From Candidatus Saccharimonadales bacterium (GTDB lineage: Bacteria; Patescibacteriota; Saccharimonadia; Saccharimonadales; UBA10212), in contig JBBRSU010000001.1 of assembly GCA_038245195.1 (NCBI GenBank), positions 64,121 to 128,120 on the forward strand: a stretch of 64,000 bases of DNA, in the 5' to 3' direction. The notes under the pieces were generated by a model that worked only from the letters and a program-made list of their open reading frames with translations, made no database searches and was not told the DNA's origin. Positions 1 through 64,000 of the stretch are shown here, piece after piece (positions within the stretch are counted from its first letter, which is position 1; the number at the start of each line of letters is the position of its first letter). A program made the translations under genes and the position numbers.

Positions 1-1
1 T

Positions 2-424
2 AAGAAAATCTCATATGAGACCGGACAGACCACCGAAGCGGCTCATCGACTATATGAATCAGAGAGTTTTAATCTACCCTTGATTGCTTATATTGAAAAT
101 CTGCATAAAAAATATAAAACCGCCATTTTAAGCAATGCTAGTCAGGATTTTTTCTCGCCACTTCTCAAGCAAGCTGGCATAGAAAAATTCTTCGATGAAA
201 TAGTTGTTTCTTCAACTATCGGAATCGTAAAACCAAATCCAAAAATTTTCGAGTATGTCGTCCAGAAACTTGGGGTTGAAGCAAGGCAGTGCGTTTTTAT
301 AGATGACATTCAGCGGTATCTGTTGGGAGCCGAAAGCCTGGGCATGAAGACAATCCGGTACCAGAATTTCCCGCAAATGAAGACAGAACTTGAAAAGATA
401 CTAGTGCCCGTAGCGGATAATTAG
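2..424 (+). CDS. HAD-superfamily hydrolase, C-terminal part (5' end outside window)
   Basis: The reading frame stays open from nt 2, upstream of the listed ATG at 80. GIVKPNPKIF matches HAD motif III (Lys) and CVFIDD matches motif IV. Confidence 0.65.
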   Translation, partial: KKISYETGQTTEAAHRLYESESFNLPLIAYIENLHKKYKTAILSNASQDFFSPLLKQAGIEKFFDEIVVSSTIGIVKPNPKIFEYVVQKLGVEARQCVFIDDIQRYLLGAESLGMKTIRYQNFPQMKTELEKILVPVADN

Positions 425-679
425 CTTTTTCTTAATTCGGCAGGCTTCAATCATCCTTCGCTGTTCCAGATGAAGCGTGGCAGCCAAGGCCGAGCTGGGG
501 ACTCTCACAATTAACACATCGCGCTCCACCCGTACCTGGCTTTTACTTTTATAACGACGCAAGATAAACTCCTTCACGGCCGCAATTTCGTCAGGAGGCC
601 TAAAATTTCTCTTTCCCAAAATCTCTTGTAGCGAATCCATTGTCTGAGTATAACCCGAAAAATCTATTGTACTAACCAC
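401..679 (-). CDS. DUF721/DciA-like small protein
   Basis: 92-aa ORF. The C-terminal pattern QVRVERDVLIVRVPSSALAATLHLEQRRMIEA resembles DUF721 proteins. The call rests on motif memory only. Confidence 0.4.
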   Translation of the reverse strand: MVSTIDFSGYTQTMDSLQEILGKRNFRPPDEIAAVKEFILRRYKSKSQVRVERDVLIVRVPSSALAATLHLEQRRMIEACRIKKKLIIRYGH

Positions 680-724
680 TGTTTAAGCGTAGTTTTAAAT
701 TTAAGACTAACCACAACAAAAAAG

Positions 725-1039
725 ATGTCGAATCCAAACCAAGAAGTGCCCAAGATTACAGTAAATTTTATTGATGACCCCGAATCCGGTGAACTTACTC
801 CTCACTGGTATATGAATCATCAAGATATGGGGCAGGTAGATTGGGCAATGACTAGCGATGAACAGCATGGCTTTGTGGATTTCCTGGGTCATACAAGCTT
901 TATACTAGAAAAACGTCTTGGAAGGCTGATTTTACCGGCTCTGGCCAAAGATTTCCGTGCTATCTATCCGCGGTTAGAAACCATAGATTTCCCTCCTGAG
1001 TTCCACGACCACCAGGAAGTCTTCGAAAACGTAACCTAA
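725..1039 (+). CDS. hypothetical acidic protein
   Basis: 104-aa ORF that fills the gap between flanking genes. No recognisable motif. Confidence 0.4.
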   Translation: MSNPNQEVPKITVNFIDDPESGELTPHWYMNHQDMGQVDWAMTSDEQHGFVDFLGHTSFILEKRLGRLILPALAKDFRAIYPRLETIDFPPEFHDHQEVFENVT

Positions 1040-1068
1040 GAGGTTTTCGGCGAGTATAATTAACGGGT

Positions 1069-1944
1069 ATGCCGGAGTTACCTGAAGTTGAAACAATTCG
1101 TACCGGCCTGGCCAAATTATTACCCGGTCGGGTAGTTAAAGATGTCTGGTACGACTGGGATAAGTCATTCCCGAACGCCCCGGCCGATGTGGCCCGTTTC
1201 TTGGTTGGTGCCAAGGTCCAAAAAATCCGTCGCAGAGCCAAGGTATTAATAATTGAGTTAAGCGGTGGCTGGGCCCTAATAATCCACCTTAAAATGACTG
1301 GTCAACTGATATTTGTAAGCCAAAAACAGCGATTTGGAGCTGGGCACCCTAGCCAAGATATGATTGGCGAGCTACCAGCCAAATCCACTAGGGTAGTGTT
1401 AGATTTCACAGATGGAAGCAAGCTTTATTTCAATGACCAGAGAAAATTCGGATGGATGCGGTTGATGCCGGCCTTAGAAATCCCAGAAATCGATTTCTTC
1501 AAAAAAGTCGGCCCCGAGCCACTAGAGGATGATTTTACAGTCGATAAGTTCATAGGACGCTTGCAAAGACGCAAAAACAGCAATATTAAAGCTGTTCTGC
1601 TAGACCAAACGGTTATTGCAGGGATTGGGAACATCTATGCTGATGAGTCGCTGTGGAGTTCTAAAATCCATCCTTCAACACTGGCCGGCGAGATTCCAAA
1701 ACCGAAGCTGGTATTGTTATATAACGCGATTCGTGATGTATTGAATCTAAGTATAAAAAAAGGCGGTAGTACCGACAAGAATTACTTGGATGCCGAAGGC
1801 AAAAAAGGTAGTTACTTAGCTTTTGCCAACGTCTTCCGCAAAGAGGGGCAACCATGCCCCCGCTGTGGTACGCCAATCGATAAAATTAGAGTTGCCGGCC
1901 GTGGCACCCACATTTGCCCGCATTGTCAGAAAGCTCCCAAATGA
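1069..1944 (+). CDS. mutM: formamidopyrimidine-DNA glycosylase
   Basis: N-terminal MPELPEVE catalytic motif and C-terminal zinc finger CPRCGTPIDKIRVAGRGTHICPHCQ. Confidence 0.95.
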   Translation: MPELPEVETIRTGLAKLLPGRVVKDVWYDWDKSFPNAPADVARFLVGAKVQKIRRRAKVLIIELSGGWALIIHLKMTGQLIFVSQKQRFGAGHPSQDMIGELPAKSTRVVLDFTDGSKLYFNDQRKFGWMRLMPALEIPEIDFFKKVGPEPLEDDFTVDKFIGRLQRRKNSNIKAVLLDQTVIAGIGNIYADESLWSSKIHPSTLAGEIPKPKLVLLYNAIRDVLNLSIKKGGSTDKNYLDAEGKKGSYLAFANVFRKEGQPCPRCGTPIDKIRVAGRGTHICPHCQKAPK

Positions 1945-2855
1945 TTACTACTTTAGCTGGTAATAACTTCTACCTATTAAAGCGGCGGATGGATGAGATA
2001 GTTGATAAATTCGTGACCGAACACAACGAGCTGGCATTAGAGCGAATCGATGCCGAAGAAACTGAGTTACCGGCCATCCTGGAAGCCATTCAGAGCCTTC
2101 CATTCCTATCTAACCGCAAACTGGTGGTTGTTAGGGGACTGTCCTTTCACAAAAGTGCCACAGATATTATTGAGCAAATTATTGACTCAGCCGGGGGCAC
2201 TACCGATATTGTTTTTTACGAACCTAAACCAGACAAGCGAACTAGTTTTTTTAAGGTGTTAAAATCTAAAACTCAGCTAGAAGAGTATAACGAAATGGAT
2301 TCTTACGGCTTGGCTAAATGGCTGGTAGACGAAACTCAAAAACTTGGTGGCTATCTGAGCCTAGCTGACGCCGATTACTTAGTAGACAGGGCTGGAATTA
2401 ACCAAGAATTACTAGCTAATGAGTTAGATAAACTACTCGTATATAATCCGGCTGTTTCGCGTCAGACTATCGAGTTATTAACGGTTAAAAATCCCCAAAG
2501 TAAAGTCTTTGAGCTACTCGATGCAATTTTTTCTGGCAATAAGAAGCAAGCTATTGAACTCTATGACGAACAGCGAGCCCAAAAAGTTGAGCCCCAGGCG
2601 ATTATCGCTCTACTGGCGTGGCAATTAGAACTTATCGCCTTAGCAATCTATGGCAAAGGCAAAGACGCTAATCAAATTGCCAAAGATGCTGGCGTTAGCC
2701 CTTACCCAGTCCAAAAGGCTCAACGATTAGCGTCTAAAATGACTGAAAATCAACTTAAAGAAGTAGTTCAAAGAGTACTAATAATGGATGAGCAGAGCAA
2801 AACTACCGCCCTAGACCTAGACGAAGCCCTCAAAACTTTTATTATTACTTTATAA
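1941..2855 (+). CDS. holA: DNA polymerase III delta subunit
   Basis: HolA-like layout (LPFLSNRKLVVVRGLS, C-terminal helical domain). The ATG at 1941 overlaps the mutM stop (ATGA), so I prefer it to the track start at 1914. Confidence 0.72.
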   Translation: MITTLAGNNFYLLKRRMDEIVDKFVTEHNELALERIDAEETELPAILEAIQSLPFLSNRKLVVVRGLSFHKSATDIIEQIIDSAGGTTDIVFYEPKPDKRTSFFKVLKSKTQLEEYNEMDSYGLAKWLVDETQKLGGYLSLADADYLVDRAGINQELLANELDKLLVYNPAVSRQTIELLTVKNPQSKVFELLDAIFSGNKKQAIELYDEQRAQKVEPQAIIALLAWQLELIALAIYGKGKDANQIAKDAGVSPYPVQKAQRLASKMTENQLKEVVQRVLIMDEQSKTTALDLDEALKTFIITL

Positions 2856-2859
2856 AAGT

Positions 2860-2896
2860 GCCCGGTTTCGATCCCTTGTGGGGACCGAAACCGGGC
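2860..2896. terminator. bidirectional hairpin terminator between convergent genes
   Basis: Perfect 10-bp stem cccggtttcg (2861-2870) / cgaaaccggg (2886-2895) directly after the holA stop and the stop of the 2906 minus-strand ORF. Confidence 0.6.
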
Positions 2897-2905
2897 GTGT
2901 AGCTC

Positions 2906-3106
2906 TCAGATGGGCTGGTTCCTTGGATCTCTCGCGTAGCGAGTCCCGAACATCGGGTCTCCCTCGCACTTGTCGAGCTCGCGACGGCTGTGAGCCACAA
3001 AAACAGGTACCACAATCAGTGCATAGCCGATCGAGATGAGAAGCAGAAGACCTGTGAGGTCCTCCACCACCCCCTGATGACTCAGCACAAACTGCGAAAA
3101 ACTCAT
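2906..3106 (-). CDS. small single-pass membrane protein (66 aa)
   Basis: One hydrophobic helix (LTGLLLLISIGYALIVVPVFVA). GGAAAGGA lies about 7 nt upstream. The start overlaps the stop of the upstream 55-aa ORF (ATGA). Confidence 0.45.
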   Translation of the reverse strand: MSFSQFVLSHQGVVEDLTGLLLLISIGYALIVVPVFVAHSRRELDKCEGDPMFGTRYARDPRNQPI

Positions 3107-3270
3107 TTTGAGTCCTTTCCGTTGCTGATGTGAATGGTCACGTCATAGTGCGTGTTAAAGAGTTTAAAGAAGATGGTCCATAGGACCACGGCTACGATTA
3201 GGACACAGATACTCACGACGAGCGTGTGTCTTATCTCTTTCGGAAACCTTGCGGGCTCCGATGCTGCCAT
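3103..3270 (-). CDS. small single-pass membrane protein (55 aa, below ORF-track cutoff)
   Basis: Hand translation gives MAASEPARFPKEIRHTLVVSICVLIVAVVLWTIFFKLFNTHYDVTIHISNGKDSK. GGAG lies 9 nt upstream of the ATG at 3270. The stop is coupled to the next ORF by an ATGA overlap. Confidence 0.4.
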   Translation of the reverse strand: MAASEPARFPKEIRHTLVVSICVLIVAVVLWTIFFKLFNTHYDVTIHISNGKDSK

Positions 3271-3379
3271 TTTTCTTCTCCGATCCGACGGCTGCGTTGT
3301 GGGAGAGAACTATTACATCTCGGGAGTTAGGTAGTGCGTTCGGCTAACCGAAAACTCTTCGACTCCAGAGAAGTATCGT

Positions 3380-3408
3380 ATTATAACATAAGTATTATAG
3401 AAATACAA
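3380..3408 (-). promoter_or_regulatory. sigma70-like promoter for the small-ORF pair
   Basis: On the minus strand: TTGTAT (3408-3403), 17-nt spacer, TATAAT (3385-3380). Confidence 0.35.
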
Positions 3409-3440
3409 TGCATTCCTGGGCTCTTTAGGGAGTTAGTGAC

Positions 3441-3821
3441 TTATTTTGTTGGTTTTTTAATAGAGGCTTTTTTGGCAACCGGCTTCTTAGTGGTGGCGGT
3501 TTTTTTAGTAGTAGGTTTTGCTACCGGTTTTGACTTAGGAACATTCTTGACAACTTTTGCACCGGCAGTTTTGGCAGTCAGCGAAACTGCAGCTTTTTGA
3601 CGAGCAGCTTTGTTCTTGTGAATAATATCTTTCTTAACAGCTATGTCTAAAGCACTGACAACATCACGTTGGGTTTTTTGAATATCGCTCGGTTTCCCAG
3701 CTTCAACAGCCTTAGAGAAGGCCTTTAGCGCATCTCTAAGCGTCCGCTTAGTACGGACATTGCGAACATTTGCCTTAGCGGCAATTTTGACACGTTTCTT
3801 GGCTGATTTAATAATCGGCAT
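3441..3821 (-). CDS. rpsT: 30S ribosomal protein S20 with Lys-rich C-terminal extension
   Basis: MPIIKSAKKRVKIAAKANVRNVRTKRTLR is the canonical S20 N-terminus. An extra tail of about 40 aa rich in K/T/P/A follows. Confidence 0.9.
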   Translation of the reverse strand: MPIIKSAKKRVKIAAKANVRNVRTKRTLRDALKAFSKAVEAGKPSDIQKTQRDVVSALDIAVKKDIIHKNKAARQKAAVSLTAKTAGAKVVKNVPKSKPVAKPTTKKTATTKKPVAKKASIKKPTK

Positions 3822-3963
3822 AGAGCCCTACTATACAGATTAGCCACCCCGTTGTCAAAGAGTTATGAATCATCATTATAAATACTATTGCACTCATGTT
3901 TGCAAAGTGCTAATCTGTGGCTAAGAAGTTAGCTAACAAAAACCTTCTTAAATAAAAAACAAT

Positions 3964-5805
3964 ATGGATCCAGCGGCGGCAAAACAACAGATAGCTGAGC
4001 GCGTTAAACAGTCCAATAAATTCTTGGTTACCGTTAACGCCAATCCGACAGTAGACCAACTGGCGGCTTGTATTGGTTTAACACTGCTTTTAAATAAGAT
4101 GGGCAAGCACGCCACAGCCGTATTTAGCGGCCGGGTACCAAATACTATAGAGTTCCTGCAACCTGAAAAAACTCTTCAAAAAAACACCGATGCCTTGCGC
4201 GACTTTATTATTTCACTCGATAAAAACAAAGCCGACAAGCTACGTTATAAGGTAGAAGATAACGTGGTTCGGATATTTATTACCCCTTACCGCACCAGTC
4301 TAAGCCAGAAAGATTTAATCTTTAGCGATGGCGACTTTAACGTCGAAGCCGTAATTGCTTTGGGAGTTAACCAGCGCACTCAACTCGATTCTGCTATTAC
4401 TTCCCATGGTCGTATTTTGCACGACGCCACAGTTATATCGCTTAACGCTGGCCTGCCCAAAGCCCCCGATATCGGGCAGATTAATTGGGTTGACCCCATG
4501 GCCAGCAGTTTATCGGAAATGTTAGTTAGTATAAGTGAGGCTTTTGGCCCAGGGTTAATTGATAGCCAGATGGCTACGGCTTTCCTGACCGGAATTGTGG
4601 CCGAGACCGAACGCTTTAGTAATAAGAAGACCTCACCCAAAGTTATGACGATGAGTGCCCAGCTGATGGCCGCCGGTGCGAATCAACAGTTGATTGCTGA
4701 GAAGCTGGCGCCGCCACCTCCACCGCCACCTAAACCCAAACCGCCTGAAGCCCCTAAAAAGCCGATTCCACCGCCCAAACCCAAACCGCCACCTCTCAAA
4801 CCAGAAGGTGTAATTAACGTACCCCACGACGATGATAAGAAAAAAGATAAAGCCGATGTCGAGCTAGGCACCACCGAGATTCATATAGATGACCAAGGCA
4901 ACTTAATTGCCGACCAAATTGTGCCACCGCCATTCACAGAATTGCCCCATGATATAGAACTGCCCACCCCAGAATCTACAGAGCCGGAACCGGAACATCC
5001 CGAAGAACCCCCAGCACCCGCCGCTTGGACAGCACCACCGGCACCTCCAGTGGCCCCATTAGCAGCTATTCCGAGTCCACCTGTCACAGCTCTTCCGCCA
5101 GCCGAAACACCACTACCTCCTCAAATATCTCAAGTTAGAGCTACCGAATCCGCCCAAACGCCAAGTGCATTGCCCACTCTACCACCGCCGGCTCCATTAC
5201 CGAGCACTGAACCACAGAATCACCATGCTTTTATGGGCAGTACAGCCCAGCCGGGTGTTGTGGGTATCCCGTTTGCACCAGTCCCCGGACAGCCCGACTG
5301 GGCAGCACCCTATGATTTAGTGCCCATGGACCCAATGCGCGAAGCCGGGGCGGTTAACTCCGAATTTGGCAGCTCGCCTGCCGCCGTTAACCCCGAGGTT
5401 TCTCAGAATAATTTTTCGCAAGGCCATGGCGTAACACCACCTCCCGAGCTGACAGCTAGCTTTTCAACTGCACCACCTGCCTCCGCTAATGACGCCCGCA
5501 GTGCAGTCGAGCAAGCCATCGCCGCTGCACCTTTCGACCCAGCTTTTGGGGCTCCAGTACAAGCTCTAAATGCTCAACCAATGAGCCCTGTACCGATTCA
5601 TAACGAAGCCCCGCCAGCCGAAACCAACCTGCCTCCGCTAAAAACCAGCGACACCCCAATGCTAGTTTTGCCCACAGATAATTCCAGCTCGGTTACTGCC
5701 ACCCAACCAATTGCTACCCAAACACCACTCGTGCAACAACCAGTTTCTGGTGTAGCCCCACCACCAATGCCGCCACCCTTGAATGTGGCTCAGCCACCCC
5801 GATAG
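3964..5805 (+). CDS. protein with degenerate DHH-like N-terminal domain and ~370-aa proline-rich C-terminal region
   Basis: VTVNANPTVDQLAACIGLTLLLNKMGK aligns by eye to DHH motif I/II (hsH.nPDgDaiGSalal) but lacks the DxD/His residues. From about aa 245 the sequence is PPPPPPPKPKPPEAPKKPIPPPKPKPPPLKPE, then EP-rich and PxP-rich low complexity. Confidence 0.55.
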   Translation: MDPAAAKQQIAERVKQSNKFLVTVNANPTVDQLAACIGLTLLLNKMGKHATAVFSGRVPNTIEFLQPEKTLQKNTDALRDFIISLDKNKADKLRYKVEDNVVRIFITPYRTSLSQKDLIFSDGDFNVEAVIALGVNQRTQLDSAITSHGRILHDATVISLNAGLPKAPDIGQINWVDPMASSLSEMLVSISEAFGPGLIDSQMATAFLTGIVAETERFSNKKTSPKVMTMSAQLMAAGANQQLIAEKLAPPPPPPPKPKPPEAPKKPIPPPKPKPPPLKPEGVINVPHDDDKKKDKADVELGTTEIHIDDQGNLIADQIVPPPFTELPHDIELPTPESTEPEPEHPEEPPAPAAWTAPPAPPVAPLAAIPSPPVTALPPAETPLPPQISQVRATESAQTPSALPTLPPPAPLPSTEPQNHHAFMGSTAQPGVVGIPFAPVPGQPDWAAPYDLVPMDPMREAGAVNSEFGSSPAAVNPEVSQNNFSQGHGVTPPPELTASFSTAPPASANDARSAVEQAIAAAPFDPAFGAPVQALNAQPMSPVPIHNEAPPAETNLPPLKTSDTPMLVLPTDNSSSVTATQPIATQTPLVQQPVSGVAPPPMPPPLNVAQPPR

Positions 5806-5820
5806 CCTATAATCTTTTAA

Positions 5821-6498
5821 ATGGATGGAATTTTACTGGTTGATAAACCTGCCGGTTGGACGTCTTTTGATGTAGTCGCCAAAGTCCGTGGAATTATAAA
5901 GGCCGAAACTGGTCAAAAGATAAAAATTGGCCACACTGGCACTCTAGACCCGATGGCTACTGGCTTGTTGTTATTAGTTTTGGGTTCTTATACCAAGCGG
6001 GCAGGTGAGTTTAGCAAGCTAGATAAGGTTTATGAGTCTGAGATTACGCTCGGCAGTTCTAGTACAACCGGTGATAAAGAAGGCCAAATCACCAAAATAT
6101 CAGACAAGAAAATATCGAAACAGCAGATTGATGAAGTCCTAAGCCAGTTTTTAGGCAAAATTCAGCAAACTCCCCACAAATTCAGTGCGATTAAGCTTAA
6201 TGGCCAAAAAGCTTACGACATGGCCCGGGCCGGGAAGGAATTCAAACTAGAAGCTAGACAGGTTGAAATTTATGAAATAACAGATGTAAGCTACAAATAT
6301 CCGACGTTAAAATTCACCACTAAAGTTAGCAGTGGCACCTATATCCGTTCCTTGGCCGAAGATATCGGGCAAAACCTCGGGACCGGCGCCTATATTTCGG
6401 CTTTGCGCCGTACCAAAGTCAGCAATTTGACGTTAGAAAATGCTATAGGGATTAAAGGACTATCTCTATTGACGATCAAAAATAACTTGCAAAAATGA
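5821..6498 (+). CDS. truB: tRNA pseudouridine(55) synthase
   Basis: LLVDKPAGWTSFDVV and the GHTGTLDPMATGLL catalytic Asp motif. Confidence 0.93.
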   Translation: MDGILLVDKPAGWTSFDVVAKVRGIIKAETGQKIKIGHTGTLDPMATGLLLLVLGSYTKRAGEFSKLDKVYESEITLGSSSTTGDKEGQITKISDKKISKQQIDEVLSQFLGKIQQTPHKFSAIKLNGQKAYDMARAGKEFKLEARQVEIYEITDVSYKYPTLKFTTKVSSGTYIRSLAEDIGQNLGTGAYISALRRTKVSNLTLENAIGIKGLSLLTIKNNLQK

Positions 6499-6541
6499 TT
6501 TAAGTATGCTACTATATTTTTGTTAATCAAAAAGCAAAAAA

Positions 6542-7117
6542 ATGTTTGGCCGAGAAAAATACCCATCGTACGAAACACACGCAGAGAAAGCGAAGAAAGC
6601 CGCTAAGGCTGCTGGTAGCATAGCCCTAGCTGCTAGTGTTGCAGCTGGAGCATTTGCGCTGGCCTACGAAGGCTCGAACGGCACGATTAGTTCTCGATCA
6701 GCTCCTATTGAACGGATGATGAAACAGTACCCCAACGTTGTTAATCAAAGTGCTGAGGTTGGCGACAGCCAGATTATCGCTGCGGGTGAGTGGGAAAAGT
6801 CACATCCGGAGGTTAAGAGAGTTGTAATAGAGGAGGTTGACGACAACTACGGTCATGATACAAATGGCGATGCAGCAGAGAAAGCGACCAGCACGCTAAA
6901 ACTTATATATAAAGATGGCAAATTCACCGAGGTGACTGGTATTGGCGAACAAAACTATACCGGCACGGGCAGTGATTTGATAGATAAAAAACTGACACAT
7001 CTTGAAGATCGTTTAGGCATGTCTGGCGGAAACGCAGCAGTTGAGGATTCAGCCAAAACCCAAGCCATTGAAGACGCATTATCCAACACAGGTGTTGAGC
7101 AGAGTACGGTTAAATAG
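6542..7117 (+). CDS. hypothetical membrane-anchored protein
   Basis: 191-aa ORF with an N-terminal Ala-rich hydrophobic segment (GSIALAASVAAGAFALA). No known motif. Confidence 0.5.
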   Translation: MFGREKYPSYETHAEKAKKAAKAAGSIALAASVAAGAFALAYEGSNGTISSRSAPIERMMKQYPNVVNQSAEVGDSQIIAAGEWEKSHPEVKRVVIEEVDDNYGHDTNGDAAEKATSTLKLIYKDGKFTEVTGIGEQNYTGTGSDLIDKKLTHLEDRLGMSGGNAAVEDSAKTQAIEDALSNTGVEQSTVK

Positions 7118-7163
7118 TTCTGAGTTGCAAACTCACCCCTGATTTGCTACAATTGACCCCTGA

Positions 7164-7430
7164 ATGATTGCTAAGGAGAAGAAGGCCGAGGTCGTTAAAG
7201 ACCTTAAGGCCCATGATAAAGACAGTGGTAGCCCTGCAGTGCAGGTGGGTATTATGACGGCCCGGATTGCCGAGTTAACCGACCACATGAAGAAGAACAA
7301 GCACGACTTTGCAGCCCGCCGCCGCTTATTACAGCTGGTTGGCAAACGCAAACGATTGCTCAAATATATTGCCGAACAAAGTGGTGACGATTACTTAGCT
7401 CTTATCAAAAAGCTCGGTATTAGACGCTAA
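7164..7430 (+). CDS. rpsO: 30S ribosomal protein S15
   Basis: GSPAVQVGIMTARIAELTDHMKKNKHDFAARRRLLQLVGKRKRLLKY is canonical S15. Conserved rpsO-pnp synteny. Confidence 0.95.
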   Translation: MIAKEKKAEVVKDLKAHDKDSGSPAVQVGIMTARIAELTDHMKKNKHDFAARRRLLQLVGKRKRLLKYIAEQSGDDYLALIKKLGIRR

Positions 7431-7446
7431 AGCGCCCAAACTACAT

Positions 7447-7462
7447 TTCCGCAGACGCGGAA
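7447..7462 (+). terminator. short hairpin after rpsO (attenuator/terminator-like)
   Basis: ttccgc-agac-gcggaa forms a 6-bp stem with a 4-nt loop, 17 nt after the rpsO stop. No clear U-tract. Confidence 0.3.
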
Positions 7463-7582
7463 CAAGCTTGTGCACATTAACTAAAATCGCAATTTGCGGG
7501 CAGAGCCTCAGATATATCAATTGCACAGGGGTATATTTGCACCCTGGCCGTAAAACACGCGGAAAGGACACTTATTAAATAT

Positions 7583-9727
7583 ATGTCAGACATAATTAAC
7601 CCGTTTGGAAAAAAAATAATTAAGATTAGCACCGACTTTTGTGGTCGGGAGCTGAGTTTAGAAGTCGGTCGGCTGGGTTTTAGAACCAGTGCCTCGGTCT
7701 TAGCCCGCTATGGTGACACCGTAGTGCTCGGCACGGCTATGGTTAGCCCCGAAACCGTAAAAGGTATGGATTATTTCCCTCTAAGTATCGATTACGAGGA
7801 GAAGTTTTACGCCGCTGGTAAGATTAGTGGTAGCCGGTTTATTAAGCGTGAGGGCCGGCCATCCGATGAAGCGATTTTAATTGGCCGGCTAATTGACCGA
7901 CCTATCAGACCACTGTGGCCAAAGGGTTATCGCCATGAAGTGCAGGGCGTAGCCAGCGTTTTAAGCCTAGACCCCGAGTTTAGACCAGATGCCATTGCTA
8001 TGATTGCCATGAGCACCGCCTTTATGCTCACCGGCGTGCCATTTGACGGTCCAATCGCCAGTGTTAGGGTTGGCCTAGAAGCTGGCAAACCCAAAGCCTT
8101 TATGAGCCTGGCTGGTTACGACGAAGGCGAGCTTGATTTGGTAGTTGCTGGTACCAAAGACGCCATTATGATGGTGGAAGCCGGTGCTAACGAAGTTTCT
8201 GAAGATGTAATTATCGAAGCCTTAGCTTTTGCTCAAGAGGCAATTCAGCCAGCTATCGATTTACAGAATCAGTTGGTTGAAAAAGTTGGCGTAACCAAAC
8301 AAACCTTCGAGCTATTACTGCCTAGTGAAGATATTATCAAGTCAGTTGAACAGTGGACCAAAGGTAAGTTGGGCAAAGGTCTGCGAGCACCTTACCCAGA
8401 GCGTAATGACCTTGTGGCTGATTTACGCGTTAAAATGCACGAGCATTTCGAAAAAGAACTGGGCGAAACCGAGTTTGCCGAGCTTAAATCGGTTTACAAT
8501 GAAGCTTTCGAAATGGCCATCTTTAAGGATGTTCGCGAAGGCATCCTTGGTGAAGAAGTTCGACCCGATGGTCGAAAAACTACCGAAATTAGGCAGTTAT
8601 CGAGCCAAACCGGCTTGTTACCACGGGCCCATGGCTCAAGCATATTCACCCGAGGCGTTACCCAGGCTTTAAACATTGTTACGCTGGCACCGCTTAGCTA
8701 TTCCCAGATGGTAGATACCATGGAGCGCGAAGGCGAACGCCGATTTATGCATCATTACAACGCCCCCGGCTATACCGTTGGTGAAGTCCGACGCTTAGGT
8801 TCACCGGGACGCCGAGAAATCGGCCACGGCTACCTGGCCGAGCGGGCTCTTAGTGCAGTTTTGCCAGCCGAAGCCGACTTTCCGTACGCTATGCGCTCAG
8901 TAACCGAGATAATGAGCCAGAATGGTTCTACCAGCATGGCAGCCACTTGTTCAGCCTGCATGGCCTTAATGGACGCTGGCGTGCCCCTAAAAGCCCCAGT
9001 TTCTGGAATTGCTATGGGTTTGATGACCGATGGTAAGAAGTTTGTTATTCTATCGGATATTGCCGATGCCGAAGACTTCGCCGGCGATATGGACTTTAAA
9101 GTGGCCGGCACGGCTAAAGGGATTACGGCTTTACAGATGGATATGAAAGTCCACGGTTTACCGGTTGAAATTCTCAAAAAAGCCTTGATGCAGGGCAAAG
9201 CTGGCCGGGCCGAGATTTTAGAACACATGCTAAGCGTTATTCCTGTAAGTAATAAAGACCTCAGCCCTTATGCACCAAGAGTCGAAGCTATCACCATTAA
9301 CCCCGAGAAAATTCGAGAAGTAATTGGTAAGGGCGGTGAAACTATCAATAAGATTATTGCCGAGACCGGTGCTGAAATTGACATTAAAGACGACGGCACT
9401 GTAATGATTGCTAGCCCCGATAAGACCAGCATTGATGCGGCTATTTTATACATTCGAAACTTAACAGCCGAACCAGAAGTTGGTAAGATATACGAAGATT
9501 GCCGTGTGGTCAGTGTCCTGGATTTCGGTGCATTTGTGGAAATAATGCCGGGTAAGGAAGGACTGGTCCACGTTAGTGAAATGAAAGACGAACGAGTGGA
9601 AAAACCTAGCGATGTAGTTAAAGAAGGCGATAAAGTTACCGTTAAGTTGGTAGCGATTGATGATCGCGGCCGGTTACAGCTCTCCATGAAAGCCGCCGCT
9701 CGCGAACAAAACGGAGGAAAAGTTTAA
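7583..9727 (+). CDS. pnp: polynucleotide phosphorylase
   Basis: Two RNase PH domains, FAGDMDFKVAGT motif, KH domain (GKGGETINKI) and S1 domain (GKIYEDCRVVSVLDFGAFVEI). Confidence 0.97.
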   Translation: MSDIINPFGKKIIKISTDFCGRELSLEVGRLGFRTSASVLARYGDTVVLGTAMVSPETVKGMDYFPLSIDYEEKFYAAGKISGSRFIKREGRPSDEAILIGRLIDRPIRPLWPKGYRHEVQGVASVLSLDPEFRPDAIAMIAMSTAFMLTGVPFDGPIASVRVGLEAGKPKAFMSLAGYDEGELDLVVAGTKDAIMMVEAGANEVSEDVIIEALAFAQEAIQPAIDLQNQLVEKVGVTKQTFELLLPSEDIIKSVEQWTKGKLGKGLRAPYPERNDLVADLRVKMHEHFEKELGETEFAELKSVYNEAFEMAIFKDVREGILGEEVRPDGRKTTEIRQLSSQTGLLPRAHGSSIFTRGVTQALNIVTLAPLSYSQMVDTMEREGERRFMHHYNAPGYTVGEVRRLGSPGRREIGHGYLAERALSAVLPAEADFPYAMRSVTEIMSQNGSTSMAATCSACMALMDAGVPLKAPVSGIAMGLMTDGKKFVILSDIADAEDFAGDMDFKVAGTAKGITALQMDMKVHGLPVEILKKALMQGKAGRAEILEHMLSVIPVSNKDLSPYAPRVEAITINPEKIREVIGKGGETINKIIAETGAEIDIKDDGTVMIASPDKTSIDAAILYIRNLTAEPEVGKIYEDCRVVSVLDFGAFVEIMPGKEGLVHVSEMKDERVEKPSDVVKEGDKVTVKLVAIDDRGRLQLSMKAAAREQNGGKV

Positions 9728-9732
9728 CCCCC

Positions 9733-9951
9733 ATGGCCAGACGAGTTAGCCGCCGCACAAACGAACAAATTCTAATGCAATCCTGGTGGGTTAGGAGCGG
9801 CTTAGCAATCGCTTTCATTGGCCTGGCTTACGGCTTTGCCAGCCTAGCCATCGACTCTGGCAGTTTGTTAGAGTACGCGGCAGCGATTTTCTGTATCTGG
9901 TACGGCTTTCATAACACTATCCGGGCCTTCCGTTTGGTTTTTTTCAACTAG
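9733..9951 (+). CDS. small membrane protein (72 aa)
   Basis: Two hydrophobic segments, tightly packed between pnp and the UDG gene. Confidence 0.45.
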   Translation: MARRVSRRTNEQILMQSWWVRSGLAIAFIGLAYGFASLAIDSGSLLEYAAAIFCIWYGFHNTIRAFRLVFFN

Positions 9952-9955
9952 ATAT

Positions 9956-10522
9956 ATGTCCAAGTCCAAAACCCAGTCATTAGACGAAATTAAGGAGATG
10001 ATAATTAAACAAAAAATTTGTCCAAAGCTCGCCCAAGGAGCTACTCAGCTAGTTTTTGGCGATGGTAACCCAGATGCCGAACTGGTATTTATTGGCGAAG
10101 CCCCCGGTAAAAAAGAAGATGAGCTGGGCTTGCCGTTTGTGGGAGCCGCTGGCAAATTTTTAGATGAAATGCTGGGCTATATCGGGCTTAAGCGAAAAGA
10201 TATCTATATTACTAACATCGTAAAATATCGCCCGCCTGATAATCGCGACCCGCTGCCAGAAGAAAAAATCGCTTTTTTACCTTTTTTGCGTTCCCAGCTA
10301 GATGTTATTGCCCCCAAACTTGTGGTTACCCTTGGTCGCCACAGCATGGATAGCCTGTTGCCGGGCCTGCAAATCAGCCAAGTTCACGGCCAGCCCAAAC
10401 GCTACCAAGGCCGAGTTTACTTGCCGCTGTTTCATCCGGCGGCAGCCCTTTATAACGGAGCTTTGCGCCAAACTTTAATTGACGACTTTGGACGAATACC
10501 AACAGTCCTGGCGGCAATTTAA
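9956..10522 (+). CDS. uracil-DNA glycosylase, family 4
   Basis: [27 protein letters not shown] and [10 protein letters not shown] motifs, typical of family-4 UDG. Confidence 0.9.
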
Positions 10523-10573
10523 ATAATTTGAAATCTATTAAATCTCTAAAGATAAGAAAGGAAAAATATATAG

Positions 10574-12634
10574 ATGAATCCAAATAACAACAAACCAGCT
10601 CCTAAACGGAGCAACCCAAAAAATTCCAACCGCGGCCAAACAGCCACTGGTCGGAATATTAGCCGCGGTGCGGCCTTACGGGCCCAAAAACAGTCCGTAC
10701 AAGATGCCAACCGCGTAGCTAATCAATATTTAGATGCGGCCACTAAAGACGGCGACAAACCGCGCCGTGCCAACGTCATAGATGATAGCCCCCGACTTAA
10801 AATAGTTGGTTTGGGCGGTTTTGACGAGGGCGGAGCCAAAAATATGATGGTAATCGAATACCAAAACGATGCGATTGTAATTGACTGCGGAAGCGACCTA
10901 GGTGTCGACTTGCCGGGTATCAATTACGGCATCGCCGATACCACCTATCTAGACCAAATCAAATCCAAAATTCGTGGTTTTGTAATCACCCACGGTCACT
11001 TAGACCACATGGGTGCCCTACCGCACATTTTGCCCAAATACTCAGTGCCGGTATACGGCAGCCGCTTTACTATCGGCCGAGTAGAGGAAATCTTTGAAAA
11101 CTTTGGTGTTCCAATGCCTGACGGCTTTGAGCTAAAGACCGTGGTCATGAATGAAGACAGCCACGAACGACTTAAACTGGGCGAGTTCTTTATTGAGCTA
11201 ATCCGGGTGACCCACTCAATCCCTGGCAGTACCATGGTGGTGGTAGACACTCCGGTAGGACGCTTAATTAACACTGGTGACTTCCGCCTAGACCCTAACC
11301 CTTTGGATCATGAACGAACCGACATCCCACGCTTAGAAGAGTTGGCTAAAGAGGGCGTGTTTGCACTTTTAAGTGAATCGACCACTACTGAACGACCTGG
11401 CCGAACCCCATCGGAATCGACCATCGAGAAAAGTTTCATAGATATTATGGACAATGCCCCTGGTAGGATTTTTGTCGGCCTGTTTAGTACCAATATGAAC
11501 CGTGTTCAAATGATTGTTAATGCCGCCGTGCACCACAATAAGAAAGTGGCCATGGATGGCCGTAGCATGATTTCAACCTTGGAAATGGCTGTTAGAAACG
11601 GTTTCATGAAAATTCCTAAAGGGACTTTTGTGCCGATTGCTAGCGTACCAAGTCTAAAAGACGACAATGTCGTCGTAGTTTGTACCGGTAGCCAAGGTGA
11701 ACCTAACTCGGCGCTGATGCGTATGAGCACCGGCGACCACAAACACATTAGCCTAAAAGAGCAGGACACTGTGATTTTATCGAGTAGTCCAATTCCATAT
11801 ACAGGCAATGACTCTTTGGTTAGATCCATGGTGGATGACTTAATGCGTAAGGGCGTGCACGTACATCGGCACGAAACTCACATTGCCGATAAAGGCGGTC
11901 CTCTGCACGTATCCGGGCACGCCAGCCAAGACGAATATAGCGAAATGATAACTCGCATAAAACCGAAGTTCTTCATTCCAATTTACGGCGATTACACCGC
12001 CAAAAAATATCACATCGATTTAGCTGTCGAACAAGGTATTCCCAGAGCCAGCACTATCAATGCCGGCAACGGCGACATAATTAGCTTTACTAAAGACAAA
12101 ATGGAACTTGTAGGCCAAACCCCCCATGGAACGATTTTGGTCGACCAAACTGGGGCAATTGTAAGCACTATCGTAGTTAAGGACCGAGTGTTACTGGCCG
12201 AAGAAGGCCTTGTAGCAGTAGTGCTGACAATCGATAAGAAAAACGGTGCATTGCTAACCAGCCCAGATATCATTAGCCGTGGTTTCATTTACATGAAAGA
12301 TAACGAAGAGCTAATGAATGCCTTCCGTAATGAGCTACGTCGAGCCGTCCAACAACGCTTCAAACGAGTTGACTTAGACCGCTTCAAAGCCGAACTGAAA
12401 GATTACGTGACGCACTTTCTGTATGAACAAACTCAACGCAGCCCAATTGTAATCCCAGTGGTTAATATCATTGGCGGTCGCAATGAAAAAGCTAACAACG
12501 ATACCCATAAACCAGCTGCTAATGGCGAAGGGCCGGATGTGCCTAAGACTCCTGAAGAAATTGGCTTAGAGCAACAGCGGCGATTTGCCCAGATGCGCCA
12601 ACGCCTACTGAATCAGGATGCACGAGTAGATTAG
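10574..12634 (+). CDS. rnj: ribonuclease J
   Basis: Metallo-beta-lactamase HGHLDHMG motif, beta-CASP region and a SGHASQDE-type motif. Carries a basic N-terminal extension of about 75 aa. Confidence 0.93.
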   Translation: MNPNNNKPAPKRSNPKNSNRGQTATGRNISRGAALRAQKQSVQDANRVANQYLDAATKDGDKPRRANVIDDSPRLKIVGLGGFDEGGAKNMMVIEYQNDAIVIDCGSDLGVDLPGINYGIADTTYLDQIKSKIRGFVITHGHLDHMGALPHILPKYSVPVYGSRFTIGRVEEIFENFGVPMPDGFELKTVVMNEDSHERLKLGEFFIELIRVTHSIPGSTMVVVDTPVGRLINTGDFRLDPNPLDHERTDIPRLEELAKEGVFALLSESTTTERPGRTPSESTIEKSFIDIMDNAPGRIFVGLFSTNMNRVQMIVNAAVHHNKKVAMDGRSMISTLEMAVRNGFMKIPKGTFVPIASVPSLKDDNVVVVCTGSQGEPNSALMRMSTGDHKHISLKEQDTVILSSSPIPYTGNDSLVRSMVDDLMRKGVHVHRHETHIADKGGPLHVSGHASQDEYSEMITRIKPKFFIPIYGDYTAKKYHIDLAVEQGIPRASTINAGNGDIISFTKDKMELVGQTPHGTILVDQTGAIVSTIVVKDRVLLAEEGLVAVVLTIDKKNGALLTSPDIISRGFIYMKDNEELMNAFRNELRRAVQQRFKRVDLDRFKAELKDYVTHFLYEQTQRSPIVIPVVNIIGGRNEKANNDTHKPAANGEGPDVPKTPEEIGLEQQRRFAQMRQRLLNQDARVD

Positions 12635-12652
12635 TTAAGCACAGGTTTTGTA

Positions 12653-12681
12653 TTGACTTCTGATGGTTAAGGGAGTGTAAT
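12653..12681 (+). promoter_or_regulatory. sigma70-like promoter upstream of the 12737 ORF
   Basis: TTGACT (12653-12658), 17-nt spacer, TGTAAT (12676-12681). Confidence 0.35.
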
Positions 12682-12736
12682 CAAAATTAATCAGTCTCCA
12701 CAATAAACAAAGACTGAAAACAAAAGGGGCTTAAAA

Positions 12737-13405
12737 ATGAGTGAACTGGCAACCGGCTCCGCGAAAGCGGAAGCATCATTACGTTTGTTACATTACGCGC
12801 AGATGGCTGACTACTTTTTAGACAAAGGCCATGCAGAATACTCTAAAACCGTCCAAGAACTTGAAAAGAGTCTAGTGGCAATTCAATATGCCTCAATGCT
12901 AGAGGTTCCACAGTACACTACAATTCGATTGCCTTTGCGGCCACGTACCGAAATACCCTTCAGCTTTTACGAGCAAAAAAGTAAGCGTGCAAAAGAAGCC
13001 ACAGATGGTCTTAGAGTCTACTATGAGGATGATGTGCCGGCTGAGACTAAAGATTTATTATTAATGAATGAATTAATAACCCATAGTCAAGTCCTGGATG
13101 ATGCTCGCGACGAAAAAGGTGACGGAGAGGTGTTGAGTAGGGGTTTTTATGATGAAACAACGCTTTATTTTGTCGAGCAATATGGTGAAGACTCGGTAGG
13201 TAAATATTTGACTTGGTCGGCTACTAATTTAATGCCAAAATCATTTATTGCTAAGCCAAAAGCTATGAATAACATGCCCTTTTTGACTTCAAAGGATCGT
13301 AATGACTTTGCTAATAATATTTTTGATTCAATTGACGAATTACCAACGGCGACGATTGACGAATCAGAAGTAGTTCGGACTTGGATACATCGAAAAGCCG
13401 CTTAG
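12737..13405 (+). CDS. hypothetical protein (orphan, acidic)
   Basis: 222-aa ORF with its own promoter-like signal. No recognisable motif. Confidence 0.5.
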   Translation: MSELATGSAKAEASLRLLHYAQMADYFLDKGHAEYSKTVQELEKSLVAIQYASMLEVPQYTTIRLPLRPRTEIPFSFYEQKSKRAKEATDGLRVYYEDDVPAETKDLLLMNELITHSQVLDDARDEKGDGEVLSRGFYDETTLYFVEQYGEDSVGKYLTWSATNLMPKSFIAKPKAMNNMPFLTSKDRNDFANNIFDSIDELPTATIDESEVVRTWIHRKAA

Positions 13406-13406
13406 C

Positions 13407-13436
13407 TTGACAGTTTAAGCATAAACGTGTTATAAT
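13407..13436 (+). promoter_or_regulatory. consensus sigma70-like promoter upstream of ftsK
   Basis: TTGACA (13407-13412), 18-nt spacer, TATAAT (13431-13436). Both hexamers match consensus perfectly. Confidence 0.5.
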
Positions 13437-13490
13437 TACAACGCTACCATCATCTGTTAAGATGGTATTAAACAGGTTATACTTAATCGC

Positions 13491-15680
13491 ATGGCAAAAA
13501 AAGCAAAACGTGGCCGGCCAGTTGGCAAAAAAGCCATAAAAAAATCTAAAAGTAACTCGGGTTTCTGGCGAGCTGTTAGTGCCGTTTTTTTGATAATCTT
13601 CGGTGTTGTGCTTTTATTCGGAGCTTTTATTACTGCTCCGATTCCACACAGTATTTGGAACGGTTTTTGGTGGGCCCTGGGTGGTGCCACAATTGTCGCC
13701 CCAGTTGCCCTTGTTTATCTAGGACTTTTAAAGTTTATTAACGAGGAACAACGGATTCCGTTACCTAATATGGTCGGTACCCTAGGTCTGCTGACTTTTT
13801 TGGCTAGTTGGTTACATGTGGCTTTCTTGCCTAACGGTCATGGTGGACAAGTTGGCCAAACCGTAGGAAACGTATTGGCAAATTCTTTGGGCGACTTCTT
13901 GGCTGGGTTGGTTTTCTTTTTACTAACCGTCTTTTCATTCTTATTCACTTTTGCTATCGACCCCCGTTCCTTGCTCAAATTACTGAATATATTTAAGCGT
14001 GAACCCAAGGAAGAAATCGACCAAGAAGACTTGGGCGAGCTTAAGAAAAAAATGGCACCCGATTTTCAACTTCACGAGGGAGTACCAGTGGAACATCATG
14101 GTGCCCAGGCTCGAATGACCAGCTTACGTGGTAGTGCCGAAAAGTTGACACCAACTAACAACCAAGCCGCTTTAACCACCCTCAATGACCCCGATTGGCA
14201 ATTCCCATCGCTAGAGTTACTCAGCACCAAGCAAGATAAAGCCGACGCCGGCGATGTCAAAGGCAACGCCGAGATTATTAAAGATACCTATTCAAACTTC
14301 GGCATAGATATAGATGTTGAGGGTGCTAATGTTGGCCCAAGAGTTACTCAGTACACCTTAAAACCACCTGCCGGTGTAAAACTAACCAAACTAACCGCCC
14401 TAGAGCACAACTTGGCTTTAGATTTAGCTGCCACCAGCCTGCGAATGGAAGCACCAATCCCTGGCAAACGAGCGGTTGGCATTGAAGTCCCTAACGTAAA
14501 GGCCGCAACAGTTACGTTGCGAGGTCTACTAAGTAGCCCAGAATGGTCAGAAGCAAAAGGTGCACTTTCGTTCGTGGTTGGCAAAGATATTGCCGGCTTA
14601 CCAGTGGTGGCCGACCTGGAGGAAATGCCCCACTTACTAATCGCCGGACAAACCAAGTCTGGTAAGTCAGTAATGATAAATACCTTGCTCGCCAGCTTCT
14701 TGTACCGTAATACTCCTTCTGATCTAAAGTTGATATTGGTAGACCCGAAGCACGTTGAAATGGCACCCTATGAGGATATCCCCCATCTTTTGGCACCGGT
14801 AGTAACTGAACCAGAAAAGTGCATTAGTGCCCTAAAGTGGGCAGTGGCCGAGATGGAACGCCGGCTTAAAACCTTCGCCGAGGTTAAACAACGTGATATT
14901 CAGGGCTATAACGCCCTCAAAAAAGAAGAGGGGATGCCCCACATTGTGATCGTGATTGATGAGCTGGCCGATCTTATGATGGTCGCTAGCCGTGACGTTG
15001 AGGCTTTGATTGCCCGGATTGCCCAAAAAGCCCGGGCGGCCGGCATTCACTTAGTACTAGCTACCCAGAGACCGGATGCCAATGTGGTTACAGGCATTAT
15101 CAAGGCCAACGTGCCGGCCCAAATTGCTTTCGCCGTCAAAGACCAAATTAACAGCCGAATTATTATCGACCAACCTGGCGCCGAAAAACTGCTGGGCAAA
15201 GGTGATGGTTTGTTTAAAACTACTGATTTACCACGACCAATCCGTGTCCAGGGGGCCCTGATAACTGGTGATGAAACCAACAAAGTTTGCGATTTTCTGC
15301 GTGGCCAACGACCGCCAAATTATGACAATGAAGTTATCAGCCAGCCGGTTCAGCTAGGAAAAGGCGGAGTGGTGGCCAGCACCGATACCAGCGGCGATGA
15401 TGATGAAACCTTGCGCGATGCCGTAACGGTTGTAGTGGCCGCTGGTAAAGCCAGCACCAGTTTGTTGCAGCGTAAACTGCGGGTTGGTTATGGCCGAGCC
15501 AGCCGAATTATGGACGTTATGGAAGAACGCGGCATTATTGCCATGAGTGACGGTACCAATCGGCCACGTGAAGTTTTAGTTAGTAGTGCCGATGAAGTGT
15601 TTGGCAACGGTGAGACCGAGCCAGTTGGCGCTGTGCCGGCTGGTGATGGCGATGTCTACGATGACATGCCCAATGAGTAA
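13491..15680 (+). CDS. ftsK: DNA translocase FtsK/SpoIIIE
   Basis: N-terminal TM helices, Walker A GQTKSGKS, Walker B IVIVIDELADLM and a C-terminal gamma winged-helix (LLQRKLRVGYGRASRIMDVMEERGII). Confidence 0.95.
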   Translation: MAKKAKRGRPVGKKAIKKSKSNSGFWRAVSAVFLIIFGVVLLFGAFITAPIPHSIWNGFWWALGGATIVAPVALVYLGLLKFINEEQRIPLPNMVGTLGLLTFLASWLHVAFLPNGHGGQVGQTVGNVLANSLGDFLAGLVFFLLTVFSFLFTFAIDPRSLLKLLNIFKREPKEEIDQEDLGELKKKMAPDFQLHEGVPVEHHGAQARMTSLRGSAEKLTPTNNQAALTTLNDPDWQFPSLELLSTKQDKADAGDVKGNAEIIKDTYSNFGIDIDVEGANVGPRVTQYTLKPPAGVKLTKLTALEHNLALDLAATSLRMEAPIPGKRAVGIEVPNVKAATVTLRGLLSSPEWSEAKGALSFVVGKDIAGLPVVADLEEMPHLLIAGQTKSGKSVMINTLLASFLYRNTPSDLKLILVDPKHVEMAPYEDIPHLLAPVVTEPEKCISALKWAVAEMERRLKTFAEVKQRDIQGYNALKKEEGMPHIVIVIDELADLMMVASRDVEALIARIAQKARAAGIHLVLATQRPDANVVTGIIKANVPAQIAFAVKDQINSRIIIDQPGAEKLLGKGDGLFKTTDLPRPIRVQGALITGDETNKVCDFLRGQRPPNYDNEVISQPVQLGKGGVVASTDTSGDDDETLRDAVTVVVAAGKASTSLLQRKLRVGYGRASRIMDVMEERGIIAMSDGTNRPREVLVSSADEVFGNGETEPVGAVPAGDGDVYDDMPNE

Positions 15681-15695
15681 TAAATGAGTTGTGTC

Positions 15696-15740
15696 GGCGT
15701 GAGCCCGAGTGCATTTCTGCATCCGGACTCACGCCTTTTC
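15696..15740. terminator. hairpin terminator after ftsK (shared with the convergent gene)
   Basis: ggcgtgag (15696-15703) pairs with ctcacgcc (15728-15735), with an inner tgca...tgca pairing, followed by tttt. Confidence 0.55.
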
Positions 15741-16235
15741 GGTCTGTCTTTTGGCTAGTTGCAACCCGCTCAGGACATCCCTTAGTGTGATCTGGCCAAA
15801 AACAAACTGATCGTTTAGCCAGAACATAAACGGGTTCATTAGAAGACCTTCCGGAATGAGAATCAGTTTGGTGATTGGCATCGGAATCCCGAGTAGGCCA
15901 CTCAGAATTAATGCCAGTCCTTGATTCTTGGTGAACATTATTACCTCAGTACCAGCGTTCTTGACTGTGCAGATTCTCAAACGGGTCTTGCGGTGTCGCC
16001 AGATCCAAATGTTTACACCGAAAGCACCGCATCCCCAGGTAACGGTGACGCACGCGTTTACAATCAAGCCATGGCCATAGTCGGCCACACCCACGAAAAT
16101 GATTACGTACTTTACGGTCCATTGGCCGGCACTACTGATATTAGTCTTCCACCACTCCGGATTATGGCTCAGCCCCCTAAGGTATCGGAGGAGACGGTTC
16201 TGCGGCATTGGCACATCAAATACTAGCGTGCCCAC
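15729..16235 (-). CDS. hypothetical protein (orphan)
   Basis: AAGGAGG lies 6 nt upstream of an in-frame GTG at 16235, so that start is preferred over the track's TTG at 16259. Trp-rich sequence with no known motif. Confidence 0.45.
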   Translation of the reverse strand: MGTLVFDVPMPQNRLLRYLRGLSHNPEWWKTNISSAGQWTVKYVIIFVGVADYGHGLIVNACVTVTWGCGAFGVNIWIWRHRKTRLRICTVKNAGTEVIMFTKNQGLALILSGLLGIPMPITKLILIPEGLLMNPFMFWLNDQFVFGQITLRDVLSGLQLAKRQTEKA

Positions 16236-16420
16236 TTGTTCCCTCCTTTTTGGTTGCAAATTTTTCGAAGACCTAGTCCAAAGCGCCTCCGCGCTAAGAC
16301 TTAAGCTAACACTACAACTTAATTGTTAGGCTAGCAAACATAAACATTTTACTTGCATTTTAGTCGATCACTTTTTATAGTTATGTTTAGAGTGAAAATA
16401 AAAATCGGAAATCAAAAAAT

Positions 16421-17296
16421 ATGGCAGAAGGTAGACTAGCACCAGCCAAGCATCAATCACGGGAACATGATGTATCCGCGCCCCAGAATGGCGCGGATTT
16501 TTTATTCGCCGAAAAATATAAAAAAATCCTGAAATCACTTCACTATCACAAAGGCTACCAGTTTACTCCCATGGATGAAACTACGATGATCCCTTATCCA
16601 CTTTTACCCCATGAAGGATCGCCGGCAAAGTTAAGCCTACACCATGCGGCCCACCCACGGGGCAGAAAAGAATTGATTAATACCGATAACGGGGATGTTA
16701 TACGTACTGCCAGAATGCAATGGGTAGCTGGACCTGCTGGGAGTGTTGCTTTAGGCAAAAAGCCTACAGACCTTCATCAACCTCATCAGCGGTACCACTA
16801 TTTCTACAAGGGGCTGGAGTGGCTGCCGTCTACAGAAGATGAGCAGTTTGCCTATGGAGTTTGGGCGGGGTCGTTATATGTCCCAGATTTTGGCCTGGAT
16901 GTAAGCGGCGAAAAAGCTAAAGTCAGAAAATTAACTGAAGCTCAGAAGGATCTTCTTCACGCGGGACAGATAAAAATTGGTGCACCCGAATACCTTAACT
17001 TATTCCTGAGGCGTTATGTTATTAAGCATGGTGTGCCCTATGTCGACGGCATGATAATTGATGACTTTATGAATACAGAAGATAACGATTCAAGGATTAA
17101 CATTGGAAGAAAGATACTAAGGCAGGCTAGTGAATCTGTAACTGAGCCTATCCAAACGGACTTCGAGAAAGCTCATAGAAGGCATAGAATCAGCCCGTAT
17201 CTCGGCATAAGTGCTGCCCAGGCTGTAAATATAAATATTGTTAATGGCAATCAAGAAAAACTCGTACGACAACTACGCACCGCTATTGCTGCATAG
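16421..17296 (+). CDS. hypothetical protein (orphan)
   Basis: 291-aa ORF with no recognisable motif. AT-rich upstream region. Confidence 0.55.
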   Translation: MAEGRLAPAKHQSREHDVSAPQNGADFLFAEKYKKILKSLHYHKGYQFTPMDETTMIPYPLLPHEGSPAKLSLHHAAHPRGRKELINTDNGDVIRTARMQWVAGPAGSVALGKKPTDLHQPHQRYHYFYKGLEWLPSTEDEQFAYGVWAGSLYVPDFGLDVSGEKAKVRKLTEAQKDLLHAGQIKIGAPEYLNLFLRRYVIKHGVPYVDGMIIDDFMNTEDNDSRINIGRKILRQASESVTEPIQTDFEKAHRRHRISPYLGISAAQAVNINIVNGNQEKLVRQLRTAIAA

Positions 17297-17402
17297 GCTT
17301 TACAAACAGGGGTGAATAAGGTACAATTAGCAGCGTAAACAACTAATTCAGGTTGGGGCAATCAACATGGCGCCCAGCCTTAAACCAGAGGAAGGAGTTC
17401 AT

Positions 17403-17822
17403 TTGAACCAATACGAAATTGCGGTGCTTTATCACCCAGATTTAGAAATAGATTTGGAAAAAGCCGAAAACCGCGTCAAGAAAATCATTGCCGATAACGG
17501 TGGCAAGATTACCAAGACCGACAACTGGGGTAAACGAAAGCTGGCTTACACAATTGCTAAGCAAGAGTTTGCCGTCTACGTTTTTTATACAGTCGAAATC
17601 CCGGCCGAGAACGTCGCCAAGGTTGAACAAACCTTTAATATAACGGATGAGATAATTCGTTTCTTAATCACTAAGCCCGATTTGAAAGCAGCCGAGAAAG
17701 CCGAGGTTCTTCGAGTTGAGAAAGCCAAGAAAGCCGCCGAGCGTGGTGATCGAGCCGACGACGATGATGAACCCGAGGATGAACCTACTCGGCGGCCACG
17801 ACGTAATAGAACAGAAGTATAA
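17403..17822 (+). CDS. rpsF: 30S ribosomal protein S6
   Basis: A TTG start at 17403 (AGGAG 5 nt upstream) gives the canonical S6 N-terminus MNQYEIAVLYHPD. The track's ATG at 17367 would add 12 aa. An acidic/basic C-terminal tail is present. rpsF-ssb-rpsR synteny. Confidence 0.9.
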   Translation: MNQYEIAVLYHPDLEIDLEKAENRVKKIIADNGGKITKTDNWGKRKLAYTIAKQEFAVYVFYTVEIPAENVAKVEQTFNITDEIIRFLITKPDLKAAEKAEVLRVEKAKKAAERGDRADDDDEPEDEPTRRPRRNRTEV

Positions 17823-17839
17823 GCGAGGATATTAAAGAC

Positions 17840-18319
17840 ATGGCACGAAGTTTTAACCAAGTAACCCTGATGGGCAATTTAACAAGGGACCCAGAACTGC
17901 GCACCACGCCAAACGGTGCCAGTGTTTGTAGTTTTAGTTTGGCTCTAAACCGCAGCTATAAGAACGCCGAAGGCAGTTGGACCGAAGCTACCGATTTTAT
18001 CGACATTGTAGCTTGGGGCCCGCTGGGCGAACGAGTAGCCCAATACCTTACCAAAGGCCGGCCAGCCTTAGTTGCCGGCCGGCTGCAAAGCCGTAGCTGG
18101 GAACAAGATGGCAACAAACGCAGTAAAGTTGAAGTCGTGGCCCAAGACGTAACCTTCTTAGGCGGTGCACCTGGTGGCAGTGGTGCCCCGACCGGCAACG
18201 ACGACCAAGTTTCAGCACCGATACCCAGCAAACCGGCCAAAAAATCAGATAAGCAGGATGATGTCGTTATAGAAGATATTGGTGATGAGCCAATCAACCT
18301 TGACGATATCCCCTTTTAA
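17840..18319 (+). CDS. ssb: single-stranded DNA-binding protein
   Basis: OB-fold N-terminus (NQVTLMGNLTRDPELR), Gly/Pro-rich linker and the C-terminal acidic tip DDIPF. Confidence 0.95.
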   Translation: MARSFNQVTLMGNLTRDPELRTTPNGASVCSFSLALNRSYKNAEGSWTEATDFIDIVAWGPLGERVAQYLTKGRPALVAGRLQSRSWEQDGNKRSKVEVVAQDVTFLGGAPGGSGAPTGNDDQVSAPIPSKPAKKSDKQDDVVIEDIGDEPINLDDIPF

Positions 18320-18328
18320 GGAGAACAG

Positions 18329-18532
18329 ATGGCAAAGATATTTAAACACCGAACCGACGTAGCCTTTTTTGACTACAAGGATTTTAAGACCTTGCAACGC
18401 TACATCAATCAATACGGACAGATTGAACCACGCAAGCGCAGTGGTCTAACCGAGAGCAAACAGCGCCAATTAGCTAAAGCTATTAAGCGAGCTCGACACA
18501 TCGCTCTATTACCATTCGTTCAAAATGGCTAA
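18329..18532 (+). CDS. rpsR: 30S ribosomal protein S18
   Basis: The RKRSGLTESKQRQLAKAIKRARHIALLPF motif is canonical S18. Confidence 0.93.
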   Translation: MAKIFKHRTDVAFFDYKDFKTLQRYINQYGQIEPRKRSGLTESKQRQLAKAIKRARHIALLPFVQNG

Positions 18533-18857
18533 CGACGCACCAGCCCAGGTCGTTAAACATATAGATAACCAGGTTAGTATGATATTGCGTACGATTAACC
18601 AGCATGAACTTTCTGAAAAACCCAAGAAGGCTTTGGTTAAATTGAAGCAAGCCTTAATTGACGCCCGAGTTTATTCACGAGATTACGAACTTAGTGAAAC
18701 CCGCGAAGAACAGATAGATAATGCTAAAAAAGCTAATAAATATTTAGAGCAGATTAGGCAGTCAATTCTGCGAACCAGTGAGTTCAATGTGTTTGGCCCG
18801 ATTGATGTTGCCCTTATAACCGCTCAAATCGATTCCGCCAAGGCAGACCTAAAATGA
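18525..18857 (+). CDS. hypothetical protein
   Basis: 110-aa helical-looking ORF that overlaps both neighbours by a few nt (operon-like). Confidence 0.5.
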   Translation: MANDAPAQVVKHIDNQVSMILRTINQHELSEKPKKALVKLKQALIDARVYSRDYELSETREEQIDNAKKANKYLEQIRQSILRTSEFNVFGPIDVALITAQIDSAKADLK

Positions 18858-19255
18858 GAGAAAAGGTTGCGGTCGGCGTAGTTTGGCACGGAGCTGAATT
18901 AGTAGTCCAGAAGAAAATCTATAAAAAACCCAGCGACGAAATTGTCGAACGCTATGAGTTCCCATCAAAAAAAATTGAACCTGGAGATAAATCTCTAAAC
19001 ACATTAGTCAAGTCATTAAACGTACAGCTCGGTTTCCCATTTACAGCCGAATCGTTCGGTAAGTTAAGGACCCAAAGAAATGCAAAGCACATAGCTTTTT
19101 ATCATGAAGCATTGTTACCATATGGGACCAATTTACATTCTACCGACAAAAAGTATGGAGAAATAGAATTTTGGACTAGGGATAGATTTGATGAAGCCTT
19201 AGAAGAAGAAAGCTTGTCGCCATTTGTTACTATGTACGTTGAAAGACATTTATAG
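18854..19255 (+). CDS. hypothetical protein, possibly Nudix-fold with degenerate Nudix box
   Basis: SKKIEPGDKSLNTLVKSLNVQLGF aligns by eye to GGkvEpGEs..eAl.RElkEEtG, but the RE..EE catalytic residues are replaced. Confidence 0.4.
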   Translation: MREKVAVGVVWHGAELVVQKKIYKKPSDEIVERYEFPSKKIEPGDKSLNTLVKSLNVQLGFPFTAESFGKLRTQRNAKHIAFYHEALLPYGTNLHSTDKKYGEIEFWTRDRFDEALEEESLSPFVTMYVERHL

Positions 19256-19822
19256 ATGGCATTATCGATAACTAATCTAAAAAAGGGCACAGTTTTTCAG
19301 CTAGATAGTGTGCCATACCGAGTGGTGGAATACAGCCAAAAAGTTATGGGGCGGGGTGGCTCGACAGTCAACGTCAAAATCAAAAGCTTAATCGACGGTA
19401 AGGTTCTGACTAAAACTTTTCATGGCAACGACAGCGTTGATAGTGCCGATGTATCTAATCGCCCAATGCAGTACTTGTATAACGACAATGGTAAGTTTTT
19501 CTTTATGGACCCGGTAAGCTATGAACAGTTTGAACTAGAAGCCGAGGCTATGGACGACAAAGCCGGGTTTATTAAAGAAGGCGATAGCCTAACCGCCCAG
19601 TTTTTTGATAACCGTATAATTAATATCGAGCTGGCCAAAAATGTTCCACTAAAAGTTACCTACACCGAAAACGCCGTGCGTGGCGATACCAGCTCAGCAA
19701 TAACCAAAGACGCCACGCTAGAAACCGGGTTAACCATAAAAGTGCCCGCTTTTATCAAACAAGGTGATTTACTGTCAGTAGATACCACCACCGGAGCTTA
19801 TCGTGAGCGCATTAAAGACTGA
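19256..19822 (+). CDS. efp: elongation factor P
   Basis: LKKGTVFQLDSVPYRVVEYSQKVMGRGGSTVNVKIKSL is the canonical EF-P domain I. Confidence 0.95.
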   Translation: MALSITNLKKGTVFQLDSVPYRVVEYSQKVMGRGGSTVNVKIKSLIDGKVLTKTFHGNDSVDSADVSNRPMQYLYNDNGKFFFMDPVSYEQFELEAEAMDDKAGFIKEGDSLTAQFFDNRIINIELAKNVPLKVTYTENAVRGDTSSAITKDATLETGLTIKVPAFIKQGDLLSVDTTTGAYRERIKD

Positions 19823-20300
19823 TAAATACCGTTACATGATTGTCTACATGCTAGATGATCTAGATGTTGGTGAACACTTTAAACCAACTGCGCTACACAT
19901 AAGTATCTTGCCGTGGTTTGCGCTAGAAACCGATGAAGCACCGTTTGTTGATTGGTTTTATAAACATTTTGACGCTGTAGAAGCTTTTGAGGCAGTTGCC
20001 GATAAACAAGCCATGTTTGGGCCTCGCCAGGACGTGCCTGTAAGCATTGTGGAGCCACAAAAAAAGTTTTTGGCACTGCATAAAACCGCCTTAAGTTGGT
20101 TTGGAGCGGTGGGGGCTCGATGGGCCGAAAACGACCCCTATGTGGGTGATGATTTTATCCCTCACATAGCTCAGCGCGACGGCTATATATTAGACGATAG
20201 TAAAATGGTGCACATCAATTCGCTTACTTTATTCAAAGCCAACCGACATGAGGATCAAATAAGAACGGTAGTGGCCAAAGCCATTTTCCATGAAAACTAG
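19803..20300 (+). CDS. hypothetical protein (weak 2H-phosphoesterase-like HxS/HxA motifs)
   Basis: HISILPWF and IPHIAQRD loosely resemble the two HxT/S motifs of the 2H superfamily. An alternative ATG start is at 19836. Confidence 0.4.
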   Translation: MSALKTDKYRYMIVYMLDDLDVGEHFKPTALHISILPWFALETDEAPFVDWFYKHFDAVEAFEAVADKQAMFGPRQDVPVSIVEPQKKFLALHKTALSWFGAVGARWAENDPYVGDDFIPHIAQRDGYILDDSKMVHINSLTLFKANRHEDQIRTVVAKAIFHEN

Positions 20301-21009
20301 ACTAGATGTAGCTTTGGCGAAACGGGGATTGGCGACTAGCCGTAGCCAAGCCGAAAATTATATTAAACTAGGAAAAGCTAGTGTTAATGGCATAATACTT
20401 AACAAGTCAAGTATTATGGTTGGCGATGATGACAAGCTTGCGATACAACAGGACGTTCAGTATGTTAGCCGGGCTGCACTAAAGCTAGCCAGTGTGGCCG
20501 ACAAGTTTGAACTCAATTTTAAAACCAAAATCGTTTTAGATGTTGGTAGTAGCACCGGCGGCTTTAGTGATTTTGCACTCAGGCATGGTGCCAAAAAAAT
20601 TATTGCAGTAGATGTTGGTACTGATCAGCTACACCCAAGTTTGCGTACAAACCCCCTAATTGAGCTACACGAGAAAACCGACATCAGGCAGTTTAGCTCA
20701 ACTCAAACAATCGATATAGTGCTAATAGACGTCAGCTTCATAAGCCTTCGACAAATTTTGCCGGCGGTGATTAAACTATCAAATGATTCAACTCAAATAA
20801 TTGCTATGTTAAAACCACAATTCGAAGCCGGTACTAACGACATCAACAAGGGAATTATCAAAAATGATTCAATCCGGCGGCAAATTATGAAGGACTTCGA
20901 AACCTGGGCTAGCCGACAGTTTTTAGTCAAAAATAAAGCCGACAGCCAGGTGACCGGGGCCAAGGGTAATCGCGAAAAATTCTATTTGCTGAAGCGGATT
21001 AAAGCTTAA
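20290..21009 (+). CDS. tlyA: TlyA-family rRNA 2'-O-methyltransferase
   Basis: N-terminal S4 domain (RLDVALAKRGLATSRSQAENYIKLGKASVNG) and SAM-binding motif LDVGSSTGGFSDFAL. Confidence 0.9.
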   Translation: MKTRLDVALAKRGLATSRSQAENYIKLGKASVNGIILNKSSIMVGDDDKLAIQQDVQYVSRAALKLASVADKFELNFKTKIVLDVGSSTGGFSDFALRHGAKKIIAVDVGTDQLHPSLRTNPLIELHEKTDIRQFSSTQTIDIVLIDVSFISLRQILPAVIKLSNDSTQIIAMLKPQFEAGTNDINKGIIKNDSIRRQIMKDFETWASRQFLVKNKADSQVTGAKGNREKFYLLKRIKA

Positions 21010-21014
21010 GATTA

Positions 21015-21043
21015 TTGACTTCTAAGGAGTTACGTGCTAATTT
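21015..21043 (+). promoter_or_regulatory. candidate promoter giving a ~190-nt leader for the Rpf-like gene
   Basis: TTGACT (21015-21020), 17-nt spacer, TAATTT (21038-21043). Confidence 0.3.
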
Positions 21044-21237
21044 ACAGGCACGGTCGCCAGACCGGTGTGAACATATGTCTGTCAGAAAGTAAGTTTACTT
21101 GCACCACTCTGATGGGCTCACACATAGAGATTTTTCGCTGGCTTCGGCTATGCGGCTATACAATCTCTCAACCTGGTGATTAAGACCACAAACCCGCTTA
21201 TAAGGGTTTGCGAACCTCGATATGAAAGGAGACGAGC

Positions 21238-21924
21238 TTGACTGCTCGGATTAGCCTAATCTTGGCGCTGTCTATCGTGATTTTTGCGGCGACGGCCCAA
21301 GTCTCCAAAGCCACCGCCGCGACGGCGGCCACCGCTTGCGGCCACCAAGCCGCATACAGCCATAAGGGCCAGGCTCTTAGGAGTTTGAGTTCTGTAAAGA
21401 GTACCAAGCTTCACCGGTTTTGCACAAAGTTCGTAGAACTACGTACAAAAGCCAAGACCATCAAGCACCAACGCTTGCTGGTCGCCCCCCGCTACAAGTA
21501 CTGCTGGAAAGTACCCGATAAGAAATGGCGGGCCAGCGTTTGTAGGGCTCGGGCCAAGCTGAGGCGGATTCTAACTAAGGATTTGCCCTGGCTGGACCAA
21601 CGCATCAAGGCCCTTCTGCCCCAACCCAGATTCCCTAAGTGGCTGTTAGATGCCTTCATATGCATCCACAACCACGAGGGAGCCTGGAACTCCAAGACCG
21701 GTAACGGTTATGACGGAGGCCTGCAAATGGATGCTACTTTCCAGGTTCAATATGGACCAGAGTTCGTCCATAGGTGGGGGTCAGCTGACAAATGGCCTAT
21801 CTGGGCCCAGATGACGGCTGCAATTCGAGCCTATACCGGCTGGGTTGGACCAGATCCACGGACTCGTACAGCCCGTGGCTTTGGACCCTGGCCGAATACT
21901 GCACATTCCTGCCGCCTCATCTAA
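21238..21924 (+). CDS. secreted Rpf-like (resuscitation-promoting-factor-type) transglycosylase-domain protein
   Basis: TTG start with AAGGAG 7 nt upstream, and a signal peptide. ICIHNHEGAWNSKTGNGYDGGLQMD...RGFGPWPNTAHSC aligns by eye with the Rpf core CESGGNW..NTGNG.YGGLQ...GPGAWP.C. Confidence 0.72.
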   Translation: MTARISLILALSIVIFAATAQVSKATAATAATACGHQAAYSHKGQALRSLSSVKSTKLHRFCTKFVELRTKAKTIKHQRLLVAPRYKYCWKVPDKKWRASVCRARAKLRRILTKDLPWLDQRIKALLPQPRFPKWLLDAFICIHNHEGAWNSKTGNGYDGGLQMDATFQVQYGPEFVHRWGSADKWPIWAQMTAAIRAYTGWVGPDPRTRTARGFGPWPNTAHSCRLI

Positions 21925-22017
21925 GCAAATATCGAGATCCACTGGGGACGGGTGCGCGGAAATATCCAGCGCACTCGTCCCACGGTTATGGCGACCGTAA
22001 ACCTATAAAAATTTACT

Positions 22018-22665
22018 TTATAAAAAGGCTTGTAAAGCCGGCAAATCCTTTAGCACAATGTACGATTTGCGATTACTAATTAGGCCCTTACGCTCCAAGG
22101 CAGCAATTTCCCGGCTGGCGGTTTCGCGACTAGCATTTATGGAACTGGCGATATCTTGATGGCGCAAGGGCACTTCAATGACAGTGCCGTCTTCAGTTTC
22201 GTTACCGAAGCGGTTAGCCATAGTTAGCAGAAATGAAATCAATCGCTCTCTAACGGTACGATATTCTAAGTTTAAAATTCTCTCCGAATGAATCCGATAC
22301 ATCTCAGTAACCATATCCAGGATAGGAGCCAGTGCACTAAGGTGACTATGTAGGTAGTCGAGGTAGACCTCTTGTCGGATACGCCAAACGACCGACGTAT
22401 CCATGGCTTGATAAATAATATCTCTCTCTTGGTTGGTCAATGCCCAAATTAGCGGGAAAATCTCTTTATGTTTACGGATAATGAGCAGGTTTTCTTCACC
22501 ATATTTACTGATGTTAAAGGCCTTAACTAAGCCCTCTTCTAAATAAAAAACGGCGCTAGGCGCCTCTCCTGGCCGGATTATATACTCACCTTTCTTATAG
22601 GTGAGTCGCGTGCCGCTCCTGAACAACCCCACCAGCGCGGCCGTTTGTTTATCGCTCGCCAGCAT
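22018..22665 (-). CDS. Crp/Fnr-family transcriptional regulator
   Basis: N-terminal cNMP-binding-like barrel (VFYLEEGLVKAF) and C-terminal HTH (RHQDIASSINASRETASREIAALERKGLI). Confidence 0.9.
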   Translation of the reverse strand: MLASDKQTAALVGLFRSGTRLTYKKGEYIIRPGEAPSAVFYLEEGLVKAFNISKYGEENLLIIRKHKEIFPLIWALTNQERDIIYQAMDTSVVWRIRQEVYLDYLHSHLSALAPILDMVTEMYRIHSERILNLEYRTVRERLISFLLTMANRFGNETEDGTVIEVPLRHQDIASSINASRETASREIAALERKGLISNRKSYIVLKDLPALQAFL

Positions 22666-22702
22666 ATCTAAATTATCCCATTAATAAGCTTGATTTGCCA
22701 TG

Positions 22703-22716
22703 TGTGATATAAATCA
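22703..22716. promoter_or_regulatory. candidate Crp/Fnr-type operator
   Basis: TGTGATATAAATCA contains the palindromic core TGAT-N4-ATCA, in the divergent region between the Crp/Fnr gene and the 22794 gene. Confidence 0.25.
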
Positions 22717-22793
22717 TCATTTTAGCGTGTTCAAAGTTACAGCGCTAAAACTAAAATTACTGCATTATATAAATACCATTAAGGAGAAACGCA

Positions 22794-23507
22794 ATGGTAC
22801 ACCCCAGTTTAATCGAGGCCAGATTGGGTGAGCTTGGGTTCAAAACCAGCCGCTGGTTTCATGCCGAGATACGTGAACTAGAGCACATATTAATGGATGA
22901 TGAGAAAATCATCTCGCTAGTTTGCGGTCGTTATTACGGGAGTTTTGCATTGTTGGTTGCCACTGACCAACGCCTTTTGCTAATCGACAAACGAGTCTTC
23001 TTTATGACTATAGAGGATACCCGCTACGACATGATTTCGGAAATTGACTATAACTCCCAAGCCTACAATGCAACCGTAACAGTTTATACCATGAACAAAA
23101 CGCATAAGTTTACTTCCATCAAATTTAAACGTGAGCTTAGGCAGTTAACTAACTACGTCCAACGCCGTGTTTGGGAATTTAGGCAACAACAATCCTTTGA
23201 TACTCCTAATATTAGCCAATCTGGTTCAACCAGGTTTATCCCAACGGATAGTGCATTGCCGCCAAGCCCCTATCACGCGACCGCAATTGTGCAACCTAAG
23301 TCTGAACCGATTGCTACTGACGACTATTATGTCGTTCAACAGCCAGGCGGGCGTGCTTGGCGTGGTCAGTTAGGTCATGTCGCTCATATGGTGGGGTCGG
23401 CCGCTACTCGCTCGGCACACCACCACACAACCTATAGGCCAATGCACCCTTATTCGCAGGGTTCGCTAATGACTCGCAAGCCACTCAGTACTCCGGGCGA
23501 CTATTAA
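22794..23507 (+). CDS. bacterial PH-domain (YokE-like) protein with low-complexity C-terminus
   Basis: LMDDEKIISLVCGRYYGSFALLVATDQRLLLIDKR...DTRYDMISEIDY matches the bacterial PH (bPH) pattern. AAGGAG RBS. Confidence 0.5.
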   Translation: MVHPSLIEARLGELGFKTSRWFHAEIRELEHILMDDEKIISLVCGRYYGSFALLVATDQRLLLIDKRVFFMTIEDTRYDMISEIDYNSQAYNATVTVYTMNKTHKFTSIKFKRELRQLTNYVQRRVWEFRQQQSFDTPNISQSGSTRFIPTDSALPPSPYHATAIVQPKSEPIATDDYYVVQQPGGRAWRGQLGHVAHMVGSAATRSAHHHTTYRPMHPYSQGSLMTRKPLSTPGDY

Positions 23508-24574
23508 ACGTTGAATCTAAATTCAACCACATCATCGGCTTTCATGATGTAGGTCTTGCCTTCGGTGCGTAGTTTGCCAGCGGCTTTAGCAGCCTGCTCA
23601 CTTCCAGCCGATACTAAGTCCCTATAGTCCACCACTTGGGCGGCAATGAAACCGCGTTCAAAATCGGTATGAATAATACCGGCTGCCTGGGGGGCGGTGG
23701 CACCTTTGGGTATCGTCCAGGCACGGACTTCTTTTTCGCCGGCTGTCAAATAACTTTGTAAGCCCAAAACGGTATAAGCGGCATGGATAACTTGGTATAG
23801 ACCGCTCTGGGTCTGGCCGTAGCTTGCCAGCAGTTCTTGGCGGTCAATTTCATCTAGGTCCTTTAGTTCGGCCTCGATTTTCGCGCTCACAAATATCGCC
23901 TGCGCAGGGGTAACCAGGCTGGCCAGTTCGGCCTGTTTGGTTGGCTCGGCCATGGTTGGCTCATCTATATTAAAAACATAAATCATTGGTTTGGTGGTTA
24001 TTAGCTGAAGTTCAGCCAGATGTTCCAGATCTAGGTCTTGGCCGAATAATGAAGTGCCAGAATCAAGCAACTGCTTAGCGATTTTGTAAGTGTTTAAAAC
24101 CGGCATAAGTTTAGCGTCAGCCCGAGCTTCTTTTTCTAGGTAGGGTAGGCGTTTATCAAGGGTTTGTAAATCGGCCAAAACCAGCTCGGTGTTGATAATT
24201 TCAATGTCTTTTTTGGGGTCGTCGGTACCGCTATTTTGGACGTCACTATCGGCAAAGGCACGCACCACATGGCAACTCGCATTAGTGCTGCGAATATGGG
24301 CTAAGAATTGGTTGCCCAGGCCTTCACCTTGGCTGGCACCAGCCACTAGCCCGGCAATATCTACGAATGTTACAGTTGCTGGTACAATTTTTTGGCTTTT
24401 ATAAATCTCAGCCAGCTTTGCAAGGCGCTCATCGGGAATCGGTACTATGCCAGTATTGGGCTCAATAGTTGCGAACGGATAATTTGCCGCCAAAACATCA
24501 GCGTCGGTCAATGCGTTAAATAAAGTACTCTTGCCCACATTGGGCAACCCCACGATTCCAATACTCAAAGCCAT
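23504..24574 (-). CDS. ychF: ribosome-binding ATPase YchF
   Basis: G1 motif GLPNVGKSTLFNALT, and the C-terminal YchF domain ending in KADDVVEFRFNV. Confidence 0.95.
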   Translation of the reverse strand: MALSIGIVGLPNVGKSTLFNALTDADVLAANYPFATIEPNTGIVPIPDERLAKLAEIYKSQKIVPATVTFVDIAGLVAGASQGEGLGNQFLAHIRSTNASCHVVRAFADSDVQNSGTDDPKKDIEIINTELVLADLQTLDKRLPYLEKEARADAKLMPVLNTYKIAKQLLDSGTSLFGQDLDLEHLAELQLITTKPMIYVFNIDEPTMAEPTKQAELASLVTPAQAIFVSAKIEAELKDLDEIDRQELLASYGQTQSGLYQVIHAAYTVLGLQSYLTAGEKEVRAWTIPKGATAPQAAGIIHTDFERGFIAAQVVDYRDLVSAGSEQAAKAAGKLRTEGKTYIMKADDVVEFRFNV

Positions 24575-24608
24575 TTATCTATTCTAACAGGGGTGGTAAT
24601 ATATTGGT

Positions 24609-25130
24609 ATGCCTAAATTTATAGCATTTCTGCGGGGTGTTAATGTTGGTGGCCGAATTATTAAAATGGCCGAGCTTAAGACAGCTTTTGAAACGGCCGG
24701 TTTTAAGAAGGTTTCAACATTTTTACAAACGGGCAATGTGACATTTGACAGCCACCTTAAAGAATCGCTGCTTAAGGCTAAGATTGAGCGAATGCTAGCT
24801 AAAGCCTTTAGATATCCGGCTAAAGTTCAGGTTGTTTCATTTGAAAATTTAGCCAAAATAGTTGCGGCCAACCCATTTAGCGAAGCCTCGAGCGATTATC
24901 ATCAATACGTAATATTTATAGAAAACCAATTAGAAATTGCTTTAGTTGCCGAAGCCGGCAAACTACTTGGTGAAGAGCTGAAGATCGGGCAGGGGGTAGT
25001 TTACTGGAAAGTCAAAAAAGGCCAAACCCTAAAAAGTCCGTTCGCTAAATTACTAACCAAAACTAAATACAAAGACTTTAATACGAACCGCAATATCAAC
25101 ACTCTTCAAAAAATTATCAAATCAAGCTGA
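24609..25130 (+). CDS. DUF1697-family protein
   Basis: The N-terminus FLRGVNVGGRIIKMAELK is the DUF1697 signature. Confidence 0.78.
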   Translation: MPKFIAFLRGVNVGGRIIKMAELKTAFETAGFKKVSTFLQTGNVTFDSHLKESLLKAKIERMLAKAFRYPAKVQVVSFENLAKIVAANPFSEASSDYHQYVIFIENQLEIALVAEAGKLLGEELKIGQGVVYWKVKKGQTLKSPFAKLLTKTKYKDFNTNRNINTLQKIIKSS

Positions 25131-27729
25131 AAAACAAACTACTAACTAACAAGAAGCACAGTAAATAAACAAAGTATCGGGTCGGGATTTTTAAATACGT
25201 CGAGTCGTTAATCTTGAATAGAGCTGGCTTGGACGTACTAGCACCGAGCACTTTTGGGCTACTAGGTTGAGTTTTTATCGTCGCAGCTGTATTGATAGAC
25301 GACACTGAATTGTTTGTTGGGTTTTGACTAGCTCTAGCGACCCCTGCATCAGCATCCGTGGATATTAGGCTAGCTGTAGCCGATGTCGGTTTATTTGTAT
25401 TAGTTGGTTGAGGGCCGATGTTACCGTCACAGGCGTCATCCAGCCCGTCTTGGTCGTAATCTTGATTAGATGGCTCAATACCCACACATTTTTGGCTACT
25501 GTCTGAAGTATTATCACCGTCAATATCGTCCGCAGTTTTAGCTATATAAATGTCCTTGTATATGTCTACGGCTTGCCCAAAGATATCTATACCGTAAAAA
25601 TGCAGGCTGTGGTAACCGGCCGGAACGCTTCCGGGAATAGCCAATTGAGTTAATAGGTTCCCGCCAATGTCGTTCGTAAAGCTCCCCAAGCCGATAGAGT
25701 CTGAGTGTATCTCGGCTTTCAATACTGTATTAGGAGCTAGAGCATGTTGGGCTCCGTTAATCTCAATGTCTATCGGAGTTTGCTGGTAGGCAAAATCGGT
25801 AGCTAGAGTTGGCTCGTACTCTATAGAATTAATTGTCCGCCCGGTGTGGTTGATATTCAAGAAATCTAAATTGGTCTCTGAAGGCAGGCCATATGAAGAA
25901 CTGGCAACTGGCATAGGATTTGTTAAATTATGTGTTTTTGAAAGTACTGTGTTTTCCAATAACTGGTGCCCAAAGGCGTTTGGATGATAGCTCTCGTTCC
26001 CAAAAGGTCCTCGAAGAAAACCCGGAGCATCGTTGCCCGATGTTAGTGCGTTTACGGCAACCGACCCAGGCTCGGCTTCACATAGTTTATGGCCGTCTAA
26101 ACTATCCTGAGTATTGACATAGTAGGCACCCGATTTATCGGCCGCCAGTTTAACTACATCATCCAGATAGCTTATTATTTGCTGGGCAAAGTATAGTTCT
26201 TCCTGATTCAAATGGACATTGACAGCGCAATTGCCGTCGGTTTTGGCAATTTGAGGATATCCAATAATATATAGCCGCATATCGGCAGGACCGGTGGCTT
26301 TAAGTTTTTGATAAGTTTGGAGTAGTCGGGGGTACACAGTGTAGTTAACCGACCGAACAAGCTCCAGTCTATCCTCATAAGAACCGTAACAAGTCCCGGG
26401 CTCCAAGCACTTTCGCAATACGGCCGAAAAGCCCATGTCATTACCGCCAACCGACAGCACTACTGACCGCGGTTGATATTGAGTAACAAAATCTAGTTGA
26501 GCCCTATAGCCTGGCAAAAAATTTGTATAAATTTCATCATTATAGGAAATCTGGGTTTTTAATTTTGCTTGCGAGTGTTTAACGCCATTGGGTATTGAAG
26601 TGTCGTAAATATCGGCGGCGACTGCTCCGGAACAGGCCACAGAATGATACGAATTGAAGCCTAAGTCGTTTCCAATTAAGTATGGGTATGAGGACAAAGA
26701 CAGATGACAACCATTACTGGGTAAATCGGTAGTGGCCTGATAGTTAAAAGCACCTTCGCCGGATATGAATGAATCACCCAGGGCCAGATAATCTATCTGG
26801 GAGATAATACTGGAGTTGCTAAGAATGTAACGAGCCGTGCTACTAGATGTGCCGTATAGACTTAGTGTGTCATCATTCAAAAACCGGACATCATTAACAA
26901 GAACATCGCCTCCGGCTTGCTGATTCATGAAAGCTTTTAAACTTCGATTCTGACATGGAACCGGCCCGGTTATTACTCCGGGGGTAGTTGAGCAAGTGCT
27001 AATATCATAGATTTCAAACCGATTAAACTCATTTGAGCCTACAACTGCGTAGCGGCCGTCGTTTGATATCGCATTTTGAACGGCAGGGTCTAAACCAATA
27101 CTATAATTAAAGCCAGCAGCAAATGGGGTAACCTCAAAAGTCTGTAGGTTTATTCGTAACATCGCAACATTTGGCTCAGATACCACCATCCACTGACCAT
27201 TGGATGAAAAACTAATTGATGAATAGTCAGCCGCTAATTTTTGGTTTGATTTATCACTTAGCTCAGCGTCCGGCAGACGAGAGACTTTATAGTATTTATC
27301 CGCTCCACTGGTCTCTAATGTTAGTGAACTTGAAAAATTATAGTTGAAATACAGATTAAAACCATACACTGGATCGGCGGTATAGGTTATCGCTGTCGAA
27401 GAATTAGAGATTGGCAAAAAATGTTGGCGATTATCAACATTACTAATTACCGGCAAATAATCAGGGGTACCATTTAATCTAAGCTGGCTATTCTGGGTAG
27501 CGACTCCATAAAGCGTAGGAACGGTACAGCCTGACTTTCCATCATCTATGCAGTCAATGTTGCCATTTAGGGTGTTGGGTAGTAATTGGGTGTTTACTTG
27601 CTTCTGAATAAACAAATCAGAACTTATCCACGCTGATGCAGTTTGGGCTTTCACTATAAATCCACTTGTAAAAACGGCAGTTACGACAGCTGTCATAAAC
27701 ACCACCCTTAAGCGATTTAGCCTGCTCAT
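25117..27729 (-). CDS. large secreted SGNH/GDSL-hydrolase-domain surface protein with C-terminal hydrophobic anchor
   Basis: Signal peptide. SGNH blocks ALGDSFISGEG (I), SVGGNDMGF (III) and ESYHPNAFGH (V). Asp-rich DIDGDNTSD...DYDQDGLDDACD calcium-binding-like motifs. Terminal hydrophobic segment YFVYLLCFLLVSSLFFSLI. Confidence 0.75.
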   Translation of the reverse strand: MSRLNRLRVVFMTAVVTAVFTSGFIVKAQTASAWISSDLFIQKQVNTQLLPNTLNGNIDCIDDGKSGCTVPTLYGVATQNSQLRLNGTPDYLPVISNVDNRQHFLPISNSSTAITYTADPVYGFNLYFNYNFSSSLTLETSGADKYYKVSRLPDAELSDKSNQKLAADYSSISFSSNGQWMVVSEPNVAMLRINLQTFEVTPFAAGFNYSIGLDPAVQNAISNDGRYAVVGSNEFNRFEIYDISTCSTTPGVITGPVPCQNRSLKAFMNQQAGGDVLVNDVRFLNDDTLSLYGTSSSTARYILSNSSIISQIDYLALGDSFISGEGAFNYQATTDLPSNGCHLSLSSYPYLIGNDLGFNSYHSVACSGAVAADIYDTSIPNGVKHSQAKLKTQISYNDEIYTNFLPGYRAQLDFVTQYQPRSVVLSVGGNDMGFSAVLRKCLEPGTCYGSYEDRLELVRSVNYTVYPRLLQTYQKLKATGPADMRLYIIGYPQIAKTDGNCAVNVHLNQEELYFAQQIISYLDDVVKLAADKSGAYYVNTQDSLDGHKLCEAEPGSVAVNALTSGNDAPGFLRGPFGNESYHPNAFGHQLLENTVLSKTHNLTNPMPVASSSYGLPSETNLDFLNINHTGRTINSIEYEPTLATDFAYQQTPIDIEINGAQHALAPNTVLKAEIHSDSIGLGSFTNDIGGNLLTQLAIPGSVPAGYHSLHFYGIDIFGQAVDIYKDIYIAKTADDIDGDNTSDSSQKCVGIEPSNQDYDQDGLDDACDGNIGPQPTNTNKPTSATASLISTDADAGVARASQNPTNNSVSSINTAATIKTQPSSPKVLGASTSKPALFKINDSTYLKIPTRYFVYLLCFLLVSSLFFSLI

Positions 27730-27831
27730 TAACTAATTCGAATAATTAGTCAAATTATCTCAGTTTTTAAACAATTATAATAAGGCTTGTGCTAAATTTA
27801 GATTTATTTAAGCTAAATTGTTGTTGTTTGG

Positions 27832-28341
27832 TCAGGGCTTGGCGACGGAGAAGCTGTTGACGCCATCGCCGGTAATTTTGCCGACAGAATCGCTGTTGTA
27901 GTAGTAAAGTGGCATGCCCTTGTAAGCATATTGTTTGCCACCATCACTGCGAGTGATAACTGTAGCATTATCGGGCAGGGTGGTTGGGGCTTTGGAAGCA
28001 TCGTAAATCGGCCAAGCCGTTAAGCAGCTACCGGAACAATTACTAACTCCGGTTGTGTCGGAGGCGTAGGTGTACAAAGGTTTGCCATTACTACCGGCAA
28101 GGTATTGGCCCAGTTTGGAATCGGTTTTGGTAGTAACTACTTGGGCGGCAACTGTGGTTTTAGCCGTGGACTTTTTGGGAATCGGTGTTTGGTAAGCCGC
28201 CGCGTTATCCAGTGTAGCCCTTGTATCACTATTAGTATGGAAGACATACCAGGTAATAAAGGCTAATAAGCCGACAATTACTAAAACTAGAACAGTTTCC
28301 ACAGGCGAAAAACCGCTTTGATTAAACTTTTTCATTTCCAA
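27832..28341 (-). CDS. type IV pilin-like protein fused to two Y-x-(FWY)-x-x-D 'secreted repeat' (COG4315-like) modules
   Basis: Prepilin signal MEMKKFNQSG|FSPVETVLVLVIVGLLA (G-1, F+1, E+5). Two repeats follow: GKPLYTYASDTTGVSNCSGSCLTAWP and GMPLYYYNSDSVGKITGDG. Confidence 0.7.
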   Translation of the reverse strand: MEMKKFNQSGFSPVETVLVLVIVGLLAFITWYVFHTNSDTRATLDNAAAYQTPIPKKSTAKTTVAAQVVTTKTDSKLGQYLAGSNGKPLYTYASDTTGVSNCSGSCLTAWPIYDASKAPTTLPDNATVITRSDGGKQYAYKGMPLYYYNSDSVGKITGDGVNSFSVAKP

Positions 28342-28484
28342 AAACTCCCCATTAATAACTTAAATATAGTCCAACTTCGATAAACGAGCAATAAGCTGAG
28401 GTGGATTTTTAGAGGTGTAAATAAGAGTCGACATGTAGTAATATTTATTAGACAAATAGTCTATAAGATAGTATAATTAAATTA

Positions 28485-28754
28485 ATGGAGAATTTAAGTA
28501 CCGGACCGCAGTTCGCTATGGATCAGAGCCAAATAATTGAACATATGGAAAGCCATTTGGAAGAGCTTAGAATTGGTTTTTATGACTTTCTAGGACCTGA
28601 TTCTGTAAGTGAATTAGCTAAATATTATCGAGAGGCACTTAGTTTTTTCTGTAATCCTAGCCTAATCGATAATATGTCACCGGAAGCACTTGAAGCAAGA
28701 TATTACTCGATCGTTAATGAAGCCAACGACCGGTTGGCAGAACTAATAACTTAG
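28485..28754 (+). CDS. hypothetical protein
   Basis: 89-aa ORF in an AT-rich region. No motif. Confidence 0.4.
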   Translation: MENLSTGPQFAMDQSQIIEHMESHLEELRIGFYDFLGPDSVSELAKYYREALSFFCNPSLIDNMSPEALEARYYSIVNEANDRLAELIT

Positions 28755-28797
28755 ACGGCATAGCACACTGAACGGGCTTAGAGCCAAAATAACAATC

Positions 28798-29160
28798 TCA
28801 ATTTAGCAGTTTGGATCGGTAGACATAAAAATACAAAGCTACGAACAATGGGATAAGCGGTACAAACGTAGTTAATCCATCAATCGTACTTGTGGCCGGA
28901 GATGCTCCATATCTTTGATCAAGCTTGAAACTATAAGCTAACTGATAGATTAAGGCAGTTATGGCAAATAAGATCCAGAAGCTTTTTGATATTAATCTAT
29001 GCTTATACGCATAACCGTATACCCCTATCAGCCCGACTATCATGAAGAATATGTTCAGCCAATCTACTAAATGTAACTTCCAGGTTACGTTGTTCCCGGT
29101 CACCAAAATGGCGGCTATTATAAAGGCTACCAGCAACCAGAAATAGACTTTCCAAATCAT
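28798..29160 (-). CDS. hypothetical polytopic membrane protein
   Basis: 120 aa with about four hydrophobic helices. Confidence 0.5.
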   Translation of the reverse strand: MIWKVYFWLLVAFIIAAILVTGNNVTWKLHLVDWLNIFFMIVGLIGVYGYAYKHRLISKSFWILFAITALIYQLAYSFKLDQRYGASPATSTIDGLTTFVPLIPLFVALYFYVYRSKLLN

Positions 29161-29191
29161 GTAATAAACAAAGCATAAAGTTCTTGTGCTT

Positions 29192-29268
29192 TGGTACGCG
29201 TGGCAGGATTCGAACCTACGACCTTCGGCTCCGCAAGCCGACGCTCTATCCAGCTGAGCTACACGCGC
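29192..29268 (-). tRNA. tRNA-Arg (anticodon GCG), CCA encoded
   Basis: Hand-folded cloverleaf: acceptor GCGCGTG/CACGCGT, D arm GCTC-AGCTGGATA-GAGC, anticodon arm TCGGC-TTGCGGA-GCCGA, T arm GTAGG-TTCGAAT-CCTGC, then A-CCA. Confidence 0.88.
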
Positions 29269-29311
29269 ACAACAGGGGTAATTCTAGCAAATTACAGAGA
29301 TAAAAGCCAGT

Positions 29312-29881
29312 TTACAGGCGCAAGCGGCGGGATAATCGGTCAACCGCGTCCATCTTGCGCTCTTCGTAAGGCAAGTAATCACCAAGCGAATCGATAATCT
29401 TTTCTCCGTCTTTTGGATCGAAATAAGCAGAGACTGGTGGCATGAACCGTTTGAGCGGAAAAAAATTGACACTGCTGAGCGGTCCTTCTTGCAGAACCGC
29501 GAATGATTTAAAAGAGCCATACGGGTAATTTTTGCCATTAACGCTAAGGCCGGCATCGGAAATTTGGTATTGCACCTTGCTAGGCTTATGGCCAGCAAAA
29601 ACCGCCACAATCACCCCAACTACCAAAATGGTACCGGTAGCAAAAAAGTCTTTTGACATCAGATAAACTAAGCCGGCGAGGAGTACAGTGCCAACCGCTA
29701 GAGTCATATACCAGCTGGAGGGGTGGGGGTGTTCAATAAACTCAGCGGCCTGCCACGAAATTTCAGCTGGCCGTTTGATATGGTTGGCCGGAGCTGAACT
29801 GCCTAATGAACTATTATTAGTATCTACTGAGGTTGTGCCGTTGGGTTTGTATTCCCATGGTGAGTTTTGATCTTGGTTCAT
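29312..29881 (-). CDS. hypothetical membrane protein
   Basis: 189 aa with two central TM helices (WYMTLAVGTVLLAGLVYL, GTILVVGVIVAVFAG) followed by a soluble C-terminal domain. Confidence 0.55.
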   Translation of the reverse strand: MNQDQNSPWEYKPNGTTSVDTNNSSLGSSAPANHIKRPAEISWQAAEFIEHPHPSSWYMTLAVGTVLLAGLVYLMSKDFFATGTILVVGVIVAVFAGHKPSKVQYQISDAGLSVNGKNYPYGSFKSFAVLQEGPLSSVNFFPLKRFMPPVSAYFDPKDGEKIIDSLGDYLPYEERKMDAVDRLSRRLRL

Positions 29882-29993
29882 AATTTAAGCTTTAGCTTGT
29901 AGAGATATTGTATCTAATTAGAGCCAGTAAGACCATCTGGTCATCGAAGGTGTTTATTTGATATACTTACCTCTGTTCTTTCAGCCCTACCAA

Positions 29994-30079
29994 GGAAGGG
30001 TGACCGAGCGGTTGAAGGTACCGGTCTTGAAAACCGGCAAACGAAAGTTTCGTGGGTTCGAATCCCACCCCTTCCGCCA
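29994..30079 (+). tRNA. tRNA-Ser (anticodon TGA), CCA encoded
   Basis: Class II tRNA: acceptor GGAAGGG/CCCTTCC, anticodon arm CCGGT-CTTGAAA-ACCGG, long variable arm, T arm GTGGG-TTCGAAT-CCCAC. Confidence 0.92.
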
Positions 30080-30089
30080 GTTACATCGA

Positions 30090-30182
30090 GGAGAGGTACC
30101 CAAGTGGTTGAAGGGGTCGGTTTGCTAAATCGATAGTGGGGCGCAAGCTCCAGCGAGGGTTCGAATCCCTCCCTCTCCGCCA
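30090..30182 (+). tRNA. tRNA-Ser (anticodon GCT), CCA encoded
   Basis: Acceptor GGAGAGG/CCTCTCC, anticodon arm TCGGT-TTGCTAA-ATCGA, long variable arm, T arm GAGGG-TTCGAAT-CCCTC. Confidence 0.92.
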
Positions 30183-30217
30183 AAATAAATACTTAACATG
30201 TTAAGTATTTATTTTTT
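30183..30217. terminator. perfect AT-rich palindrome / bidirectional terminator
   Basis: aaaataaatacttaaca|tgttaagtatttatttt is a perfect 32-nt palindrome followed by ttt. It sits between the tRNA-Ser 3' end and the comFC stop. Confidence 0.6.
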
Positions 30218-30899
30218 ATAAGCGCTTAGCAAAAAGCACAGCATCAACTCGACTGGCTCCAGCCATCTTTAGAGCTTTTGTGGCAGCGATAATGGTGCCG
30301 CCGGTGGTAAGCACATCATCAACTAGTAGAATTTTTCGCCCTATAATTTGATTAGCGTTTTTGGTAGCAAAACTATGGGCCAGCTGAACAAGCCGATCCT
30401 CTCGCTTAGCCCCCAGCTGTCGGCTCTGCCCTAGGCGACGCAAATTATTTGAATACTCCAATTTAAGTTTTGACGCCAAGTTTTTGGCCAACAGCTCGCT
30501 ATGGCCAAAACCACGCTGACGTATCCGGCTGGTGGCCGTTGGTACCGGCACTACCAAATAATTCACCCTGGGCAACCCATAGCTATGAAAAGTTTTAACC
30601 ATCAGCCGAGCAATTGGCTCGGCGGCGGCTCGCAAATGTCCAAATTTATATCGTCTAACAAGTTGCTGGGCCACAGCTTCGTAATTAGTAGTTATCCACA
30701 CGTAGCTGGGCCCGCCCACATGGTGACAGTTATCGCAGGTCTTAGCATTCAAACTTAGTTTATTACAACGCCAGCAGCGCTCGCCGAAAGGCATAATCAC
30801 AGAGGCGGAACAGCCTAAACAAAGCACCAGCGATTCTTGCCCGCACACTAGGCAATCTGGCGGTGCTATCCACCCAACAAAAGTCTCAAGTACGCTCAT
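30216..30899 (-). CDS. comFC: ComF-family protein (phosphoribosyltransferase domain)
   Basis: N-terminal Cys4 zinc-finger pattern (CLVCG...CLGC...CWRCNK...CDNC) and PRT motif ILLVDDVLTTGGTI. Confidence 0.85.
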   Translation of the reverse strand: MSVLETFVGWIAPPDCLVCGQESLVLCLGCSASVIMPFGERCWRCNKLSLNAKTCDNCHHVGGPSYVWITTNYEAVAQQLVRRYKFGHLRAAAEPIARLMVKTFHSYGLPRVNYLVVPVPTATSRIRQRGFGHSELLAKNLASKLKLEYSNNLRRLGQSRQLGAKREDRLVQLAHSFATKNANQIIGRKILLVDDVLTTGGTIIAATKALKMAGASRVDAVLFAKRL

Positions 30900-30937
30900 G
30901 TTGTATATAATCCGTTGTAAATAATCGTATCAAACTG

Positions 30938-30967
30938 TTGCACCAGAGAAAGTGCCTAAGCTATACT
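30938..30967 (+). promoter_or_regulatory. sigma70-like promoter upstream of hsp20
   Basis: TTGCAC (30938-30943), 18-nt spacer, TATACT (30962-30967). Confidence 0.4.
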
Positions 30968-31024
30968 AGCATTAACACAAAGACGCAAATCCTAAAATTA
31001 ACCTAACTTGTTTGGAGGGATGAT

Positions 31025-31504
31025 ATGGCTCGAAGTAGCCAACCACAGGACGATCTTTTGATGGGCGACGATATCACCGCTGCGTTTTTGAGTGAAGATG
31101 AAACCACGGTTTCTACGGCTCAAGAAGCACCGCAATCGGTGGCTGATGATAATGACGAATGGGACGAGGGTGAACCCGTAGCCGGACAGCTAGCAGTTGA
31201 CGTTTATGAAACCAAGGAAAAATTGGTTGTAAAAGGCCGAGTCGCAGGTGTTAATAAGACTGATTTAGACGTTAGTATTTCTGATAATACCCTAACTGTT
31301 CGTGGCACCCTGAGTGCCGGCAACGAGGATGGGGTAGAGAACTACTTTTTGCAGGAATGTTACTGGGGTGAATTTAGCCGTAGCTTGGTTTTACCGGTCC
31401 CGGTTAAAGAAGATGAGATTGAAGCTGTACTCAAGGACGGCGTGCTAACGGTTAGCTTCGCAAAAATGAAGCAAGACACAGTTAAGAAAATCGAAGTCCT
31501 TTAG
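31025..31504 (+). CDS. Hsp20/alpha-crystallin small heat-shock protein
   Basis: Alpha-crystallin domain: LAVDVYETKEKLVVKGRVAGVNKTDLDVSISDNTLTVRG...FSRSLVLPVPV...AVLKDGVLTVSFAK. Confidence 0.92.
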   Translation: MARSSQPQDDLLMGDDITAAFLSEDETTVSTAQEAPQSVADDNDEWDEGEPVAGQLAVDVYETKEKLVVKGRVAGVNKTDLDVSISDNTLTVRGTLSAGNEDGVENYFLQECYWGEFSRSLVLPVPVKEDEIEAVLKDGVLTVSFAKMKQDTVKKIEVL

Positions 31505-31542
31505 ATCTTCGTAGGTATTTGGTCTTAGGCAATAGGTCATTT

Positions 31543-31568
31543 AAAAACTCTCCGGAAGGAGAGTTTTT
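31543..31568. terminator. bidirectional rho-independent terminator
   Basis: aaaaactctcc-ggaa-ggagagttttt forms an 11-bp stem with A/T runs on both sides. It lies between hsp20 and the last pilin gene. Confidence 0.7.
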
Positions 31569-31594
31569 AATATATCCCTAAGAACTATGTAATA

Positions 31595-32020
31595 TTAACC
31601 GGTTGTCAGTTTACTCAGGGTAAACCGCACGATTAATTGGGCCAAAGCTACTACCACTAGGCCTATGATGGCATAAAGAATCGTGTTCTTAGCACTAGTT
31701 ACGCTGGTATCATTCCCGCCGCTAGTAATGTATCTAAAGCCGCCGACAATAATCATAATCACTGCCACAATGCCCACAATTGCCGATAACAGATTAACAA
31801 TTGTGTGAACAATACTGTTTATCCTATCTGTGGCATCACTTCCGGCAGATGAACACTGGCCCGGGCTTTCGGTAAACTGAAGGTTGGAACCAGCACACAG
31901 ACCATTATTTATCTGCTGTTGGGCATCCTGGGCAAAAACTGGTACAGCTAGACCGCCTGCAATCAGTACAGTGGCCACAAAGCCGCCAAGCCATATTTTA
32001 AACTTCTTCATACCCACCAT
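31595..32020 (-). CDS. VirB2/TrbC-like T4SS pilin paralog 1
   Basis: Signal peptide, Cys pair in the variable region, then a two-TM hairpin with the loop GGFRYITSGGN...SAKNTILYAIIGLVVVALAQ shared by all seven paralogs. Confidence 0.7.
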   Translation of the reverse strand: MVGMKKFKIWLGGFVATVLIAGGLAVPVFAQDAQQQINNGLCAGSNLQFTESPGQCSSAGSDATDRINSIVHTIVNLLSAIVGIVAVIMIIVGGFRYITSGGNDTSVTSAKNTILYAIIGLVVVALAQLIVRFTLSKLTTG

Positions 32021-32051
32021 TATATTGGAATATTATTCTCTATCCTAGTAA

Positions 32052-32492
32052 CTAGCCAGTTACGTTAGTAGTATTGTTCAATACAAAGTGAACAATAATT
32101 TGTGCTAGTGCTACGATGACTAGCCCAATGATTGCATATAGGATGGTATTCTTCGCTGATTTAGCACCTTCTGGGTTACCCGCACTGACAACATAGCGGA
32201 AACCACCGATAATTATCATTACTACCGCGATAGCACCGATTATAACCGATAACACGTTAATTACGGTTCTGATCAGCTTGCCTATGCCACTACTTCCTTG
32301 ATCGCAACCTTGCGTCCCTCCAGTGAGATCGATATTAGATCCGCTACACAGACATTGATTGGTATTGCTCGGGGTTACAGTAGTACCCGTGGTACAGTCA
32401 ATGGCCATAACCGTAACTGGTATTGCGGCAGTAAGGCTGAACATTACAACAGCAATCATGGATAGTGCGATTGATTTGATTTTGTTTATCAT
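32052..32492 (-). CDS. VirB2/TrbC-like T4SS pilin paralog 2
   Basis: Signal peptide, four Cys, GGFRYVVSAGN...SAKNTILYAIIGLVIVALAQ. Confidence 0.7.
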   Translation of the reverse strand: MINKIKSIALSMIAVVMFSLTAAIPVTVMAIDCTTGTTVTPSNTNQCLCSGSNIDLTGGTQGCDQGSSGIGKLIRTVINVLSVIIGAIAVVMIIIGGFRYVVSAGNPEGAKSAKNTILYAIIGLVIVALAQIIVHFVLNNTTNVTG

Positions 32493-32565
32493 TTTTTAGT
32501 TATTCCTTATTTATATTGTTTAAGTATATATTCTCTTGTAGCATAGTCAACTTGCTTACGGCAAA

Positions 32566-33015
32566 CTATTTACACTGGCCGGTCACAGTTTTCCCTTTCG
32601 GGCAGTCCTGAACACCGTTAATTACAAACTGAACAATGATCTGCGCGAACGCAACTATTACTAAGCCAACTAAGGCATATATTATCGTGTTCTTGGCACT
32701 CTTCGTGGCCTCGGCATTACCAGAGCTTGTAACATAACGGAAACCACCGACAATTAGCATAATCACTGCGGCGGCTCCAGCAAACACTGACATTATGTTT
32801 ATAACTGTTTTGATTGTATCGCTAACCGTCGTAGGTGCTCCGGATGGATCGCAATTTGCGGCGGTGCCATTGGCTTCACAGGTCCCACATTGAATCTGTT
32901 CTTTAGAACTTGCGGGTGCACTACAGTTGATTGCCGCATAAGCAGGCGACAAAGGGAACAGTGAGCCAGTGATTAGAGTCACAAGCAAAGTTATTTTTAT
33001 TATAAAGTTTTTCAT
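32566..33015 (-). CDS. VirB2/TrbC-like T4SS pilin paralog 3
   Basis: Signal peptide, four Cys, GGFRYVTSSGN...SAKNTIIYALVGLVIVAFAQ, plus an extra C-terminal Cys pair (DCPKGKTVTGQCK). Confidence 0.7.
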   Translation of the reverse strand: MKNFIIKITLLVTLITGSLFPLSPAYAAINCSAPASSKEQIQCGTCEANGTAANCDPSGAPTTVSDTIKTVINIMSVFAGAAAVIMLIVGGFRYVTSSGNAEATKSAKNTIIYALVGLVIVAFAQIIVQFVINGVQDCPKGKTVTGQCK

Positions 33016-33025
33016 ACTTACCTAT

Positions 33026-33433
33026 TTACTTTAACAGCCTATCTGTTACAAAAGAAATAGTGGTCCAAGCTAGAGCAACTATTATCAACCCAATTACAGC
33101 ATAAATAATTCTTTTTCTAGCGTTGGCTACAGCTTCGGCATTGCCCGAGGAAGTTATCATTGTAATACCGCCGAGAATTATATACACAACTGCAGCCACG
33201 CCAGTAGCAATTGCGATAATTTCAGTAGCGGTTTTAATAACTTTATTTACTGGATTAGTTGATGTACCCGAACCGATATCTTTACATACCGCACTGTTGG
33301 CCGCAGTGCTCCCCGATTTACAAATCTGAAATAATTGGCTGTTAGTGGTTGCTGCAAGTGTAGGACTTCCTAAAGCTAAAGTACTGTAGGCTATCAATGC
33401 TACCAGAAGAATTGCTGAAAATATTCTATTCAT
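33026..33433 (-). CDS. VirB2/TrbC-like T4SS pilin paralog 4
   Basis: Signal peptide, two Cys, GGITMITSSGN...NARKRIIYAVIGLIIVALA. Confidence 0.65.
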   Translation of the reverse strand: MNRIFSAILLVALIAYSTLALGSPTLAATTNSQLFQICKSGSTAANSAVCKDIGSGTSTNPVNKVIKTATEIIAIATGVAAVVYIILGGITMITSSGNAEAVANARKRIIYAVIGLIIVALAWTTISFVTDRLLK

Positions 33434-33705
33434 GGTGCTCTATTCAATACGAAATTCACAATTGTCGCTGCCAATGCTATTACCACTAAGCCCACGAGCG
33501 TATAAGTTATCATCCGCTTGGAATCAGCTACCTTAGTCGCGTCGCCCTGGGAAATAGTATAGCGGAATCCAGCAATCACTAGCATGAGTAGTGCGAGGGC
33601 TCCCATTATTCCCAAAATAATGTTGATAATGTTTGTGATGTCGTTAGCCTTGGCGTGTGGCAAGTTTGATGCGTCTACCAATATGGAAAAAAGGCCCATG
33701 CTCAA
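33430..33705 (-). CDS. VirB2/TrbC-like paralog 5 (short, no signal peptide or Cys region)
   Basis: 91 aa. AGFRYTISQGD...DSKRMITYTLVGLVVIALA. ATGA overlaps with both neighbours. Confidence 0.6.
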   Translation of the reverse strand: MSMGLFSILVDASNLPHAKANDITNIINIILGIMGALALLMLVIAGFRYTISQGDATKVADSKRMITYTLVGLVVIALAATIVNFVLNRAP

Positions 33706-34094
33706 CCTAACCTACTTCCAATAAATGAAACAGCCGCCGTAGCTACCAGCACCACTCCCAAGCCTAGCAATGAGTTAACTATTCTTTTACGCGAAGCTGT
33801 AATCTTATCAGAACTACCGGCAGCGGTTATGTAACTTATGCCTGCGACTATTATGGATATAACCGCCGCCAAGCCCGCTAAACGTAGTAGCATATCGATA
33901 ATTGCCAAGCCCACAAGCCAAGTATCACCTGGAAAATTAAAAGCCGGTACACACTTCCCCAGTGGGTCCTTTTCGGTCCCAAGATATTCCCACCAATGCG
34001 GGAAACCAAAAAATGAGCTCTTTGTTATAGTACAGACCGGTGCAGAAGCCGCCAGAAAAATGAACGGAATTTTTAGTAAAGCAAGCAGGTACAT
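33702..34094 (-). CDS. VirB2/TrbC-like paralog 6 (divergent, Trp-rich N-region)
   Basis: FFGFPHWWEYLG segment, two Cys, AGISYITAAGS...ASRKRIVNSLLGLGVVLVA. Confidence 0.55.
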   Translation of the reverse strand: MYLLALLKIPFIFLAASAPVCTITKSSFFGFPHWWEYLGTEKDPLGKCVPAFNFPGDTWLVGLAIIDMLLRLAGLAAVISIIVAGISYITAAGSSDKITASRKRIVNSLLGLGVVLVATAAVSFIGSRLG

Positions 34095-34538
34095 CTAGAG
34101 TCCCCCGGGAATTAGCCATTGCAGGAATGCAAAAGTGAAAATAAAAGCAACTAGTGCGATTAGACCATCTGATATTCGTTTCTTAGCCGCACCAGTTGCT
34201 GTTGAGTTATCTCCTGCGAGGCTATATTGAATGCCGCCAACAATAATTGAACCAATCACTACAATTGCCACGCCAGCCGATAAAAAGTTAACTATTAGGT
34301 TTATGTCCTTAACTATCGGGTCGGTTGCTATGCATTTTTGAACACCAACATCAGTAGAGTTATTACAGTTAGGGTTTGTCACTGTGGTGGTGGTAGCTGA
34401 GCCGCTAGTATCGCTCCCCGAGGAGTTGGATAACAATGCTAAAGTAGATGGAACAGTCATATTTAGACATATAAGAATCGCAGTCGCTAGAATTACTTTC
34501 TTAGATATTTGTTTTAGAGCTTTTTTCAATTGTTTCAT
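34095..34538 (-). CDS. VirB2/TrbC-like paralog 7 (first gene of the minus-strand array)
   Basis: Signal/anchor, Ser/Thr-rich region, two Cys, GGIQYSLAGDN...AAKKRISDGLIALVAFIFTFA. Its stop abuts the start of paralog 6. Confidence 0.6.
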   Translation of the reverse strand: MKQLKKALKQISKKVILATAILICLNMTVPSTLALLSNSSGSDTSGSATTTTVTNPNCNNSTDVGVQKCIATDPIVKDINLIVNFLSAGVAIVVIGSIIVGGIQYSLAGDNSTATGAAKKRISDGLIALVAFIFTFAFLQWLIPGGL

Positions 34539-34596
34539 ATTAAGATTGTTTAGTTAGAAATATAACATAATTATATAGATTTTTCTTGTGTTAAGC

Positions 34597-34617
34597 CGAC
34601 AGATTGACGACAGATTG
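34597..34617. repeat. tandem direct repeat CGACAGATTG x2 (11-bp period) in the divergent T4SS promoter region
   Basis: cgacagattg at 34597-34606 and again at 34608-34617. The repeat overlaps the -35 region of the plus-strand promoter. Confidence 0.6.
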
Positions 34618-34643
34618 TTGACTTATGCCTCTTATGCTATATT
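34615..34643 (+). promoter_or_regulatory. candidate extended -10 promoter of the plus-strand T4SS operon
   Basis: TTGTTG (34615-34620), 17-nt spacer, TGcTATATT (34635-34643). An alternative -35 TTGACT is at 34618. Confidence 0.35.
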
Positions 34644-34665
34644 TTAAATAAGCAGAATTGCAAAA

Positions 34666-37600
34666 ATGAAAACTTACAAAAAAATAAGTATTGGACTTAG
34701 CTTAGTGGTCGTGGTGCTATCGTTGTCTTTTGCTATTATAAGGCCCAGCTTAGCACTTGCCGATGCTACAGCCGGTGACCTGGGTGCTAGCATAGATACT
34801 TTCTCGGCTTTAGATTCGGCTACAATCAAGGCCAACTTAGGATCAAGTGGAACATATAACTTTATTGATAATAATCCGTATCCACAGGATTCTACATTTA
34901 ACTTTGTACCTCAGCCTAAAACCGTAGACGGACTGTGCGATCCCGGTAATGTGAAAGATCAAAATGGTGTGAGTGGATCAATAAAGTATGGGGTAACTCT
35001 ATTCCCAAACCCAAAAAATGCAACTGGACTTAAAGTCGATCCTATAAGTGCAGAAGTTAAATTAGGCTACACACCTGCTGGTGCACTTGGTTGTTCGGCC
35101 GTATTATTTAAAACCATGGTTAGCAACCCTAATGGGGTAGCGGCAGCAACTTATGAATATAGCGGGAATAATATTATTAACGCCCCAGGGTTCACTTCTG
35201 CCAACCTGAAGCCTGTTCCGAGTTCGAATAATGTATATGCCGCTGATACAACCGCCGGTACATGCGGTGGCGGTAACTTGATCGTAGTTAGTGCAACAAA
35301 CTTCAACTCTGGAACAAGATATGATCTAACATCGAATAAAAATAATGGTGGCCCAGGCACTGATGCTCATACTATTCCGGCCTTATCCAGTGTATTCCCG
35401 GCAGGCAATTGTTATTTAGCCCAAGCACCACTGGCTGAAACCATTGCCGGTTCGCCCGGCGGCACCGCCCCGGGTGGTACACCTGCCGGGGGGAATACCG
35501 TTGCCGATACTTCGTGTGAAGCACAATACACAGGTGCGGCCCACGTACTTAACTGGATTTTGTGCCCCATCCTGGATGGGATGGATTCAATATTCAACAC
35601 AATAAATGGGCAGGTCGAGGCACAATTGAACGTCTGCACGGGTATATCCAGTACAACAGGCTCGACCTGTGGTAATAATTTACTTACACCCCAAGTCAAA
35701 AAGTCGTGGGCAGTCTTCCGCGATCTGGCAACAGCTCTTTTAGTCATCGTTATGCTAATCATGGTTTTTTCACAGGCCATAAGTTTTGGGCCTTTCGATG
35801 CTTACACCGTTCGGAAAATGCTGCCCAAGATTGTTGCGGCGGTCATCCTCATGCAGATTTCTTGGCCACTTTTCAAATTTTTCGTAGACCTCTCGAACGA
35901 CTTGGGGCACGGTATACAGAATCTCATGCTTGCACCATTTGGTGGGACTGGTCAACTCCAATTCGATGCATTAATAGCAGCGGCAGGCAGCTTTGCACCT
36001 GCTGTTGCCACTGTTGGACTGTTTACAGCTTTAGCGATTGGAACCGTTCTTAGCGGTATTACGATTATGGGTGTGGCTCTATTAGGAGTTAGTGCAATTG
36101 CGTCGGTAATAGTTGGCCTTTTAGTATTACTTTTTAGGCAGATGTTAATAATTATGTCTATGATTCTGGCACCAATTGCACTTTTAGCCTGGATATTACC
36201 TGGTACTCAAAAATACTGGAAGCTCTGGAGCGATAACTTTATCAAATTATTATTTATGTTCCCGTTGATAATGGCTATGATTGCAGCTGGCAAGATTTTT
36301 GCGAAGATTGGTGTCGATACTGGTACTGGTATATTCGGAGTTATTATTGTTTTTGTTGGTTTCCTGGGGCCACTGTGGTTCTTGCCGAAAACCTTCAAAT
36401 GGGGCGGCCAAGTATTTGCTGCGGCTGCCAATGGTACCATGGGGGCTACCAAGAACCTGCGTAATTCTCCTGGTAAATATGCGCTATCTGGCGCAAAGAC
36501 TAACCGTGAACAGCGTGGCTTTGATCGTGCAGAGCGATTGGCTAATAACAGGGGAAGACGCTTTGATAGTGTTTTTGCCGGCAGATTCAATAGGACATTA
36601 GGCCAATCCGCTTTAAGAAATAGGTTCCAGGATACTCTAGAAAAAGGTCGCAAAGCCGCTGATGAGGCAGCTCAACGCTCAACACTTGGCGGTCCATATG
36701 AGAGATTAGACCACCCTGATAAAGTTGGCGCAGACATACTTGTAGCTCAAGGAAAACTCGACACTCAGTTTGGTACGGGCATGGATGGGCGACATGCCGC
36801 GACCCAGCGAGCGGCACTTGAGCGACTAGCTAAATATGGTGACTGGGACGCTATCTCTGCAGTCAGAGATGGGGGTTACATGGGCGAAGAGGGTGAACGA
36901 GTTTGGCAAGATTTTGTAGCAAAGAATATCAGTGCAATTCACCAAAACACTCCGCACCTTTCACCGCAGCGTACAGATCTAAGTGTATTAGGCCGAAGAG
37001 AATTCTCGGCAGTTAAAGATTATGAATGGGAAGAGTATACCCGTGCTGCCGAGAGCGGACTAACTCGTAACGGCACCACCGGCTTGCCTGAGCCTGCGGG
37101 TGACCAAATAGGCCAGCGGTCCCGATTTATTGCTCAAGCTAAAGCGATGGAAGCAGACACTCAGTTTATGGCGACCGTAAGTCAACGTGGGCAAGAAGCA
37201 ATTGCTCGTGTAGCAGCTTTGAATAACTGGAGTCCAAACGTCAGCTTAGAAGGAGGGGCACTTCACCTGCCTGTACAGGCGTTCGAGTCGACAGCTACAC
37301 CCGAGGAAAGAACAGAAGCATTGCAAAGTATTAATGATCATTTGTTTAGACTTACCCCCGACGGGAAACCGACTAATGCCGCCAAATCAACTAGATCCGA
37401 GCTCGGAAGATTGCTGGGTAGCGGTACTTTACCCGCCAATGCCCAAACCGCGTTAGAAAATCATTTGGTAGACATCCGATTGCAGGCTGCCAGTTCACCG
37501 CAAGCTAAAGAAGTATACGATGATGTAGTAGGCAATATTGAAGGCGAGTTGCGAAACCGGGATGCTAGGATTCGCGCTGGTGTTGCCTCAGAAGTCCGAG

Positions 37601-37695
37601 CTACCCCAGCGAATGTTGAAGCTGCAAGCAATGTGGTGCAAGGCCAGGTAAATGAAACTCGCACAAGAATGCGCAGTAAGGGCTTGGACGTATAG
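34666..37695 (+). CDS. giant VirB6/TrbL-like polytopic membrane protein (secreted N-domain, ~6 TM core, ~400-aa cytoplasmic C-domain)
   Basis: Signal/anchor, an N-terminal domain of about 300 aa with Cys residues, then a dense TM block around aa 345-590 typical of VirB6-type channel proteins. The C-terminal domain is unrecognisable. The call rests on topology and context. Confidence 0.55.
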   Translation: MKTYKKISIGLSLVVVVLSLSFAIIRPSLALADATAGDLGASIDTFSALDSATIKANLGSSGTYNFIDNNPYPQDSTFNFVPQPKTVDGLCDPGNVKDQNGVSGSIKYGVTLFPNPKNATGLKVDPISAEVKLGYTPAGALGCSAVLFKTMVSNPNGVAAATYEYSGNNIINAPGFTSANLKPVPSSNNVYAADTTAGTCGGGNLIVVSATNFNSGTRYDLTSNKNNGGPGTDAHTIPALSSVFPAGNCYLAQAPLAETIAGSPGGTAPGGTPAGGNTVADTSCEAQYTGAAHVLNWILCPILDGMDSIFNTINGQVEAQLNVCTGISSTTGSTCGNNLLTPQVKKSWAVFRDLATALLVIVMLIMVFSQAISFGPFDAYTVRKMLPKIVAAVILMQISWPLFKFFVDLSNDLGHGIQNLMLAPFGGTGQLQFDALIAAAGSFAPAVATVGLFTALAIGTVLSGITIMGVALLGVSAIASVIVGLLVLLFRQMLIIMSMILAPIALLAWILPGTQKYWKLWSDNFIKLLFMFPLIMAMIAAGKIFAKIGVDTGTGIFGVIIVFVGFLGPLWFLPKTFKWGGQVFAAAANGTMGATKNLRNSPGKYALSGAKTNREQRGFDRAERLANNRGRRFDSVFAGRFNRTLGQSALRNRFQDTLEKGRKAADEAAQRSTLGGPYERLDHPDKVGADILVAQGKLDTQFGTGMDGRHAATQRAALERLAKYGDWDAISAVRDGGYMGEEGERVWQDFVAKNISAIHQNTPHLSPQRTDLSVLGRREFSAVKDYEWEEYTRAAESGLTRNGTTGLPEPAGDQIGQRSRFIAQAKAMEADTQFMATVSQRGQEAIARVAALNNWSPNVSLEGGALHLPVQAFESTATPEERTEALQSINDHLFRLTPDGKPTNAAKSTRSELGRLLGSGTLPANAQTALENHLVDIRLQAASSPQAKEVYDDVVGNIEGELRNRDARIRAGVASEVRATPANVEAASNVVQGQVNETRTRMRSKGLDV

Positions 37696-37704
37696 GTATA
37701 ATCT

Positions 37705-39123
37705 ATGTCATCGCCTGAAAATCCTCAATCAAATTCGCAAGAACCAAGCTATAGCAGAGGCGATCCCGTACGCGTTTACCGTGAAAGAGACGGCACCATC
37801 CAACCCGAAGATGATTGGGAATATAGATTGTATGACGAGTGGAAAGATCACGAGGTGGCTTCTAGGCATAACGAAGAAGGTGGAGTAACCGAATTTGAGC
37901 ACACTCCAAAAAAAGTATTTGATAGTTGGCAAAGAGAAAAAGCCGCCGCCGAATCCGGCAGGCTAATAACTGAGGGTTCCGTCGTGACTTCTGGGAAAGT
38001 AGCGGAAATAATTCTCAGAGATGAAGCAGATTTAGTTGACAATTCTCATACCCCTCCGATCGAATCAGACATGGATGGCTCACCGGAAGAACCAATAGAA
38101 AAGCCGACTAATCGCATTGATAGCGAACCCGATGATCTGACTGATATCCCCGAAGAGGTCCGAGAATTGTCAGAAAAACATGGATATCCTATTGAAGTAT
38201 TTTTACGAGCACAAACCGATCCCGACATTGCTGATATCTTAAGGAGTAAAGGTATTGATTGGGGTGCAGTGCACGACTCCGCAGAATTATCAGAGGACAC
38301 ACATCATGAAGTTACTCAATATCAGCTTGATAAGGCTGAGAAATTACACGGGGTCCGAGTATCAGCTGAGAATATCAGATTCGCAAGGCTAGAAGCACAA
38401 CAAGGCAATCTTCGGCCAGCGGATTACTTGGCGGGCGTTGGAGTTGACTTAGGTTTTCCGCGCCTAGATCCGCCAGATCCTGTCATACGTTTGAGTGAGG
38501 TCGGTCGGAAACGCCGTGAGGATGTAGTGAGATTAATAGCTCGTATCGAAGAAGACCCGGCGGAAGTAAAAAAATCACTTAGACGCCCCGGAGAGTTACC
38601 CATAGGCCTACTAAATCTTTCACCTATACGAGCGGTCAACAAAAGGTTATTAGCTTGGAAAATATCTAGAAAAGAAATTAATGACCGGCCCGGTGTTATT
38701 AGTAATTTACAGGCTGAGTATGCAGCCCTAGAGGCTTTGGGGGACAGGGACGAACTACAAGAAAAAGAATTTAAGAAGTTAGAATCGCAAATTAGTAAAC
38801 TCAAAAGTCAACAATATAATGATGGGCTACTCGGACTAGGATTACCTAAATATGTTCTTTACCGCGATTACATTAATCGGCTTGATGAAAGCGTAAAAGC
38901 ACATAAACGAAGGTTAGGCTTATTGCAGCGCCATAAGCTAAAAGACTCAGTTACAACGCGTCGAGATCTCGCATATAGAATCTCAGATAGCGACAGGTCA
39001 GTGAAGGATTTGAGCAGAGGTGTAATACATGATTACGATAATCCAGAAAGTGTGCATGACCACGAAAGATTTAAAAACGATAACTCATTGTTCAGGACCA
39101 GTCTCGATAAAAGAAACCGATGA
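37705..39123 (+). CDS. hypothetical soluble acidic/coiled-coil protein within the T4SS operon
   Basis: 472 aa with no TM segment, no NTPase motif and no recognisable family. Starts 9 nt after the upstream gene. Confidence 0.55.
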   Translation: MSSPENPQSNSQEPSYSRGDPVRVYRERDGTIQPEDDWEYRLYDEWKDHEVASRHNEEGGVTEFEHTPKKVFDSWQREKAAAESGRLITEGSVVTSGKVAEIILRDEADLVDNSHTPPIESDMDGSPEEPIEKPTNRIDSEPDDLTDIPEEVRELSEKHGYPIEVFLRAQTDPDIADILRSKGIDWGAVHDSAELSEDTHHEVTQYQLDKAEKLHGVRVSAENIRFARLEAQQGNLRPADYLAGVGVDLGFPRLDPPDPVIRLSEVGRKRREDVVRLIARIEEDPAEVKKSLRRPGELPIGLLNLSPIRAVNKRLLAWKISRKEINDRPGVISNLQAEYAALEALGDRDELQEKEFKKLESQISKLKSQQYNDGLLGLGLPKYVLYRDYINRLDESVKAHKRRLGLLQRHKLKDSVTTRRDLAYRISDSDRSVKDLSRGVIHDYDNPESVHDHERFKNDNSLFRTSLDKRNR

Positions 39124-39190
39124 CTGTAAAGCAAAAGCTTGTTGGAATGCTGAGTTGCGCTGGGATTTAATCTATTAGATACTTGATGCG

Positions 39191-40192
39191 ATGGCTGTAT
39201 ATAAGGTAATTCAAGATGTCGAGGCCGAGGACAAACTACTTGGCCCTCTAAGCTTTAAGGCATTTATTTACGCAATCATTGCCGGCCTTTGCGGATTTAT
39301 AAATTTTAAACTGTTGTTTTTAGGGACTCCCATTAAGTGGGCAATTATGCCTCTCCTCTCATTCCCTATGATTCTTTTCGGCGTTTTGGCATCACCCCTA
39401 GGCCACGATCAGCCAACCGAAGTTTGGCTTTTATCAAGAATCAAGTTTTTCCTAAAGACAAGAAAACGAATTTGGGACCAGGCAGGCTTAGAAGAACTGG
39501 TGACAGTAACAGCTCCTAAGAAACTAGAACAGCATCTTACTAAGGATATTACTCAGAGTGAGGTCCATAGCCGACTCAAGACCTTAGCTAGTACTTTAGA
39601 CACCCGCGGCTGGGCAATCAAAAACGTCGATACAAACCTTAACACAACCGTACCCAATAACCCGGGGCTAAGCCAATCATCTGATAGGCTGGTGGCAAAT
39701 GCTGGGTATACACAGCCGGCGACGGTTATTGATGTACGACCAGCCGATGATATTTTAGACGAACAAAACAACCCCACCGCTCAAAAATTCGCCAGCCTTA
39801 TGCAGCAGGCTGATTCGAATCGCAAACAAACGGTTTTAGAAACCATGCAAAACTTAATTAACGACGATGACCAAGGTGATGGCATTAAATTATCCGATGC
39901 AAATGACTTCCAAAGCCGAATGGCCAAGGCTAGGGCTAGCTTTAGTAACCAGCACAGCAAAGATTCAAAACATGCTAATTCACAACATAAAGTTATTGAT
40001 TCAAAAAACGTCCACCACGAACCGCCAAAAAAAGCTGAGCCAACCCCGATGACAAGCGAACGCCAAGCTGTTAATATGGAGTTAGCCCAAAGCGGTAGTG
40101 CTTTTAGTGTATCGACTTTGTCTCAGCTGGCCAATCGCCAGCCCCGGATGGAGCAAACTGGGCCCAACGAAGTTACGATTTCACTGCACTAG
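39191..40192 (+). CDS. PrgI-family (VirB3-like) membrane protein with long C-terminal extension
   Basis: The N-terminus MAVYKVIQDVEAEDKLLGPLSFKAFIYAIIAGL..., two TM helices, then DQPTEVWLLSRIKFFLKTRKRIW match the PrgI/VirB3-analog pattern of monoderm T4SSs. Confidence 0.55.
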   Translation: MAVYKVIQDVEAEDKLLGPLSFKAFIYAIIAGLCGFINFKLLFLGTPIKWAIMPLLSFPMILFGVLASPLGHDQPTEVWLLSRIKFFLKTRKRIWDQAGLEELVTVTAPKKLEQHLTKDITQSEVHSRLKTLASTLDTRGWAIKNVDTNLNTTVPNNPGLSQSSDRLVANAGYTQPATVIDVRPADDILDEQNNPTAQKFASLMQQADSNRKQTVLETMQNLINDDDQGDGIKLSDANDFQSRMAKARASFSNQHSKDSKHANSQHKVIDSKNVHHEPPKKAEPTPMTSERQAVNMELAQSGSAFSVSTLSQLANRQPRMEQTGPNEVTISLH

Positions 40193-40237
40193 GCTAATTA
40201 AACAGCCTAAACCAAAAACGGGTGGTAAAAATTAAAG

Positions 40238-41101
40238 ATGAACCCAGCTAGTCAACCAACTACCAACACGCCTGGCCCTCAGCCAGTTTATTCTGGTGAG
40301 GATTTTGTACCAGGTACAGTTAATGCACCCAATGCACCAGGTATAGTCCCCCCACAGCAATCTATTACCAACCCTAACAGTACCCAAAACGCCCTTCAGA
40401 TTAGTGAAATACGCGACGGCATAGTGATTATGAACGACGGCAGTTTTAGAGCAGTAGTAATGTGTAAGTCCATTAATTTCGATTTAATGAGCCCCCAGGA
40501 ACGTGAAGCCGTAGAGTTTAGCTACCAGGGCTTCCTAAACTCCCTATACTTCCCAATCCAAATTTTTGTAAGAAGCCAAAAAGTCGATATGCGTCCCTAC
40601 CTGGAAAAACTCGATAAAATCCGGACTGGCCAGGATAACATGTTGCTGGGTTTGCTTATGGAAGACTACATCGCATTCCTGGCTGACATCGTCCAGCAAA
40701 CAAACATTATGGATAAGAAGTTTTACATAGTTATAAAATTCCCAGATGTTGAAGTTGATGTGCGTAAAGCCTTAAAACAAAGCACCAGTTTCTTTACCGG
40801 CTTAGGCGAGCTATTTAGCTCCGGCAAAACCGCACATGTAACAATCGATGAGTCTACCTTAGAAAAAGCCAAAACCGAGCTTCGTAACCGGGTCCAGGCT
40901 GTTATGCAGGGCCTGGCTCAGTGCGGAGTACAAAGTTTGCCGTTGGATACCGAGGAGTTAATTGAGCTTTACTACGATGCCTACAACCCCGATACCGCCA
41001 CTCGGCAACAGATTAAAGACTTTAAAGACTTAACTGCACCGGTGATTTCAAAGGGCGTGGGCCCAGCACCTCAGCCTAATTTAAATGGAGGCCCAAGCTA
41101 G
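40238..41101 (+). CDS. VirB4 N-terminal-domain-like protein (separate ORF)
   Basis: ISEIRDGIVIMNDGSFRAVVMCKSINFDLMSPQEREAVEFSYQGFLNSLYFPIQIFVRSQKVDMRPYLEKL resembles the first ~200 aa of monoderm VirB4/TcpF/Orf16-type ATPases. Its stop TAG shares one nt with the GTG start of the ATPase. Confidence 0.5.
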   Translation: MNPASQPTTNTPGPQPVYSGEDFVPGTVNAPNAPGIVPPQQSITNPNSTQNALQISEIRDGIVIMNDGSFRAVVMCKSINFDLMSPQEREAVEFSYQGFLNSLYFPIQIFVRSQKVDMRPYLEKLDKIRTGQDNMLLGLLMEDYIAFLADIVQQTNIMDKKFYIVIKFPDVEVDVRKALKQSTSFFTGLGELFSSGKTAHVTIDESTLEKAKTELRNRVQAVMQGLAQCGVQSLPLDTEELIELYYDAYNPDTATRQQIKDFKDLTAPVISKGVGPAPQPNLNGGPS

Positions 41102-43005
41102 TGGCACTACCATTTGGTAAAAAAAATCCGGCACCGATTGATCCGATAGTCATGGAGAAGCAAGAGGTTGCGGCCGCGTTTGCCAAGGGGGTGACTGCAC
41201 TACGCGATTTTATTGCACCAAGCTCGCTACAATTTGACGGTAACTTCTTCCATCTAGGCACCCGCTATGCCAGGACCTACTATGTTTACGGCTACCCCCG
41301 CCAGCTATACACCGGCTGGTTATCGGGAATGGTTAACTTAGACGAAGTAATTGATTTATCAATGATTGTCCAGCCGGTTGATAGCCAAGTGGTACTTAAT
41401 AATTTACGCAAAAAAGTCAGCCAGCTGGAGGCCGGTATCCAGATTAACTCCGAAAAAGGCAAAGTACGCGACCCCGGTATGCAGGCCGCCGTGCAAGACG
41501 CTGAAGAACTACGCGACAAATTGCAGGTCGGCGAAGAGCGGTTTTTCCGCTTTGGTTTATATTTTACAATTTACGGTAATTCTTTGGAGGAGCTGGAGTT
41601 TATCAGCCATAAAGTTGAGAGTATGCTGGGCCAACAACTGGTTTATTCCAAGCCGGCCAGCTCCCAGCAAGAACAAGGCTTATCTAGTACAGTCCCTCAG
41701 TTTATGGACCAGCTACAGATTTACCGAAACATGAATACCGGTGCGATATCTACCACCTTTCCATTCACATCGGCCGATTTGACCCAAGACAACGGTATTT
41801 TATACGGCATTAATATGCATAACTCCGGTTTGGTTATTTTTGATAGATTTAGCCTAGAAAACGGCAACAGTGTGGTGTTCGCCAAGTCTGGTGCCGGCAA
41901 AAGCTTTACCGTAAAACTAGAAGCCCTGCGGTCAATGATGTTCGGCACTGAGGTATTTATCATCGACCCCGAAAACGAGTACCAAAAAATGTGCGAGGCC
42001 GTGGGTGGCGCCTATGTCCGGCTGAGCTTAAACTCGTCCACCAGAATAAACCCCTTCGATCTACCCCAAGTAATCGATAACGACGAAGCCGACAACGCAC
42101 TCCGTTCAAACCTAATAACACTTCACGGATTGCTTCGCCTGATGATGGGCGGTGCCCAGGCCCAAATGCTCCAAGGTGGGGTTACCACTATGCCAGCACT
42201 GAACCCGGCCGAAGAAGCCGACTTAGATGCTGCTTTAATTGAAACTTACGCTAAAGCCGGTATTACCAACGACCCACTTACCCACGGCTCAACTCCTCCA
42301 ACCATTAGCGACCTATACGACACGCTGCTTCATATGGGTGGCACCGGCCCACAGCTAGCCCAACGTTTGCGTAAGTATACTTCAGGAACATTTGCGGGCA
42401 TCTTCAGCCAGCAAAGCAATGTGAATGTGAATAACCCAATGGTAGTATTCAATATTCGAGACCTTGAGGATGAACTACGACCCGTAGCAATGTATATTGT
42501 GCTGAATCATATTTGGAATCGAACTAAGATCGATAAAAAACGGCGTATGTTAATCGTCGATGAAGCCTGGCAACTAATGCGCTATGAAGACAGTGCCAAC
42601 TTTATGTTTAGTATTGCGAAGCGGGCCAGGAAATATAACTTAGGCTTAACTACCATCACCCAAGACGTCGAAGATTTTATGGCCTCGCGGATGGGTAGGG
42701 CAATTGTGGCTAATGCCAGTATGCAATTCTTATTAAAACAATCGCCGTCAGCCGTTGATGTACTATCTGATGTGTTTAAGCTAACCAGCGAAGAGAAGAA
42801 ACGCCTCAGCCAATTCCCGGTTGGCCAAGGGTTGTTCTTTGCTGGCCAAAACCATGTGCACATTCAGGTTATCGCCAGCCCCACCGAAAACGAGCTGATC
42901 GCAACAAACCCCTCCCCTACGAAACCAGCACTGCAGGGCGAAGTTAATTTCCAGTCACAGTCGACCTCCGTTACGACACCGCCTTCTCAACAAGGTGCTG
43001 TATAG
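41101..43005 (+). CDS. virB4: VirB4-family T4SS ATPase
   Basis: YARTYYVYGYPRQLYTGWLSGM, Walker A KSGAGKSF (about 41881-41910), Walker B MLIVDEAW (about 42547-42570) and a TTITQDVEDF sensor-like motif. Confidence 0.88.
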   Translation: MALPFGKKNPAPIDPIVMEKQEVAAAFAKGVTALRDFIAPSSLQFDGNFFHLGTRYARTYYVYGYPRQLYTGWLSGMVNLDEVIDLSMIVQPVDSQVVLNNLRKKVSQLEAGIQINSEKGKVRDPGMQAAVQDAEELRDKLQVGEERFFRFGLYFTIYGNSLEELEFISHKVESMLGQQLVYSKPASSQQEQGLSSTVPQFMDQLQIYRNMNTGAISTTFPFTSADLTQDNGILYGINMHNSGLVIFDRFSLENGNSVVFAKSGAGKSFTVKLEALRSMMFGTEVFIIDPENEYQKMCEAVGGAYVRLSLNSSTRINPFDLPQVIDNDEADNALRSNLITLHGLLRLMMGGAQAQMLQGGVTTMPALNPAEEADLDAALIETYAKAGITNDPLTHGSTPPTISDLYDTLLHMGGTGPQLAQRLRKYTSGTFAGIFSQQSNVNVNNPMVVFNIRDLEDELRPVAMYIVLNHIWNRTKIDKKRRMLIVDEAWQLMRYEDSANFMFSIAKRARKYNLGLTTITQDVEDFMASRMGRAIVANASMQFLLKQSPSAVDVLSDVFKLTSEEKKRLSQFPVGQGLFFAGQNHVHIQVIASPTENELIATNPSPTKPALQGEVNFQSQSTSVTTPPSQQGAV

Positions 43006-43016
43006 GCTTGTAGCTT

Positions 43017-46000
43017 ATGGCCCAGGGGATAAGAAATAAAAAAAACGCTAACGAACTTGGCGACAAAAATAACCAGGAGGAATTAGTCTCCCCCGGAGAA
43101 GCTAAAGAGCTGCAACAGCTATTTAATTTACCTTCTGCTAGGTTGTCAGATAATAATTCAAACTCTACCGAATCGACTAACTCAGAAGATAGCGACAAAA
43201 AACTTACAAGAAATGATATAGAACAAGCTGAAGCCTCTGGAGGAGACCAGAGTGAAAATGCCTCTACGGAAACAGGCCCTACGGGGTCGCCCCAGGAGCA
43301 AGCATATGAGGACAGGGTCGGAAAGGGATATACGGGGGATAAAGGAAGTGCTTCAAATCGAGCTAGAAACTATAGAAGAATAGCCGCAGTTGGCGGTCTT
43401 ACTGGTGCAATTATTACGATAATGGTATTACTATTCAACTTTCTAAATGTATTTAAATTGGATGGGCTAATGTCAAATATCGAACAGAAGTCATTTTTGA
43501 GACACAACGCATCATTAAACACTCGCTCGAGTAAGTGGATATCGGCCTATGTCGAAGCACGAATGATGCAGTTCGGAGACAACCCAACTAAAAATCCTCT
43601 ATTCAGAAGTAATCGTGTTGATACTAACAGCCCTTTCACTGACTGGTATAGAACATTGCGTGCCTCTAACTTTGAACAAGATGTTTTTGAAAAACATGGT
43701 ATTAAGTTTACATCCTATTTTGATGCTAATGGTTCACCTAGACTCGGTAAAATTGATATAAGCGTCGCCGGCACAACGGACTCTATGAATCTAAAAATCC
43801 CGGATGGCGACCTTGAGGCAATAGCTAAAGGAGATCTGAAGGTTTTAAGTAATTATCAAGACTATTTTAATATGGAAAAGTTAGATAGCCATAAAGCAGG
43901 TCGACAGGCTATAAAAAAGGTTGTTAATGATAATACCCACTGGTCACAGGTATACAAACGAAGGTTTTTAAGAAGATCAATCCAGAACATGACCGGTGTT
44001 CGTAGTTGGCGTTTCTTTGAGAATACTCGTGATAAAATAACTGCTAAAAAACTCGATATTCGAAATAGGATTATCACTTACATGGTGCCGGATTCGAATG
44101 TTCTAGGTAGGGTAACTCGCTGCTTATTCGGGATTGATAATTGCACTCCAAGTCGTGACACGGCGGATCCAAAAGAACAGGTTAATGTTACTAGCGACGA
44201 ATTTGGGGCCCAGCAGCCGACTGATACGAGCACCCAAGCTCAAAAAGATGCCGAAAAAGCGCTAGCTACTGAATCAACTAAATTAGATGAAGCTGCTCTC
44301 TCGGAAACATTGCGAAATGTTTTGAAGAATGCAGGAATAATTAATCAGATTATTAACATCCCAAATACATTGGACATGTTTGCGAGTATAGACAAAGGAG
44401 TCCAGCACCTTGTGAAATACGTAGTTATCGCACGGGGCGCCCAAGCGGCCGGGCTTTTCCAGGTTTTTCAAACATCGCGAGACCAAATTAAAACTGGTCA
44501 AGTGAGCAGTGAAGAAGTTAACGCATTTATGCAGGGGATAGACACCGCGGGCAGTAGTGCCGCTTACAGCCAAGTTATAAGCGGTAACAGTACTACCCAG
44601 CCCGGTACCACTCAAAGCGGTGGTCAGTGCACACAAGCCGCTCAAGCCCTACAAGAGAAAGACCCCCAAGCTTATCTTAAGCAATTCAAAACGGACTATG
44701 CCCCGCTGTGTGCCGACCAGCAAATCGGTAGTGCCTCAAATGCTCAAAAAATTCAGGATGCCTATGATAATGGGCCTAAACAGGTGGTCCATCCAATAGT
44801 TGCATTATGGGAGTCAGCGAAAAGCAATGGATTCTTCGGGGCGATAATTAATGCCGTGGAGTGGTTCACGAATCATATATTTAATGCGTTGGCTAGTACG
44901 TTAAACGCTATCCTTGACATACTTGGGCTGAAGGGCGATTTTCAAGGTTTAGTAACTTGGGTTTTTACTAAAGTATCCAGTTTTCTTGGAGTTTCAATAT
45001 TAAAAGGTTATGAATCTGCTGGCACATTATTCAACTGGCTGGTCCAAGGTGGGGCATATTCAGCGGAATCGTCTAGCAGACAGGAGGGAGCCGCAGTGAC
45101 TAACACTGCAAGCCAAGCTAGTGCACAAAATACGATCGCACAATACATTACTGATAAGCGTACCCAGACCAGTCTTTACGATAAGTTGGCGTCACTTAAT
45201 AACCCTGATTCTCTTGCTTTCAAGGGAGCGACAATGCTAAGCAATACTAAAAGTGACCCTAGCACTGCTTTGATGGCGGGAATACACAGCTTATGGACTG
45301 GGGCTATTAAAAATATGGGAGCAATATTTAGTGGCCGACTTTTAGCAGCCTCGTCAAACGGATACGCCGCCAGTCAGTTTGCGGGCATAGAGACATATGA
45401 CTACCCCCAGAAGTGTTACGACCTAGACCCAATCACCGAGCAACCAATTGACGGCACGAATGCACCAGATATCTTACGACAGAATAATATTTCAGTACCT
45501 GAGTCACTTTATAATTGGGATACCGAACGAAGCTCAAGTATGTTTTATGCCGCGATTTATGCCGCCATTGGAGAAAACACGACAGATGGAGATAATATCG
45601 CAGTCCAGATTTATAACTGCAACCTACTTGATACCGCCGTTCGGGGCAGTCTTGGCTACTTATACGGCTACAATGCCGACGCTACATCTCAAGTTATTGA
45701 TAGTACGAACTCCACAAGCGGAGGCTCAGGCGGCACAACCCCAGGAGGTTGTGGAGGCAGTGGCAAATACTCCGCCATCGTAGATAACGGCGCAAGCTTC
45801 GCAGGCATTGACCAAGGCATTGATTTCACACCTCAGACCAGTGCCGGTTTTAATATTTGTGCACCGGGTCCCGGCACAATAACGCTTGCTGACCAAACCG
45901 GTCACAAGTTTGAAAAAACTGATGGGACGGCCGAGATAATAGAAAGGCTGGATGCACCTCCAGGCCCGATACCAAGCATCAGTCGCCAATTTATATATTA

Positions 46001-46196
46001 TGCAGAAATTATTCAGCTTGATGGGGCGATAAAAGTCGGCGCCCATGTCGCTAAGGGTGATCTGATAGGACACAATAATAAAAGCCCGGGGATAGAGGTT
46101 GGCTGGGCTCCTAGTGCAACAGCCGGCTTTGGCTGCTCCGTAGGTGGACAAACGGCATGCGGAACTGATTTCAATGATTGGGTCCAGGTGCAGTAG
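43017..46196 (+). CDS. large membrane-anchored extracytoplasmic protein with C-terminal LytM/M23-like (non-canonical) domain
   Basis: Single TM (IAAVGGLTGAIITIMVLLFNFL) after a cytoplasmic N-tail of about 120 aa. The C-terminus IDQGIDF...PGPGTIT...GDLIGH...GIEVGWAP is paralogous to the C-terminus of the next gene. Confidence 0.55.
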   Translation: MAQGIRNKKNANELGDKNNQEELVSPGEAKELQQLFNLPSARLSDNNSNSTESTNSEDSDKKLTRNDIEQAEASGGDQSENASTETGPTGSPQEQAYEDRVGKGYTGDKGSASNRARNYRRIAAVGGLTGAIITIMVLLFNFLNVFKLDGLMSNIEQKSFLRHNASLNTRSSKWISAYVEARMMQFGDNPTKNPLFRSNRVDTNSPFTDWYRTLRASNFEQDVFEKHGIKFTSYFDANGSPRLGKIDISVAGTTDSMNLKIPDGDLEAIAKGDLKVLSNYQDYFNMEKLDSHKAGRQAIKKVVNDNTHWSQVYKRRFLRRSIQNMTGVRSWRFFENTRDKITAKKLDIRNRIITYMVPDSNVLGRVTRCLFGIDNCTPSRDTADPKEQVNVTSDEFGAQQPTDTSTQAQKDAEKALATESTKLDEAALSETLRNVLKNAGIINQIINIPNTLDMFASIDKGVQHLVKYVVIARGAQAAGLFQVFQTSRDQIKTGQVSSEEVNAFMQGIDTAGSSAAYSQVISGNSTTQPGTTQSGGQCTQAAQALQEKDPQAYLKQFKTDYAPLCADQQIGSASNAQKIQDAYDNGPKQVVHPIVALWESAKSNGFFGAIINAVEWFTNHIFNALASTLNAILDILGLKGDFQGLVTWVFTKVSSFLGVSILKGYESAGTLFNWLVQGGAYSAESSSRQEGAAVTNTASQASAQNTIAQYITDKRTQTSLYDKLASLNNPDSLAFKGATMLSNTKSDPSTALMAGIHSLWTGAIKNMGAIFSGRLLAASSNGYAASQFAGIETYDYPQKCYDLDPITEQPIDGTNAPDILRQNNISVPESLYNWDTERSSSMFYAAIYAAIGENTTDGDNIAVQIYNCNLLDTAVRGSLGYLYGYNADATSQVIDSTNSTSGGSGGTTPGGCGGSGKYSAIVDNGASFAGIDQGIDFTPQTSAGFNICAPGPGTITLADQTGHKFEKTDGTAEIIERLDAPPGPIPSISRQFIYYAEIIQLDGAIKVGAHVAKGDLIGHNNKSPGIEVGWAPSATAGFGCSVGGQTACGTDFNDWVQVQ

Positions 46197-47519
46197 ATGT
46201 TTAAGCTTTTGGATAAATCGAAGAGGTTAAAGCTTGATAACTCATTGTTTATATTAGTGGCTTGCATTATCTTCCTTGGTCCCGTTAGAGTGAGTTTTGC
46301 TGCTACTTTACCTAGTGATGACACCAATAGTATTTATAATGACACGGTTTGGTACGACCCTAGCAATAGCGTCAGCAATAGCTCGGCATATGACTGTTCT
46401 ACCACCTATGGTTCTGTGTCGACCACCCAAGCCCAATCAGATATTATTAAGATCATAATCGGCATTGCTAAAACAGATAATCTTGGCAAGACTGGAGCTG
46501 TAATCGGCCTGATGGCTGGCGATGATGAGTCGGGTTTTAAAATATTAGCAAATTCCAATGTGCCAGTTTCACTTAGTATCCCCAACCAGGGGGTTGGGAG
46601 TAACGGAAACTCAGTGGGAGTCTTCCAGCAGCAGCCAAATTACGGATGGAGCACTATAGACACCGGAACTTCTGCGCTTACCAATCGCGCAGCTCTTGCA
46701 CAGCTAATGGATCCCGCCTATTCAGCTGAGGCATTTTTTGGAAGCCCCGCGGGTTCCAACGCACCGAGTGCTCTTAGTAAAGGATTACAGAATATTAACT
46801 GGAAATCAATGAGCCCCGCTGAAGCGGCTTCGACAGTACAAGGTAACCTCGCTGGTGCATCGGTTTATGCCAATTTTCAAGCGGACGCCGAAGCATTTGT
46901 GAACCAATACTGGGACTCCAGCCCGGCGGTACCTTTACCCGTACCCCTAAATAATACTGGCACTCCGGGCACTGACATATCTGGGGCTCAGCTATGTTCT
47001 GGGAGTACCCCACTTGGTACCTATAAAAATCCGTTTCGTGCGATTCAGCAAGCGGGAAAACTTAGAGCGGAACGAATCGATGAAGGCGTAGACTATGGTG
47101 GCGAAGGCCCAGTATATGCACTAGGCGATGGAAAAATTACAAACCTTACTAACTCCGGATGGAATTTTGGTGGCTATGATGCATTCGTAGGAGAGCTGTT
47201 AACTAGTGGCCCGGCTAAGGGTTTGTATGTATATATGGCTGAGGCCTGCGTACCTAGAGCAAGCCTACAGATTGGGGATGTCGTAAATGCGGATACAATT
47301 ATCTGCGATATGATAAATCCTACGGATACTGGGATTGAGACGGGTTGGGCAGCACCTCCAGGTGTCGGTGCTGCAATAGCTAACGGCCAATACGACAAAG
47401 GAGCTACAGCATATGGTGTTAATTATAATCAGCTCCTAGTAAAACTGGGAGCTCCCTCGGGGATTAATGAAACTAATTCAGTAACGGGAACCCTGCCAAC
47501 CGGCTGGCCGAAATGGTAG
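46197..47519 (+). CDS. secreted cell-wall hydrolase-like protein: lytic-transglycosylase-like N-domain + LytM/M23-like (non-canonical) C-domain (VirB1/PrgK analog)
   Basis: Signal/anchor. The DDESGF ... VGVFQQQP ... AYSAEAFF spacing recalls the SLT motifs E-S / GLMQ / AY. The C-terminus is IDEGVDYGGEGPVYALGDGKIT...GIETGWAAP. Confidence 0.55.
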   Translation: MFKLLDKSKRLKLDNSLFILVACIIFLGPVRVSFAATLPSDDTNSIYNDTVWYDPSNSVSNSSAYDCSTTYGSVSTTQAQSDIIKIIIGIAKTDNLGKTGAVIGLMAGDDESGFKILANSNVPVSLSIPNQGVGSNGNSVGVFQQQPNYGWSTIDTGTSALTNRAALAQLMDPAYSAEAFFGSPAGSNAPSALSKGLQNINWKSMSPAEAASTVQGNLAGASVYANFQADAEAFVNQYWDSSPAVPLPVPLNNTGTPGTDISGAQLCSGSTPLGTYKNPFRAIQQAGKLRAERIDEGVDYGGEGPVYALGDGKITNLTNSGWNFGGYDAFVGELLTSGPAKGLYVYMAEACVPRASLQIGDVVNADTIICDMINPTDTGIETGWAAPPGVGAAIANGQYDKGATAYGVNYNQLLVKLGAPSGINETNSVTGTLPTGWPKW

Positions 47520-47522
47520 CAT

Positions 47523-48233
47523 ATGGATAAATCTATGGAACATGTAAAGAATATGAATATAAAGCGGGTGGGACTACTGGTATTACTATTACTGCTAGGC
47601 TGGGGTGTTTTTATATTTTATGAAAACCTGCATTTCAGGATTATCAGTACATCACCAGGCCCAAATCAAATGAGTATCTGGACCCCGATCTTTAAGATCG
47701 AGCTGAATAAGCCAGTTTCAAATTCCGGCACTTCAATTACAGTGAGCCCGGACATAATCTACAATCATAAGGTGACGGTTTCGGGTAAAACAGTTACTGT
47801 TTATTTAAATGTCCCCCTCGATAGTACGAAAACCTACACAATTGATATCCATAACATCACTTCGACTAGTGGACAGAAAATCACCGACAAACATTTCACC
47901 TTCAATCCTATACAAAATGACAGGGGAAACCTACCAGACGATCAAAGGGAAGAGTTGATCCGACGCAATCAACAATCGGATATATATAGCGACCCGATAC
48001 TAGCTAATTTGCCATATCGCAACGTTGACTTTAGCTTAGTGAGCTCATTTGGTACTTCCAATAATAATCAGCCCTCGTTAAATCTCCAGGCACAGTTATT
48101 GATACATGCAGCCCAGTCTGGAGATAAGGCTGCTGCTGTTGCTTCCGGTAAGCAGGAAGTAGTTGATTATATAACATCGCTCGGCTTGGATCCTAATAAA
48201 TACAAGATACGATATACGATACTCGGGCCATAA
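47523..48233 (+). CDS. membrane-anchored protein with Ig-like (SbsA/Big-like) domain, last gene of the T4SS operon
   Basis: N-terminal TM (VGLLVLLLLLGWGVFIF). The beta-rich segment SITVSPDIIYNHKVTVSGKTVTVYLNVPLDSTKTYTIDIHNITSTSG resembles bacterial Ig-like domains. Confidence 0.45.
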   Translation: MDKSMEHVKNMNIKRVGLLVLLLLLGWGVFIFYENLHFRIISTSPGPNQMSIWTPIFKIELNKPVSNSGTSITVSPDIIYNHKVTVSGKTVTVYLNVPLDSTKTYTIDIHNITSTSGQKITDKHFTFNPIQNDRGNLPDDQREELIRRNQQSDIYSDPILANLPYRNVDFSLVSSFGTSNNNQPSLNLQAQLLIHAAQSGDKAAAVASGKQEVVDYITSLGLDPNKYKIRYTILGP

Positions 48234-48243
48234 ATTATATTTT

Positions 48244-49284
48244 TTATAAAGGGATGAGGTTGTGGGCTTCGGAGAAGTATTCTAGGACGGCTTCGGCGTC
48301 GGTGGTGGTGATAATTGTTTGGTAGTTTCTTAAACTAGCTACAAGGGCCCGGCGTCGGGAGCCGTCTAGTTCGGAAAAAACATCATCCAGTAAAAAAATT
48401 GGTTTTTGGTTGCGGGCATTTTCTATTAAACCTAACTCGAAGATTTTTAGTGCCAGTAGCAGGCTGCGGGTTTCACCGCGTGATGCACTTTGGCTGACTA
48501 GCTGGCCGTTAAGACTAAATAAAAAATCTTCACGGTGCGGCCCGTAGGCCGTAAAGCCACGCTCAAAATCGGCGGGCGCATGGTCCTCCAACTTCGATAA
48601 CAATCGGCTAGCATAATTGTTCACTGGGAACTGGCTGTCGTATTTAAGCTCAACTTTAGACTTATGTTTGGCGATCTGGCTATAGTTTTTGGCGAGCGTC
48701 TTATTAATTTCATCAGCTAGGTCCTGACGAGCTAAAGCAATTTGGGAACCTAGTTGGCTGAGCCGGACATCCCACGCAAACAGCTGCTGGACGGCCTGGC
48801 GACGTTTGTACTTAAGCAAAGCGTTGCGTTGAGCCAAGGTGCGTTTGTAGCCAGCCGACAAGCTCTTAAAAGCCGGTAGGCTGCGTTCCAGTAAGTCATC
48901 GAAGTACTCACGGCGTTGGTCTGGCCCCCGAGTCATAAGTTGCAAATGGTTTGGCTCAAAGTAAACTACCGGCACCGTTTTTTCTAGACTAAGCCGCTTA
49001 TATGGATTATCGTCAATGATAAAACTTTTGGCCGAAGGTTCAATCTTGGCCGTTCTGGTATGTTTTTCAAATGCTCCTTCCAGTCGGGCCCAGGGCTTAT
49101 CAAATTTAATCAGCTCAGCATCGCGGGCTCGGTATGAGCTAGCCCTGCACAGCACTAAGACTGCTTCTAAAAGATTCGTTTTCCCGCTGGCATTTGGCCC
49201 AACCACAATATTAACGCCTGGGTCGAATTCAAAAGACTCATCTGAGTAAGACCGGAAGTTCTGGAGCCTAAGTGATGTAATCAT
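48244..49284 (-). CDS. recF: DNA replication and repair protein RecF
   Basis: LRLQNFRSY, Walker A GPNASGKTNLLEA, an SGGE-like signature and LLDDVFSELD Walker B. Confidence 0.93.
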   Translation of the reverse strand: MITSLRLQNFRSYSDESFEFDPGVNIVVGPNASGKTNLLEAVLVLCRASSYRARDAELIKFDKPWARLEGAFEKHTRTAKIEPSAKSFIIDDNPYKRLSLEKTVPVVYFEPNHLQLMTRGPDQRREYFDDLLERSLPAFKSLSAGYKRTLAQRNALLKYKRRQAVQQLFAWDVRLSQLGSQIALARQDLADEINKTLAKNYSQIAKHKSKVELKYDSQFPVNNYASRLLSKLEDHAPADFERGFTAYGPHREDFLFSLNGQLVSQSASRGETRSLLLALKIFELGLIENARNQKPIFLLDDVFSELDGSRRRALVASLRNYQTIITTTDAEAVLEYFSEAHNLIPL

Positions 49285-49317
49285 TAGCCCTAGCTTACAG
49301 CTTTAGCCAAAGGGGTT

Positions 49318-50409
49318 CTAGCTTCGGAGGGGCATTATTAGATGAAGATAATTTGGTTCGCTGGCTGAGCGTAAAATGCAGGGTTCTAGCTTTCCATTAA
49401 AACAAAATTCAATTTCCTCTGACGAAAACACATTAAGTGCCTCGATTAAATATCGTGAGTTTAAAGTTACCTCGCCACCGCCAATAACACTAGCTTCGGC
49501 CGTGGCAGTATTTTCACCTAGTTGTGAGGCAATGGCATTGATACTCACTACTTTTGCGTCTTTGTCAGCTTTGATAGTGATGCTACCAGCACTTTCTCTA
49601 GCAAACAAACTAGAAACTTTAGCTATGTTGAGTAAATCGGCCCGAGCAAGTTTGGCAACCGTTTCGAATTTTGCCGGGATTAACTTGCGGTAATCCGGGT
49701 AATTGCCTTCAATTAATCGAGCCACCAAGCTAACATCACCAACCTGGAATAAAACTTGCTGATCATCATGGGTGACCACCACTTCTTTTTCGGTATCGCT
49801 GATTATTCGCAGTAAATCTTGGGCGGCACTGGCCGGCATAAGGAAGTTAATAGCCTTAGCTGATTTGGTTATTTTAGTTTCGGCTAAACGATAACTGTCG
49901 GTGGCCACAGCCATAGCTTGGCCGGCGGTGCTATGAAAATAAACTCCATTTAATACTGGTCTGGAATCATCGGCACTGGCCGCAAACACAACTTGAGATA
50001 AAGCTTTTTTAAAATCTCCAGCAGGGCTTTTCCAGGTCACACCCCCTTTAATGGCCGGCATAACCGGGAAGTCATCGGCCACAATTCCATTAATAGTCGA
50101 CTGGTACTGGTCGTTATTTATGTGAAGCTTATTCTCCGTAAGCTCTAGGTTTAAAATACTATCCGGCAAGCTACTCACAAAGTCTTGCATTAAACGAGCC
50201 GGAACCGTTATAGCCCCGTCTTGGCTGATTTTTGAGCCTATAAAATGGGTGATACCAATATCTAAGTTAGTGGCCGCGATACTCAGCCGGTTGTTCTCAG
50301 TTTTTAGTAGCACGTTTGAAAGTATCGGTAGAGTATTGCGAGTATTAGCCACACGGGCAACGGTGCTTAAGGCTTTGGCTAAGTTGGCTTGGGTAACTTG
50401 AAGCTTCAT
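49318..50409 (-). CDS. dnaN: DNA polymerase III beta subunit (sliding clamp)
   Basis: Three-domain clamp pattern (LPILSNVLLKTENNRLSIAATNLDIGI...). Conserved dnaA-dnaN-recF synteny. Confidence 0.95.
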   Translation of the reverse strand: MKLQVTQANLAKALSTVARVANTRNTLPILSNVLLKTENNRLSIAATNLDIGITHFIGSKISQDGAITVPARLMQDFVSSLPDSILNLELTENKLHINNDQYQSTINGIVADDFPVMPAIKGGVTWKSPAGDFKKALSQVVFAASADDSRPVLNGVYFHSTAGQAMAVATDSYRLAETKITKSAKAINFLMPASAAQDLLRIISDTEKEVVVTHDDQQVLFQVGDVSLVARLIEGNYPDYRKLIPAKFETVAKLARADLLNIAKVSSLFARESAGSITIKADKDAKVVSINAIASQLGENTATAEASVIGGGEVTLNSRYLIEALNVFSSEEIEFCFNGKLEPCILRSASEPNYLHLIMPLRS

Positions 50410-50652
50410 TAATATAAATCCTTTATTAATTTAGTATTAGTAATAGGTCCTGTGGAAAGCGTGTAGAACTTTAGCCCCAACAGTTTAAAACGGCCGTAAA
50501 TAGGCTGTGCAAACAAACTAAGCTTAGTGGTAAAAGCTGTGCTATTAAGCATGTACAAACTAACCACCAAAAACCGTAAAACCAGACGGCCTGTGGATAT
50601 TGCGTACAAGTTAAAAACTTGTACCAAGCTTGTACTCAATTTATCCACTAAC
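50410..50652. other. candidate oriC element in the dnaA-dnaN spacer (DnaA boxes, DnaA-trio-like repeat, AT-rich unwinding region)
   Basis: TGTGGAAAG (50451-50459), TGTGGATAT (50592-50600), TTATCCACT (50641-50649). TAG-TAT-TAG-TAA-TAG (50432-50446) plus GTCC lie adjacent to a box. AT-rich 50410-50431. 9-bp-stem hairpin at 50604-50624. Confidence 0.55.
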
Positions 50653-52032
50653 TTATGCATATAGTCGTTCCTTCAACTCATTAACATATTGGCGGATTGG
50701 GCCATCATAGCTAATTTCTCGCTGGATTTTTTCAATCGAATGGATGGCGGTGGTGTGGTCTTTTCGGCCCAGCTCATGGGCAATTTTAGGAAACGACAAA
50801 TGTAGCTCTGAGCGCAGCATATACATAGCGATTTGGCGGGGGACAACAATATCTTTATCGCGTTTAGGGCCCAATATGTCGTCTATCGAGATATGAAAGT
50901 GCTTGGCGGTTCGTTCAATAATAACCCTGGAACTTATATGCTTAGGCCGGCCACGGGTGCCTTCGAACATTGTATTAGCGATTAATATGTCAGGTTCTAC
51001 ACCCCGCATCTCACAAAAAGCTATTAGCTGATTTAGGGCACCCTCAAGCTCACGAATGTTACTTTGAATTCTAGTTGCTAAAAATTCGATTACGTCTTGG
51101 GGCAGCTGAATCTCTTGGCCATTAGCTTTTATCTGTAAAATTGCACAGCGTGTCTCAAAATCAGGCGTCTGCATATCGATAGTCATGCCCCAAGCGAACC
51201 GGCTGCGTAGCCTGTCCTCTAGGGTTGGGATATCTTTGGGGGGCTTGTCGCTACTCATAATCAACTGTTTGTTGCCCTGGTAGAGGGTATTAAAAGTGTG
51301 GAAAAACTCTTCTTGCACCCGCTCTTTACCAGCCAAAAATTGCACATCATCCACAATCAGCACATCGGCGTTGCGATAAAAACTGGCAAAGTCACTAGTG
51401 TTCTTTTTAATCCTTAGCGAATCAACAAACTCCTGGACAAACTGCTCGGTTGAAGCATAAACAATTCGGGCCTCGGGCCGGCTAGCCAAAACTGCGTTAC
51501 CAACCGCTTGGATGAGATGGGTTTTGCCAATGCCCACACCGCCATACAAAAATAAAGGGTTATATTTGGTGCCCGGCTTAACTGATATGGCTTGGCAGGC
51601 TGCAAACGCTAACTCGTTGCCAGCCCCCACCACAAAGTTTTCAAAAGTATAACGCTGGTTTAAGCCCTGGCGATAAGAATGGCTAATATTAGCGATATTG
51701 GCTCGGGGTTTTGGCCGGGCGTCCAGCTGAAGCCCGCCGCCGGCATATGCAGAGACCGGTTCATTAGCTTTGTTTTGGGCAGCTATGCCGGTATGAATCT
51801 TATACTCGACTCGCTCGGGCTTAATACCATTTTTGGCCAAAACTTGTAGCACTAAATCATTAAATTTACGTTCCAGCTGGTTTTTTACAAAGATATTTGG
51901 CACGCCAACGACTATGACATCGTCTTTTTGGCGGACCAACTCAGTATTTTTGAACCATGTAATATAGTTGCCGTGCGACACGGAAAGTTCAATCTCGCCC
52001 AATACTGCCTGCCACAGGCCGGTCGCTTGCAT
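50653..52032 (-). CDS. dnaA: chromosomal replication initiator DnaA
   Basis: AAA+ Walker A GGVGIGKTHL, Walker B LIVDDVQFL, and the C-terminal DNA-binding domain (HTTAIHSIEKI). Confidence 0.97.
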   Translation of the reverse strand: MQATGLWQAVLGEIELSVSHGNYITWFKNTELVRQKDDVIVVGVPNIFVKNQLERKFNDLVLQVLAKNGIKPERVEYKIHTGIAAQNKANEPVSAYAGGGLQLDARPKPRANIANISHSYRQGLNQRYTFENFVVGAGNELAFAACQAISVKPGTKYNPLFLYGGVGIGKTHLIQAVGNAVLASRPEARIVYASTEQFVQEFVDSLRIKKNTSDFASFYRNADVLIVDDVQFLAGKERVQEEFFHTFNTLYQGNKQLIMSSDKPPKDIPTLEDRLRSRFAWGMTIDMQTPDFETRCAILQIKANGQEIQLPQDVIEFLATRIQSNIRELEGALNQLIAFCEMRGVEPDILIANTMFEGTRGRPKHISSRVIIERTAKHFHISIDDILGPKRDKDIVVPRQIAMYMLRSELHLSFPKIAHELGRKDHTTAIHSIEKIQREISYDGPIRQYVNELKERLYA

Positions 52033-52348
52033 ACCCTTATTGGTTACCCCGTTTTAACTTTTAAGCTACTTCTAATATAGACTACCGAGCCCTAGTTTTT
52101 CCACAGGCCAGTGCAAAAATACTACAACTTTAACCAAAAGCCGGGCCTAAGAGGATGAGTTGTACACAGCAAAACTCGCTATCTGTTAAATTGTGGATAA
52201 GACTTTCAAAACCGTGTACAAACTCCTTAATACTGTGGTTTTTTGTCGTTAATTCTACGTAAACGTTAATAAAACTCAACTGTTTTTTGATAAAGCTAGA
52301 ATCGCTAAGTTTTGAGGCCTAGCCGGAGTCGTATATAGTATTACGGAT
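52033..52348. other. DnaA-box cluster upstream of dnaA (second oriC/autoregulatory element) plus rpmH promoter region
   Basis: Perfect TGTGGATAA at 52192-52200. TTTTCCACA at 52097-52105. Weaker TTGTACACA and TGTGGTTTT variants. Confidence 0.5.
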
Positions 52349-52486
52349 ATGCCAAAGCAAACTTACCAACCCAAAAAGCGCAAACGCTCCCGAGAGCATG
52401 GTTTTATGAAACGCATGGCCAGCCGAGCTGGACAAAAAGTACTAGCCCGACGCCGAGCCAAAGGCCGAGCCCGCCTGACTCATTAG
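52349..52486 (+). CDS. rpmH: 50S ribosomal protein L34 (45 aa, absent from ORF track)
   Basis: Hand translation gives [45 protein letters not shown]. Canonical position upstream of rnpA. Confidence 0.93.
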
Positions 52487-52579
52487 CTTGCAGTGTCTAA
52501 ACACTGCACTTAAATTTGTAGGCTAAGGACATGTGACAGCTAACTTTACCCTACAACTTAAACCCTATAGTCTATTGAT

Positions 52580-52933
52580 ATGATTTCACGCAAAAATCGG
52601 TTTCATGGTTATAACAGCTTGCGTCAGGTTTACCGTACCGGCCGGATGGCCCGGGGCCCGGCTTTTGGCGTAAAGGCTGTCCCGAACCTTAAACGACCGG
52701 TTTATCGGGCAGCCGTGGTGGTTAGCCGTAAGGTTAATAAATCAGCCGTGGCTCGTAACCGAATACGCCGGCGACTATATGAGGCCATCCGGCAGCTAGA
52801 TGCCCAAATGGCCGGTCCACACGACATCGTTATAACCGTTTTTCACGACAGCGTCATGGAAATGCCGCCCGCCGAGCTGTCCGGCCAACTAAAAAAGCAA
52901 CTCAAAGAGCTCAAAATTCTCTTACCCAAGTAG
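52580..52933 (+). CDS. rnpA: ribonuclease P protein component
   Basis: Basic 117-aa protein with the SAVARNRIRRRLYEA RNR-motif region. rpmH-rnpA-yidC synteny. Confidence 0.85.
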   Translation: MISRKNRFHGYNSLRQVYRTGRMARGPAFGVKAVPNLKRPVYRAAVVVSRKVNKSAVARNRIRRRLYEAIRQLDAQMAGPHDIVITVFHDSVMEMPPAELSGQLKKQLKELKILLPK

Positions 52934-52997
52934 TTTTTACGCTGTTTTATAGGGGTTATCATGTTATTATAGGTCCAGTTCAAGGAGCACTGCCCCC

Positions 52998-53978
52998 ATG
53001 TTTGCTAATATTTTTACGACCCTAATCGTCCAGCCTATCTTCAACCTTTTGGTATTTATTTACGCCATTCTGCCGGGCCACAACTTCGGTTTGGCGATTG
53101 TGCTATTTACGATTTTTGTTCGCCTAGCAATGTGGCCACTGGTTAAAAAACAGCTCAATCACGCCAAAGCTATGCGCGAGTTAGCCCCCGAGATCAAGAA
53201 AATCAAAGCCGCCGCTAAAGGTGATCGGCAAAAAGAGTCGGCCATGACTATGGAGCTGTATAAAGAGCGTGAAATCAACCCGTTTGCCAGCTTGGGTATT
53301 GTTATCGTGCAGTTGCCGATACTTATCGGACTTTATAGTGGGCTAAATCGGATTATTCATAACCCACACCAGATCATTAGTTTTTCATACCCCTTCATCC
53401 AGCACTTGGGTTGGATACAAACCCTGTCGCATAATATCCACCGGTTTGATAACACCTTTTTGGGCTTCGTCGATCTGACTCGCACAGCTCTTGGCACTAA
53501 AGGCATTTATTTCGCGGGGCTCCTAATCGCCGCCGCCAGTGCCTTGGCCCAGTATCTGCAGGCTAAACAGTTGATGCCCCAATCTAAGGAGTCACGGGGA
53601 TTACGCCAAATCCTAAGCGAGGCCGGCAAGGGCAATGCTGCTGATCAGTCCGAAGTTAACGCTGCAGTCGGCCGTAGCACTATGCTGCTGGTGCCGGCCA
53701 TGGTTTTCGTGTTTGCCATCCGCCTAGCCTTAGCTCTGCCGTTATACTGGCTGACAAGCAGCGTGGTGGCCTATATTCAGCAGTCACGGGTTCTACGCGA
53801 AGACGCCGCCGAAGCCGATGCTTCAGTAACTATCCCCAAAGCCAAAACCCCTCAGGTTCCAAAAACTCTCACCACCTCATCTGGCTTAAAAGTTACTCGA
53901 AAAACTCTAAATCAAGCCAAAACCCCTCAACCAACTCAAAACAAAAAAGCCTCGCGTAATAAAAGGAGACGAAAATGA
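52998..53978 (+). CDS. yidC: membrane protein insertase YidC/Oxa1 family
   Basis: NFGLAIVLFTIFVRLAMWPLVKKQ signature helix, five TM segments, basic C-terminal tail. Confidence 0.92.
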   Translation: MFANIFTTLIVQPIFNLLVFIYAILPGHNFGLAIVLFTIFVRLAMWPLVKKQLNHAKAMRELAPEIKKIKAAAKGDRQKESAMTMELYKEREINPFASLGIVIVQLPILIGLYSGLNRIIHNPHQIISFSYPFIQHLGWIQTLSHNIHRFDNTFLGFVDLTRTALGTKGIYFAGLLIAAASALAQYLQAKQLMPQSKESRGLRQILSEAGKGNAADQSEVNAAVGRSTMLLVPAMVFVFAIRLALALPLYWLTSSVVAYIQQSRVLREDAAEADASVTIPKAKTPQVPKTLTTSSGLKVTRKTLNQAKTPQPTQNKKASRNKRRRK

Positions 53979-54592
53979 ACCCAGCCGACAACGAACAGGT
54001 AGTTAATTCCGAGACCCCCAATGGGCACGTGTTCAATGAGTCGATGGAGGAGGCTATAACCTACGCCAAAAAATATGTCGAGGATTTATTATCTTTCTTT
54101 GGTCTTAACACCGATGTCCATTCCACCACCGAGGACAATGAAGTTATCGAGCTAGATATCCCCTCAACTCACCTCAACGGCTTCTTAATCGGCCAACGCG
54201 GTGATACATTGCGGGCCTTGCAATACACCACCAGCACTGCTTTAAAGAACCAAAACTTCGCACACACTAGAGTGAATATCGATGTAGCTGGTTATAAGAA
54301 ACAGCACGCCGAGCGGGTCGCCAAACAGGCCGAACTATGGTTCGAACAAGTCAAAACCTCTGGCCAGCCCAAAAATCTAGAACCGATGAGCCCAGCCGAT
54401 AGGCGGGTAGTACATAAAGCTGCCGAAGATTTTGGCCTAACTACCGAATCGCTGGGCGAGGGCAGGGACCGCCACATTGTTATCAAGCCCGGCAGTGAGC
54501 TTTTGGAATCGTCAGACGATGTAGTGGATACCAAACCTAAAACAAAACCGGCTACCAAAAAACCGGCCGCCAAACCAAAAACCAAAACCTAA
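53975..54592 (+). CDS. jag: Jag/KhpB-type RNA-binding protein (KH + R3H)
   Basis: R3H region MSPADRRVVHKAAEDFGLTTESLGEGRDRHIVIKP. Downstream of yidC as usual. Lys/Pro-rich tail. Confidence 0.88.
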   Translation: MNPADNEQVVNSETPNGHVFNESMEEAITYAKKYVEDLLSFFGLNTDVHSTTEDNEVIELDIPSTHLNGFLIGQRGDTLRALQYTTSTALKNQNFAHTRVNIDVAGYKKQHAERVAKQAELWFEQVKTSGQPKNLEPMSPADRRVVHKAAEDFGLTTESLGEGRDRHIVIKPGSELLESSDDVVDTKPKTKPATKKPAAKPKTKT

Positions 54593-54610
54593 TCCCCCGT
54601 TCGCAAGTAG

Positions 54611-54638
54611 ATAAATACTTAACAAGTCAAGTATTTAT
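54611..54638. terminator. AT-rich hairpin after jag, member of a recurring palindrome family
   Basis: ataaatactt / aagtatttat forms a 10-bp stem with an 8-nt loop. It shares a 22-nt exact match with 20394-20415 and strongly resembles the 30183-30214 palindrome. Confidence 0.4.
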
Positions 54639-54744
54639 AGCAGATAGACTCAGCCTGCATAAATAAGCGAACTCTCAGTTTAAAACTTTAATCTGGCCAT
54701 GTTATTAATGCTCATGTTAAAATATTAGCCACAGTACTAAAAAA

Positions 54745-55956
54745 ATGAAAAACACCAAAGACCGAGTCATCGCATTAGATTATTTCAGGGGCATCCTGAT
54801 TTTAATGGTTATTTTGAATCATTCGCTTATTTTCTCAATGCCTTTTACTATTTTAGCAGGCGCTGGAATTCTCTGGACCACAGCTGCCGAACTTTTCTTA
54901 CTTATAAGCGGTATAACACTCTGGGTTGTACGTGGCGACGCGATCGAGGCTAGCCTTAGGGAGACAACGCAAAAGATATGGAAGCGTGCAGCGCTAATTT
55001 ACCTGATAAATATAACTGTGGTGTCCCTGTCTCTGCTTTTGGCATTATATCTAACATCTAGGGGTTTAACCAATGATGTGGACGGAGCCCTGCCGGCAAA
55101 AACCTCTATTGGGCTATTGGCGGATATTCTGAGCTTCAAGTACACGATAGGTTGGGCAAATTTCTTGATGTATTTCTCCCTAATGTTATTTTTAGCGCCG
55201 TTCGTGATGTACGGCCTTAAAACAAAAATTTGGCCGATAATAACCGCTCTATCCCTATTAATTTTTAGCTATTTCGTGTTCCGTACAGCTCGGTATGGGA
55301 TATACGGCACTTTTGGGATTTGGCAAGTCTACTTCTTCCTAGGTCTAACAATTGGACGATTCAGAATACCAATTCTGCAATGGTACTGGAGCTTATCTAA
55401 AAGATCAGCATCGTTACTGGCTAACTTTGTAGCCGGTATAGGCTGCACTGCTCTCTTGCTAAGTATTTTTCTCGAGTTTAATCTTTACCCATATGTATCC
55501 CGAATGGCAGAATCAGGCTGGTTACCACTTAAATTCCAAACAGCATATATACATTACCTAGGGCATAAAGGACAGATAGACTACTTCTTCGTAAATAGTC
55601 GTGCCGGTATTCTTCGACCTCTTGCAGCAGTTTTATTTCTAGCGACTGCCTATATGCTTTATCAGAAACACAAAGGCTTTCTGATAAGAAATACGGGTAA
55701 TTTCGTAAACGCTTTTGGTCGAGATACTCTTTGGATTTTTGTCGCACAGGCTTTTGCGATTCCTATATTAGCCGCTCTACCATTGCGGCGCACATTATTT
55801 ACGAACTTTTTTTTAACAGCGACATTGATAATACTGATGTGGGCGATTACTAAACGTCGATTAGCGTGGCAGTTGTTTCAAGCGTATAATTCAAGCCTAA
55901 AACTTAGCTATATCCAGGCAAAGCAGAATTATCTACAGCAGTATCAAGACGGCTAG
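54745..55956 (+). CDS. acyltransferase-3/OpgC-like polytopic membrane protein
   Basis: The N-terminal LDYFRGILILMVILNHS motif and about 10 TM helices. Confidence 0.55.
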   Translation: MKNTKDRVIALDYFRGILILMVILNHSLIFSMPFTILAGAGILWTTAAELFLLISGITLWVVRGDAIEASLRETTQKIWKRAALIYLINITVVSLSLLLALYLTSRGLTNDVDGALPAKTSIGLLADILSFKYTIGWANFLMYFSLMLFLAPFVMYGLKTKIWPIITALSLLIFSYFVFRTARYGIYGTFGIWQVYFFLGLTIGRFRIPILQWYWSLSKRSASLLANFVAGIGCTALLLSIFLEFNLYPYVSRMAESGWLPLKFQTAYIHYLGHKGQIDYFFVNSRAGILRPLAAVLFLATAYMLYQKHKGFLIRNTGNFVNAFGRDTLWIFVAQAFAIPILAALPLRRTLFTNFFLTATLIILMWAITKRRLAWQLFQAYNSSLKLSYIQAKQNYLQQYQDG

Positions 55957-57047
55957 TCCCGTACATATCGCTCATAGATCTGCAGGGTTTGTTGGGCAGT
56001 CTTCCTCCACGAATATACAGCAGCTTGTGCCCGGCCACTCTTCACCATACTTCTTCTTAAATTACTGTCAGTAAGAACGCTATCGATTTTCTTTGCCATA
56101 TCTTTCGTATCGTTCGGATTAAAATATATTGCCGCATCGCCGTAAATCTCTGGCAGGCAAGTGGCACTGCTACTCACTACCGGGGCACCATGAATCATTG
56201 CCTCTAATCCAGGTAAGCCAAAGCCTTCACTCAAACTCGGGAACACGTAGGCGGCAGTGTTTTGGTACATCCACCGTAATTGTCCTTCGCTTATAAAATC
56301 GGTAAACACCACCTTATCGGCTAAACGAGCTCGGCTTACTAGCTTTTCTAAGTGTCGGTAATTGTCATCCATCTTCCCCGCTAAAGCCAATTTCAGGTTG
56401 GGGTATTTGTGCCTGAGGATTATGTAGGCCTCCACCAAACGCTTTAGGTTCTTGTGCGGTGTGGCCCGGCCCACGTACATAATGAATTGCTGGTCTTTTA
56501 GCCTGGGCACGGTTTCAGCTTTAGCAGATATCTTATCGGCAGCTTCGTAAATAACTGTAATTTTATCGGGACTGAGGTTGGCGAATCGCTCCAGGTCTTT
56601 TTTTACAAACTCGCTAGCCGTTATTATATGCTCTGATTTTTTAGCAACCCTTTTTATCACTAATTTAAATACTTGTTGCTTGAACTTATAGATAACTCTA
56701 TTTTTTGTAGGATTATCAAAACGAATGGCGGTAAGGTCATGCATGGTAGTGATAGACTTGGATTTATATAGAATTGGTTGTTGGATTATTGCAAAATGAA
56801 TTAATTTGGCTCGCAGTTTATTTACTTGTCGTAAGTAACCGAGTTGTTCAGAGAAGGTGAACTCTTTGAAGTCGCATGAAATCGCTTTAAAATTAGGGGT
56901 AATTTGTTTAAAGAAATTCACCCTATGGCTTTTTGTAAGAATAATAATCTCATAACTAGGCTTAAGACTATGGAGATTCTCCAACAACTTATCTACATAC
57001 CTTCCAGTGCTCGTTCCTGATTCCCGGGCATCTATAGCTAATCTCAT
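55953..57047 (-). CDS. glycosyltransferase family 4 (GT-B, group 1)
   Basis: C-terminal E-x7-E region FPSLSEGFGLPGLEAMIHGAPVVSS. Confidence 0.85.
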   Translation of the reverse strand: MRLAIDARESGTSTGRYVDKLLENLHSLKPSYEIIILTKSHRVNFFKQITPNFKAISCDFKEFTFSEQLGYLRQVNKLRAKLIHFAIIQQPILYKSKSITTMHDLTAIRFDNPTKNRVIYKFKQQVFKLVIKRVAKKSEHIITASEFVKKDLERFANLSPDKITVIYEAADKISAKAETVPRLKDQQFIMYVGRATPHKNLKRLVEAYIILRHKYPNLKLALAGKMDDNYRHLEKLVSRARLADKVVFTDFISEGQLRWMYQNTAAYVFPSLSEGFGLPGLEAMIHGAPVVSSSATCLPEIYGDAAIYFNPNDTKDMAKKIDSVLTDSNLRRSMVKSGRAQAAVYSWRKTAQQTLQIYERYVRD

Positions 57048-58414
57048 TTTGCCTTAGTCGATTCTTTAATAACGGGGGGCATTGTGGTAACAGCTAGCAA
57101 TAAACCAATTACTACCCAAAGACGGGTAAGTAATAATGATTGAAAAAAATTACCCTGTACTAACATACCTATTAAAATTAGAGCAAACGGGGCTAGTTGA
57201 CTACTCCAGCTAGATTTGAAAAGACGCATAATAACCAGAATCAAGGATATGAATAAAGGGCCGAAAAATATAATTGCCAATAAACCCAATTCAACCACGA
57301 GTGCTATCAGGTCATTATTGAATGGCTGGAGTTTATTAGGACTAACCCCCCTTTTATAATCTGCCAGATCCAATCTTATACGACTGTTATTTGCACCCAC
57401 GCCATCTAATGGACGTTCTTCAATAAATTTTATGGATTTTGGCCAAAGGTCGTAGCGAGTGCGTGCCGAGCCATCGTTTACATCTACGGCATGTCCGCCA
57501 AAGAGCCTTAAGCTACCGAACCCGGAATCGTTATATCTAGCATTCTTGGGTATATATATCGCCGCGATACCGCTGGTTAGGACTAGCAACAGCGCAATTG
57601 CAAGTGACGCTGCCCATCGCTTAGCCATAAGTACAAGAAACTCTCTTTCTTTGGAAAACCAATGTAGGGCCCACAAAAAAACCAAACCTGCAATGATAAG
57701 TGATATGCTCGCACTCCGTGCCACCGTTAAAATAAATAATGTACCACTAGCTATAAATAGAAGCCGTAATCGCTTGTCTCTTCTAGACTTATTATTACGC
57801 AAAAAATCAAATGTAAGCAGCCAAATCGGAATCATAAGAAAATGGTCAAAATATAATGGCTCCAGAGCCGAAGAATATACCCTAGGGAATATATAAGTTG
57901 AATTAGAAGTACAACAATTTCTCAAGTCAGTAAGCTTAGTTGGTGCTCCAAAAACGTCAAAGAAAAATTGGAAAAAGCCAAATGTAATCACTACGGCGGT
58001 GGTTATATAAATCGTTTTCCGTATTGTCAGCCATAAGTTGGGGTTTTCCGAAACTAACACAAGAAAACAAAAAGCCCTTAGTGTGACTGCCAACAAAGTT
58101 TTGGTCGCACTGAGTGCGTAGGGTTTATCTATGGCGTAGAACGTACTCAGCAAGTAACCAGCTACAGGTAGAGCCAGCAGGGCACCAAGCAGAATATATC
58201 TTTTAAGCCTTGAAAAGTCCTTTCTGGCTACGGCATCAAGAAGTCTACGCCCCGTGGCGATCAGTAAGAGGGCTAGTGATATTAAGCCTAAACCGAAAGG
58301 AGTGTAATGGACATAGGGCAGGCGGTCAACCGGTAGCAGTGCAAGGGTTATAGTAACTCCTAAAAGCTCTGCAATATTAGCAAATTTTCTCAAATACAAT
58401 CCTAACCTTTGCAC
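57044..58414 (-). CDS. O-antigen ligase/polymerase-like (Wzy_C) membrane protein
   Basis: About 11 TM helices. ARSASISLIIAGLVFLW and RYDLWPKSIKFIEERPLDGVGANN match the Wzy_C loop pattern. Confidence 0.7.
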   Translation of the reverse strand: MQRLGLYLRKFANIAELLGVTITLALLPVDRLPYVHYTPFGLGLISLALLLIATGRRLLDAVARKDFSRLKRYILLGALLALPVAGYLLSTFYAIDKPYALSATKTLLAVTLRAFCFLVLVSENPNLWLTIRKTIYITTAVVITFGFFQFFFDVFGAPTKLTDLRNCCTSNSTYIFPRVYSSALEPLYFDHFLMIPIWLLTFDFLRNNKSRRDKRLRLLFIASGTLFILTVARSASISLIIAGLVFLWALHWFSKEREFLVLMAKRWAASLAIALLLVLTSGIAAIYIPKNARYNDSGFGSLRLFGGHAVDVNDGSARTRYDLWPKSIKFIEERPLDGVGANNSRIRLDLADYKRGVSPNKLQPFNNDLIALVVELGLLAIIFFGPLFISLILVIMRLFKSSWSSQLAPFALILIGMLVQGNFFQSLLLTRLWVVIGLLLAVTTMPPVIKESTKAK

Positions 58415-58493
58415 AAAACTATCTTATCACGCTTAATCTGTGGCTCTCTAGGATATAATATAGTTTGAACTTGAAGAAAGGCGTTACAAGAAT

Positions 58494-59492
58494 ATGTCCA
58501 AAAAGCGTGCACTAATAACAGGGATTACCGGCCAAGATGGCTATCACTTATCGGAGCTTTTAAATAACAAAGGCTACGAAGTTTTTGGAGTTATACGGGG
58601 GCAACAAAACCCAAAGAGGGAGAGAGTTGAGCGAGAACAGCCTTATTTAAAACTCATTGAAGGTGACTTAACGGACGAGTCCTCACTTTTTAATGCATTC
58701 GAAATATCCGAACCAAACGAGGTGTATAATCTTGGCGCTATTAGCCATGTCGGTTACTCATTTAAAAACCCGGAGCTTACAGGAAGGGTTACGGGCATGG
58801 GGGTACTGAATATACTCGAGGTGATTAGAGTTACAGGAATGGCTAAAAAAACTCGCTACTACCAAGCTTCAACCTCAGAGATGTTTGGCGGTTTAGATTA
58901 TAATCGGCCCGGTAAAGGCTATGACGAAAATGCACTTTTCCATCCACGGAGTCCATATGGGGTGGCTAAACTATACGGACACTGGATTACTAAAAATTAC
59001 CGAGAAAGTTACGGTATACATGCTAGCTGCGGCATACTATTCAACCACGAAGGTCCGCGTCGCGGAGTAGAATTCGTAACCCGAAAAATCAGCAATTCGG
59101 TCGCCCGTATCCATTTAGGCAAGCAAGACCACATAGAACTAGGCAATCTTGATTCTAAACGAGACTGGGGTTACGCTGGCGACTATGTAGAAGGTATGTG
59201 GCGTATGCTACAGCAGGATAACCCCGATGACTATGTTTTAGCTACAGGTGAAACGCACACTATAGGCGAATTTCTAGACTTAGCTTTTAGGGAAATCGGT
59301 ATTAGCAACTGGAAGCCATACGTAAAGCATAATCCAGCGTTTATGCGTCCAGCTGAGGTTAATATCCTTCTAGGTAATCCAGCCAAGGCCGAGCAAGTAC
59401 TTGGCTGGAAGCGCAAAGTAGACTTTGATGGACTAGTTAAAATGATGGTCAAGCACGACCTAGAAATAGAATCCAACGACCGACTCGTCTAA
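58494..59492 (+). CDS. gmd: GDP-mannose 4,6-dehydratase
   Basis: ALITGITGQDGYHLSELL, YQASTSEMFG, SPYGVAKLYGHWITKNYRESYG and ILFNHEGPRRG. Confidence 0.95.
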   Translation: MSKKRALITGITGQDGYHLSELLNNKGYEVFGVIRGQQNPKRERVEREQPYLKLIEGDLTDESSLFNAFEISEPNEVYNLGAISHVGYSFKNPELTGRVTGMGVLNILEVIRVTGMAKKTRYYQASTSEMFGGLDYNRPGKGYDENALFHPRSPYGVAKLYGHWITKNYRESYGIHASCGILFNHEGPRRGVEFVTRKISNSVARIHLGKQDHIELGNLDSKRDWGYAGDYVEGMWRMLQQDNPDDYVLATGETHTIGEFLDLAFREIGISNWKPYVKHNPAFMRPAEVNILLGNPAKAEQVLGWKRKVDFDGLVKMMVKHDLEIESNDRLV

Positions 59493-59497
59493 GTACA

Positions 59498-60427
59498 TTA
59501 GATTTTATTGCGCCAGTAGTCCAGAGTCTCTTTGAGGGTTTGTGCCAATGGCATATGTGGTTCCCAACCGGTCGCCTCTGTTAGTTTAGAGTGATCGCCG
59601 TACAGATCCGCTATATCAGATGGCCTCATTCTGTTTTGGTCGATAGTAACGGTTATCTTGCATTTTACTTGTTCGATTAATAGGCTAAGAATTTCTTGTC
59701 CCGATACTGACTTTCCGGAGCAAATATTATAAACCTCTGTTACTTTCCCTTTCATCATTAATCCGACGTATGCCGAAACGATGTCTCTTACATCAGTAAA
59801 ATCACGTTTTGAAGAGAGGTTACCGACTCTTATTTCGGCAGGACCACTGCCTGCCTCAGCTTTTACAATTTGATTGGCTAGGTCGGATACTAGAAATCCG
59901 AGACTTTGACCGGGCCCAATATGGTTAAACGGCCTGGCGATAATGCTCTCAAAACCCCTGTTTCCATAGTAGGCGGCTAAATTTTCTTGAGCCAACTTAG
60001 CCACAGCATAAGGGCTGTTGCTATCCAGTGTTGATTCTTCATTCAGCGGCAGCCTACCAGTTTTGCTGTAAATTTGGCCACTGCTAACAACCAGCACTCG
60101 GGGCGTGATGCCAGCTAGGATACATGCCTCAAATAAATTGACCTGGATGGCGATTGTCTCATTTATAGACTTAAGAGGTTCTTTAAAAGATTCGCCAGGG
60201 GAAGAATATGCTGCCAAGTGATAAATTTGATCGGGCTCGATCGAGTCAATCAATTCGTTAACTGCTAAGGTGTCTAGTAAGTCGCATTGGTGCCAGTGCA
60301 AGTTCTCTGATTCTGATGTTTTATCAGTCTGCGTAGTTGCGTAGACGGCATTATCTGGCTGAGTAGCCAACTCTCTAATTAAATAGCTGCCTGCAAAGCC
60401 CGAGGCGCCCGTTACTAATATTTTCAT
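59498..60427 (-). CDS. rmd: NAD-dependent SDR, probably GDP-4-keto-6-deoxy-D-mannose reductase (Rmd-like)
   Basis: [23 protein letters not shown] and [11 protein letters not shown]. The [13 protein letters not shown] and VYNICSG pattern looks Rmd-like rather than Fcl-like to me. Adjacent to gmd. Confidence 0.62.
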
Positions 60428-61605
60428 TTGTTCGTCACTTTCTCTAGCAAGTTTAGCAACTCACGCGCACTTTTTTGCCAACTAAATTTTTGGGCCTGCA
60501 TAAGACCCTTTTCACGCATACTTTTAGCGAGTTGGTTGTCTGTTAATACGTGCTCAATTTGTTTACTAAGTTCTTCGTTGTCTTCTGCCTTAACCATTAT
60601 GGCCGCACCTCCTACGACTTCCGGCAAAGATGAGTTATTGCTGGTAATTACCGGTGTGCCGCAGGCCATAGCCTCAAGTGGGGGCATGCCAAAACCTTCG
60701 TAAAAAGCAGGAAAGACAAATACCGAGGCGCCGGAATACAAAGCCGGCAAATCTTCATCAGGTATGTAGCCAGTTTTTATCAAATCGTATTTGCTCGCCA
60801 ATTGGGCATACTTTGCTTCAATCTCTCCATCAAGCCAGCCCTTTCCCCCAACTAAAACTAGCGAATATTTATTTTTAAGATTCTCGGGGAGTTTATCGAA
60901 TGCATTTAATACACCCACTAAATTCTTACGTGGTTCCAGTGTGCAGACTGATAAAATATAAGCTTTCGTAATGCCGTACCTTTTGGTTGCTCCAGCTATG
61001 CTATTTCGGCCTTGGGGCTTAAATACCGCGTGGTCAACTGCCGGATTAACAATTGTAATTTTATCTTCAGGAACTTTGTAGTATTCCATAATTTCGTGCT
61101 TAGAGTTTTTGGATATAGTAATAATTTGGTTAGCTTTTTTGATAGATCGCGGAACGAACTTAAGCATGTAGGGCAAGTTTTTTTCCTGCGTATACTCTGG
61201 GTGATATACAAAAGACAAGTCATATATAACTACAATACTTTTAGTCTTTCGGAGGAGGGGAAACGCTACGAAGTTAAAAAATAGCATAACTTTATATTTT
61301 CTTAACGCCACTAAGTCGTACGGTGGCGCCCAGCCGACTCTTTTAAACATCTGATAGTAGATAATCGGCGGTAACCACCTAATAACCCTGTAAGTAAGGT
61401 GAGTACTTTCTGTTATCGGAGGAACGAAATCTCGGTGAGGCATTAAAGATCGTATTATCTCGAAGTTTATTGAAGAATTTTCCTCCATTTTGCTAGCGGT
61501 CTCGACTAGTCGTTTTGCATATTGTCCTATACCACTTAGTGTGCCAAAAAATGGTGCTCCTTCTACTCCAACCTTTTCTTGATTAATCATTCTCATTAAG
61601 CTCAT
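60424..61605 (-). CDS. glycosyltransferase family 4
   Basis: [26 protein letters not shown]-x7-E motif. Confidence 0.85.
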
Positions 61606-62698
61606 TATATAAAGGTATTATCTTATTCTCGACGATTTTTTGAATGTTAAAGTATCTTTTAGCCTTAAGCTGAGCCGCTTTACCTAGACGATCTCTTAGT
61701 TGCTCGCTATTTAGTAAACGGATAACTGGCTTGCTAATAGCCTCTGCGTTTTTTGGCTCAATAAGAACGCCACAATTATTATCAATTATTTCCGGCGTCC
61801 CGCCTACTCGTGTGGCCACTATTGGCCTAGCCAACATTGCGGCTTCAATTATGGCCAAACTAAAGGCTTCGTGATAGCTAGCGTGTACGAACACGTCCAT
61901 TGAAGCCACCACGTCGCTAGGGCGCTCTACATAATTGAATATTTTTACTCGATCAAAAATTTTAAGACTGCGACACAAATCTTCGTACTTCTGTTGGTTC
62001 CCGCTCGTTCCTCCAAGAAGCCACAAATCTACATCTAAGCGGTCAATATTTGCAAAACTTTCAATCAGTTCAGCAATGCCTTTACTCTCAACCAGTCTGG
62101 CGTTCGTGCCAATAATGAATTTATTGGTTTTAATAACCGGCGTTATTCCATCGGCTGGGAATACTCCGTTATGTATGGTTTTTAGGTTTTTGATTTCTGG
62201 GGCTACTGTTTGAATCTCGTGTTTCTCATTTTCGCTGGCACAGATGATAGCCTTAGCCTGGACGGAGGCTTTTATCAGCCACCGGCGCATCCTCGGATTA
62301 TGGTGCTTTATGTCATCTAAGGCGTATTTTAGGTCAGCATGATCTGTCCAGACCACAGGTTTTCGCAATAAATGAGCTGCTTTGGTTGCAAAGATAAAGT
62401 CATCACGCCCCTGGGGGTGCACCGCATTAATTCTACGAAACAAGATTATGCTCATATACCAAATTGTAAAAACGGGATAACGTAAATAATACCAGCGATC
62501 CCATTTTTGTGTATTGTGCCAGGGCCCAGATATAGATTCTATTTGTGCTTTGAGAGCTTTTTCGTGAATTTTCTTCACCTTGGTGACGAGTAGAGGCTGA
62601 TGCCCGGCAATCTTTAGTGCAACTGCTAAATTAAGTGCATATTGCTCGGCGCCCCCGACATCTTGTTGATAGGCATTTCTGATTATCAGAACCCTCAC
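61583..62698 (-). CDS. glycosyltransferase family 4
   Basis: HASYHEAFSLAIIEAAMLARPIVAT motif and an N-terminal GT4-like GGAEQY. Confidence 0.82.
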   Translation of the reverse strand: MRVLIIRNAYQQDVGGAEQYALNLAVALKIAGHQPLLVTKVKKIHEKALKAQIESISGPWHNTQKWDRWYYLRYPVFTIWYMSIILFRRINAVHPQGRDDFIFATKAAHLLRKPVVWTDHADLKYALDDIKHHNPRMRRWLIKASVQAKAIICASENEKHEIQTVAPEIKNLKTIHNGVFPADGITPVIKTNKFIIGTNARLVESKGIAELIESFANIDRLDVDLWLLGGTSGNQQKYEDLCRSLKIFDRVKIFNYVERPSDVVASMDVFVHASYHEAFSLAIIEAAMLARPIVATRVGGTPEIIDNNCGVLIEPKNAEAISKPVIRLLNSEQLRDRLGKAAQLKAKRYFNIQKIVENKIIPLYNELNEND

Positions 62699-63675
62699 TT
62701 AAAAGATCTCCCTACTCTACGTGGAAGAGACAATAGCTTTACTCTGATTCGCAAAACTGTGCCAGAAACTTCTTTAAATAAAAAACTCGGTGCTCCAATC
62801 ACTGCAATTGCTGACTTGATAGCATCCGGGAGACTTTTCTCGTTACGGAATATTCTAATGAACAAGGCCTGATCTTCAATGAATCTTATATAGGATGCAT
62901 TATTGATGTTTTTGTAATATTTTCTTTGCTTCAAGATATAGCTTAAAGTTACGCTGTATTTGTGCGTGCGCCGGAATGAGGTTGCTAGTTCAGACGCCTT
63001 AGTATGCTGTAAGGAAGAATTAGTTTGTGATATCCCCGACGGATTGATACGCCATTTATATAGAAAATCTGGTAAGCCAGCCATTGTGCTTATTTTGGCA
63101 AAACGTAGCCAAAGATCATAATCCTCAACTGGCCCTACGTCATTGCTATAACCGCCAAGTTGATTAAAAATCTCTCTCCTCATCATTACGGACCCATGGC
63201 CATACGGATTTCTAAGACATAACTCCCGTTTAATATCAGCATCGTTTACTAGCACGCCTTGTCTGCCCAATTCGGATCCATTTGAGTTAAAAAAAATAAA
63301 TCCGGTTCCCAGAATATCAACTTTTGACATAGAGTCAAGAAACTTAACTTGTTTTTCGAGCCTTGTGGGCATACTTATATCATCTGCATCCATCCTTGCT
63401 ATGTATTTGCCAGATGCTTTTGATATCGCTTTATTAAGCGACGTTACTAAACCCTCGTTTTCCTGATCAATAATTTTAATACGTGAGTCATTTTTTTTAG
63501 CGCGGTTTATAATATTTAAGCTATTGTCCGTGGACCCATCATTAACAATCAAAAATTCAAAGTCTGTATATGTCTGAGCTAGAATGCTATTGATGGCCTT
63601 ATCTAGAAACTTCGCTCCGTTGTATACGCTCATTACTACTGAGACGACTGGAGCTTTGTTCATAGTCTTATCCAT
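62695..63675 (-). CDS. glycosyltransferase family 2
   Basis: VSVVMSVYNGAKFLDKAINSILAQTYTDFEFLIVNDGSTDNS and a DADD (DxD) motif. Confidence 0.88.
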   Translation of the reverse strand: MDKTMNKAPVVSVVMSVYNGAKFLDKAINSILAQTYTDFEFLIVNDGSTDNSLNIINRAKKNDSRIKIIDQENEGLVTSLNKAISKASGKYIARMDADDISMPTRLEKQVKFLDSMSKVDILGTGFIFFNSNGSELGRQGVLVNDADIKRELCLRNPYGHGSVMMRREIFNQLGGYSNDVGPVEDYDLWLRFAKISTMAGLPDFLYKWRINPSGISQTNSSLQHTKASELATSFRRTHKYSVTLSYILKQRKYYKNINNASYIRFIEDQALFIRIFRNEKSLPDAIKSAIAVIGAPSFLFKEVSGTVLRIRVKLLSLPRRVGRSFK

Positions 63676-64000
63676 CTTCGTGGGACTATCTCAGTTTCGG
63701 AATTTGAGGCTTTGTTTCTAAACCAGTTTTTGGGAGCGATAACAATTTTGCCAGGATTATCGTTAAGCCAAGCCCCCCACCAGCTAAAGGAGCTATTGGC
63801 GATAATGTTGTGTTTGCAATGTTGCATTAGATAAATATCTTCGTGTGATTTGTCTGTCACATTTCCTTCAACAAAGACTGGCCTATTACCTAACCTCAAG
63901 TTATTCTTGCACCAATCTATATCATCCGAAAATACGAAAAAACGTAGCTCAGCTTGTCTATCACGCAAAAACTTAATTGATCTTTCGTAGTAACTAATTG
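63660..64000 (-). CDS. GT11-family (alpha-1,2-fucosyltransferase-like) glycosyltransferase, 5' end outside window
   Basis: The frame stays open to the window edge (..ISYYERSIKFLRDRQ..). FVFSDDIDWCKNNL and IIANSSFSWWGAWLN are GT11 motifs. Confidence 0.8.
   Translation of the reverse strand, partial: ISYYERSIKFLRDRQAELRFFVFSDDIDWCKNNLRLGNRPVFVEGNVTDKSHEDIYLMQHCKHNIIANSSFSWWGAWLNDNPGKIVIAPKNWFRNKASNSETEIVPRRWIRL

Follow-up and report, generated by a model that had tools for sequence, protein, structure and literature searches.

The window analyzed here, a 64,000-nucleotide stretch of a Candidatus Saccharimonadales genome, carries on its plus strand an open reading frame (positions 21238–21924) that starts with TTG and encodes a protein of 228 residues resembling the resuscitation-promoting factors (Rpf). 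The surrounding genes are rpsF-ssb-rpsR, efp, tlyA, crp and ychF. The crp gene (22018–22665, minus strand) encodes a Crp/Fnr-family regulator recognized by the Pfam families cNMP_binding and HTH_Crp_2 and by the NCBIfam Crp/Fnr families. Its product is 67–83% identical in the orthologous loci. The initial annotation had drawn attention to this adjacency; the regulator is a conserved neighbor, convergent and not co-transcribed with the gene. A 13-bp GC-rich hairpin, read from the sequence and assigned to neither strand, lies between them (21945–21981). It has no T-run and a consensus terminator scanner gives no call on it; in locus L171 a hairpin of different sequence occupies the equivalent intergenic place. 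The hairpin likely acts as a bidirectional terminator.

The TTG start codon (21238–21240) is preceded, with 6 nt between them, by the Shine-Dalgarno sequence AAGGAG (21226–21231, plus strand), both as had been noted before. The sequence GGAGACGA followed by the start codon is kept across the orthologous loci, and the orthologues start with TTG or ATG at the aligned position. Hydropathy and sequence inspection indicate a signal peptide and an Ala/Thr-rich linker in residues 1 to about 27 (21238–21318, plus strand): a single Arg is followed by a 15-residue hydrophobic stretch (mean Kyte-Doolittle value of 2.6) and by AQVSKA. Homologues have a matching n-h-c pattern ending in AxA. The N-terminus thus looks like a Sec signal peptide with a putative cleavage site, in agreement with the initial annotation, and the protein looks secreted, as predicted from this pattern in it and in its homologues. 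A lipoprotein was considered as well and rejected. All orthologues share Cys34, but what precedes this residue misfits a lipobox (some orthologues have N or V at position -1) and the cysteine lies about 12 residues beyond the hydrophobic core; cleavage by signal peptidase I is favored.

The C-terminal domain (residues 136–228 plus the stop codon, 21643–21924, plus strand) includes Cys142 (codon 21661–21663), Glu147 (21676–21678), the motifs GGLQMD (residues 160–165) and PWPNT (residues 217–221), and Cys225 (21910–21912); residues 202–211 (21841–21870, plus strand) form a 10-residue loop insertion specific to the protein of the window. When searched as a single sequence, this protein does not reach the curated threshold of PF06737, scoring 18.1 bits where the gathering score is 27 (E = 0.0045), with residues 147–176 alone covered. 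The NCBIfam model RpfC matches it with E = 0.029, and phmmer against RpfB in the PDB gives E = 0.65. The resemblance to Rpf is therefore weak for the single sequence, but it goes far beyond chance once relatives are added. A profile built from 116 family members matches RpfB structures 3eo5, 5e27 and 1xsf in the PDB with E-values from 3e-7 to 7e-7 (best 3.2e-7; profile positions 113–187), spanning the full catalytic domain, followed by RpfE (4e-4) and RpfC (0.012); no other PDB protein was matched by the profile. Moreover, 78 of the 116 homologues match PF06737 (E ≤ 1e-3, best 2e-11) and no other Pfam family.

In the profile HMM alignment, Glu147 falls on the catalytic Glu of the RpfB CE motif, just before GGNW; this RpfB residue we take to be Glu292. 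Cys142, Glu147, GGLQM, Phe168, Trp186, Gln191, Trp218, Thr221 and Cys225 are invariant in the 116 sequences. The AlphaFold2 model gives the domain a pLDDT above 90, and in a Foldseek search of the PDB with this model the top 15 structures are all RpfB, RpfC or RpfE (probability 0.96–1.00). Target-normalized TM scores to the Rpf catalytic domains are 0.62–0.81, with an rmsd of 1.7–2.5 Å; the E-values of these matches are modest (0.016–1.1), the domain being small. Taken together, we are highly confident that the C-terminal domain is of the Rpf type. The initial annotation had aligned this half of the protein by eye with an Rpf core including the catalytic Glu. The assignment of the core and of the Glu is borne out; what does not stand is a canonical Rpf, as both cysteines are displaced (each lies 4 residues outward of its RpfB counterpart) and the protein scores below the Pfam threshold. 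By sequence comparison it is an Rpf-type protein of a distinct subfamily, in which a disulfide between Cys142 and Cys225 probably stabilizes the domain.

With the actinobacterial Rpfs (Micrococcus luteus Rpf, M. tuberculosis RpfA–E, the 'Transglycosylase-like' family PF06737) the protein shares the small helical fold, the aligned catalytic Glu, the NTGNGYYGGLQ core motif, secretion (predicted here) and two conserved cysteines, a feature described for Rpf (PMC1084345). It differs from them in the position of the N-terminal Cys, which is 5 residues before the Glu (CIHxHE) rather than adjacent to it (CE), and of the C-terminal Cys, which comes 4 residues later (PWPNTARxC) than in the AWPVC of Rpf. 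It further differs in its GGLQMD..F motif and in the additional conserved Trp186, Gln191 and PWPNT. The subfamily defined by CIHxHEGAWN...GGLQMD...PWPNTARxC is undescribed in the literature searched. Family 1 lytic transglycosylases (SLT; Slt70, EmtA) likewise have a catalytic Glu at a helix end, with a G/S-x-W-N-like turn and a GLxQ motif after it, and the similarity between Rpf and EmtA has been remarked on (PMC1084345). The Rpf-like domain is half the size of an SLT domain, however. Pfam SLT matches neither the protein of the window nor any of its 116 relatives, and the SLT fold appears, as MltF, far down the Foldseek list (probability ≤0.18, E > 2, rmsd of about 12 Å).

Between the signal peptide and the catalytic domain lies a basic helical N-domain (residues 28–135; 21319–21642, plus strand) with a pI of 11.1, 27 Lys or Arg among 108 residues and four cysteines (34, 62, 89 and 102; those of the whole protein are completed by 142 and 225), so that its earlier description as basic and Cys-containing is accurate. 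AlphaFold places helices at residues 57–77 and 95–126 (pLDDT of about 88–94). No Pfam family was found for this domain in searches with the protein and its 116 relatives, and unlike Rpf it lacks LysM, DUF348 and G5 modules. Identity between orthologues is only 29–49% in this part; Cys89 and the Cys at about position 102 are both there in six orthologues and both missing in six. The matches of an N-domain HMM are strong for the Saccharibacteria copies and weak for phage-type proteins, and outside the Saccharibacteria clade only phage-type proteins have the domain in common. Unplaced metagenomic proteins show a gradient of N-domain similarity.

Upstream of the gene, right after the tlyA stop codon, a putative sigma-70-type promoter is seen on the plus strand (21015–21043): a -35 element TTGACT (21015–21020), a 17-nt spacer, a TG (21035–21036) and a -10 element TAATTT (21038–21043). 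The arrangement TTGAC(A/T)-N17-TGnTAnnnT is kept at this place in 11 Saccharibacteria loci. A consensus promoter scanner gives no call at 21015–21043, where the -10 element fits consensus at three of six positions only. Transcription would start near position 21050.

The transcript would carry a conserved structured leader of about 190 nt, found by covariation and folding (21039–21237, plus strand). Its helices are P1 (21052–21060/21173–21181), P2 (21065–21070/21118–21123), P2a (21077–21086/21108–21117), P2b (21089–21093/21098–21102), P3 (21126–21132/21162–21168), P3a (21135–21142/21147–21155) and P4 (21189–21195/21204–21210), all on the plus strand. RNAalifold predicts 36 pairs, 24 of which show compensatory changes. 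The leader cells are paired in 91.8% of cases, against 75.9% in shuffled alignments (none of 500 reached the observed value), and the covariation score is 0.60 as compared with 0.06–0.13 for slid controls. The minimum-free-energy fold agrees with the covariation structure (z = -3.6). A covariance model scores 172.6 bits in the window and, in the held-out locus L253, 100 bits with 32 of the 36 pairs. Across some 2.3 Mb of searched loci, the leader was located only upstream of 12 Saccharibacteria orthologues; it was not found in the Thermoleophilia or viral loci, nor elsewhere in the window. Among 4227 Rfam families, none reaches its gathering threshold in the window, none appears at E ≤ 5 in the interval 20950–22100, and a search of four orthologous loci at E ≤ 1 likewise gave no match. 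We regard the leader as a conserved structured RNA, fixed 5′ of one gene family, and as a well-supported candidate for riboswitch-like cis-regulation, on the strength of covariation and position.

Several other readings of the leader were rejected. A Crp site (GTGTGA...TCACAC) has its half-sites about 50 nt apart, and the two halves covary as an RNA helix (GGTCCGA/TCGGACC, GATGCGA/TCGCATC, GCGCGA/TCGCGC). An intrinsic terminator is disfavored, as P4 has no U-tract after it. A local P1 hairpin (GGTC/GACC) is paired in 76% of cases, compared with 86–100% for the long-range P1; it is possibly an alternative conformer, as the centroid fold contains it. In Actinobacteria, a ydaO (cyclic-di-AMP) riboswitch is found upstream of rpfA and of other wall hydrolase genes (PMC10117811), and the present locus resembles the ydaO-rpfA arrangement in having a long structured 5′ leader ahead of an Rpf-type muralytic gene (PMC10117811). 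A ydaO identity was rejected upon the lack of any Rfam match in the window or the four orthologous loci, at the cut-offs given above. Unlike ydaO, the leader described here combines a three-way junction with a terminal hairpin and lacks a U-tract terminator.

At least 12 diverged Saccharibacteria lineages have the gene directly downstream of tlyA, with crp next to it wherever the contig reaches that far, L253 excepted. Flanking proteins are 65–84% identical between these loci, as against 35–54% for the Rpf-like protein, which judged by these identities evolves faster than its neighbors. Comparison of the loci indicates that the gene is inherited vertically within the Saccharibacteria clade at a fixed place and is not a recent import. 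Its presence at a fixed locus among housekeeping genes (efp, tlyA, ychF) in 12 lineages, with what would be dedicated and conserved regulation, would also be expected of a housekeeping autolysin that acts solely on the Saccharibacterium's own peptidoglycan during growth, division or exit from starvation, with no role toward a host. Actinobacterial Rpfs do remodel the producer's own wall, under riboswitch control (PMC10117811). Two observations point the other way, neither of them decisive. Among the matches listed, the gene appears to be restricted to a subset of Saccharibacteria and thus does not count among the core wall enzymes of these bacteria, and its product diverges much faster than the neighboring proteins, above all in the poorly conserved N-domain, a pattern commoner in surface or interaction proteins. 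We consider the autolysin a serious contender, although its chances fall somewhat short of even.

Outside Saccharibacteria, taxonomic proportions in GTDB and metagenomes were drawn from the matches listed (about 600 candidate stretches). GTDB holds at least 582 relatives; of the best 80 of these, 77 belong to Actinomycetota (Thermoleophilia, Gaiellales and unclassified members), with genomes of 68–75% GC. The Thermoleophilia copies occur in ordinary chromosomal contexts (gatA/gatB; F420 genes beside a GGDEF-HD protein), and several architectures of the family are found in this class. A cultured member of the class, Miltoncostaea oceani, also has a copy. IMG/VR holds 151 relatives. The contig of one of them (L088) has portal and terminase genes, and the homologue lies beside the terminase gene on the opposite strand; that of another (L091) encodes a primase, a DNA polymerase, a thymidylate synthase and tail fibers, and here the homologue sits between the DNA polymerase and thymidylate synthase genes, in a replication and nucleotide-metabolism module. 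No homologue was detected by tblastn among the isolated phages of INPHARED. In PHROGs the query has no match, and its relatives have only weak matches to phrog_29757 'transglycosylase'. Among the matches listed, phage-like contigs carry the closest non-Saccharibacteria relatives that share the architecture, and the main reservoirs of the subfamily, judged by sequence, are Thermoleophilia chromosomes and uncultured phages. According to the literature, Rpf occurs in Actinobacteria alone, apart from a mycobacteriophage tape-measure protein (PMC1084345). The present subfamily differs in that, among the matches listed, it is found in Thermoleophilia, phages and Saccharibacteria and not in the class Actinomycetes. 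The tape-measure Rpf motif of TM4 and Barnyard is similar in being an Rpf-fold domain on phages of Actinobacteria (PMC1084345), and the Barnyard domain is a weak fold match to the Rpf-like protein in BFVD; that domain, however, sits inside a virion protein of more than 1000 residues, while here and on the related phage contigs the proteins are free, of about 170–230 residues, with a signal peptide.

The affinity to Actinobacteria proposed in the initial annotation is thus upheld by the 77 actinomycetotal relatives among the best 80 listed; those relatives that share the N-domain, by contrast, are phage-borne and not chromosomal actinobacterial ones. Neighbor-joining trees of the domain (89 columns) and of the full length (201 columns) have bootstrap values mostly below 50% and show no supported nesting in the actinobacterial and phage radiation. 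An ancient horizontal transfer from Actinomycetota or the phage pool is the probable origin of the gene. An ancestor of a probably soil-dwelling Saccharibacteria clade most likely obtained it from the pool of actinobacterial phages or mobile genes. Saccharibacteria live as epibionts on Actinobacteria and are naturally competent; the Patescibacteria in culture have actinobacterial hosts and natural DNA uptake (PMC11665869). The converse, an ancestral presence of the family in Patescibacteria from which Thermoleophilia and phages then received it, or else a distribution produced by sampling bias, draws on the low bootstrap values, which do not fix a direction, on taxonomic proportions that rest on the matches listed, and on the graded N-domain similarity of the unplaced proteins. 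We hold it to be improbable: the PF06737 superfamily at large is actinobacterial (PMC1084345), Thermoleophilia have their several architectures in core chromosomal contexts, and about 12–20 Saccharibacteria-type sequences among the matches listed stand against a family of 499 clusters at E ≤ 1e-30 (about 500 clusters at 50% identity).

Base composition had been read earlier as a possible sign of host origin. The gene is indeed the GC-richest of the 56 ORFs in the window, at 0.555 against 0.449 for the window as a whole (z = 3.1); its GC3 of 0.611 also ranks first (z = 3.3), and no other ORF of the 56 has as poor a codon fit. These values, and the 68–75% GC of donor-type genomes, would suit a gene that this genome gained recently from a high-GC actinobacterial host. 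Yet GC3 exceeds that of the highest-GC3 flanking gene by 0.04 to 0.21 in all 11 Saccharibacteria loci compared. As the excess persists across deeply diverged orthologues, it is neither evidence of transfer nor the scar of a fresh one. Synteny and the same leader are shared by 12 lineages whose housekeeping proteins are just 65–84% identical, and no mobile-element genes adjoin the gene. Recent transfer is refuted for this locus by the GC3 comparison and the conservation of the leader, and we give it a very small residual probability. Just as improbable is a remnant phage lysin or prophage cargo still in its mobile element: it has in its favor the phage-like contigs of the closest same-architecture relatives listed and the abundance of the family in IMG/VR, but neither phage genes within 10 kb nor a prophage context in the window were seen, the flanks are the chromosomal genes listed above, the locus is stable between lineages, and the phage copies lie in replication modules and not in lysis cassettes.

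The best overall explanation, which we consider probable, is that of a secreted peptidoglycan glycosidase with the compact, lysozyme/SLT-like helical fold of Rpf, which came from the actinobacterial and phage pool and was then inherited vertically downstream of tlyA. Transcription would proceed from the conserved TTGAC-N17-TGnTAnnnT promoter, and the leader of about 190 nt, with its three-way junction and a hairpin before the ribosome-binding site, may gate expression on a signal. Translation from the TTG codon would be followed by Sec export and cleavage of the signal peptide. By homology, Glu147 would be the catalytic acid with which the C-terminal domain cuts the MurNAc-GlcNAc backbone, and the very basic, disulfide-stapled helical N-domain may be what steers the enzyme toward an anionic wall or a partner. 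The chance that it attacks an actinobacterial host's wall and not that of its producer is somewhat under, or at most, one half, and the cutting of the host wall or the manipulation of host dormancy is speculation.

A fixed and presumably regulated Rpf-type gene in Patescibacteria widens the distribution of Rpf beyond the Actinobacteria, to which it has been said to be limited (PMC1084345); a literature search on Saccharibacteria or Patescibacteria and Rpf found no paper linking them. The gene provides a concrete candidate for how an epibiont may handle a Gram-positive host wall or host dormancy. The subfamily probably takes the place of Rpf in a major class of soil Actinobacteria, and its occurrence in the replication modules of phages hints at a possible use by phages as well, on dormant hosts. 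The leader is a candidate for a new class of cis-regulatory RNA in a phylum with almost no known regulation, and the actinobacterial and phage affinities of the protein could aid host prediction for uncultured soil Saccharibacteria. In its boldest and rather unlikely form, the reading would be that a clade of soil Saccharibacteria has domesticated a 'wake-up' muralytic factor of actinobacterial or phage origin, has put it under a previously undescribed riboswitch-like RNA and secretes it to breach the walls of actinobacterial hosts (possibly Thermoleophilia, e.g., Gaiellales) or to stimulate host growth. If this were true, the gene would be both a host-range marker and an epibiont tool for manipulating host dormancy.

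The ORF at 21238..21924 (+) encodes a protein of 228 aa from a TTG start located 6 nt 3′ of the Shine-Dalgarno motif AAGGAG (21226-21231), both as described in the initial annotation. The signal peptide and the basic, Cys-containing N-domain proposed there were also recovered. At the N-terminus, Arg4 precedes a hydrophobic stretch (mean hydropathy 2.6) and AQVSKA, an arrangement shaped like a Sec signal peptide and predicted to be of secretion type. The N-domain (residues 28-135) is very basic (pI 11.1; 27 K/R per 108 residues) and includes Cys34, Cys62, Cys89 and Cys102, the last two being both kept in six orthologues and both missing in six; the C-domain (residues 136-228) includes Cys142 and Cys225. 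A 10-residue insertion specific to the window, WVGPDPRTRT (aa 202-211; 21841-21870), lies in the loop preceding RGFGPWP; it is missing in almost all relatives, with shorter inserts in the relative P0015 and in a few phage copies.

The C-domain had been proposed to be a muralytic domain of the resuscitation-promoting factor (Rpf) type, to be checked by an HMM search. Taken as a single sequence, the protein remains below threshold against Pfam PF06737 (18.1 bits, cut-off 27), NCBIfam RpfC (E=0.029) and, by phmmer, RpfB from the PDB (E=0.65). A search of 5.8 billion proteins yielded 116 relatives, and PF06737 is the sole Pfam family matched by 78 of them. Residues C142, E147, GGLQM (160-164), F168, W186, Q191, W218, T221 and C225 are invariant in their alignment. 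When the PDB was searched with the relatives' profile, only Rpf structures were obtained: RpfB with E=3.2e-7 along the entire catalytic domain, RpfE with 4e-4 and RpfC with 0.012. In the alignment of the profile with RpfB, the invariant Glu147 falls on the Glu of the RpfB 'CE' motif. The AlphaFold2 model (mean pLDDT 83.8; >90 across the C-domain) has RpfB, RpfC or RpfE as its top 15 PDB matches, with target-normalised TM of up to 0.81 and rmsd of 1.7-2.5 Å. Homology of the family profile and the match in fold thus support the Rpf assignment, even though the window sequence lies below Pfam's own threshold.

The subfamily differs from classical Rpf in several respects. In classical Rpf the first Cys is located one residue before the Glu (CE), whereas here it is located five before (CIHxHE), and the last Cys lies four residues further on (PWPNTARxC versus AWPVC). 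If kept, the disulfide would be displaced by roughly one turn of helix at either end. GGLQMD..F, the conserved W186, Q191 and PWPNT are likewise specific to the subfamily. Searching 1.84 billion cluster representatives with the profile gave 499 clusters at E<=1e-30 and just 2178 at E<=1e-3; judged by these counts, the subfamily is sizeable yet well separated.

A scan of one genome per GTDB species confirmed at least 582 relatives. Titles of 77 of the best 80 name Thermoleophilia, Gaiellales, Gaiellaceae, Actinomycetes or unclassified Actinomycetota; the labels of two others read Candidatus Saccharibacteria (L044) and Burkholderiales (70% GC). The actinobacterial copies are 50-60% identical, a similarity confined to the catalytic domain, and lie in DNA of 63-76% GC. 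The Burkholderiales-titled MAG carries its family member on a 7.5-kb contig (L023, JAICUZ010000120.1) of 70.5% GC, like the Thermoleophilia loci, and its label probably reflects a binning error, not a proteobacterial copy. Sampled Thermoleophilia copies have chromosomal neighbourhoods of ordinary kind: one lies near gatA/gatB, and two, in genomes syntenic with each other, have F420 genes on one side and a GGDEF-GAF-HD protein on the other. The sole match in a cultured organism is that of the Thermoleophilia member Miltoncostaea oceani, a 145-aa protein annotated as 'transglycosylase family protein' and encoded on an 816-kb plasmid (NZ_CP064357.1 212093-212530; L256 3812-4249). Its neighbours are hypothetical, HNH-endonuclease, MazG-like and DUF1653 genes, and the region looks like mobile or prophage DNA. 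This copy could give an experimental entry point to the family.

Members of the family are likewise common on uncultured viral contigs (IMG/VR), with 151 relatives at 42-72% GC, while no homologue was detectable among the isolated phages of INPHARED. One viral contig (L088) carries portal and large and small terminase genes. In three others, bona fide phage contigs (L091, 8028-8546; L093, ~7469-8305; L095, ~7890-8264) the homologue sits among genes of replication and nucleotide metabolism (primase, DNA polymerase, thymidylate synthase and SNF2 helicase), outside lysis cassettes and tail proteins; L091 encodes in turn a primase-helicase, DNA polymerase, the Rpf-like protein, thymidylate synthase and tail fibres. 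This location in the replication module may point to a non-lytic role, e.g., acting on dormant hosts. In L095 (46% GC) the open frame begins after a stop at ~7884 and offers no ATG, GTG or TTG ahead of the catalytic domain. The earliest start listed, at 8076, falls within GGLQMD; the frame may use a non-canonical start, or the sequencing or assembly may be at fault.

In Saccharibacteria, tlyA is located immediately 5′ of the window gene and of all its full-length relatives (P0002-P0010, L044, L170, L172), which are 36-55% identical to the window protein. Upstream of tlyA these loci include efp and a 2′-5′ RNA-ligase-like gene; on the 3′ side, where the contig reaches, they include a convergent crp, a bPH_3 gene and ychF. 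The order is tlyA-gene-ychF in a more distant copy, P0045 (locus L253). The Crp/Fnr-family neighbour that had been reported is present at 22018..22665, convergent to the Rpf-like gene. Between both genes lies a 13-bp GC-rich hairpin with no T-run (21945-21981), likely a bidirectional terminator of a type missed by the consensus scanner, at which transcription would end. Locus L171 has a hairpin of different sequence at the equivalent site 3′ of its gene. EF-P, TlyA and Crp of L044 are 67-69% identical to those of the window, and across the syntenic loci housekeeping neighbours are 65-84% identical, versus 35-54% for the Rpf-like protein (N-domain 29-49%, C-domain 50-64%). By this difference and the conserved synteny, the gene encodes a fast-evolving, apparently secreted protein and is vertically inherited within a clade. 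The window also encodes DnaA, FtsK, PNPase and RNase J. The presence of dnaA (50653-52032, -) makes it probable that replication starts in the window or close to it. A cluster at 34666-47519, in which a VirB4/TraG-type ATPase (41101-43005) is flanked by very large proteins (1009, 472 and 1059 aa) without Pfam domain, is similar to type IV secretion clusters known from Patescibacteria. Together with the label of L044 and its identities to the window proteins, this gene content makes the assignment of the window to Saccharibacteria a probable one.

The gene had been suggested to be possibly host-derived, and it had looked GC-richer than its neighbours. Computation bears out the latter: it tops the 56 window ORFs in GC (0.555 versus 0.449 for the window; GC3 0.611; z>3), and its codon fit is the poorest among them. 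As an argument for transfer, the GC content is withdrawn. In 11 of 11 loci (window, L044, L082, L083, L086, L170, L172, L249-L252) GC3 is above that of every flanking gene, exceeding the highest by 0.04-0.21 (e.g., 0.83 versus flanks of 0.58-0.69 in L082, and 0.67 versus 0.48-0.50 in L250). As the same excess is present in all these diverged loci, it is ruled out as a sign of recent transfer. Synonymous sites should be saturated at such divergence and a donor signature would have decayed; hence, the GC3 excess must be kept up by something else.

The host-derived origin, though plausible, is better put as an ancient gain from an Actinomycetota or phage pool. An HMM of the Saccharibacteria N-domain matches Saccharibacteria loci with E=1e-22 to 1e-38, P0045 with ~3e-16 and the phage-type proteins P0012, P0016, P0014 and P0020, from phage-like contigs of 64-67% GC, with E=1e-5 to 4e-8; no match was obtained in the sampled Thermoleophilia chromosomal copies. 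When full-length sequences are placed in a neighbour-joining tree, the syntenic Saccharibacteria members fall together, with the phage-type group next, at weak relevant bootstraps of 23-76%; the domain-only tree gives no resolved branching. As the Rpf superfamily is actinobacterial (PMC1084345), Thermoleophilia carry several architectures, Saccharibacteria carriers are few, and Saccharibacteria live on Actinobacteria as epibionts with natural competence (PMC11665869), a single ancient acquisition from an actinobacterial phage or mobile gene pool is the likeliest origin, and we hold it, its inferred direction included, to be fairly probable.

The 228-nt spacer between tlyA and the gene is conserved as DNA, though the proteins of the lineages are only 36-54% identical. 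It opens, immediately 3′ of the tlyA stop, with a conserved promoter-like element, TTGAC(A/T)-N17-TGnTAnnnT, which is followed by a leader of ~190 nt (21039-21237 in the window). When 11 independent leaders were analyzed with RNAalifold, 36 pairs were obtained, 24 of them with compensatory changes. Paired cells amounted to 91.8%, versus 75.9% upon shuffling (0/500 shuffles match the observed value), and the covariation score was 0.60, versus 0.29 for shuffles and 0.06-0.13 for slid controls. A long-range helix P1 closes a junction whose arms are P2, built of three segments, and P3; further 3′ come the hairpin P4 and a conserved stretch, ACCUCGA...AAGGAGACGA. Folding the window leader for minimum free energy gives the same structure (-68.5 kcal/mol, z = -3.6). 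A covariance model trained on the 11 leaders (those of the window and of L044, 1246-1486; L082, 2627-2834; L083, 5801-6003; L086, 5736-5965; L170, 2678-2877; L172, 1184-1394; L249, 2802-3003; L250, 2242-2456; L251, 1737-1946; and L252, 1287-1471) found the held-out leader of L253 (574-773) with 100 bits (E=4e-24); 32 of the 36 pairs are intact there, and seven are changed on both sides relative to the commonest pair. The model found nothing in ~80 Thermoleophilia, ~80 viral and ~75 other metagenome loci or in the rest of the window; among the loci searched, the leader occurs only ahead of Saccharibacteria copies. No Rfam family matches it, ydaO included. Streptomyces rpfA is under a ydaO c-di-AMP riboswitch (PMC10117811); the leader of the Saccharibacteria gene differs from it and is apparently private. 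This makes a good candidate new cis-regulatory RNA of the leader. The P2 arm includes a mini-ORF of five codons, ATG TCT GTC AGA AAG TAA (21075-21092). Strings of ATG, four codons and a stop are present in 6 of the 12 leaders (e.g., L170, L250, L086, L252 and L253), the ATG being missing in the others; they have no ribosome-binding site and are probably a by-product of RNA-structure conservation.

We propose that the leader would control expression of the gene, that the basic N-domain of the protein may do the targeting, that Cys142-Cys225 and Cys89-Cys102 may form disulfides, and that the enzyme would cleave the glycan backbone in a Glu147-dependent manner. The fast evolution of the N-domain, the patchy distribution and the actinobacterial ancestry lead us to suggest, tentatively and at somewhat less than even chances, that its substrate is the wall of the actinobacterial host rather than the cell's own. 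Saccharibacteria would provide an Rpf-type enzyme in an unexpected phylum, alongside a likely new regulatory RNA.

Follow-up and report, generated by a model that had tools for sequence, protein, structure and literature searches.

A COG4315-domain protein with a prepilin-type N-terminus and no predicted pilin body in Saccharibacteria

A gene on the minus strand of a 64-kb stretch of Candidatus Saccharimonadales DNA (hereafter the window) encodes a protein in which a prepilin-type N-terminus is followed by a stalk and a COG4315 domain. With moderate confidence we explain it as a substrate of the prepilin peptidase (PilD) that serves to tether or display a domain of the envelope, in a design resembling that of the archaeal bindosome or of the modular pilins, and that derives from a plain-anchored COG4315 protein. 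That it is a PilD substrate at all is the firmer part of this explanation, and we consider it likely. If it is such a substrate, we hold it about equally probable that it is tethered to the membrane, as in the bindosome, and that it is loaded into a filament.

The open reading frame at 27832..28341, reported by the first-pass annotation, is real: the ORF listing, which places it on the minus strand, the homologues and the Pfam matches all agree. The annotation saw a textbook prepilin signal in it, and the Gly-1, Phe+1 and Glu+5 of that signal have stood up well, being conserved in the relatives, but the start codon has not. A Shine-Dalgarno sequence (GGGGAG) lies 9 nt ahead of the ATG at 28335 and all homologues start at the equivalent methionine (MKK, MRK or MLK); in all likelihood, then, the gene makes the protein of 167 aa that begins MKKFNQSG/FSPVE..., with its 8-residue leader (the slash marks the predicted cut), while the alternative TTG start at 28341, which gives the 'MEMKK...' of the annotation, is unlikely. 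The product can be written as MKKFNQSG/FSPVETVLVLVIVGLLAFITWYVF-HTNSDTRATLDNAAAYQTPIPKKSTAKTTVAAQV-(globular domain), and the coordinates of its parts are listed in Table 1. A scan of the minus strand around the gene for promoters and terminators gave nothing above the shuffled expectation.

Table 1. Parts of the gene and of its product, in window coordinates
Feature	Coordinates	Strand	Remarks
Whole gene	27832..28335	-	167-aa precursor plus stop codon (27832-27834); ATG at 28335
Leader MKKFNQSG, residues 1-8	28312..28335	-	basic, hydrophilic, Gly(-1) last; predicted cleavage after Gly8
Alpha1-N-like hydrophobic helix FSPVETVLVLVIVGLLAFITWYVF, residues 9-32	28240..28311	-	Phe+1, Glu+5, Gly+14, Trp+21
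Disordered Ser/Thr/Ala/Pro/Lys-rich stalk, residues 33-66	28138..28239	-	pLDDT <50 over 39-61; no secondary structure
Globular two-repeat COG4315/PF03640 domain, residues 67-167	27835..28137	-	PF03640 twice; pLDDT 94-97

A large protein search returned 481 relatives, and we sorted the best 120 of them by their N-terminus. Those that come with organism names belong to Candidatus Saccharimonadales/Saccharibacteria. In 77 of the 120 (group A) the N-terminus is of the prepilin type, as in the target, while in 42 (group B) the stalk and the globular domain are the same but are preceded by a generic membrane anchor of the pattern MRKG.W...GVIVVV...YAIFHKSS. The motifs were counted on 74 group A sequences found by pattern; three further members, found by eye, bring the group to 77. 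Gly-1 is invariant (74/74, and likewise in the full set of 77 full-length relatives), Glu+5 is present in 73 of the 74 (76/77 if the three found by eye are included), and a Phe or Tyr stands at +1 in 68. The leader is rich in Lys and Arg and measures 7-10 aa in 71 of the 74. Within the helix, all 74 sequences have L+8 and W+21, while I+12, F+18 and F+24 each occur in 72-73 of them. In group A the mean pairwise identity is 63% in the hydrophobic segment against 67% in the globular domain; in group B the corresponding values are 37% and 75%. The stalk is the least conserved region (38% identity). An anchor that is merely exposed to lipid needs no sequence-specific constraint. Because the group A helix is as conserved as the domain that it carries, unlike the anchor of group B, its motif and helix are under sequence-specific selection.

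A class III signal consists of a hydrophilic leader whose last residue is Gly or Ala and of 20-25 mainly hydrophobic residues, usually with Glu5 (PMC10191384). Both elements are found in the target: the hydrophilic leader MKKFNQSG has Gly at its end, and it is followed by a hydrophobic segment of 24 residues with Glu at +5 (FSPVETVLVLVIVGLLAFITWYVF). The helix has an aromatic and basic end (WYVFH.K), the first cysteine is residue 100, and the target is without a lipobox. Among all ORFs of at least 90 aa in the 64-kb window the prepilin-like motif occurs in this one only, and a second pilin-like N-terminus is absent from them. Some of the relatives are labelled 'prepilin-type N-terminal cleavage/methylation domain-containing protein' by JGI.

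The two ends of the protein fared differently in HMM searches. The C-terminal part lies well above the cut-off of PF03640 (see below), but the N-terminus, searched alone with PF07963 (N_methyl), reached 14.5 bits and thus fell below the cut-off of 21.2, and TIGR02532 did not match the target. The GspH model gave a match with an E-value of 0.05. Across the 51 members of our alignment (A1), matches at E<=1 were found with GspH in 26, with PRK10506 in 15, with PF07963 in 11 and with TIGR02532 in 7. For comparison, 23-31 bits are reached by canonical pilins from related loci.

We modelled the protein with AlphaFold2 on the 51-sequence alignment (mean pLDDT 84.3). The model has a 23-residue helix at 11-33 (pLDDT ~90), a disordered segment (34-66) and, from 67 to 167, a compact beta domain (pLDDT 94-97). 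The pilin fold is absent from it. Type IV pilins have the shape of a 'lollipop': alpha1 is about 50 residues long and its C-terminal half is packed on a globular head (PMC10191384). The predicted structure does not have this shape, as it lacks both an alpha1-C helix and a pilin head, and because these are absent the modelled protein is no pilin in the structural sense. As to the N-terminal half of the helix, Glu5 serves in subunit docking, in that it is joined by a salt bridge to the N-terminus of the next subunit up, and the subunit that caps a filament is characteristically without it (PMC10191384). For the latter reason the invariant Glu5 argues against a capping role as a 'tip pilin'. On the other hand, its conservation suggests that the helix may dock onto something pilin-like. 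The idea that the protein is a tip or minor pilin on a pilus scaffold, put forward in the annotation, is therefore not borne out: neither the ~50-residue alpha1 nor the pilin head is there, and Glu5 speaks against the capping position.

The globular part does contain two COG4315-type repeats, as had been claimed. PF03640 (Lipoprotein_15, 'secreted repeat of unknown function') is found twice in the target by Pfam, with 79.6 bits (cut-off 24.4) and an E-value of 1.2e-22, and both Y-x-(FWY)-x-x-D motifs are present, as LYTYASD and LYYYNSD. Together with these two motifs, the family has the invariant signature N-C-x-G-x-C...W-P; the invariant residues include Y78, L79, L87, Y88, D93, S98, N99, C100, G102, C104, W108 and P109. 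The conserved pair of cysteines is most simply read as a disulfide. With the NCBIfam equivalog model for the SCO0930 lipoprotein (NF040526) the target scores 64.1 bits, far from the cut-off of 275, over positions 58-173 of 311. Neither by sequence nor with Foldseek did we find a solved structure related to the domain, and the literature on COG4315, PF03640 or SCO0930 yielded incidental mentions only and no function. Some indication of function may come from the gene context. In Burkholderiales loci an ECF sigma factor lies immediately 3' of the COG4315 gene (confirmed by Pfam in L075 and L082), the COG4315 gene is often duplicated, and the next ORF has an anti-sigma-like N-terminus with no Pfam match. 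In Saccharibacteria, the group B genes adjoin a MarR regulator. Because of the ECF sigma factor and MarR neighbours, the context weakly favours a part in envelope stress or in redox or metal physiology over one in adhesion.

Other proteins from the Saccharibacteria loci that we fetched have the same kind of N-terminus and a stalk, with different C-termini. From the N-terminus of group A we built a profile of 38 columns and compared it with 1.84 billion cluster representatives, which gave 2,229 matches at E<=1e-3, 98 of them at E<=1e-10. Among the best 150 of the 2,229, the match is N-terminal or right behind a short upstream extension in all cases, and the 148 new sequences all have the G-x4-E pattern. 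The consensus of this module is M-K-x-N-Q-K-G/F-S-A-V-E-G-L-L-I-L-V-I-V-G-L-I-G-F-V-G-W-Y-V-W-H-S-K; in the new sequences of the best 150, E+5 is found in 147 of 147 and L+8 in 146 of 147, while G+14, G+17, F+18, G+20, W+21, Y+22 and V+23 are each present in about 80-98%. A search with a 44-column module profile returned 8 very short proteins only.

Of the 148 new sequences, 115 have a length of at least 150 aa, and these 115 proteins fall into 50 cargo groups that have no BLAST link between their cargo regions. With Pfam, PsbP_2 was found in 16 of the 115 and PF03640 in one, and most had no match. PF07963 reached E<=1e-3 in only 4, and the NCBIfam model PRK10506 matched 39. Our local HMM gives 17-85 bits to module bearers and 7-14 bits to the canonical pilins of the same loci. 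In their sources, module bearers are named 'hypothetical protein', in one case 'RodZ' and in some cases 'PulG/PulJ'; the single NCBI module record with an organism comes from Candidatus Saccharibacteria. The target departs from the consensus in having A17 and A/V20 for G17 and G20. Its N-terminus is thus a somewhat divergent member of a large and specific class of class III-like signal anchors, which are attached to diverse domains of the envelope. Since the same N-terminal handle is found on dozens of unrelated proteins, the module looks like a general device for surface display. Although few records are named, we see here a numerous class of proteins of Saccharibacteria that combine a single, highly conserved alpha1-N-only module with unrelated extracytoplasmic domains. 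We found no paper that describes such an alpha1-N-only class of signal anchors.

The window (G+C content 45%) contains seven T4SS-pilin genes, PrgI, a VirB4-like ATPase, HSP20 and a ComF-like gene, along with three tRNAs and dnaA/dnaN. We scanned 26 window proteins against Pfam, including most ORFs of at least 280 aa, and none of the 26 matched T2SSE, T2SSF or Peptidase_A24. The description of the gene as an orphan pilin-type gene thus holds within the window, no type IV pilus component being found among the scanned proteins, and the 870-aa SGNH/GDSL gene is indeed located downstream. A functional link to this latter gene was considered and rejected, because L002, L004 and L005, which are syntenic with the window, lack this neighbour. 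The neighbourhood typical of group A is that of the window: T4SS pilins, HSP20, the ComF-like gene, a 189-aa protein, the gene itself and then MscL/YbjQ/YchF. The group B locus is different (MarR-KsgA-G5).

Pilus genes do not adjoin the gene in the window, L002 or L005. In L004, the orthologue, which is 63% identical to the window protein, lies ~2 kb from pilM in divergent orientation. The cluster there is complete and comprises PilM, PilB, PilT, PilC, a canonical pilin and Peptidase_A24 (by Pfam, T2SSE twice and T2SSF), so at least one genome with the group A family has a prepilin peptidase. The canonical pilin of this cluster has a leader that resembles the target-type leader, ...KRTQG/FTIIEVLIVLAIASL... 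(KRTQG/FTIIE), and a long amphipathic alpha1-C. At another locus (L038), two canonical pilin genes are located directly upstream of a group B COG4315 gene. More generally, type IV pili are reported to be nearly universal in Saccharibacteria (PMC11623550; PMC6744442).

How does this architecture compare with known systems? Modular pilins, for example PilB and PilC of Streptococcus sanguinis, are widespread, and CPR phyla are among their carriers; they consist of a complete pilin module to which an extra, non-pilus domain is attached via a short linker (PMC8179133). Like the target, they combine an N-terminal class III signal with a C-terminal domain that is not pilus-specific. However, they have an alpha1 of ~50 residues and a beta-sheet head, whereas the target has alpha1-N only and a disordered stalk of ~34 residues; the extra domain (PF03640) is present, but the complete pilin module and the short linker are not. 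The supplementary text of the modular pilin survey (PMC8179133), as far as it was accessible, did not contain PF03640 or IPR005297. In the archaeal bindosome, sugar-binding proteins of Sulfolobus carry class III signal peptides (PMC3047682). Here, as in the target, a class III signal stands on an extracytoplasmic domain that is not a pilin, and one type of signal serves many cargoes, which are tethered or assembled at the cell surface, as would likewise be the case for the module. The differences are that the bindosome is archaeal and that its cargo is the substrate-binding protein of an ABC transporter, while the target is bacterial and its cargo is PF03640. We saw no ABC transporter or Bas-like assembly genes near the target gene or in L002, L004 and L005. 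Finally, the PF03640 proteins of the Lipoprotein_15/SCO0930 type share with the target the two-repeat domain, Y-x-(FWY)-x-x-D and C-x-G-x-C...W-P, but they have a lipobox where the target has a class III-type signal. Unlike the COG4315 genes of Burkholderiales, the target gene is not found beside an ECF sigma factor.

The first-pass annotation called the domain combination unusual and proposed that the same fusion be sought in other genomes. The fusion is indeed found there, in 77 of the best 120 relatives, and the combination is real, conserved and selected. It is less singular than supposed, since the prepilin signal is fused to COG4315 in at least 77 clusters at 90% identity and the module stands on ~50 other cargo groups. 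Among GTDB species representatives, the best full-length match is 58% identical to the target. We inspected 53 loci (L010-L062) of such representatives, which are of the Saccharibacteria type as judged by the record title or by the encoded N-terminus. The prepilin-type N-terminus occurs in only 3 of the 53 (L010, L011 and L014), and nearly all other complete ORFs have a plain anchor, which likewise ends in the ...Y.[IV]FHKS junction. L051 and L057 had come up as extra prepilin-type members and were rejected as false positives of the regular expression. COG4315 relatives from outside the CPR have lipoboxes (L-x-x-C) or Sec signals, lipoproteins and Sec-secreted proteins being the usual carriers of the repeat.

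The group B proteins with their plain anchor (e.g. P0076-P0120) share with the target the stalk, the globular domain and the FHKS junction; the Y.[IV]FHKS junction behind the helix is common to groups A and B. Their overall identity to the target is 47-58% in alignment A1. They differ from it in their generic, poorly conserved anchor without Gly-1 and Glu+5, and in their locus. In a rough neighbour-joining tree of the 100-aa domain, calculated without bootstrap, 73 of 79 group A sequences form one pure clade and the six strays are placed nearby, which is compatible with, though no proof of, a single origin of the prepilin-type group. The simplest order of events that we infer is from a lipoprotein in other bacteria to a plain anchor in Saccharibacteria and from there to a prepilin-type signal in one sub-lineage. 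In this scheme the plain anchor would stand where other bacteria have the lipobox, and in the lineage of the target the prepilin-type signal would have replaced the plain N-terminal anchor or evolved from it.

The explanation that we favour, a PilD-processed carrier of an envelope domain, can be outlined as follows. Sec would insert the precursor, with the basic leader staying in the cytoplasm. PilD would then cut after Gly8 and may methylate Phe9. The mature protein would be held by its 24-residue alpha1-N-like helix, and a flexible Ser/Thr-rich stalk of ~34 residues, which may be glycosylated, would expose the COG4315 domain outside the wall. Because Glu5 and the whole helix are conserved far beyond what a lipid-exposed anchor needs, the helix probably has a specific binding partner, either the type IV pilus machinery or pilin helices; the design would in that case be like the archaeal bindosome or like a modular pilin taken to an extreme. 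Several observations count against this explanation: the plain-anchored sister group does the same job, tethering alone needs no pilin motif, the curated models stay below threshold, the gene has no pilus genes next to it in the window, L002 or L005, the WYVFH.K end has the look of a stable membrane anchor, and the wider module is assigned to a taxon on few named records.

Alternatively, the protein could be a genuine minor pilin, processed by PilD and polymerised into a type IV pilus, with the COG4315 domain serving as an adhesin or ligand binder along the filament or near its tip. The docking residue Glu5 is invariant (PMC10191384), alpha1-N is very strongly conserved, the L004 orthologue lies beside a type IV pilus cluster, and in L038 two canonical pilin genes directly precede the COG4315 gene; moreover, pilins of the modular kind, onto which further domains are grafted, are widespread (PMC8179133) and helix-only pilins do exist, for example in Geobacter (PMC10191384). 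Nevertheless we consider it unlikely. With neither alpha1-C nor a pilin head predicted, the protein could not fill the position of a subunit in the outer shell, and Glu5 speaks against the capping position. The local HMM clearly tells the module apart from canonical pilins encoded at the same loci, the nearest relatives that share the domain are held by a plain anchor, and elsewhere COG4315 genes are linked to ECF sigma factors and not to adhesion.

Less probable still, and in our opinion improbable, is an ordinary uncleaved signal anchor whose G...E pattern would be peculiar to the transmembrane helix of this lineage and used, for instance, in oligomerisation, with no role for a prepilin peptidase or a pilus. 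The sub-threshold scores with PF07963 and TIGR02532 would fit such an anchor, as would the sister group with its plain anchor and identical ...FHKS junction, the location of the gene apart from pilus genes in the window, and the aromatic and basic belt at the end of the helix, which is typical of membrane anchors. However, a short basic leader with an invariant Gly at its end, an aromatic residue at +1 and an invariant acidic one at +5 in a hydrophobic run of 21-24 residues amount exactly to the definition of SPIII (PMC10191384), and G-x4-E recurs in 148 of 148 top matches of the wider module. Weak matches to pilin and pseudopilin models (GspH in 26/51, PRK10506 in 15/51 and 39/115) and the JGI pipeline, which calls some members prepilin-type, also speak against it, and to bury a Glu without making use of it would be costly. 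That there is no real gene, or that the motif arose by chance, can practically be dismissed: only the small size of the ORF, and nothing else, favours it, against 481 homologues from the large protein search, an identical protein on an independent Logan contig (SRR19962014), the strong Pfam match, the high AlphaFold confidence and the synteny conserved in relatives.

For genome annotation, the consequence is that PF07963 and TIGR02532 miss most of the module and the module is therefore under-counted; proteins now annotated as 'hypothetical' or 'lipoprotein' may have a pilin-type handle and no pilin body. For the COG4315 family, the domain would gain a second mode of targeting, and the plain-anchored and the prepilin-type proteins offer two natural 'isoforms' for comparison. 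The CPR, and Saccharibacteria among them, are ultrasmall epibionts whose biology takes place at the cell surface, with type IV pili in a central role when the host is bound. As a tentative and rather speculative extension, for which we would claim less than for any of the conclusions that we favour above, Saccharibacteria and perhaps other CPR may have a dedicated display pathway that depends on prepilin peptidase. In such a pathway, the alpha1-N-only module would carry dozens of cargoes on Ser/Thr-rich stalks, which the type IV pilus system would load into pili or into a bindosome-like pseudopilus; it would do what lipoproteins do in other bacteria, and the COG4315 protein would be a cargo that has switched to it from a plain anchor. 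If this is true, the archaeal bindosome would have in this pathway its counterpart among bacteria.

We found that one highly conserved prepilin-like N-terminal module, consisting of a leader and a hydrophobic helix, is common to many non-homologous Saccharibacteria proteins (five homologue loci, L008, L019, L028, L036 and L038, and the 148 proteins P0121-P0268 of the profile search). The module follows the pattern G|F-x-x-x-E ... G-W-Y-V-W-H-S-K and is succeeded by a Ser/Thr-rich stalk and then by diverse cargo, for example PsbP-like domains or a repetitive 360-aa protein rich in Asn, Ser and Thr; for many of the proteins that carry the module, no family could be assigned to the cargo. At a cut-off of E<=1e-3 it is present in 2,229 cluster representatives, most of which are missed by current models of the pilin N-terminus.

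Next to the COG4315 gene with this type of N-terminus (features are listed in the table), the 870-aa protein carries a signal at its N-terminus, a GDSL/SGNH hydrolase domain in the middle (residues 316-590) and, in its C-terminal part, a Thr/Ser/Pro-rich region with a hydrophobic tail at the C-terminus. It is probably a large esterase attached to the wall or membrane, and its gene is not conserved as a neighbour of the COG4315 gene. The gene of the 189-aa membrane protein, located upstream, is kept as a neighbour in the syntenic loci L002 and L005, and the T4SS block is syntenic with the COG4315 gene there as in the window. This block of T4SS-pilin, PrgI and VirB4 genes is a monoderm-type conjugation-like T4SS, of the type described for Patescibacteria. 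Several ORF calls at 29190-30190 were rejected as proteins, being mere translations of tRNA genes.

Since a dnaA/dnaN/recF-like run (recF called from N-terminal sequence only) lies opposite rnpA and yidC, the replication origin region of the chromosome probably falls within the window. Pfam annotation of a Logan contig (L009) confirmed the DnaA and DNA polymerase III beta clamp domains.

Selected features of the window and of homologue loci
Locus	Feature	Position	Strand
Window	870-aa GDSL/SGNH protein	25117-27729	-
Window	89-aa ORF, no family match	28485-28754	+
Window	120-aa four-helix membrane protein, no family match	28798-29160	-
Window	tRNA-Arg-GCG	29192-29268	-
Window	189-aa membrane protein, no Pfam family	29312-29881	-
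Window	tRNA-Ser-TGA	29994-30079	+
Window	tRNA-Ser-GCT	30090-30182	+
Window	seven tandem small T4SS-pilin (PF18895/TrbC-like) genes	31595-34538	-
Window	block of large genes	34666-47519	+
Window	PrgI, within block	39191-40192	+
Window	VirB4/TraG-like ATPase, within block	41101-43005	+
Window	dnaA/dnaN/recF-like run, three consecutive ORFs	50653-52032, 49318-50409, 48244-49284	-
Window	rnpA, yidC	52580-53978	+
L008	module bearer	8635-8916	-
L019	module bearer	10084-10581	-
L019	module bearer, 274-aa ORF		
L028	module bearer, 219-aa ORF		
L036	module bearer	7895-8644	-
L038	two type IV pilin genes, COG4315 gene	8504-9028, 9340-9894, 9956-10405	+
L038	module bearer	17714-18796	+

In L038 (OY969420.1, a 780-kb Saccharibacteria-like chromosome), a COG4315 gene with a generic membrane anchor lies directly downstream of two canonical type IV pilin genes, which is the second case, after the orthologue locus L004, of this domain family adjoining pilus genes. 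Burkholderiales have small lipoprotein genes of the COG4315 family, frequently as a tandem pair, that are directly followed by an ECF sigma factor (L073, L075, L082 and L088; at roughly 9.4-11.7 kb of each locus), and the gene accompanying the sigma factor is a probable anti-sigma factor. This conserved context may give a hint at the function of the COG4315 domain.

Follow-up and report, generated by a model that had tools for sequence, protein, structure and literature searches.

A probable two-polypeptide VirB4, a TrsD-like protein and a short ATPase, in a chromosomal T4SS locus of a Saccharimonadales bacterium

Results

Two overlapping genes in a T4SS locus

We analyzed a 64,000-nucleotide stretch of DNA from a Saccharimonadales bacterium (hereafter the window) in which two ORFs, called ORF1 and ORF2 here, overlap by a single nucleotide next to other genes for T4SS components. 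The features considered are the following, in window coordinates:

31595-34538, minus strand: array of seven VirB2-like T4SS pilin genes (PF18895, T4SS_pilin, E 1.4e-15 to 3e-4)
39191-40192, plus strand: PrgI-family (VirB3-like) membrane protein, 333 aa (PF12666, E 8.2e-8, 33.1 bits against a cut-off of 27)
40238-41101, plus strand: ORF1, TrsD-like protein, 287 aa, ATG start (translated ORF)
41087-41091, plus strand: GGAGG, Shine-Dalgarno-like ribosome-binding site of ORF2 (direct reading)
41099-41103, plus strand: TAGTG stop/start junction, 1-nt overlap (direct reading)
41101-43005, plus strand: ORF2, short-form VirB4 ATPase, 634 aa, GTG start (translated ORF)
41890-41904, plus strand: Walker A motif, GAGKS, ORF2 aa 264-268 (aligns with the P-loop of 4AG5)
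42553-42570, plus strand: Walker B region, IVDEAW, ORF2 aa 485-490 (aligns with VVDEAW in 4AG5)

A preliminary description of this DNA had proposed a split VirB4, in which the N-domain has an ORF to itself, coupled to that of the ATPase through a 1-nt overlap. It offered three readings, namely a genuine two-polypeptide VirB4, a paralogous adaptor built from a duplicated N-domain, and a recent frameshift or artefact in a single gene, and called for aligning both ORFs to full-length VirB4 and comparing the junction in related genomes. We carried out both comparisons. On re-reading, the described lengths, frames and junction were all as stated: the letters run AGC TAG TGG CA, and the G at 41101 is both the end of the ORF1 stop codon TAG and the first base of the ORF2 start codon GTG. 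Relative to ORF1, ORF2 occupies the -1 frame, which is open for only seven codons ahead of the GTG. The GGAGG motif is found 9 nt upstream of the GTG, within the last codons of ORF1. Judged from these letters, the 1-nt TAGTG overlap is a signature of translational coupling.

The gene immediately 5' of ORF1 encodes the PrgI-like protein, which has a hydrophobic segment (maximum KD19 2.0) and is likely the membrane anchor of the VirB4 N-terminal module. Among the seven pilin matches, the two weakest fall under the Pfam gathering score for PF18895. A VirB2-like pilin array of this kind is typical of Saccharibacteria T4SS loci. ORF2 ends ~7.6 kb from dnaA (50653-52032), and dnaN and recF are also near. 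With VirB4, a TrsD-like protein, PrgI/VirB3 and pilins clustered near dnaA, as in the MPF-FATA-like systems of Patescibacteria, this is a chromosomal, monoderm-type (MPF-FATA-like) T4SS locus. Scans of the 1009-aa (34666-37695), 1059-aa and 440-aa ORFs gave zero Pfam or NCBIfam matches; we infer VirB6-like and VirB1-like hydrolase roles for them from where they lie, from their hydrophobic stretches and from their synteny with a Pontibacillus locus, in which the downstream gene encodes an M23 endopeptidase. Between the putative VirB6-like gene and the PrgI-like gene lies an extra 472-aa ORF (37705-39123). Only one FtsK-like protein was seen (13491-15680), and its FtsK alpha and gamma domains are those of the chromosomal translocase.

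ORF2 is a VirB4 ATPase that lacks the first part of its N-terminal domain

ORF2 scored 363.9 bits against the CD1110 VirB4 model NF045971 (NCBIfam, cut-off 325), with aa 32-587 matching positions 185-733 of 752. Its Pfam domains are P-loop_TraG, AAA_10 and DUF87, PF19044 scored 94.3 bits against a cut-off of 25.8, it aligns with the VirB4 C-terminal domain in PDB 4AG5 (E 1.6e-47), and the Walker motifs ascribed to it, GAGKS and IVDEAW, are present. By a score above the curated threshold, a P-loop NTPase C-terminal domain and both Walker motifs, ORF2 belongs to the VirB4 family. The N-terminal domain, however, is incomplete. A complete domain spans about 400 aa in TrwK and takes up positions 1-185 of the CD1110 model; ORF2 is missing the first ~185-235 residues of full-length VirB4. 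BLASTP aligned ORF2 to residues 237-779 of a fused 816-aa VirB4 (E 3e-66), and its matches to four VirB4 models begin at 185/752, 293/894, 258/800 and 215/792. The conserved block Y.RT..v.gyP..l..GwL noted at the start of ORF2 aligns with residues ~250-275 of the fused 816-aa protein. ORF2 contains the second NTD sub-domain followed by the P-loop C-terminal domain.

ORF1 corresponds to the part of VirB4 that ORF2 lacks

The VirB4 part absent from ORF2 is supplied, on the evidence of profile matches, by ORF1. The VirB4 N-domain pattern previously noted for ORF1 is real: aa 50-168 match positions 2-121 of 752 in the CD1110 VirB4 model (NCBIfam, E 2.7e-7). ORF1 also matches the TrsD/TraD model NF041427 (NCBIfam, E 4.7e-7) with 29.8 bits, against a curated cut-off of 200, and its bit scores are also far under the curated cut-offs of the NCBIfam VirB4 models. 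By these scores ORF1 is a remote TrsD homologue, not a member by the NCBI threshold. With the threshold relaxed to E<=10, a local Pfam scan with ORF1 still returned only a sub-threshold match to TraC_F_IV, and phmmer against PDB sequences returned zero matches. Profile-profile comparison with hhalign aligned the ORF1 family to residues 36-219 of the fused 816-aa VirB4 (95.4%, E 1.7e-8), to sub-domain A of that protein alone (97.8%, E 4.7e-12) and to residues 31-216 of 227 of S. aureus TrsD (92.7%, E 4.3e-7). The signal requires profiles on both sides, and the ORF1 profile against a single PrgJ-like VirB4 sequence from an E. faecalis plasmid was not significant.

Structure prediction pointed the same way. 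An AF2 model of ORF1 (pLDDT 81.5) has the same secondary-structure order as residues 45-213 of the fused VirB4 model. A Foldseek search with the ORF1 model returned R388 TrwK/VirB4 as all of its top 14 PDB matches (E 3e-4 to 9e-3, ~186-216 aligned columns, 9-14% identity); the output does not list the matched TrwK residues, and it is the sequence profiles that place ORF1 in the first NTD sub-domain. Compared with the matching part of fused VirB4, ORF1 carries ~90 extra residues, made up of a disordered, P/Q-rich N-terminus (residues 1-45) and an insert at 170-204 (AF2, pLDDT < 65). Hydropathy analysis of ORF1 found no TM segment, and the product is predicted to be a separate soluble polypeptide.

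These comparisons bear on the proposal that a duplicated VirB4 N-domain gave rise to ORF1 as a paralogous adaptor, which acts beside a complete VirB4. ORF1 is homologous to the VirB4 N-terminus, as such an adaptor would be, and in AF2 models the two NTD sub-domains of fused VirB4 share the same secondary-structure order, which hints at an old internal duplication. The VirB4 next to ORF1 is not complete, however: ORF2 begins at ~185/752 or ~237/816 of full-length VirB4. In addition, the ORF1 profile resembles neither ORF2 (hhalign, E 0.46) nor sub-domain B (E 0.68), and the 64,000-nt window contains no second VirB4 or ORF1 copy. Because ORF2 is without the ORF1 domain altogether, we reject the duplicated-N-domain reading, which we consider very unlikely.

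Taken at the level of sequence, the alignments show that ORF1 and ORF2 are homologous to, complementary within and collinear with full-length VirB4. The order of ORF1 then ORF2 is also collinear in the Mbov_0397 and TraC-F models, and the split point, at 219-237 of the fused VirB4, falls in the linker between the two structural sub-domains of its AF2 model.

The two genes are separate in all 80 Saccharibacteria loci compared

We compared the locus with species-level relatives of 64-85% identity. ORF1 and ORF2 are separate genes in 80/80 species-level Saccharibacteria loci and fused in none, and their junctions differ, ranging from a 1-nt overlap through ATGA and short spacers to spacers of 90-460 nt. 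The commonest junction class is TAxTG (30-36 loci, 5 of them TAGTG). Of 71 related loci, 66 have a purine-rich Shine-Dalgarno-like motif ahead of the ORF2 start. Across 81 loci, ORF2 is in the -1 frame relative to ORF1 in 46, in the +1 frame in 24 and in the same frame in 11. We considered whether the spacers of the ~21 long-spacer loci hold a conserved small gene; the spacer ORFs are unconserved and resemble translated palindromic repeats.

ORF1 has at least 7999 homologues, and the top 120 are all 235-297 aa long. At 50% identity the homologues form 2401 clusters, and among the best 150 of these the representatives are all 99-478 aa. The names in these clusters are only 'hypothetical protein' (NCBI records). 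All ORF1 homologues carry the precomputed label PF26593.2, of which we found no mention in the literature.

A recent frameshift, a pseudogene or a sequencing or assembly indel in a ~920-aa virB4 would account for two ORFs that abut in different frames and are jointly collinear with full-length VirB4. It would not account for a stop after ORF1 and a separate ORF2 start in 80 of 80 relatives, for relative frames and junctions that vary and include 90-460-nt spacers, for the absence of any representative longer than 478 aa among the best 150 of 2401 clusters, or for the good Shine-Dalgarno sequence ahead of the GTG. An identical 1-nt overlap is present in the genome of cultured Southlakia ML1, where SEML1_0009 (293 aa) and SEML1_0008 (612 aa) have nt 12272 in common. 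The third of the readings offered at the outset is not borne out, and we reject it because all 80 related species keep two genes, with varied junctions and no uninterrupted ORF; its probability is close to nil.

A full-length VirB4 could in principle still be made as a minor product, beside both separate proteins, by programmed -1 ribosomal frameshifting at T_TTA_AAT (41080-41086). The heptamer fits X_XXY_YYZ in the ORF1 frame and sits where the ORF2 frame opens (41080), such that a -1 slip reads into ORF2 and would give a ~100-kDa product with the junction peptide ...PNLNWRPKLVALPF. This heptamer is not conserved, however. Any such heptamer occurs within the doubly open stretch in only 5 of the 46 -1-frame loci, at differing positions and with differing sequences, and in 35 of 81 loci ORF2 either uses a different frame or follows a long spacer. 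T_TTA_AAT is also, to our knowledge, not of a type known to be efficient in bacteria, which counts further against frameshifting. We regard this explanation as extremely unlikely.

The locus, with ORF1 and ORF2 complementary and collinear and kept as two genes in relatives, very probably encodes a genuine two-polypeptide VirB4, consisting of a TrsD-like protein and a short VirB4, in a monoderm-type T4SS. The proposed split thus holds up, as does the first of its three readings.

The same organization occurs on plasmids

The order PrgI, TrsD-like protein, short VirB4 is also found on Staphylococcus, Bacillus, Clostridium, Pontibacillus, actinomycete and haloarchaeon plasmids. S. aureus pPR9 encodes a 227-aa TrsD and a 672-aa VirB4, Pontibacillus has a pair of 274 aa and 621 aa, B. 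cereus has a TrsD/TrsE pair, and further relatives occur in C. perfringens, Miltoncostaea and Haloplanus. The TrsD/TraD and TrsE/TraE proteins of staphylococcal (pGO1/pSK41 type, here pPR9) and B. cereus/thuringiensis plasmids likewise comprise a small soluble homologue of the VirB4 N-terminus encoded directly upstream of a 620-670-aa ATPase, and, like ORF1, their TrsD gene lies downstream of a VirB3-like gene. By full-length homology and gene position ORF1 belongs with the TrsD/TraD family, although its identity to plasmid TrsD is very low (~22%). The plasmid systems are conjugative and have a relaxase and a coupling protein. The present locus, by contrast, is chromosomal, lies next to dnaA and has a pilin array, and no relaxase or T4CP was recognized within the cluster. 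The T4SS machine it encodes is probably not conjugative and serves the epibiotic lifestyle.

Full-length monoderm VirB4 proteins (CD1110; PrgJ of pCF10-like plasmids; 750-820 aa) are one chain rather than two and are collinear with ORF1 plus ORF2, and their gene, like ORF1, directly follows PrgI. In the diderm system of R388, TrwK/VirB4 (PDB 7O41, 7O42, 8RTB, 8RTD) is a single 823-aa chain; the fold predicted for ORF1 matches a portion of this chain, to which the C-terminal domain of ORF2 is also homologous.

Discussion

The two-gene arrangement is real, ancient and already published as a TrsD/TrsE-type organization; it is neither an error nor new. It is shared with thousands of Saccharibacteria and with conjugative plasmids of staphylococci and Bacillus. 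Among the T4SS components of Patescibacteria, TrsD homologues rank first in abundance, and 1664 of them lie beside virB4 (Quinonero-Coronel et al., 2025, Microb Genom 11:001409), and CPR TrsD-like proteins are retrieved by the MPF-FATA TrsD profile (PMC12102498). Remote homology of TrsD to the VirB4 N-terminus has been stated, as relayed by Quinonero-Coronel et al. (2025); we did not find the name 'TrsD' in the main text of Guglielmini et al. (2014). In Southlakia epibionticum ML1, SEML1_0009 and SEML1_0008 are both essential (Wang et al., 2023, Cell 186:4803). The published Patescibacteria T4SS (Quinonero-Coronel et al., 2025; Wang et al., 2023, SEML1_0006-0019) consists of pilins, a large VirB6-like protein, PrgI, TrsD, VirB4 and cell-wall hydrolase-like proteins near dnaA. 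Our locus matches it in set and order with no substantive difference, its VirB6-like and hydrolase-like genes being putative, and is another member. Both reports name the TrsD homologue; that exactly this part is absent from the adjacent VirB4 is not spelled out in them. The small addition made here is the explicit complementarity to full-length VirB4, with the break between two structural sub-domains. The literature already covers the gene pair, how abundant it is in Patescibacteria and the fact that it is essential; no new question is opened.

Instead of simply completing VirB4, the TrsD-like protein might have taken on an independent role, such as regulating or chaperoning the pilins or the assembly of the T4SS. 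TrsD homologues of Gracilibacteria mostly do not adjoin virB4 (Quinonero-Coronel et al., 2025), so an obligate TrsD-VirB4 partnership is not universal, and the disordered N-terminus and low-confidence insert of ORF1 are lineage-specific additions that would suit a separate role. In Saccharibacteria, however, adjacency to virB4 and translational coupling are tightly kept, ORF1 and ORF2 are exactly complementary with respect to full-length VirB4, and ORF1 occupies the place after PrgI that the N-terminus occupies in fused VirB4. We consider an independent function unlikely.

Under the favored reading of a two-polypeptide VirB4, the TAGTG overlap and the internal GGAGG would couple translation of ORF1 and ORF2, and the two products, synthesized in step, would associate non-covalently to form a functional VirB4. 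[quoted passage not shown] The Saccharibacteria T4SS is essential for epibiotic growth, and it helps to know that its motor is a two-chain VirB4. In structural work, both VirB4 chains need to be co-expressed, and annotation stands to gain, the ORF1 family still being 'hypothetical protein' in NCBI records.

The split could also be exploited rather than neutral, if the TrsD-like subunit were dissociable and either loaded only on some VirB4 protomers, such as those bound to PrgI/VirB3, or gated T4SS assembly or activation. Loading on a subset of protomers is modelled on the 'central' and 'outside' VirB4 of R388. Occupancy of the VirB4 N-domain would then be a regulatory step that is impossible in single-chain VirB4 systems; we think it decidedly unlikely that the split is used in this way. 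Some Bacillota relatives have gone the opposite way, with PrgI fused to VirB4 in proteins of 924-935 aa.

ORF1 (TrsD-like) and ORF2 (short VirB4) are complementary and collinear

Our ORF listing and direct reading of the DNA agreed with the preliminary description of this locus in coordinates, lengths, the 1-nt overlap and the difference in frame. The features at the junction are:

40238-41101, + strand: ORF1, TrsD-like protein gene, ATG start, 287 aa
41080-41086, + strand: T_TTA_AAT, a heptamer of the -1 slippery form X_XXY_YYZ in the ORF1 frame
41087-41091: GGAGG, 9 nt 5' of the ORF2 GTG
41101-43005, + strand: ORF2, short VirB4 ATPase gene, GTG start, 634 aa

The junction reads ...GGA GGC CCA AGC TAG TGG CAC..., with one G serving as both the last base of the ORF1 TAG stop and the first base of the ORF2 GTG start, which places ORF2 in the -1 frame. 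Because the ORF2 frame is open for just seven codons upstream, this GTG is the only sensible start. The Walker motifs ascribed to ORF2 are present (Walker A, GAGKS, aa 264-268; Walker B, IVDEAW, aa 485-490). No membrane segment was predicted in either protein, and one was predicted in the PrgI-like (VirB3-like) protein encoded upstream.

By sequence, ORF2 is a VirB4-family ATPase: with 363.9 bits it exceeded the cut-off of 325 for the CD1110 VirB4 model of NCBIfam, it matched P-loop_TraG, AAA_10 and DUF87 in Pfam, and it aligned to the crystal structure of a VirB4 C-terminal domain (4AG5) with E 1.6e-47. Its matches begin at positions 185/752 (CD1110), 293/894 (Mbov_0397), 258/800 (TraC-F) and 215/792 (VirB4_CagE), indicating that the beginning of VirB4 is missing from it. 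ORF1 gave no match in a local Pfam-A scan. Among NCBIfam models, its aa 50-168 matched positions 2-121 of CD1110 (E 2.7e-7) and, in the TrsD/TraD model of 201 positions, 21-144 (E 4.7e-7); its aa 201-257 matched positions 118-175 of TraC-F. A precomputed Pfam label, PF26593.2, is carried by all of the ORF1 homologues P0001-P0120 and is absent from fused (single-chain) VirB4 proteins; the local scan did not return it for the identical sequence even at E<=10, and the literature searched does not mention the accession.

We then aligned both ORFs to full-length VirB4. For this, 76 diverse homologues went into an ORF1 profile and 42 full-length CD1110-type proteins of 750-870 aa into a VirB4 profile. 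In hhalign, ORF1 aa 38-255 aligned to aa 36-219 of an 816-aa Enterococcus faecium VirB4 (95.4%, E 1.7e-8), and the match to the first N-terminal sub-domain alone was stronger (97.8%, E 4.7e-12). ORF2 aa 38-586 aligned to aa 237-779 of the same protein (BLASTP, E 3e-66). ORF1 is thus a homologue of the VirB4 N-domain and ORF2 corresponds to the remainder. The preliminary description had also considered that ORF1 might be a paralogous adaptor built from a duplicated N-domain, but the ORF1 profile resembled neither ORF2 (E 0.46) nor the second N-terminal sub-domain of fused VirB4 (hhalign, E 0.68). As the two ORFs align to successive parts of VirB4 and ORF2 contains no ORF1-like sequence, they are complementary, collinear pieces, ruling out a VirB4 accompanied by a duplicated domain.

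The split is conserved among relatives

A recent frameshift or a sequencing artefact in a single gene had been the third reading of this junction. A word-indexed search returned at least 7999 ORF1 homologues. The best 120 (72-100% identity), all from Candidatus Saccharimonadales or Saccharibacteria, were every one 235-297 aa long. An exhaustive search of 50%-identity representatives gave 2401 clusters at E<=1e-3, and the best 150 of these (to ~35% identity) spanned 99-478 aa, none being VirB4-sized. Junctions were compared across 80 loci representing different GTDB species, at 64-85% identity. At all 80, a stop closes the ORF1 homologue and the ORF2 homologue comes after it as a gene of its own, with no fusion at any locus. 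The 1-nt overlap TAATG/TGATG/TAGTG occurs at 30-36 loci (TAGTG, as here, at five), ATGA at 4-6, spacers of a few nt at ~16 and spacers of 90-460 nt at ~21. Relative to ORF1, the ORF2 frame is -1 at 46 loci, +1 at 24 and unchanged at 11, and a purine-rich SD-like motif precedes the start of ORF2 in 66/71. Separate genes with such varied junctions and frames exclude a sequencing error or recent frameshift. From sequence comparison, the pair is consistent with two cistrons that have long been separate and are, as a rule, coupled in translation.

A programmed -1 frameshift was also considered. T_TTA_AAT sits right at the opening of the ORF2 frame, following a TAA at 41077-41079, so that a -1 slip there would yield an ORF1-ORF2 fusion. 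However, any such heptamer was found in only 5/46 comparable loci, every one different, and many loci are in other frames or have long spacers. We therefore rejected this candidate and treat the heptamer as a chance occurrence.

The long spacers encode no conserved small protein. Insertions of 90-210 nt (L002, L005, L009, L019, L026, L030, L042 and others, ~21/80 loci) contain, in translation, mirrored motifs KWLMVN / FTV..., suggesting short palindromic repeat elements or hairpins. One locus, L035, instead carries a 128-aa four-helix-bundle-like ORF (4786-5172) between the two homologues.

Predicted structures place the break between sub-domains

The AlphaFold2 model of ORF1 (mean pLDDT 81.5, pTM 0.71) has low-confidence stretches at aa 1-45 and 170-204. 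In a Foldseek search of the PDB, its best 14 matches were all TrwK/VirB4 of plasmid R388 (E 3e-4 to 9e-3, probability 0.99-1.00, ~186-216 aligned columns); matches ranked below these were noise. Strand and helix order is identical between ORF1 aa 49-249 and aa 45-213 of the modelled fused 816-aa VirB4 (pLDDT 87.6). In these models the ORF1/ORF2 break maps to residues 219-237, between the first sub-domain and the next (242-405).

In the fused model (P0271), aa 45-213 and 242-405 form halves of the N-terminal domain with matching secondary-structure order: three strands, helix, strand, two helices, strand, helix, strand, helix. The shared order is a hint of an old duplication within the domain; no sequence similarity between the halves emerged from hhalign.

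Genomic context

The surrounding T4SS locus includes:

31595-34538, - strand: seven tandem small VirB2-like T4SS pilin genes (PF18895)
37705-39123, + strand: 472-aa acidic ORF, between a 1009-aa polytopic protein and the PrgI-like gene
43017-47519, + strand: two large ORFs (1059 and 440 aa) following virB4
48244-52032, - strand: recF-like, dnaN and dnaA, 5-9 kb downstream, directly after the T4SS cluster

The pilin array and the T4SS operon are divergently oriented. The two pilin genes closest to the operon diverge most and do not reach the Pfam gathering score. A further match, to the Mycoplasma ICE 'Mbov_0395 pilin-like' family, was obtained for one copy and fell slightly short of that family's cut-off (38.6 bits; cut-off 40). 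The 472-aa ORF had no Pfam or NCBIfam match and, in the cultured relative Southlakia ML1, has no counterpart between SEML1_0011 and PrgI. The 1059-aa and 440-aa ORFs likewise matched no family; by eye, their C-termini resemble degenerate M23/LytM-type peptidase domains, and the gene downstream in a syntenic Pontibacillus locus has the annotation DD-metalloendopeptidase. Given the recF-like, dnaN and dnaA genes, the locus adjoins the presumed replication origin, as reported for T4SS loci in many Patescibacteria. The context as a whole matches published Patescibacteria T4SS, with seven VirB2-like pilins, a PrgI-like gene, large unassigned membrane and hydrolase-like genes, and recF/dnaN/dnaA nearby.

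A two-polypeptide VirB4

Of the three readings, a genuine two-polypeptide VirB4 is the one borne out by complementarity, collinearity and conservation of the two genes. The pair is the known TrsD/TrsE-type organisation, already published as a hallmark of Patescibacteria T4SS and not new here. For Patescibacteria, Quinonero-Coronel et al. (2025) counted 2272 TrsD homologues across 2221 assemblies, with 1664 in association with virB4; they remark that these proteins have no assigned function and that the Southlakia ML1 homologue is essential. In that organism, SEML1_0009 (882 nt, 'hypothetical protein', 12272-13153) and SEML1_0008 (1839 nt, K12063 VirB4/TraC, 10434-12272) have nucleotide 12272 in common and both scored essential (Wang et al. 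2023, Table S1), the same 1-nt overlap as between ORF1 and ORF2.

We demonstrate homology, complementarity, conservation and coupling signals for ORF1 and ORF2, and propose that a complete VirB4 protomer would form by non-covalent assembly of the TrsD-like protein with the short VirB4. With its internal SD, the stop/start overlap may favour synthesis of the two in a coordinated and near-equimolar way. VirB3 is wrapped around the VirB4 N-terminal domain in the R388 structure (PMC9259494), and the PrgI-like gene (39191..40192, +) lies immediately upstream of ORF1; the TrsD-like part therefore probably contributes some or all of the surface on which PrgI/VirB3 docks, tethering the soluble ATPase to the membrane complex.

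Split and fused VirB4 outside the CPR

A tblastn search of plasmids with ORF1 returned 93 records, mostly Bacillota, in which the matches coincide with small genes labelled 'hypothetical protein' or 'TrsD'. The order PrgI, TrsD-like, short VirB4 recurs in the following:

S. aureus pPR9: TrsD 227 aa, short VirB4 672 aa (hhalign to ORF1 profile 92.7%)
B. cereus pH308197_73: TrsD 345 aa, TrsE 627 aa
Pontibacillus megaplasmid: TrsD-like 274 aa, short VirB4 621 aa (ORF1 profile 99.9%)
C. perfringens pJFP838A: TrsD-like and short VirB4 present
Miltoncostaea (actinomycete): TrsD-like and short VirB4 present
Haloplanus (haloarchaeon): TrsD-like and short VirB4 present, PrgI not annotated in the record

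In contrast to this two-gene arrangement, Enterococcus plasmids encode a single 796-816-aa VirB4 directly after PrgI, and some Bacillota show the opposite of a split, a PrgI (PF12666) domain fused to VirB4 (924-935 aa; P0296, P0305, P0353, P0372). The existence of such fusions beside split VirB4 indicates that PrgI/NTD/ATPase module boundaries are evolutionarily labile.

The Pontibacillus VirB4 is 36% identical to ORF2 with the same start point, and its locus includes a pilin-like gene and an M23 peptidase. That locus (L082, Pontibacillus sp. ALD_SL1 megaplasmid, 350529-361224) runs pilin-like gene, large membrane protein, small PrgI-sized ORF, TrsD-like, VirB4, M23 peptidase; this same order indicates that pilin-bearing split-VirB4 monoderm T4SS loci extend beyond Patescibacteria. 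Together with L082, the closest non-CPR relatives found in plasmids include H41, on Streptomyces sp. BHT-5-2 plasmid p1, where an unannotated region gives the best plasmid match to ORF2 (36.5%).
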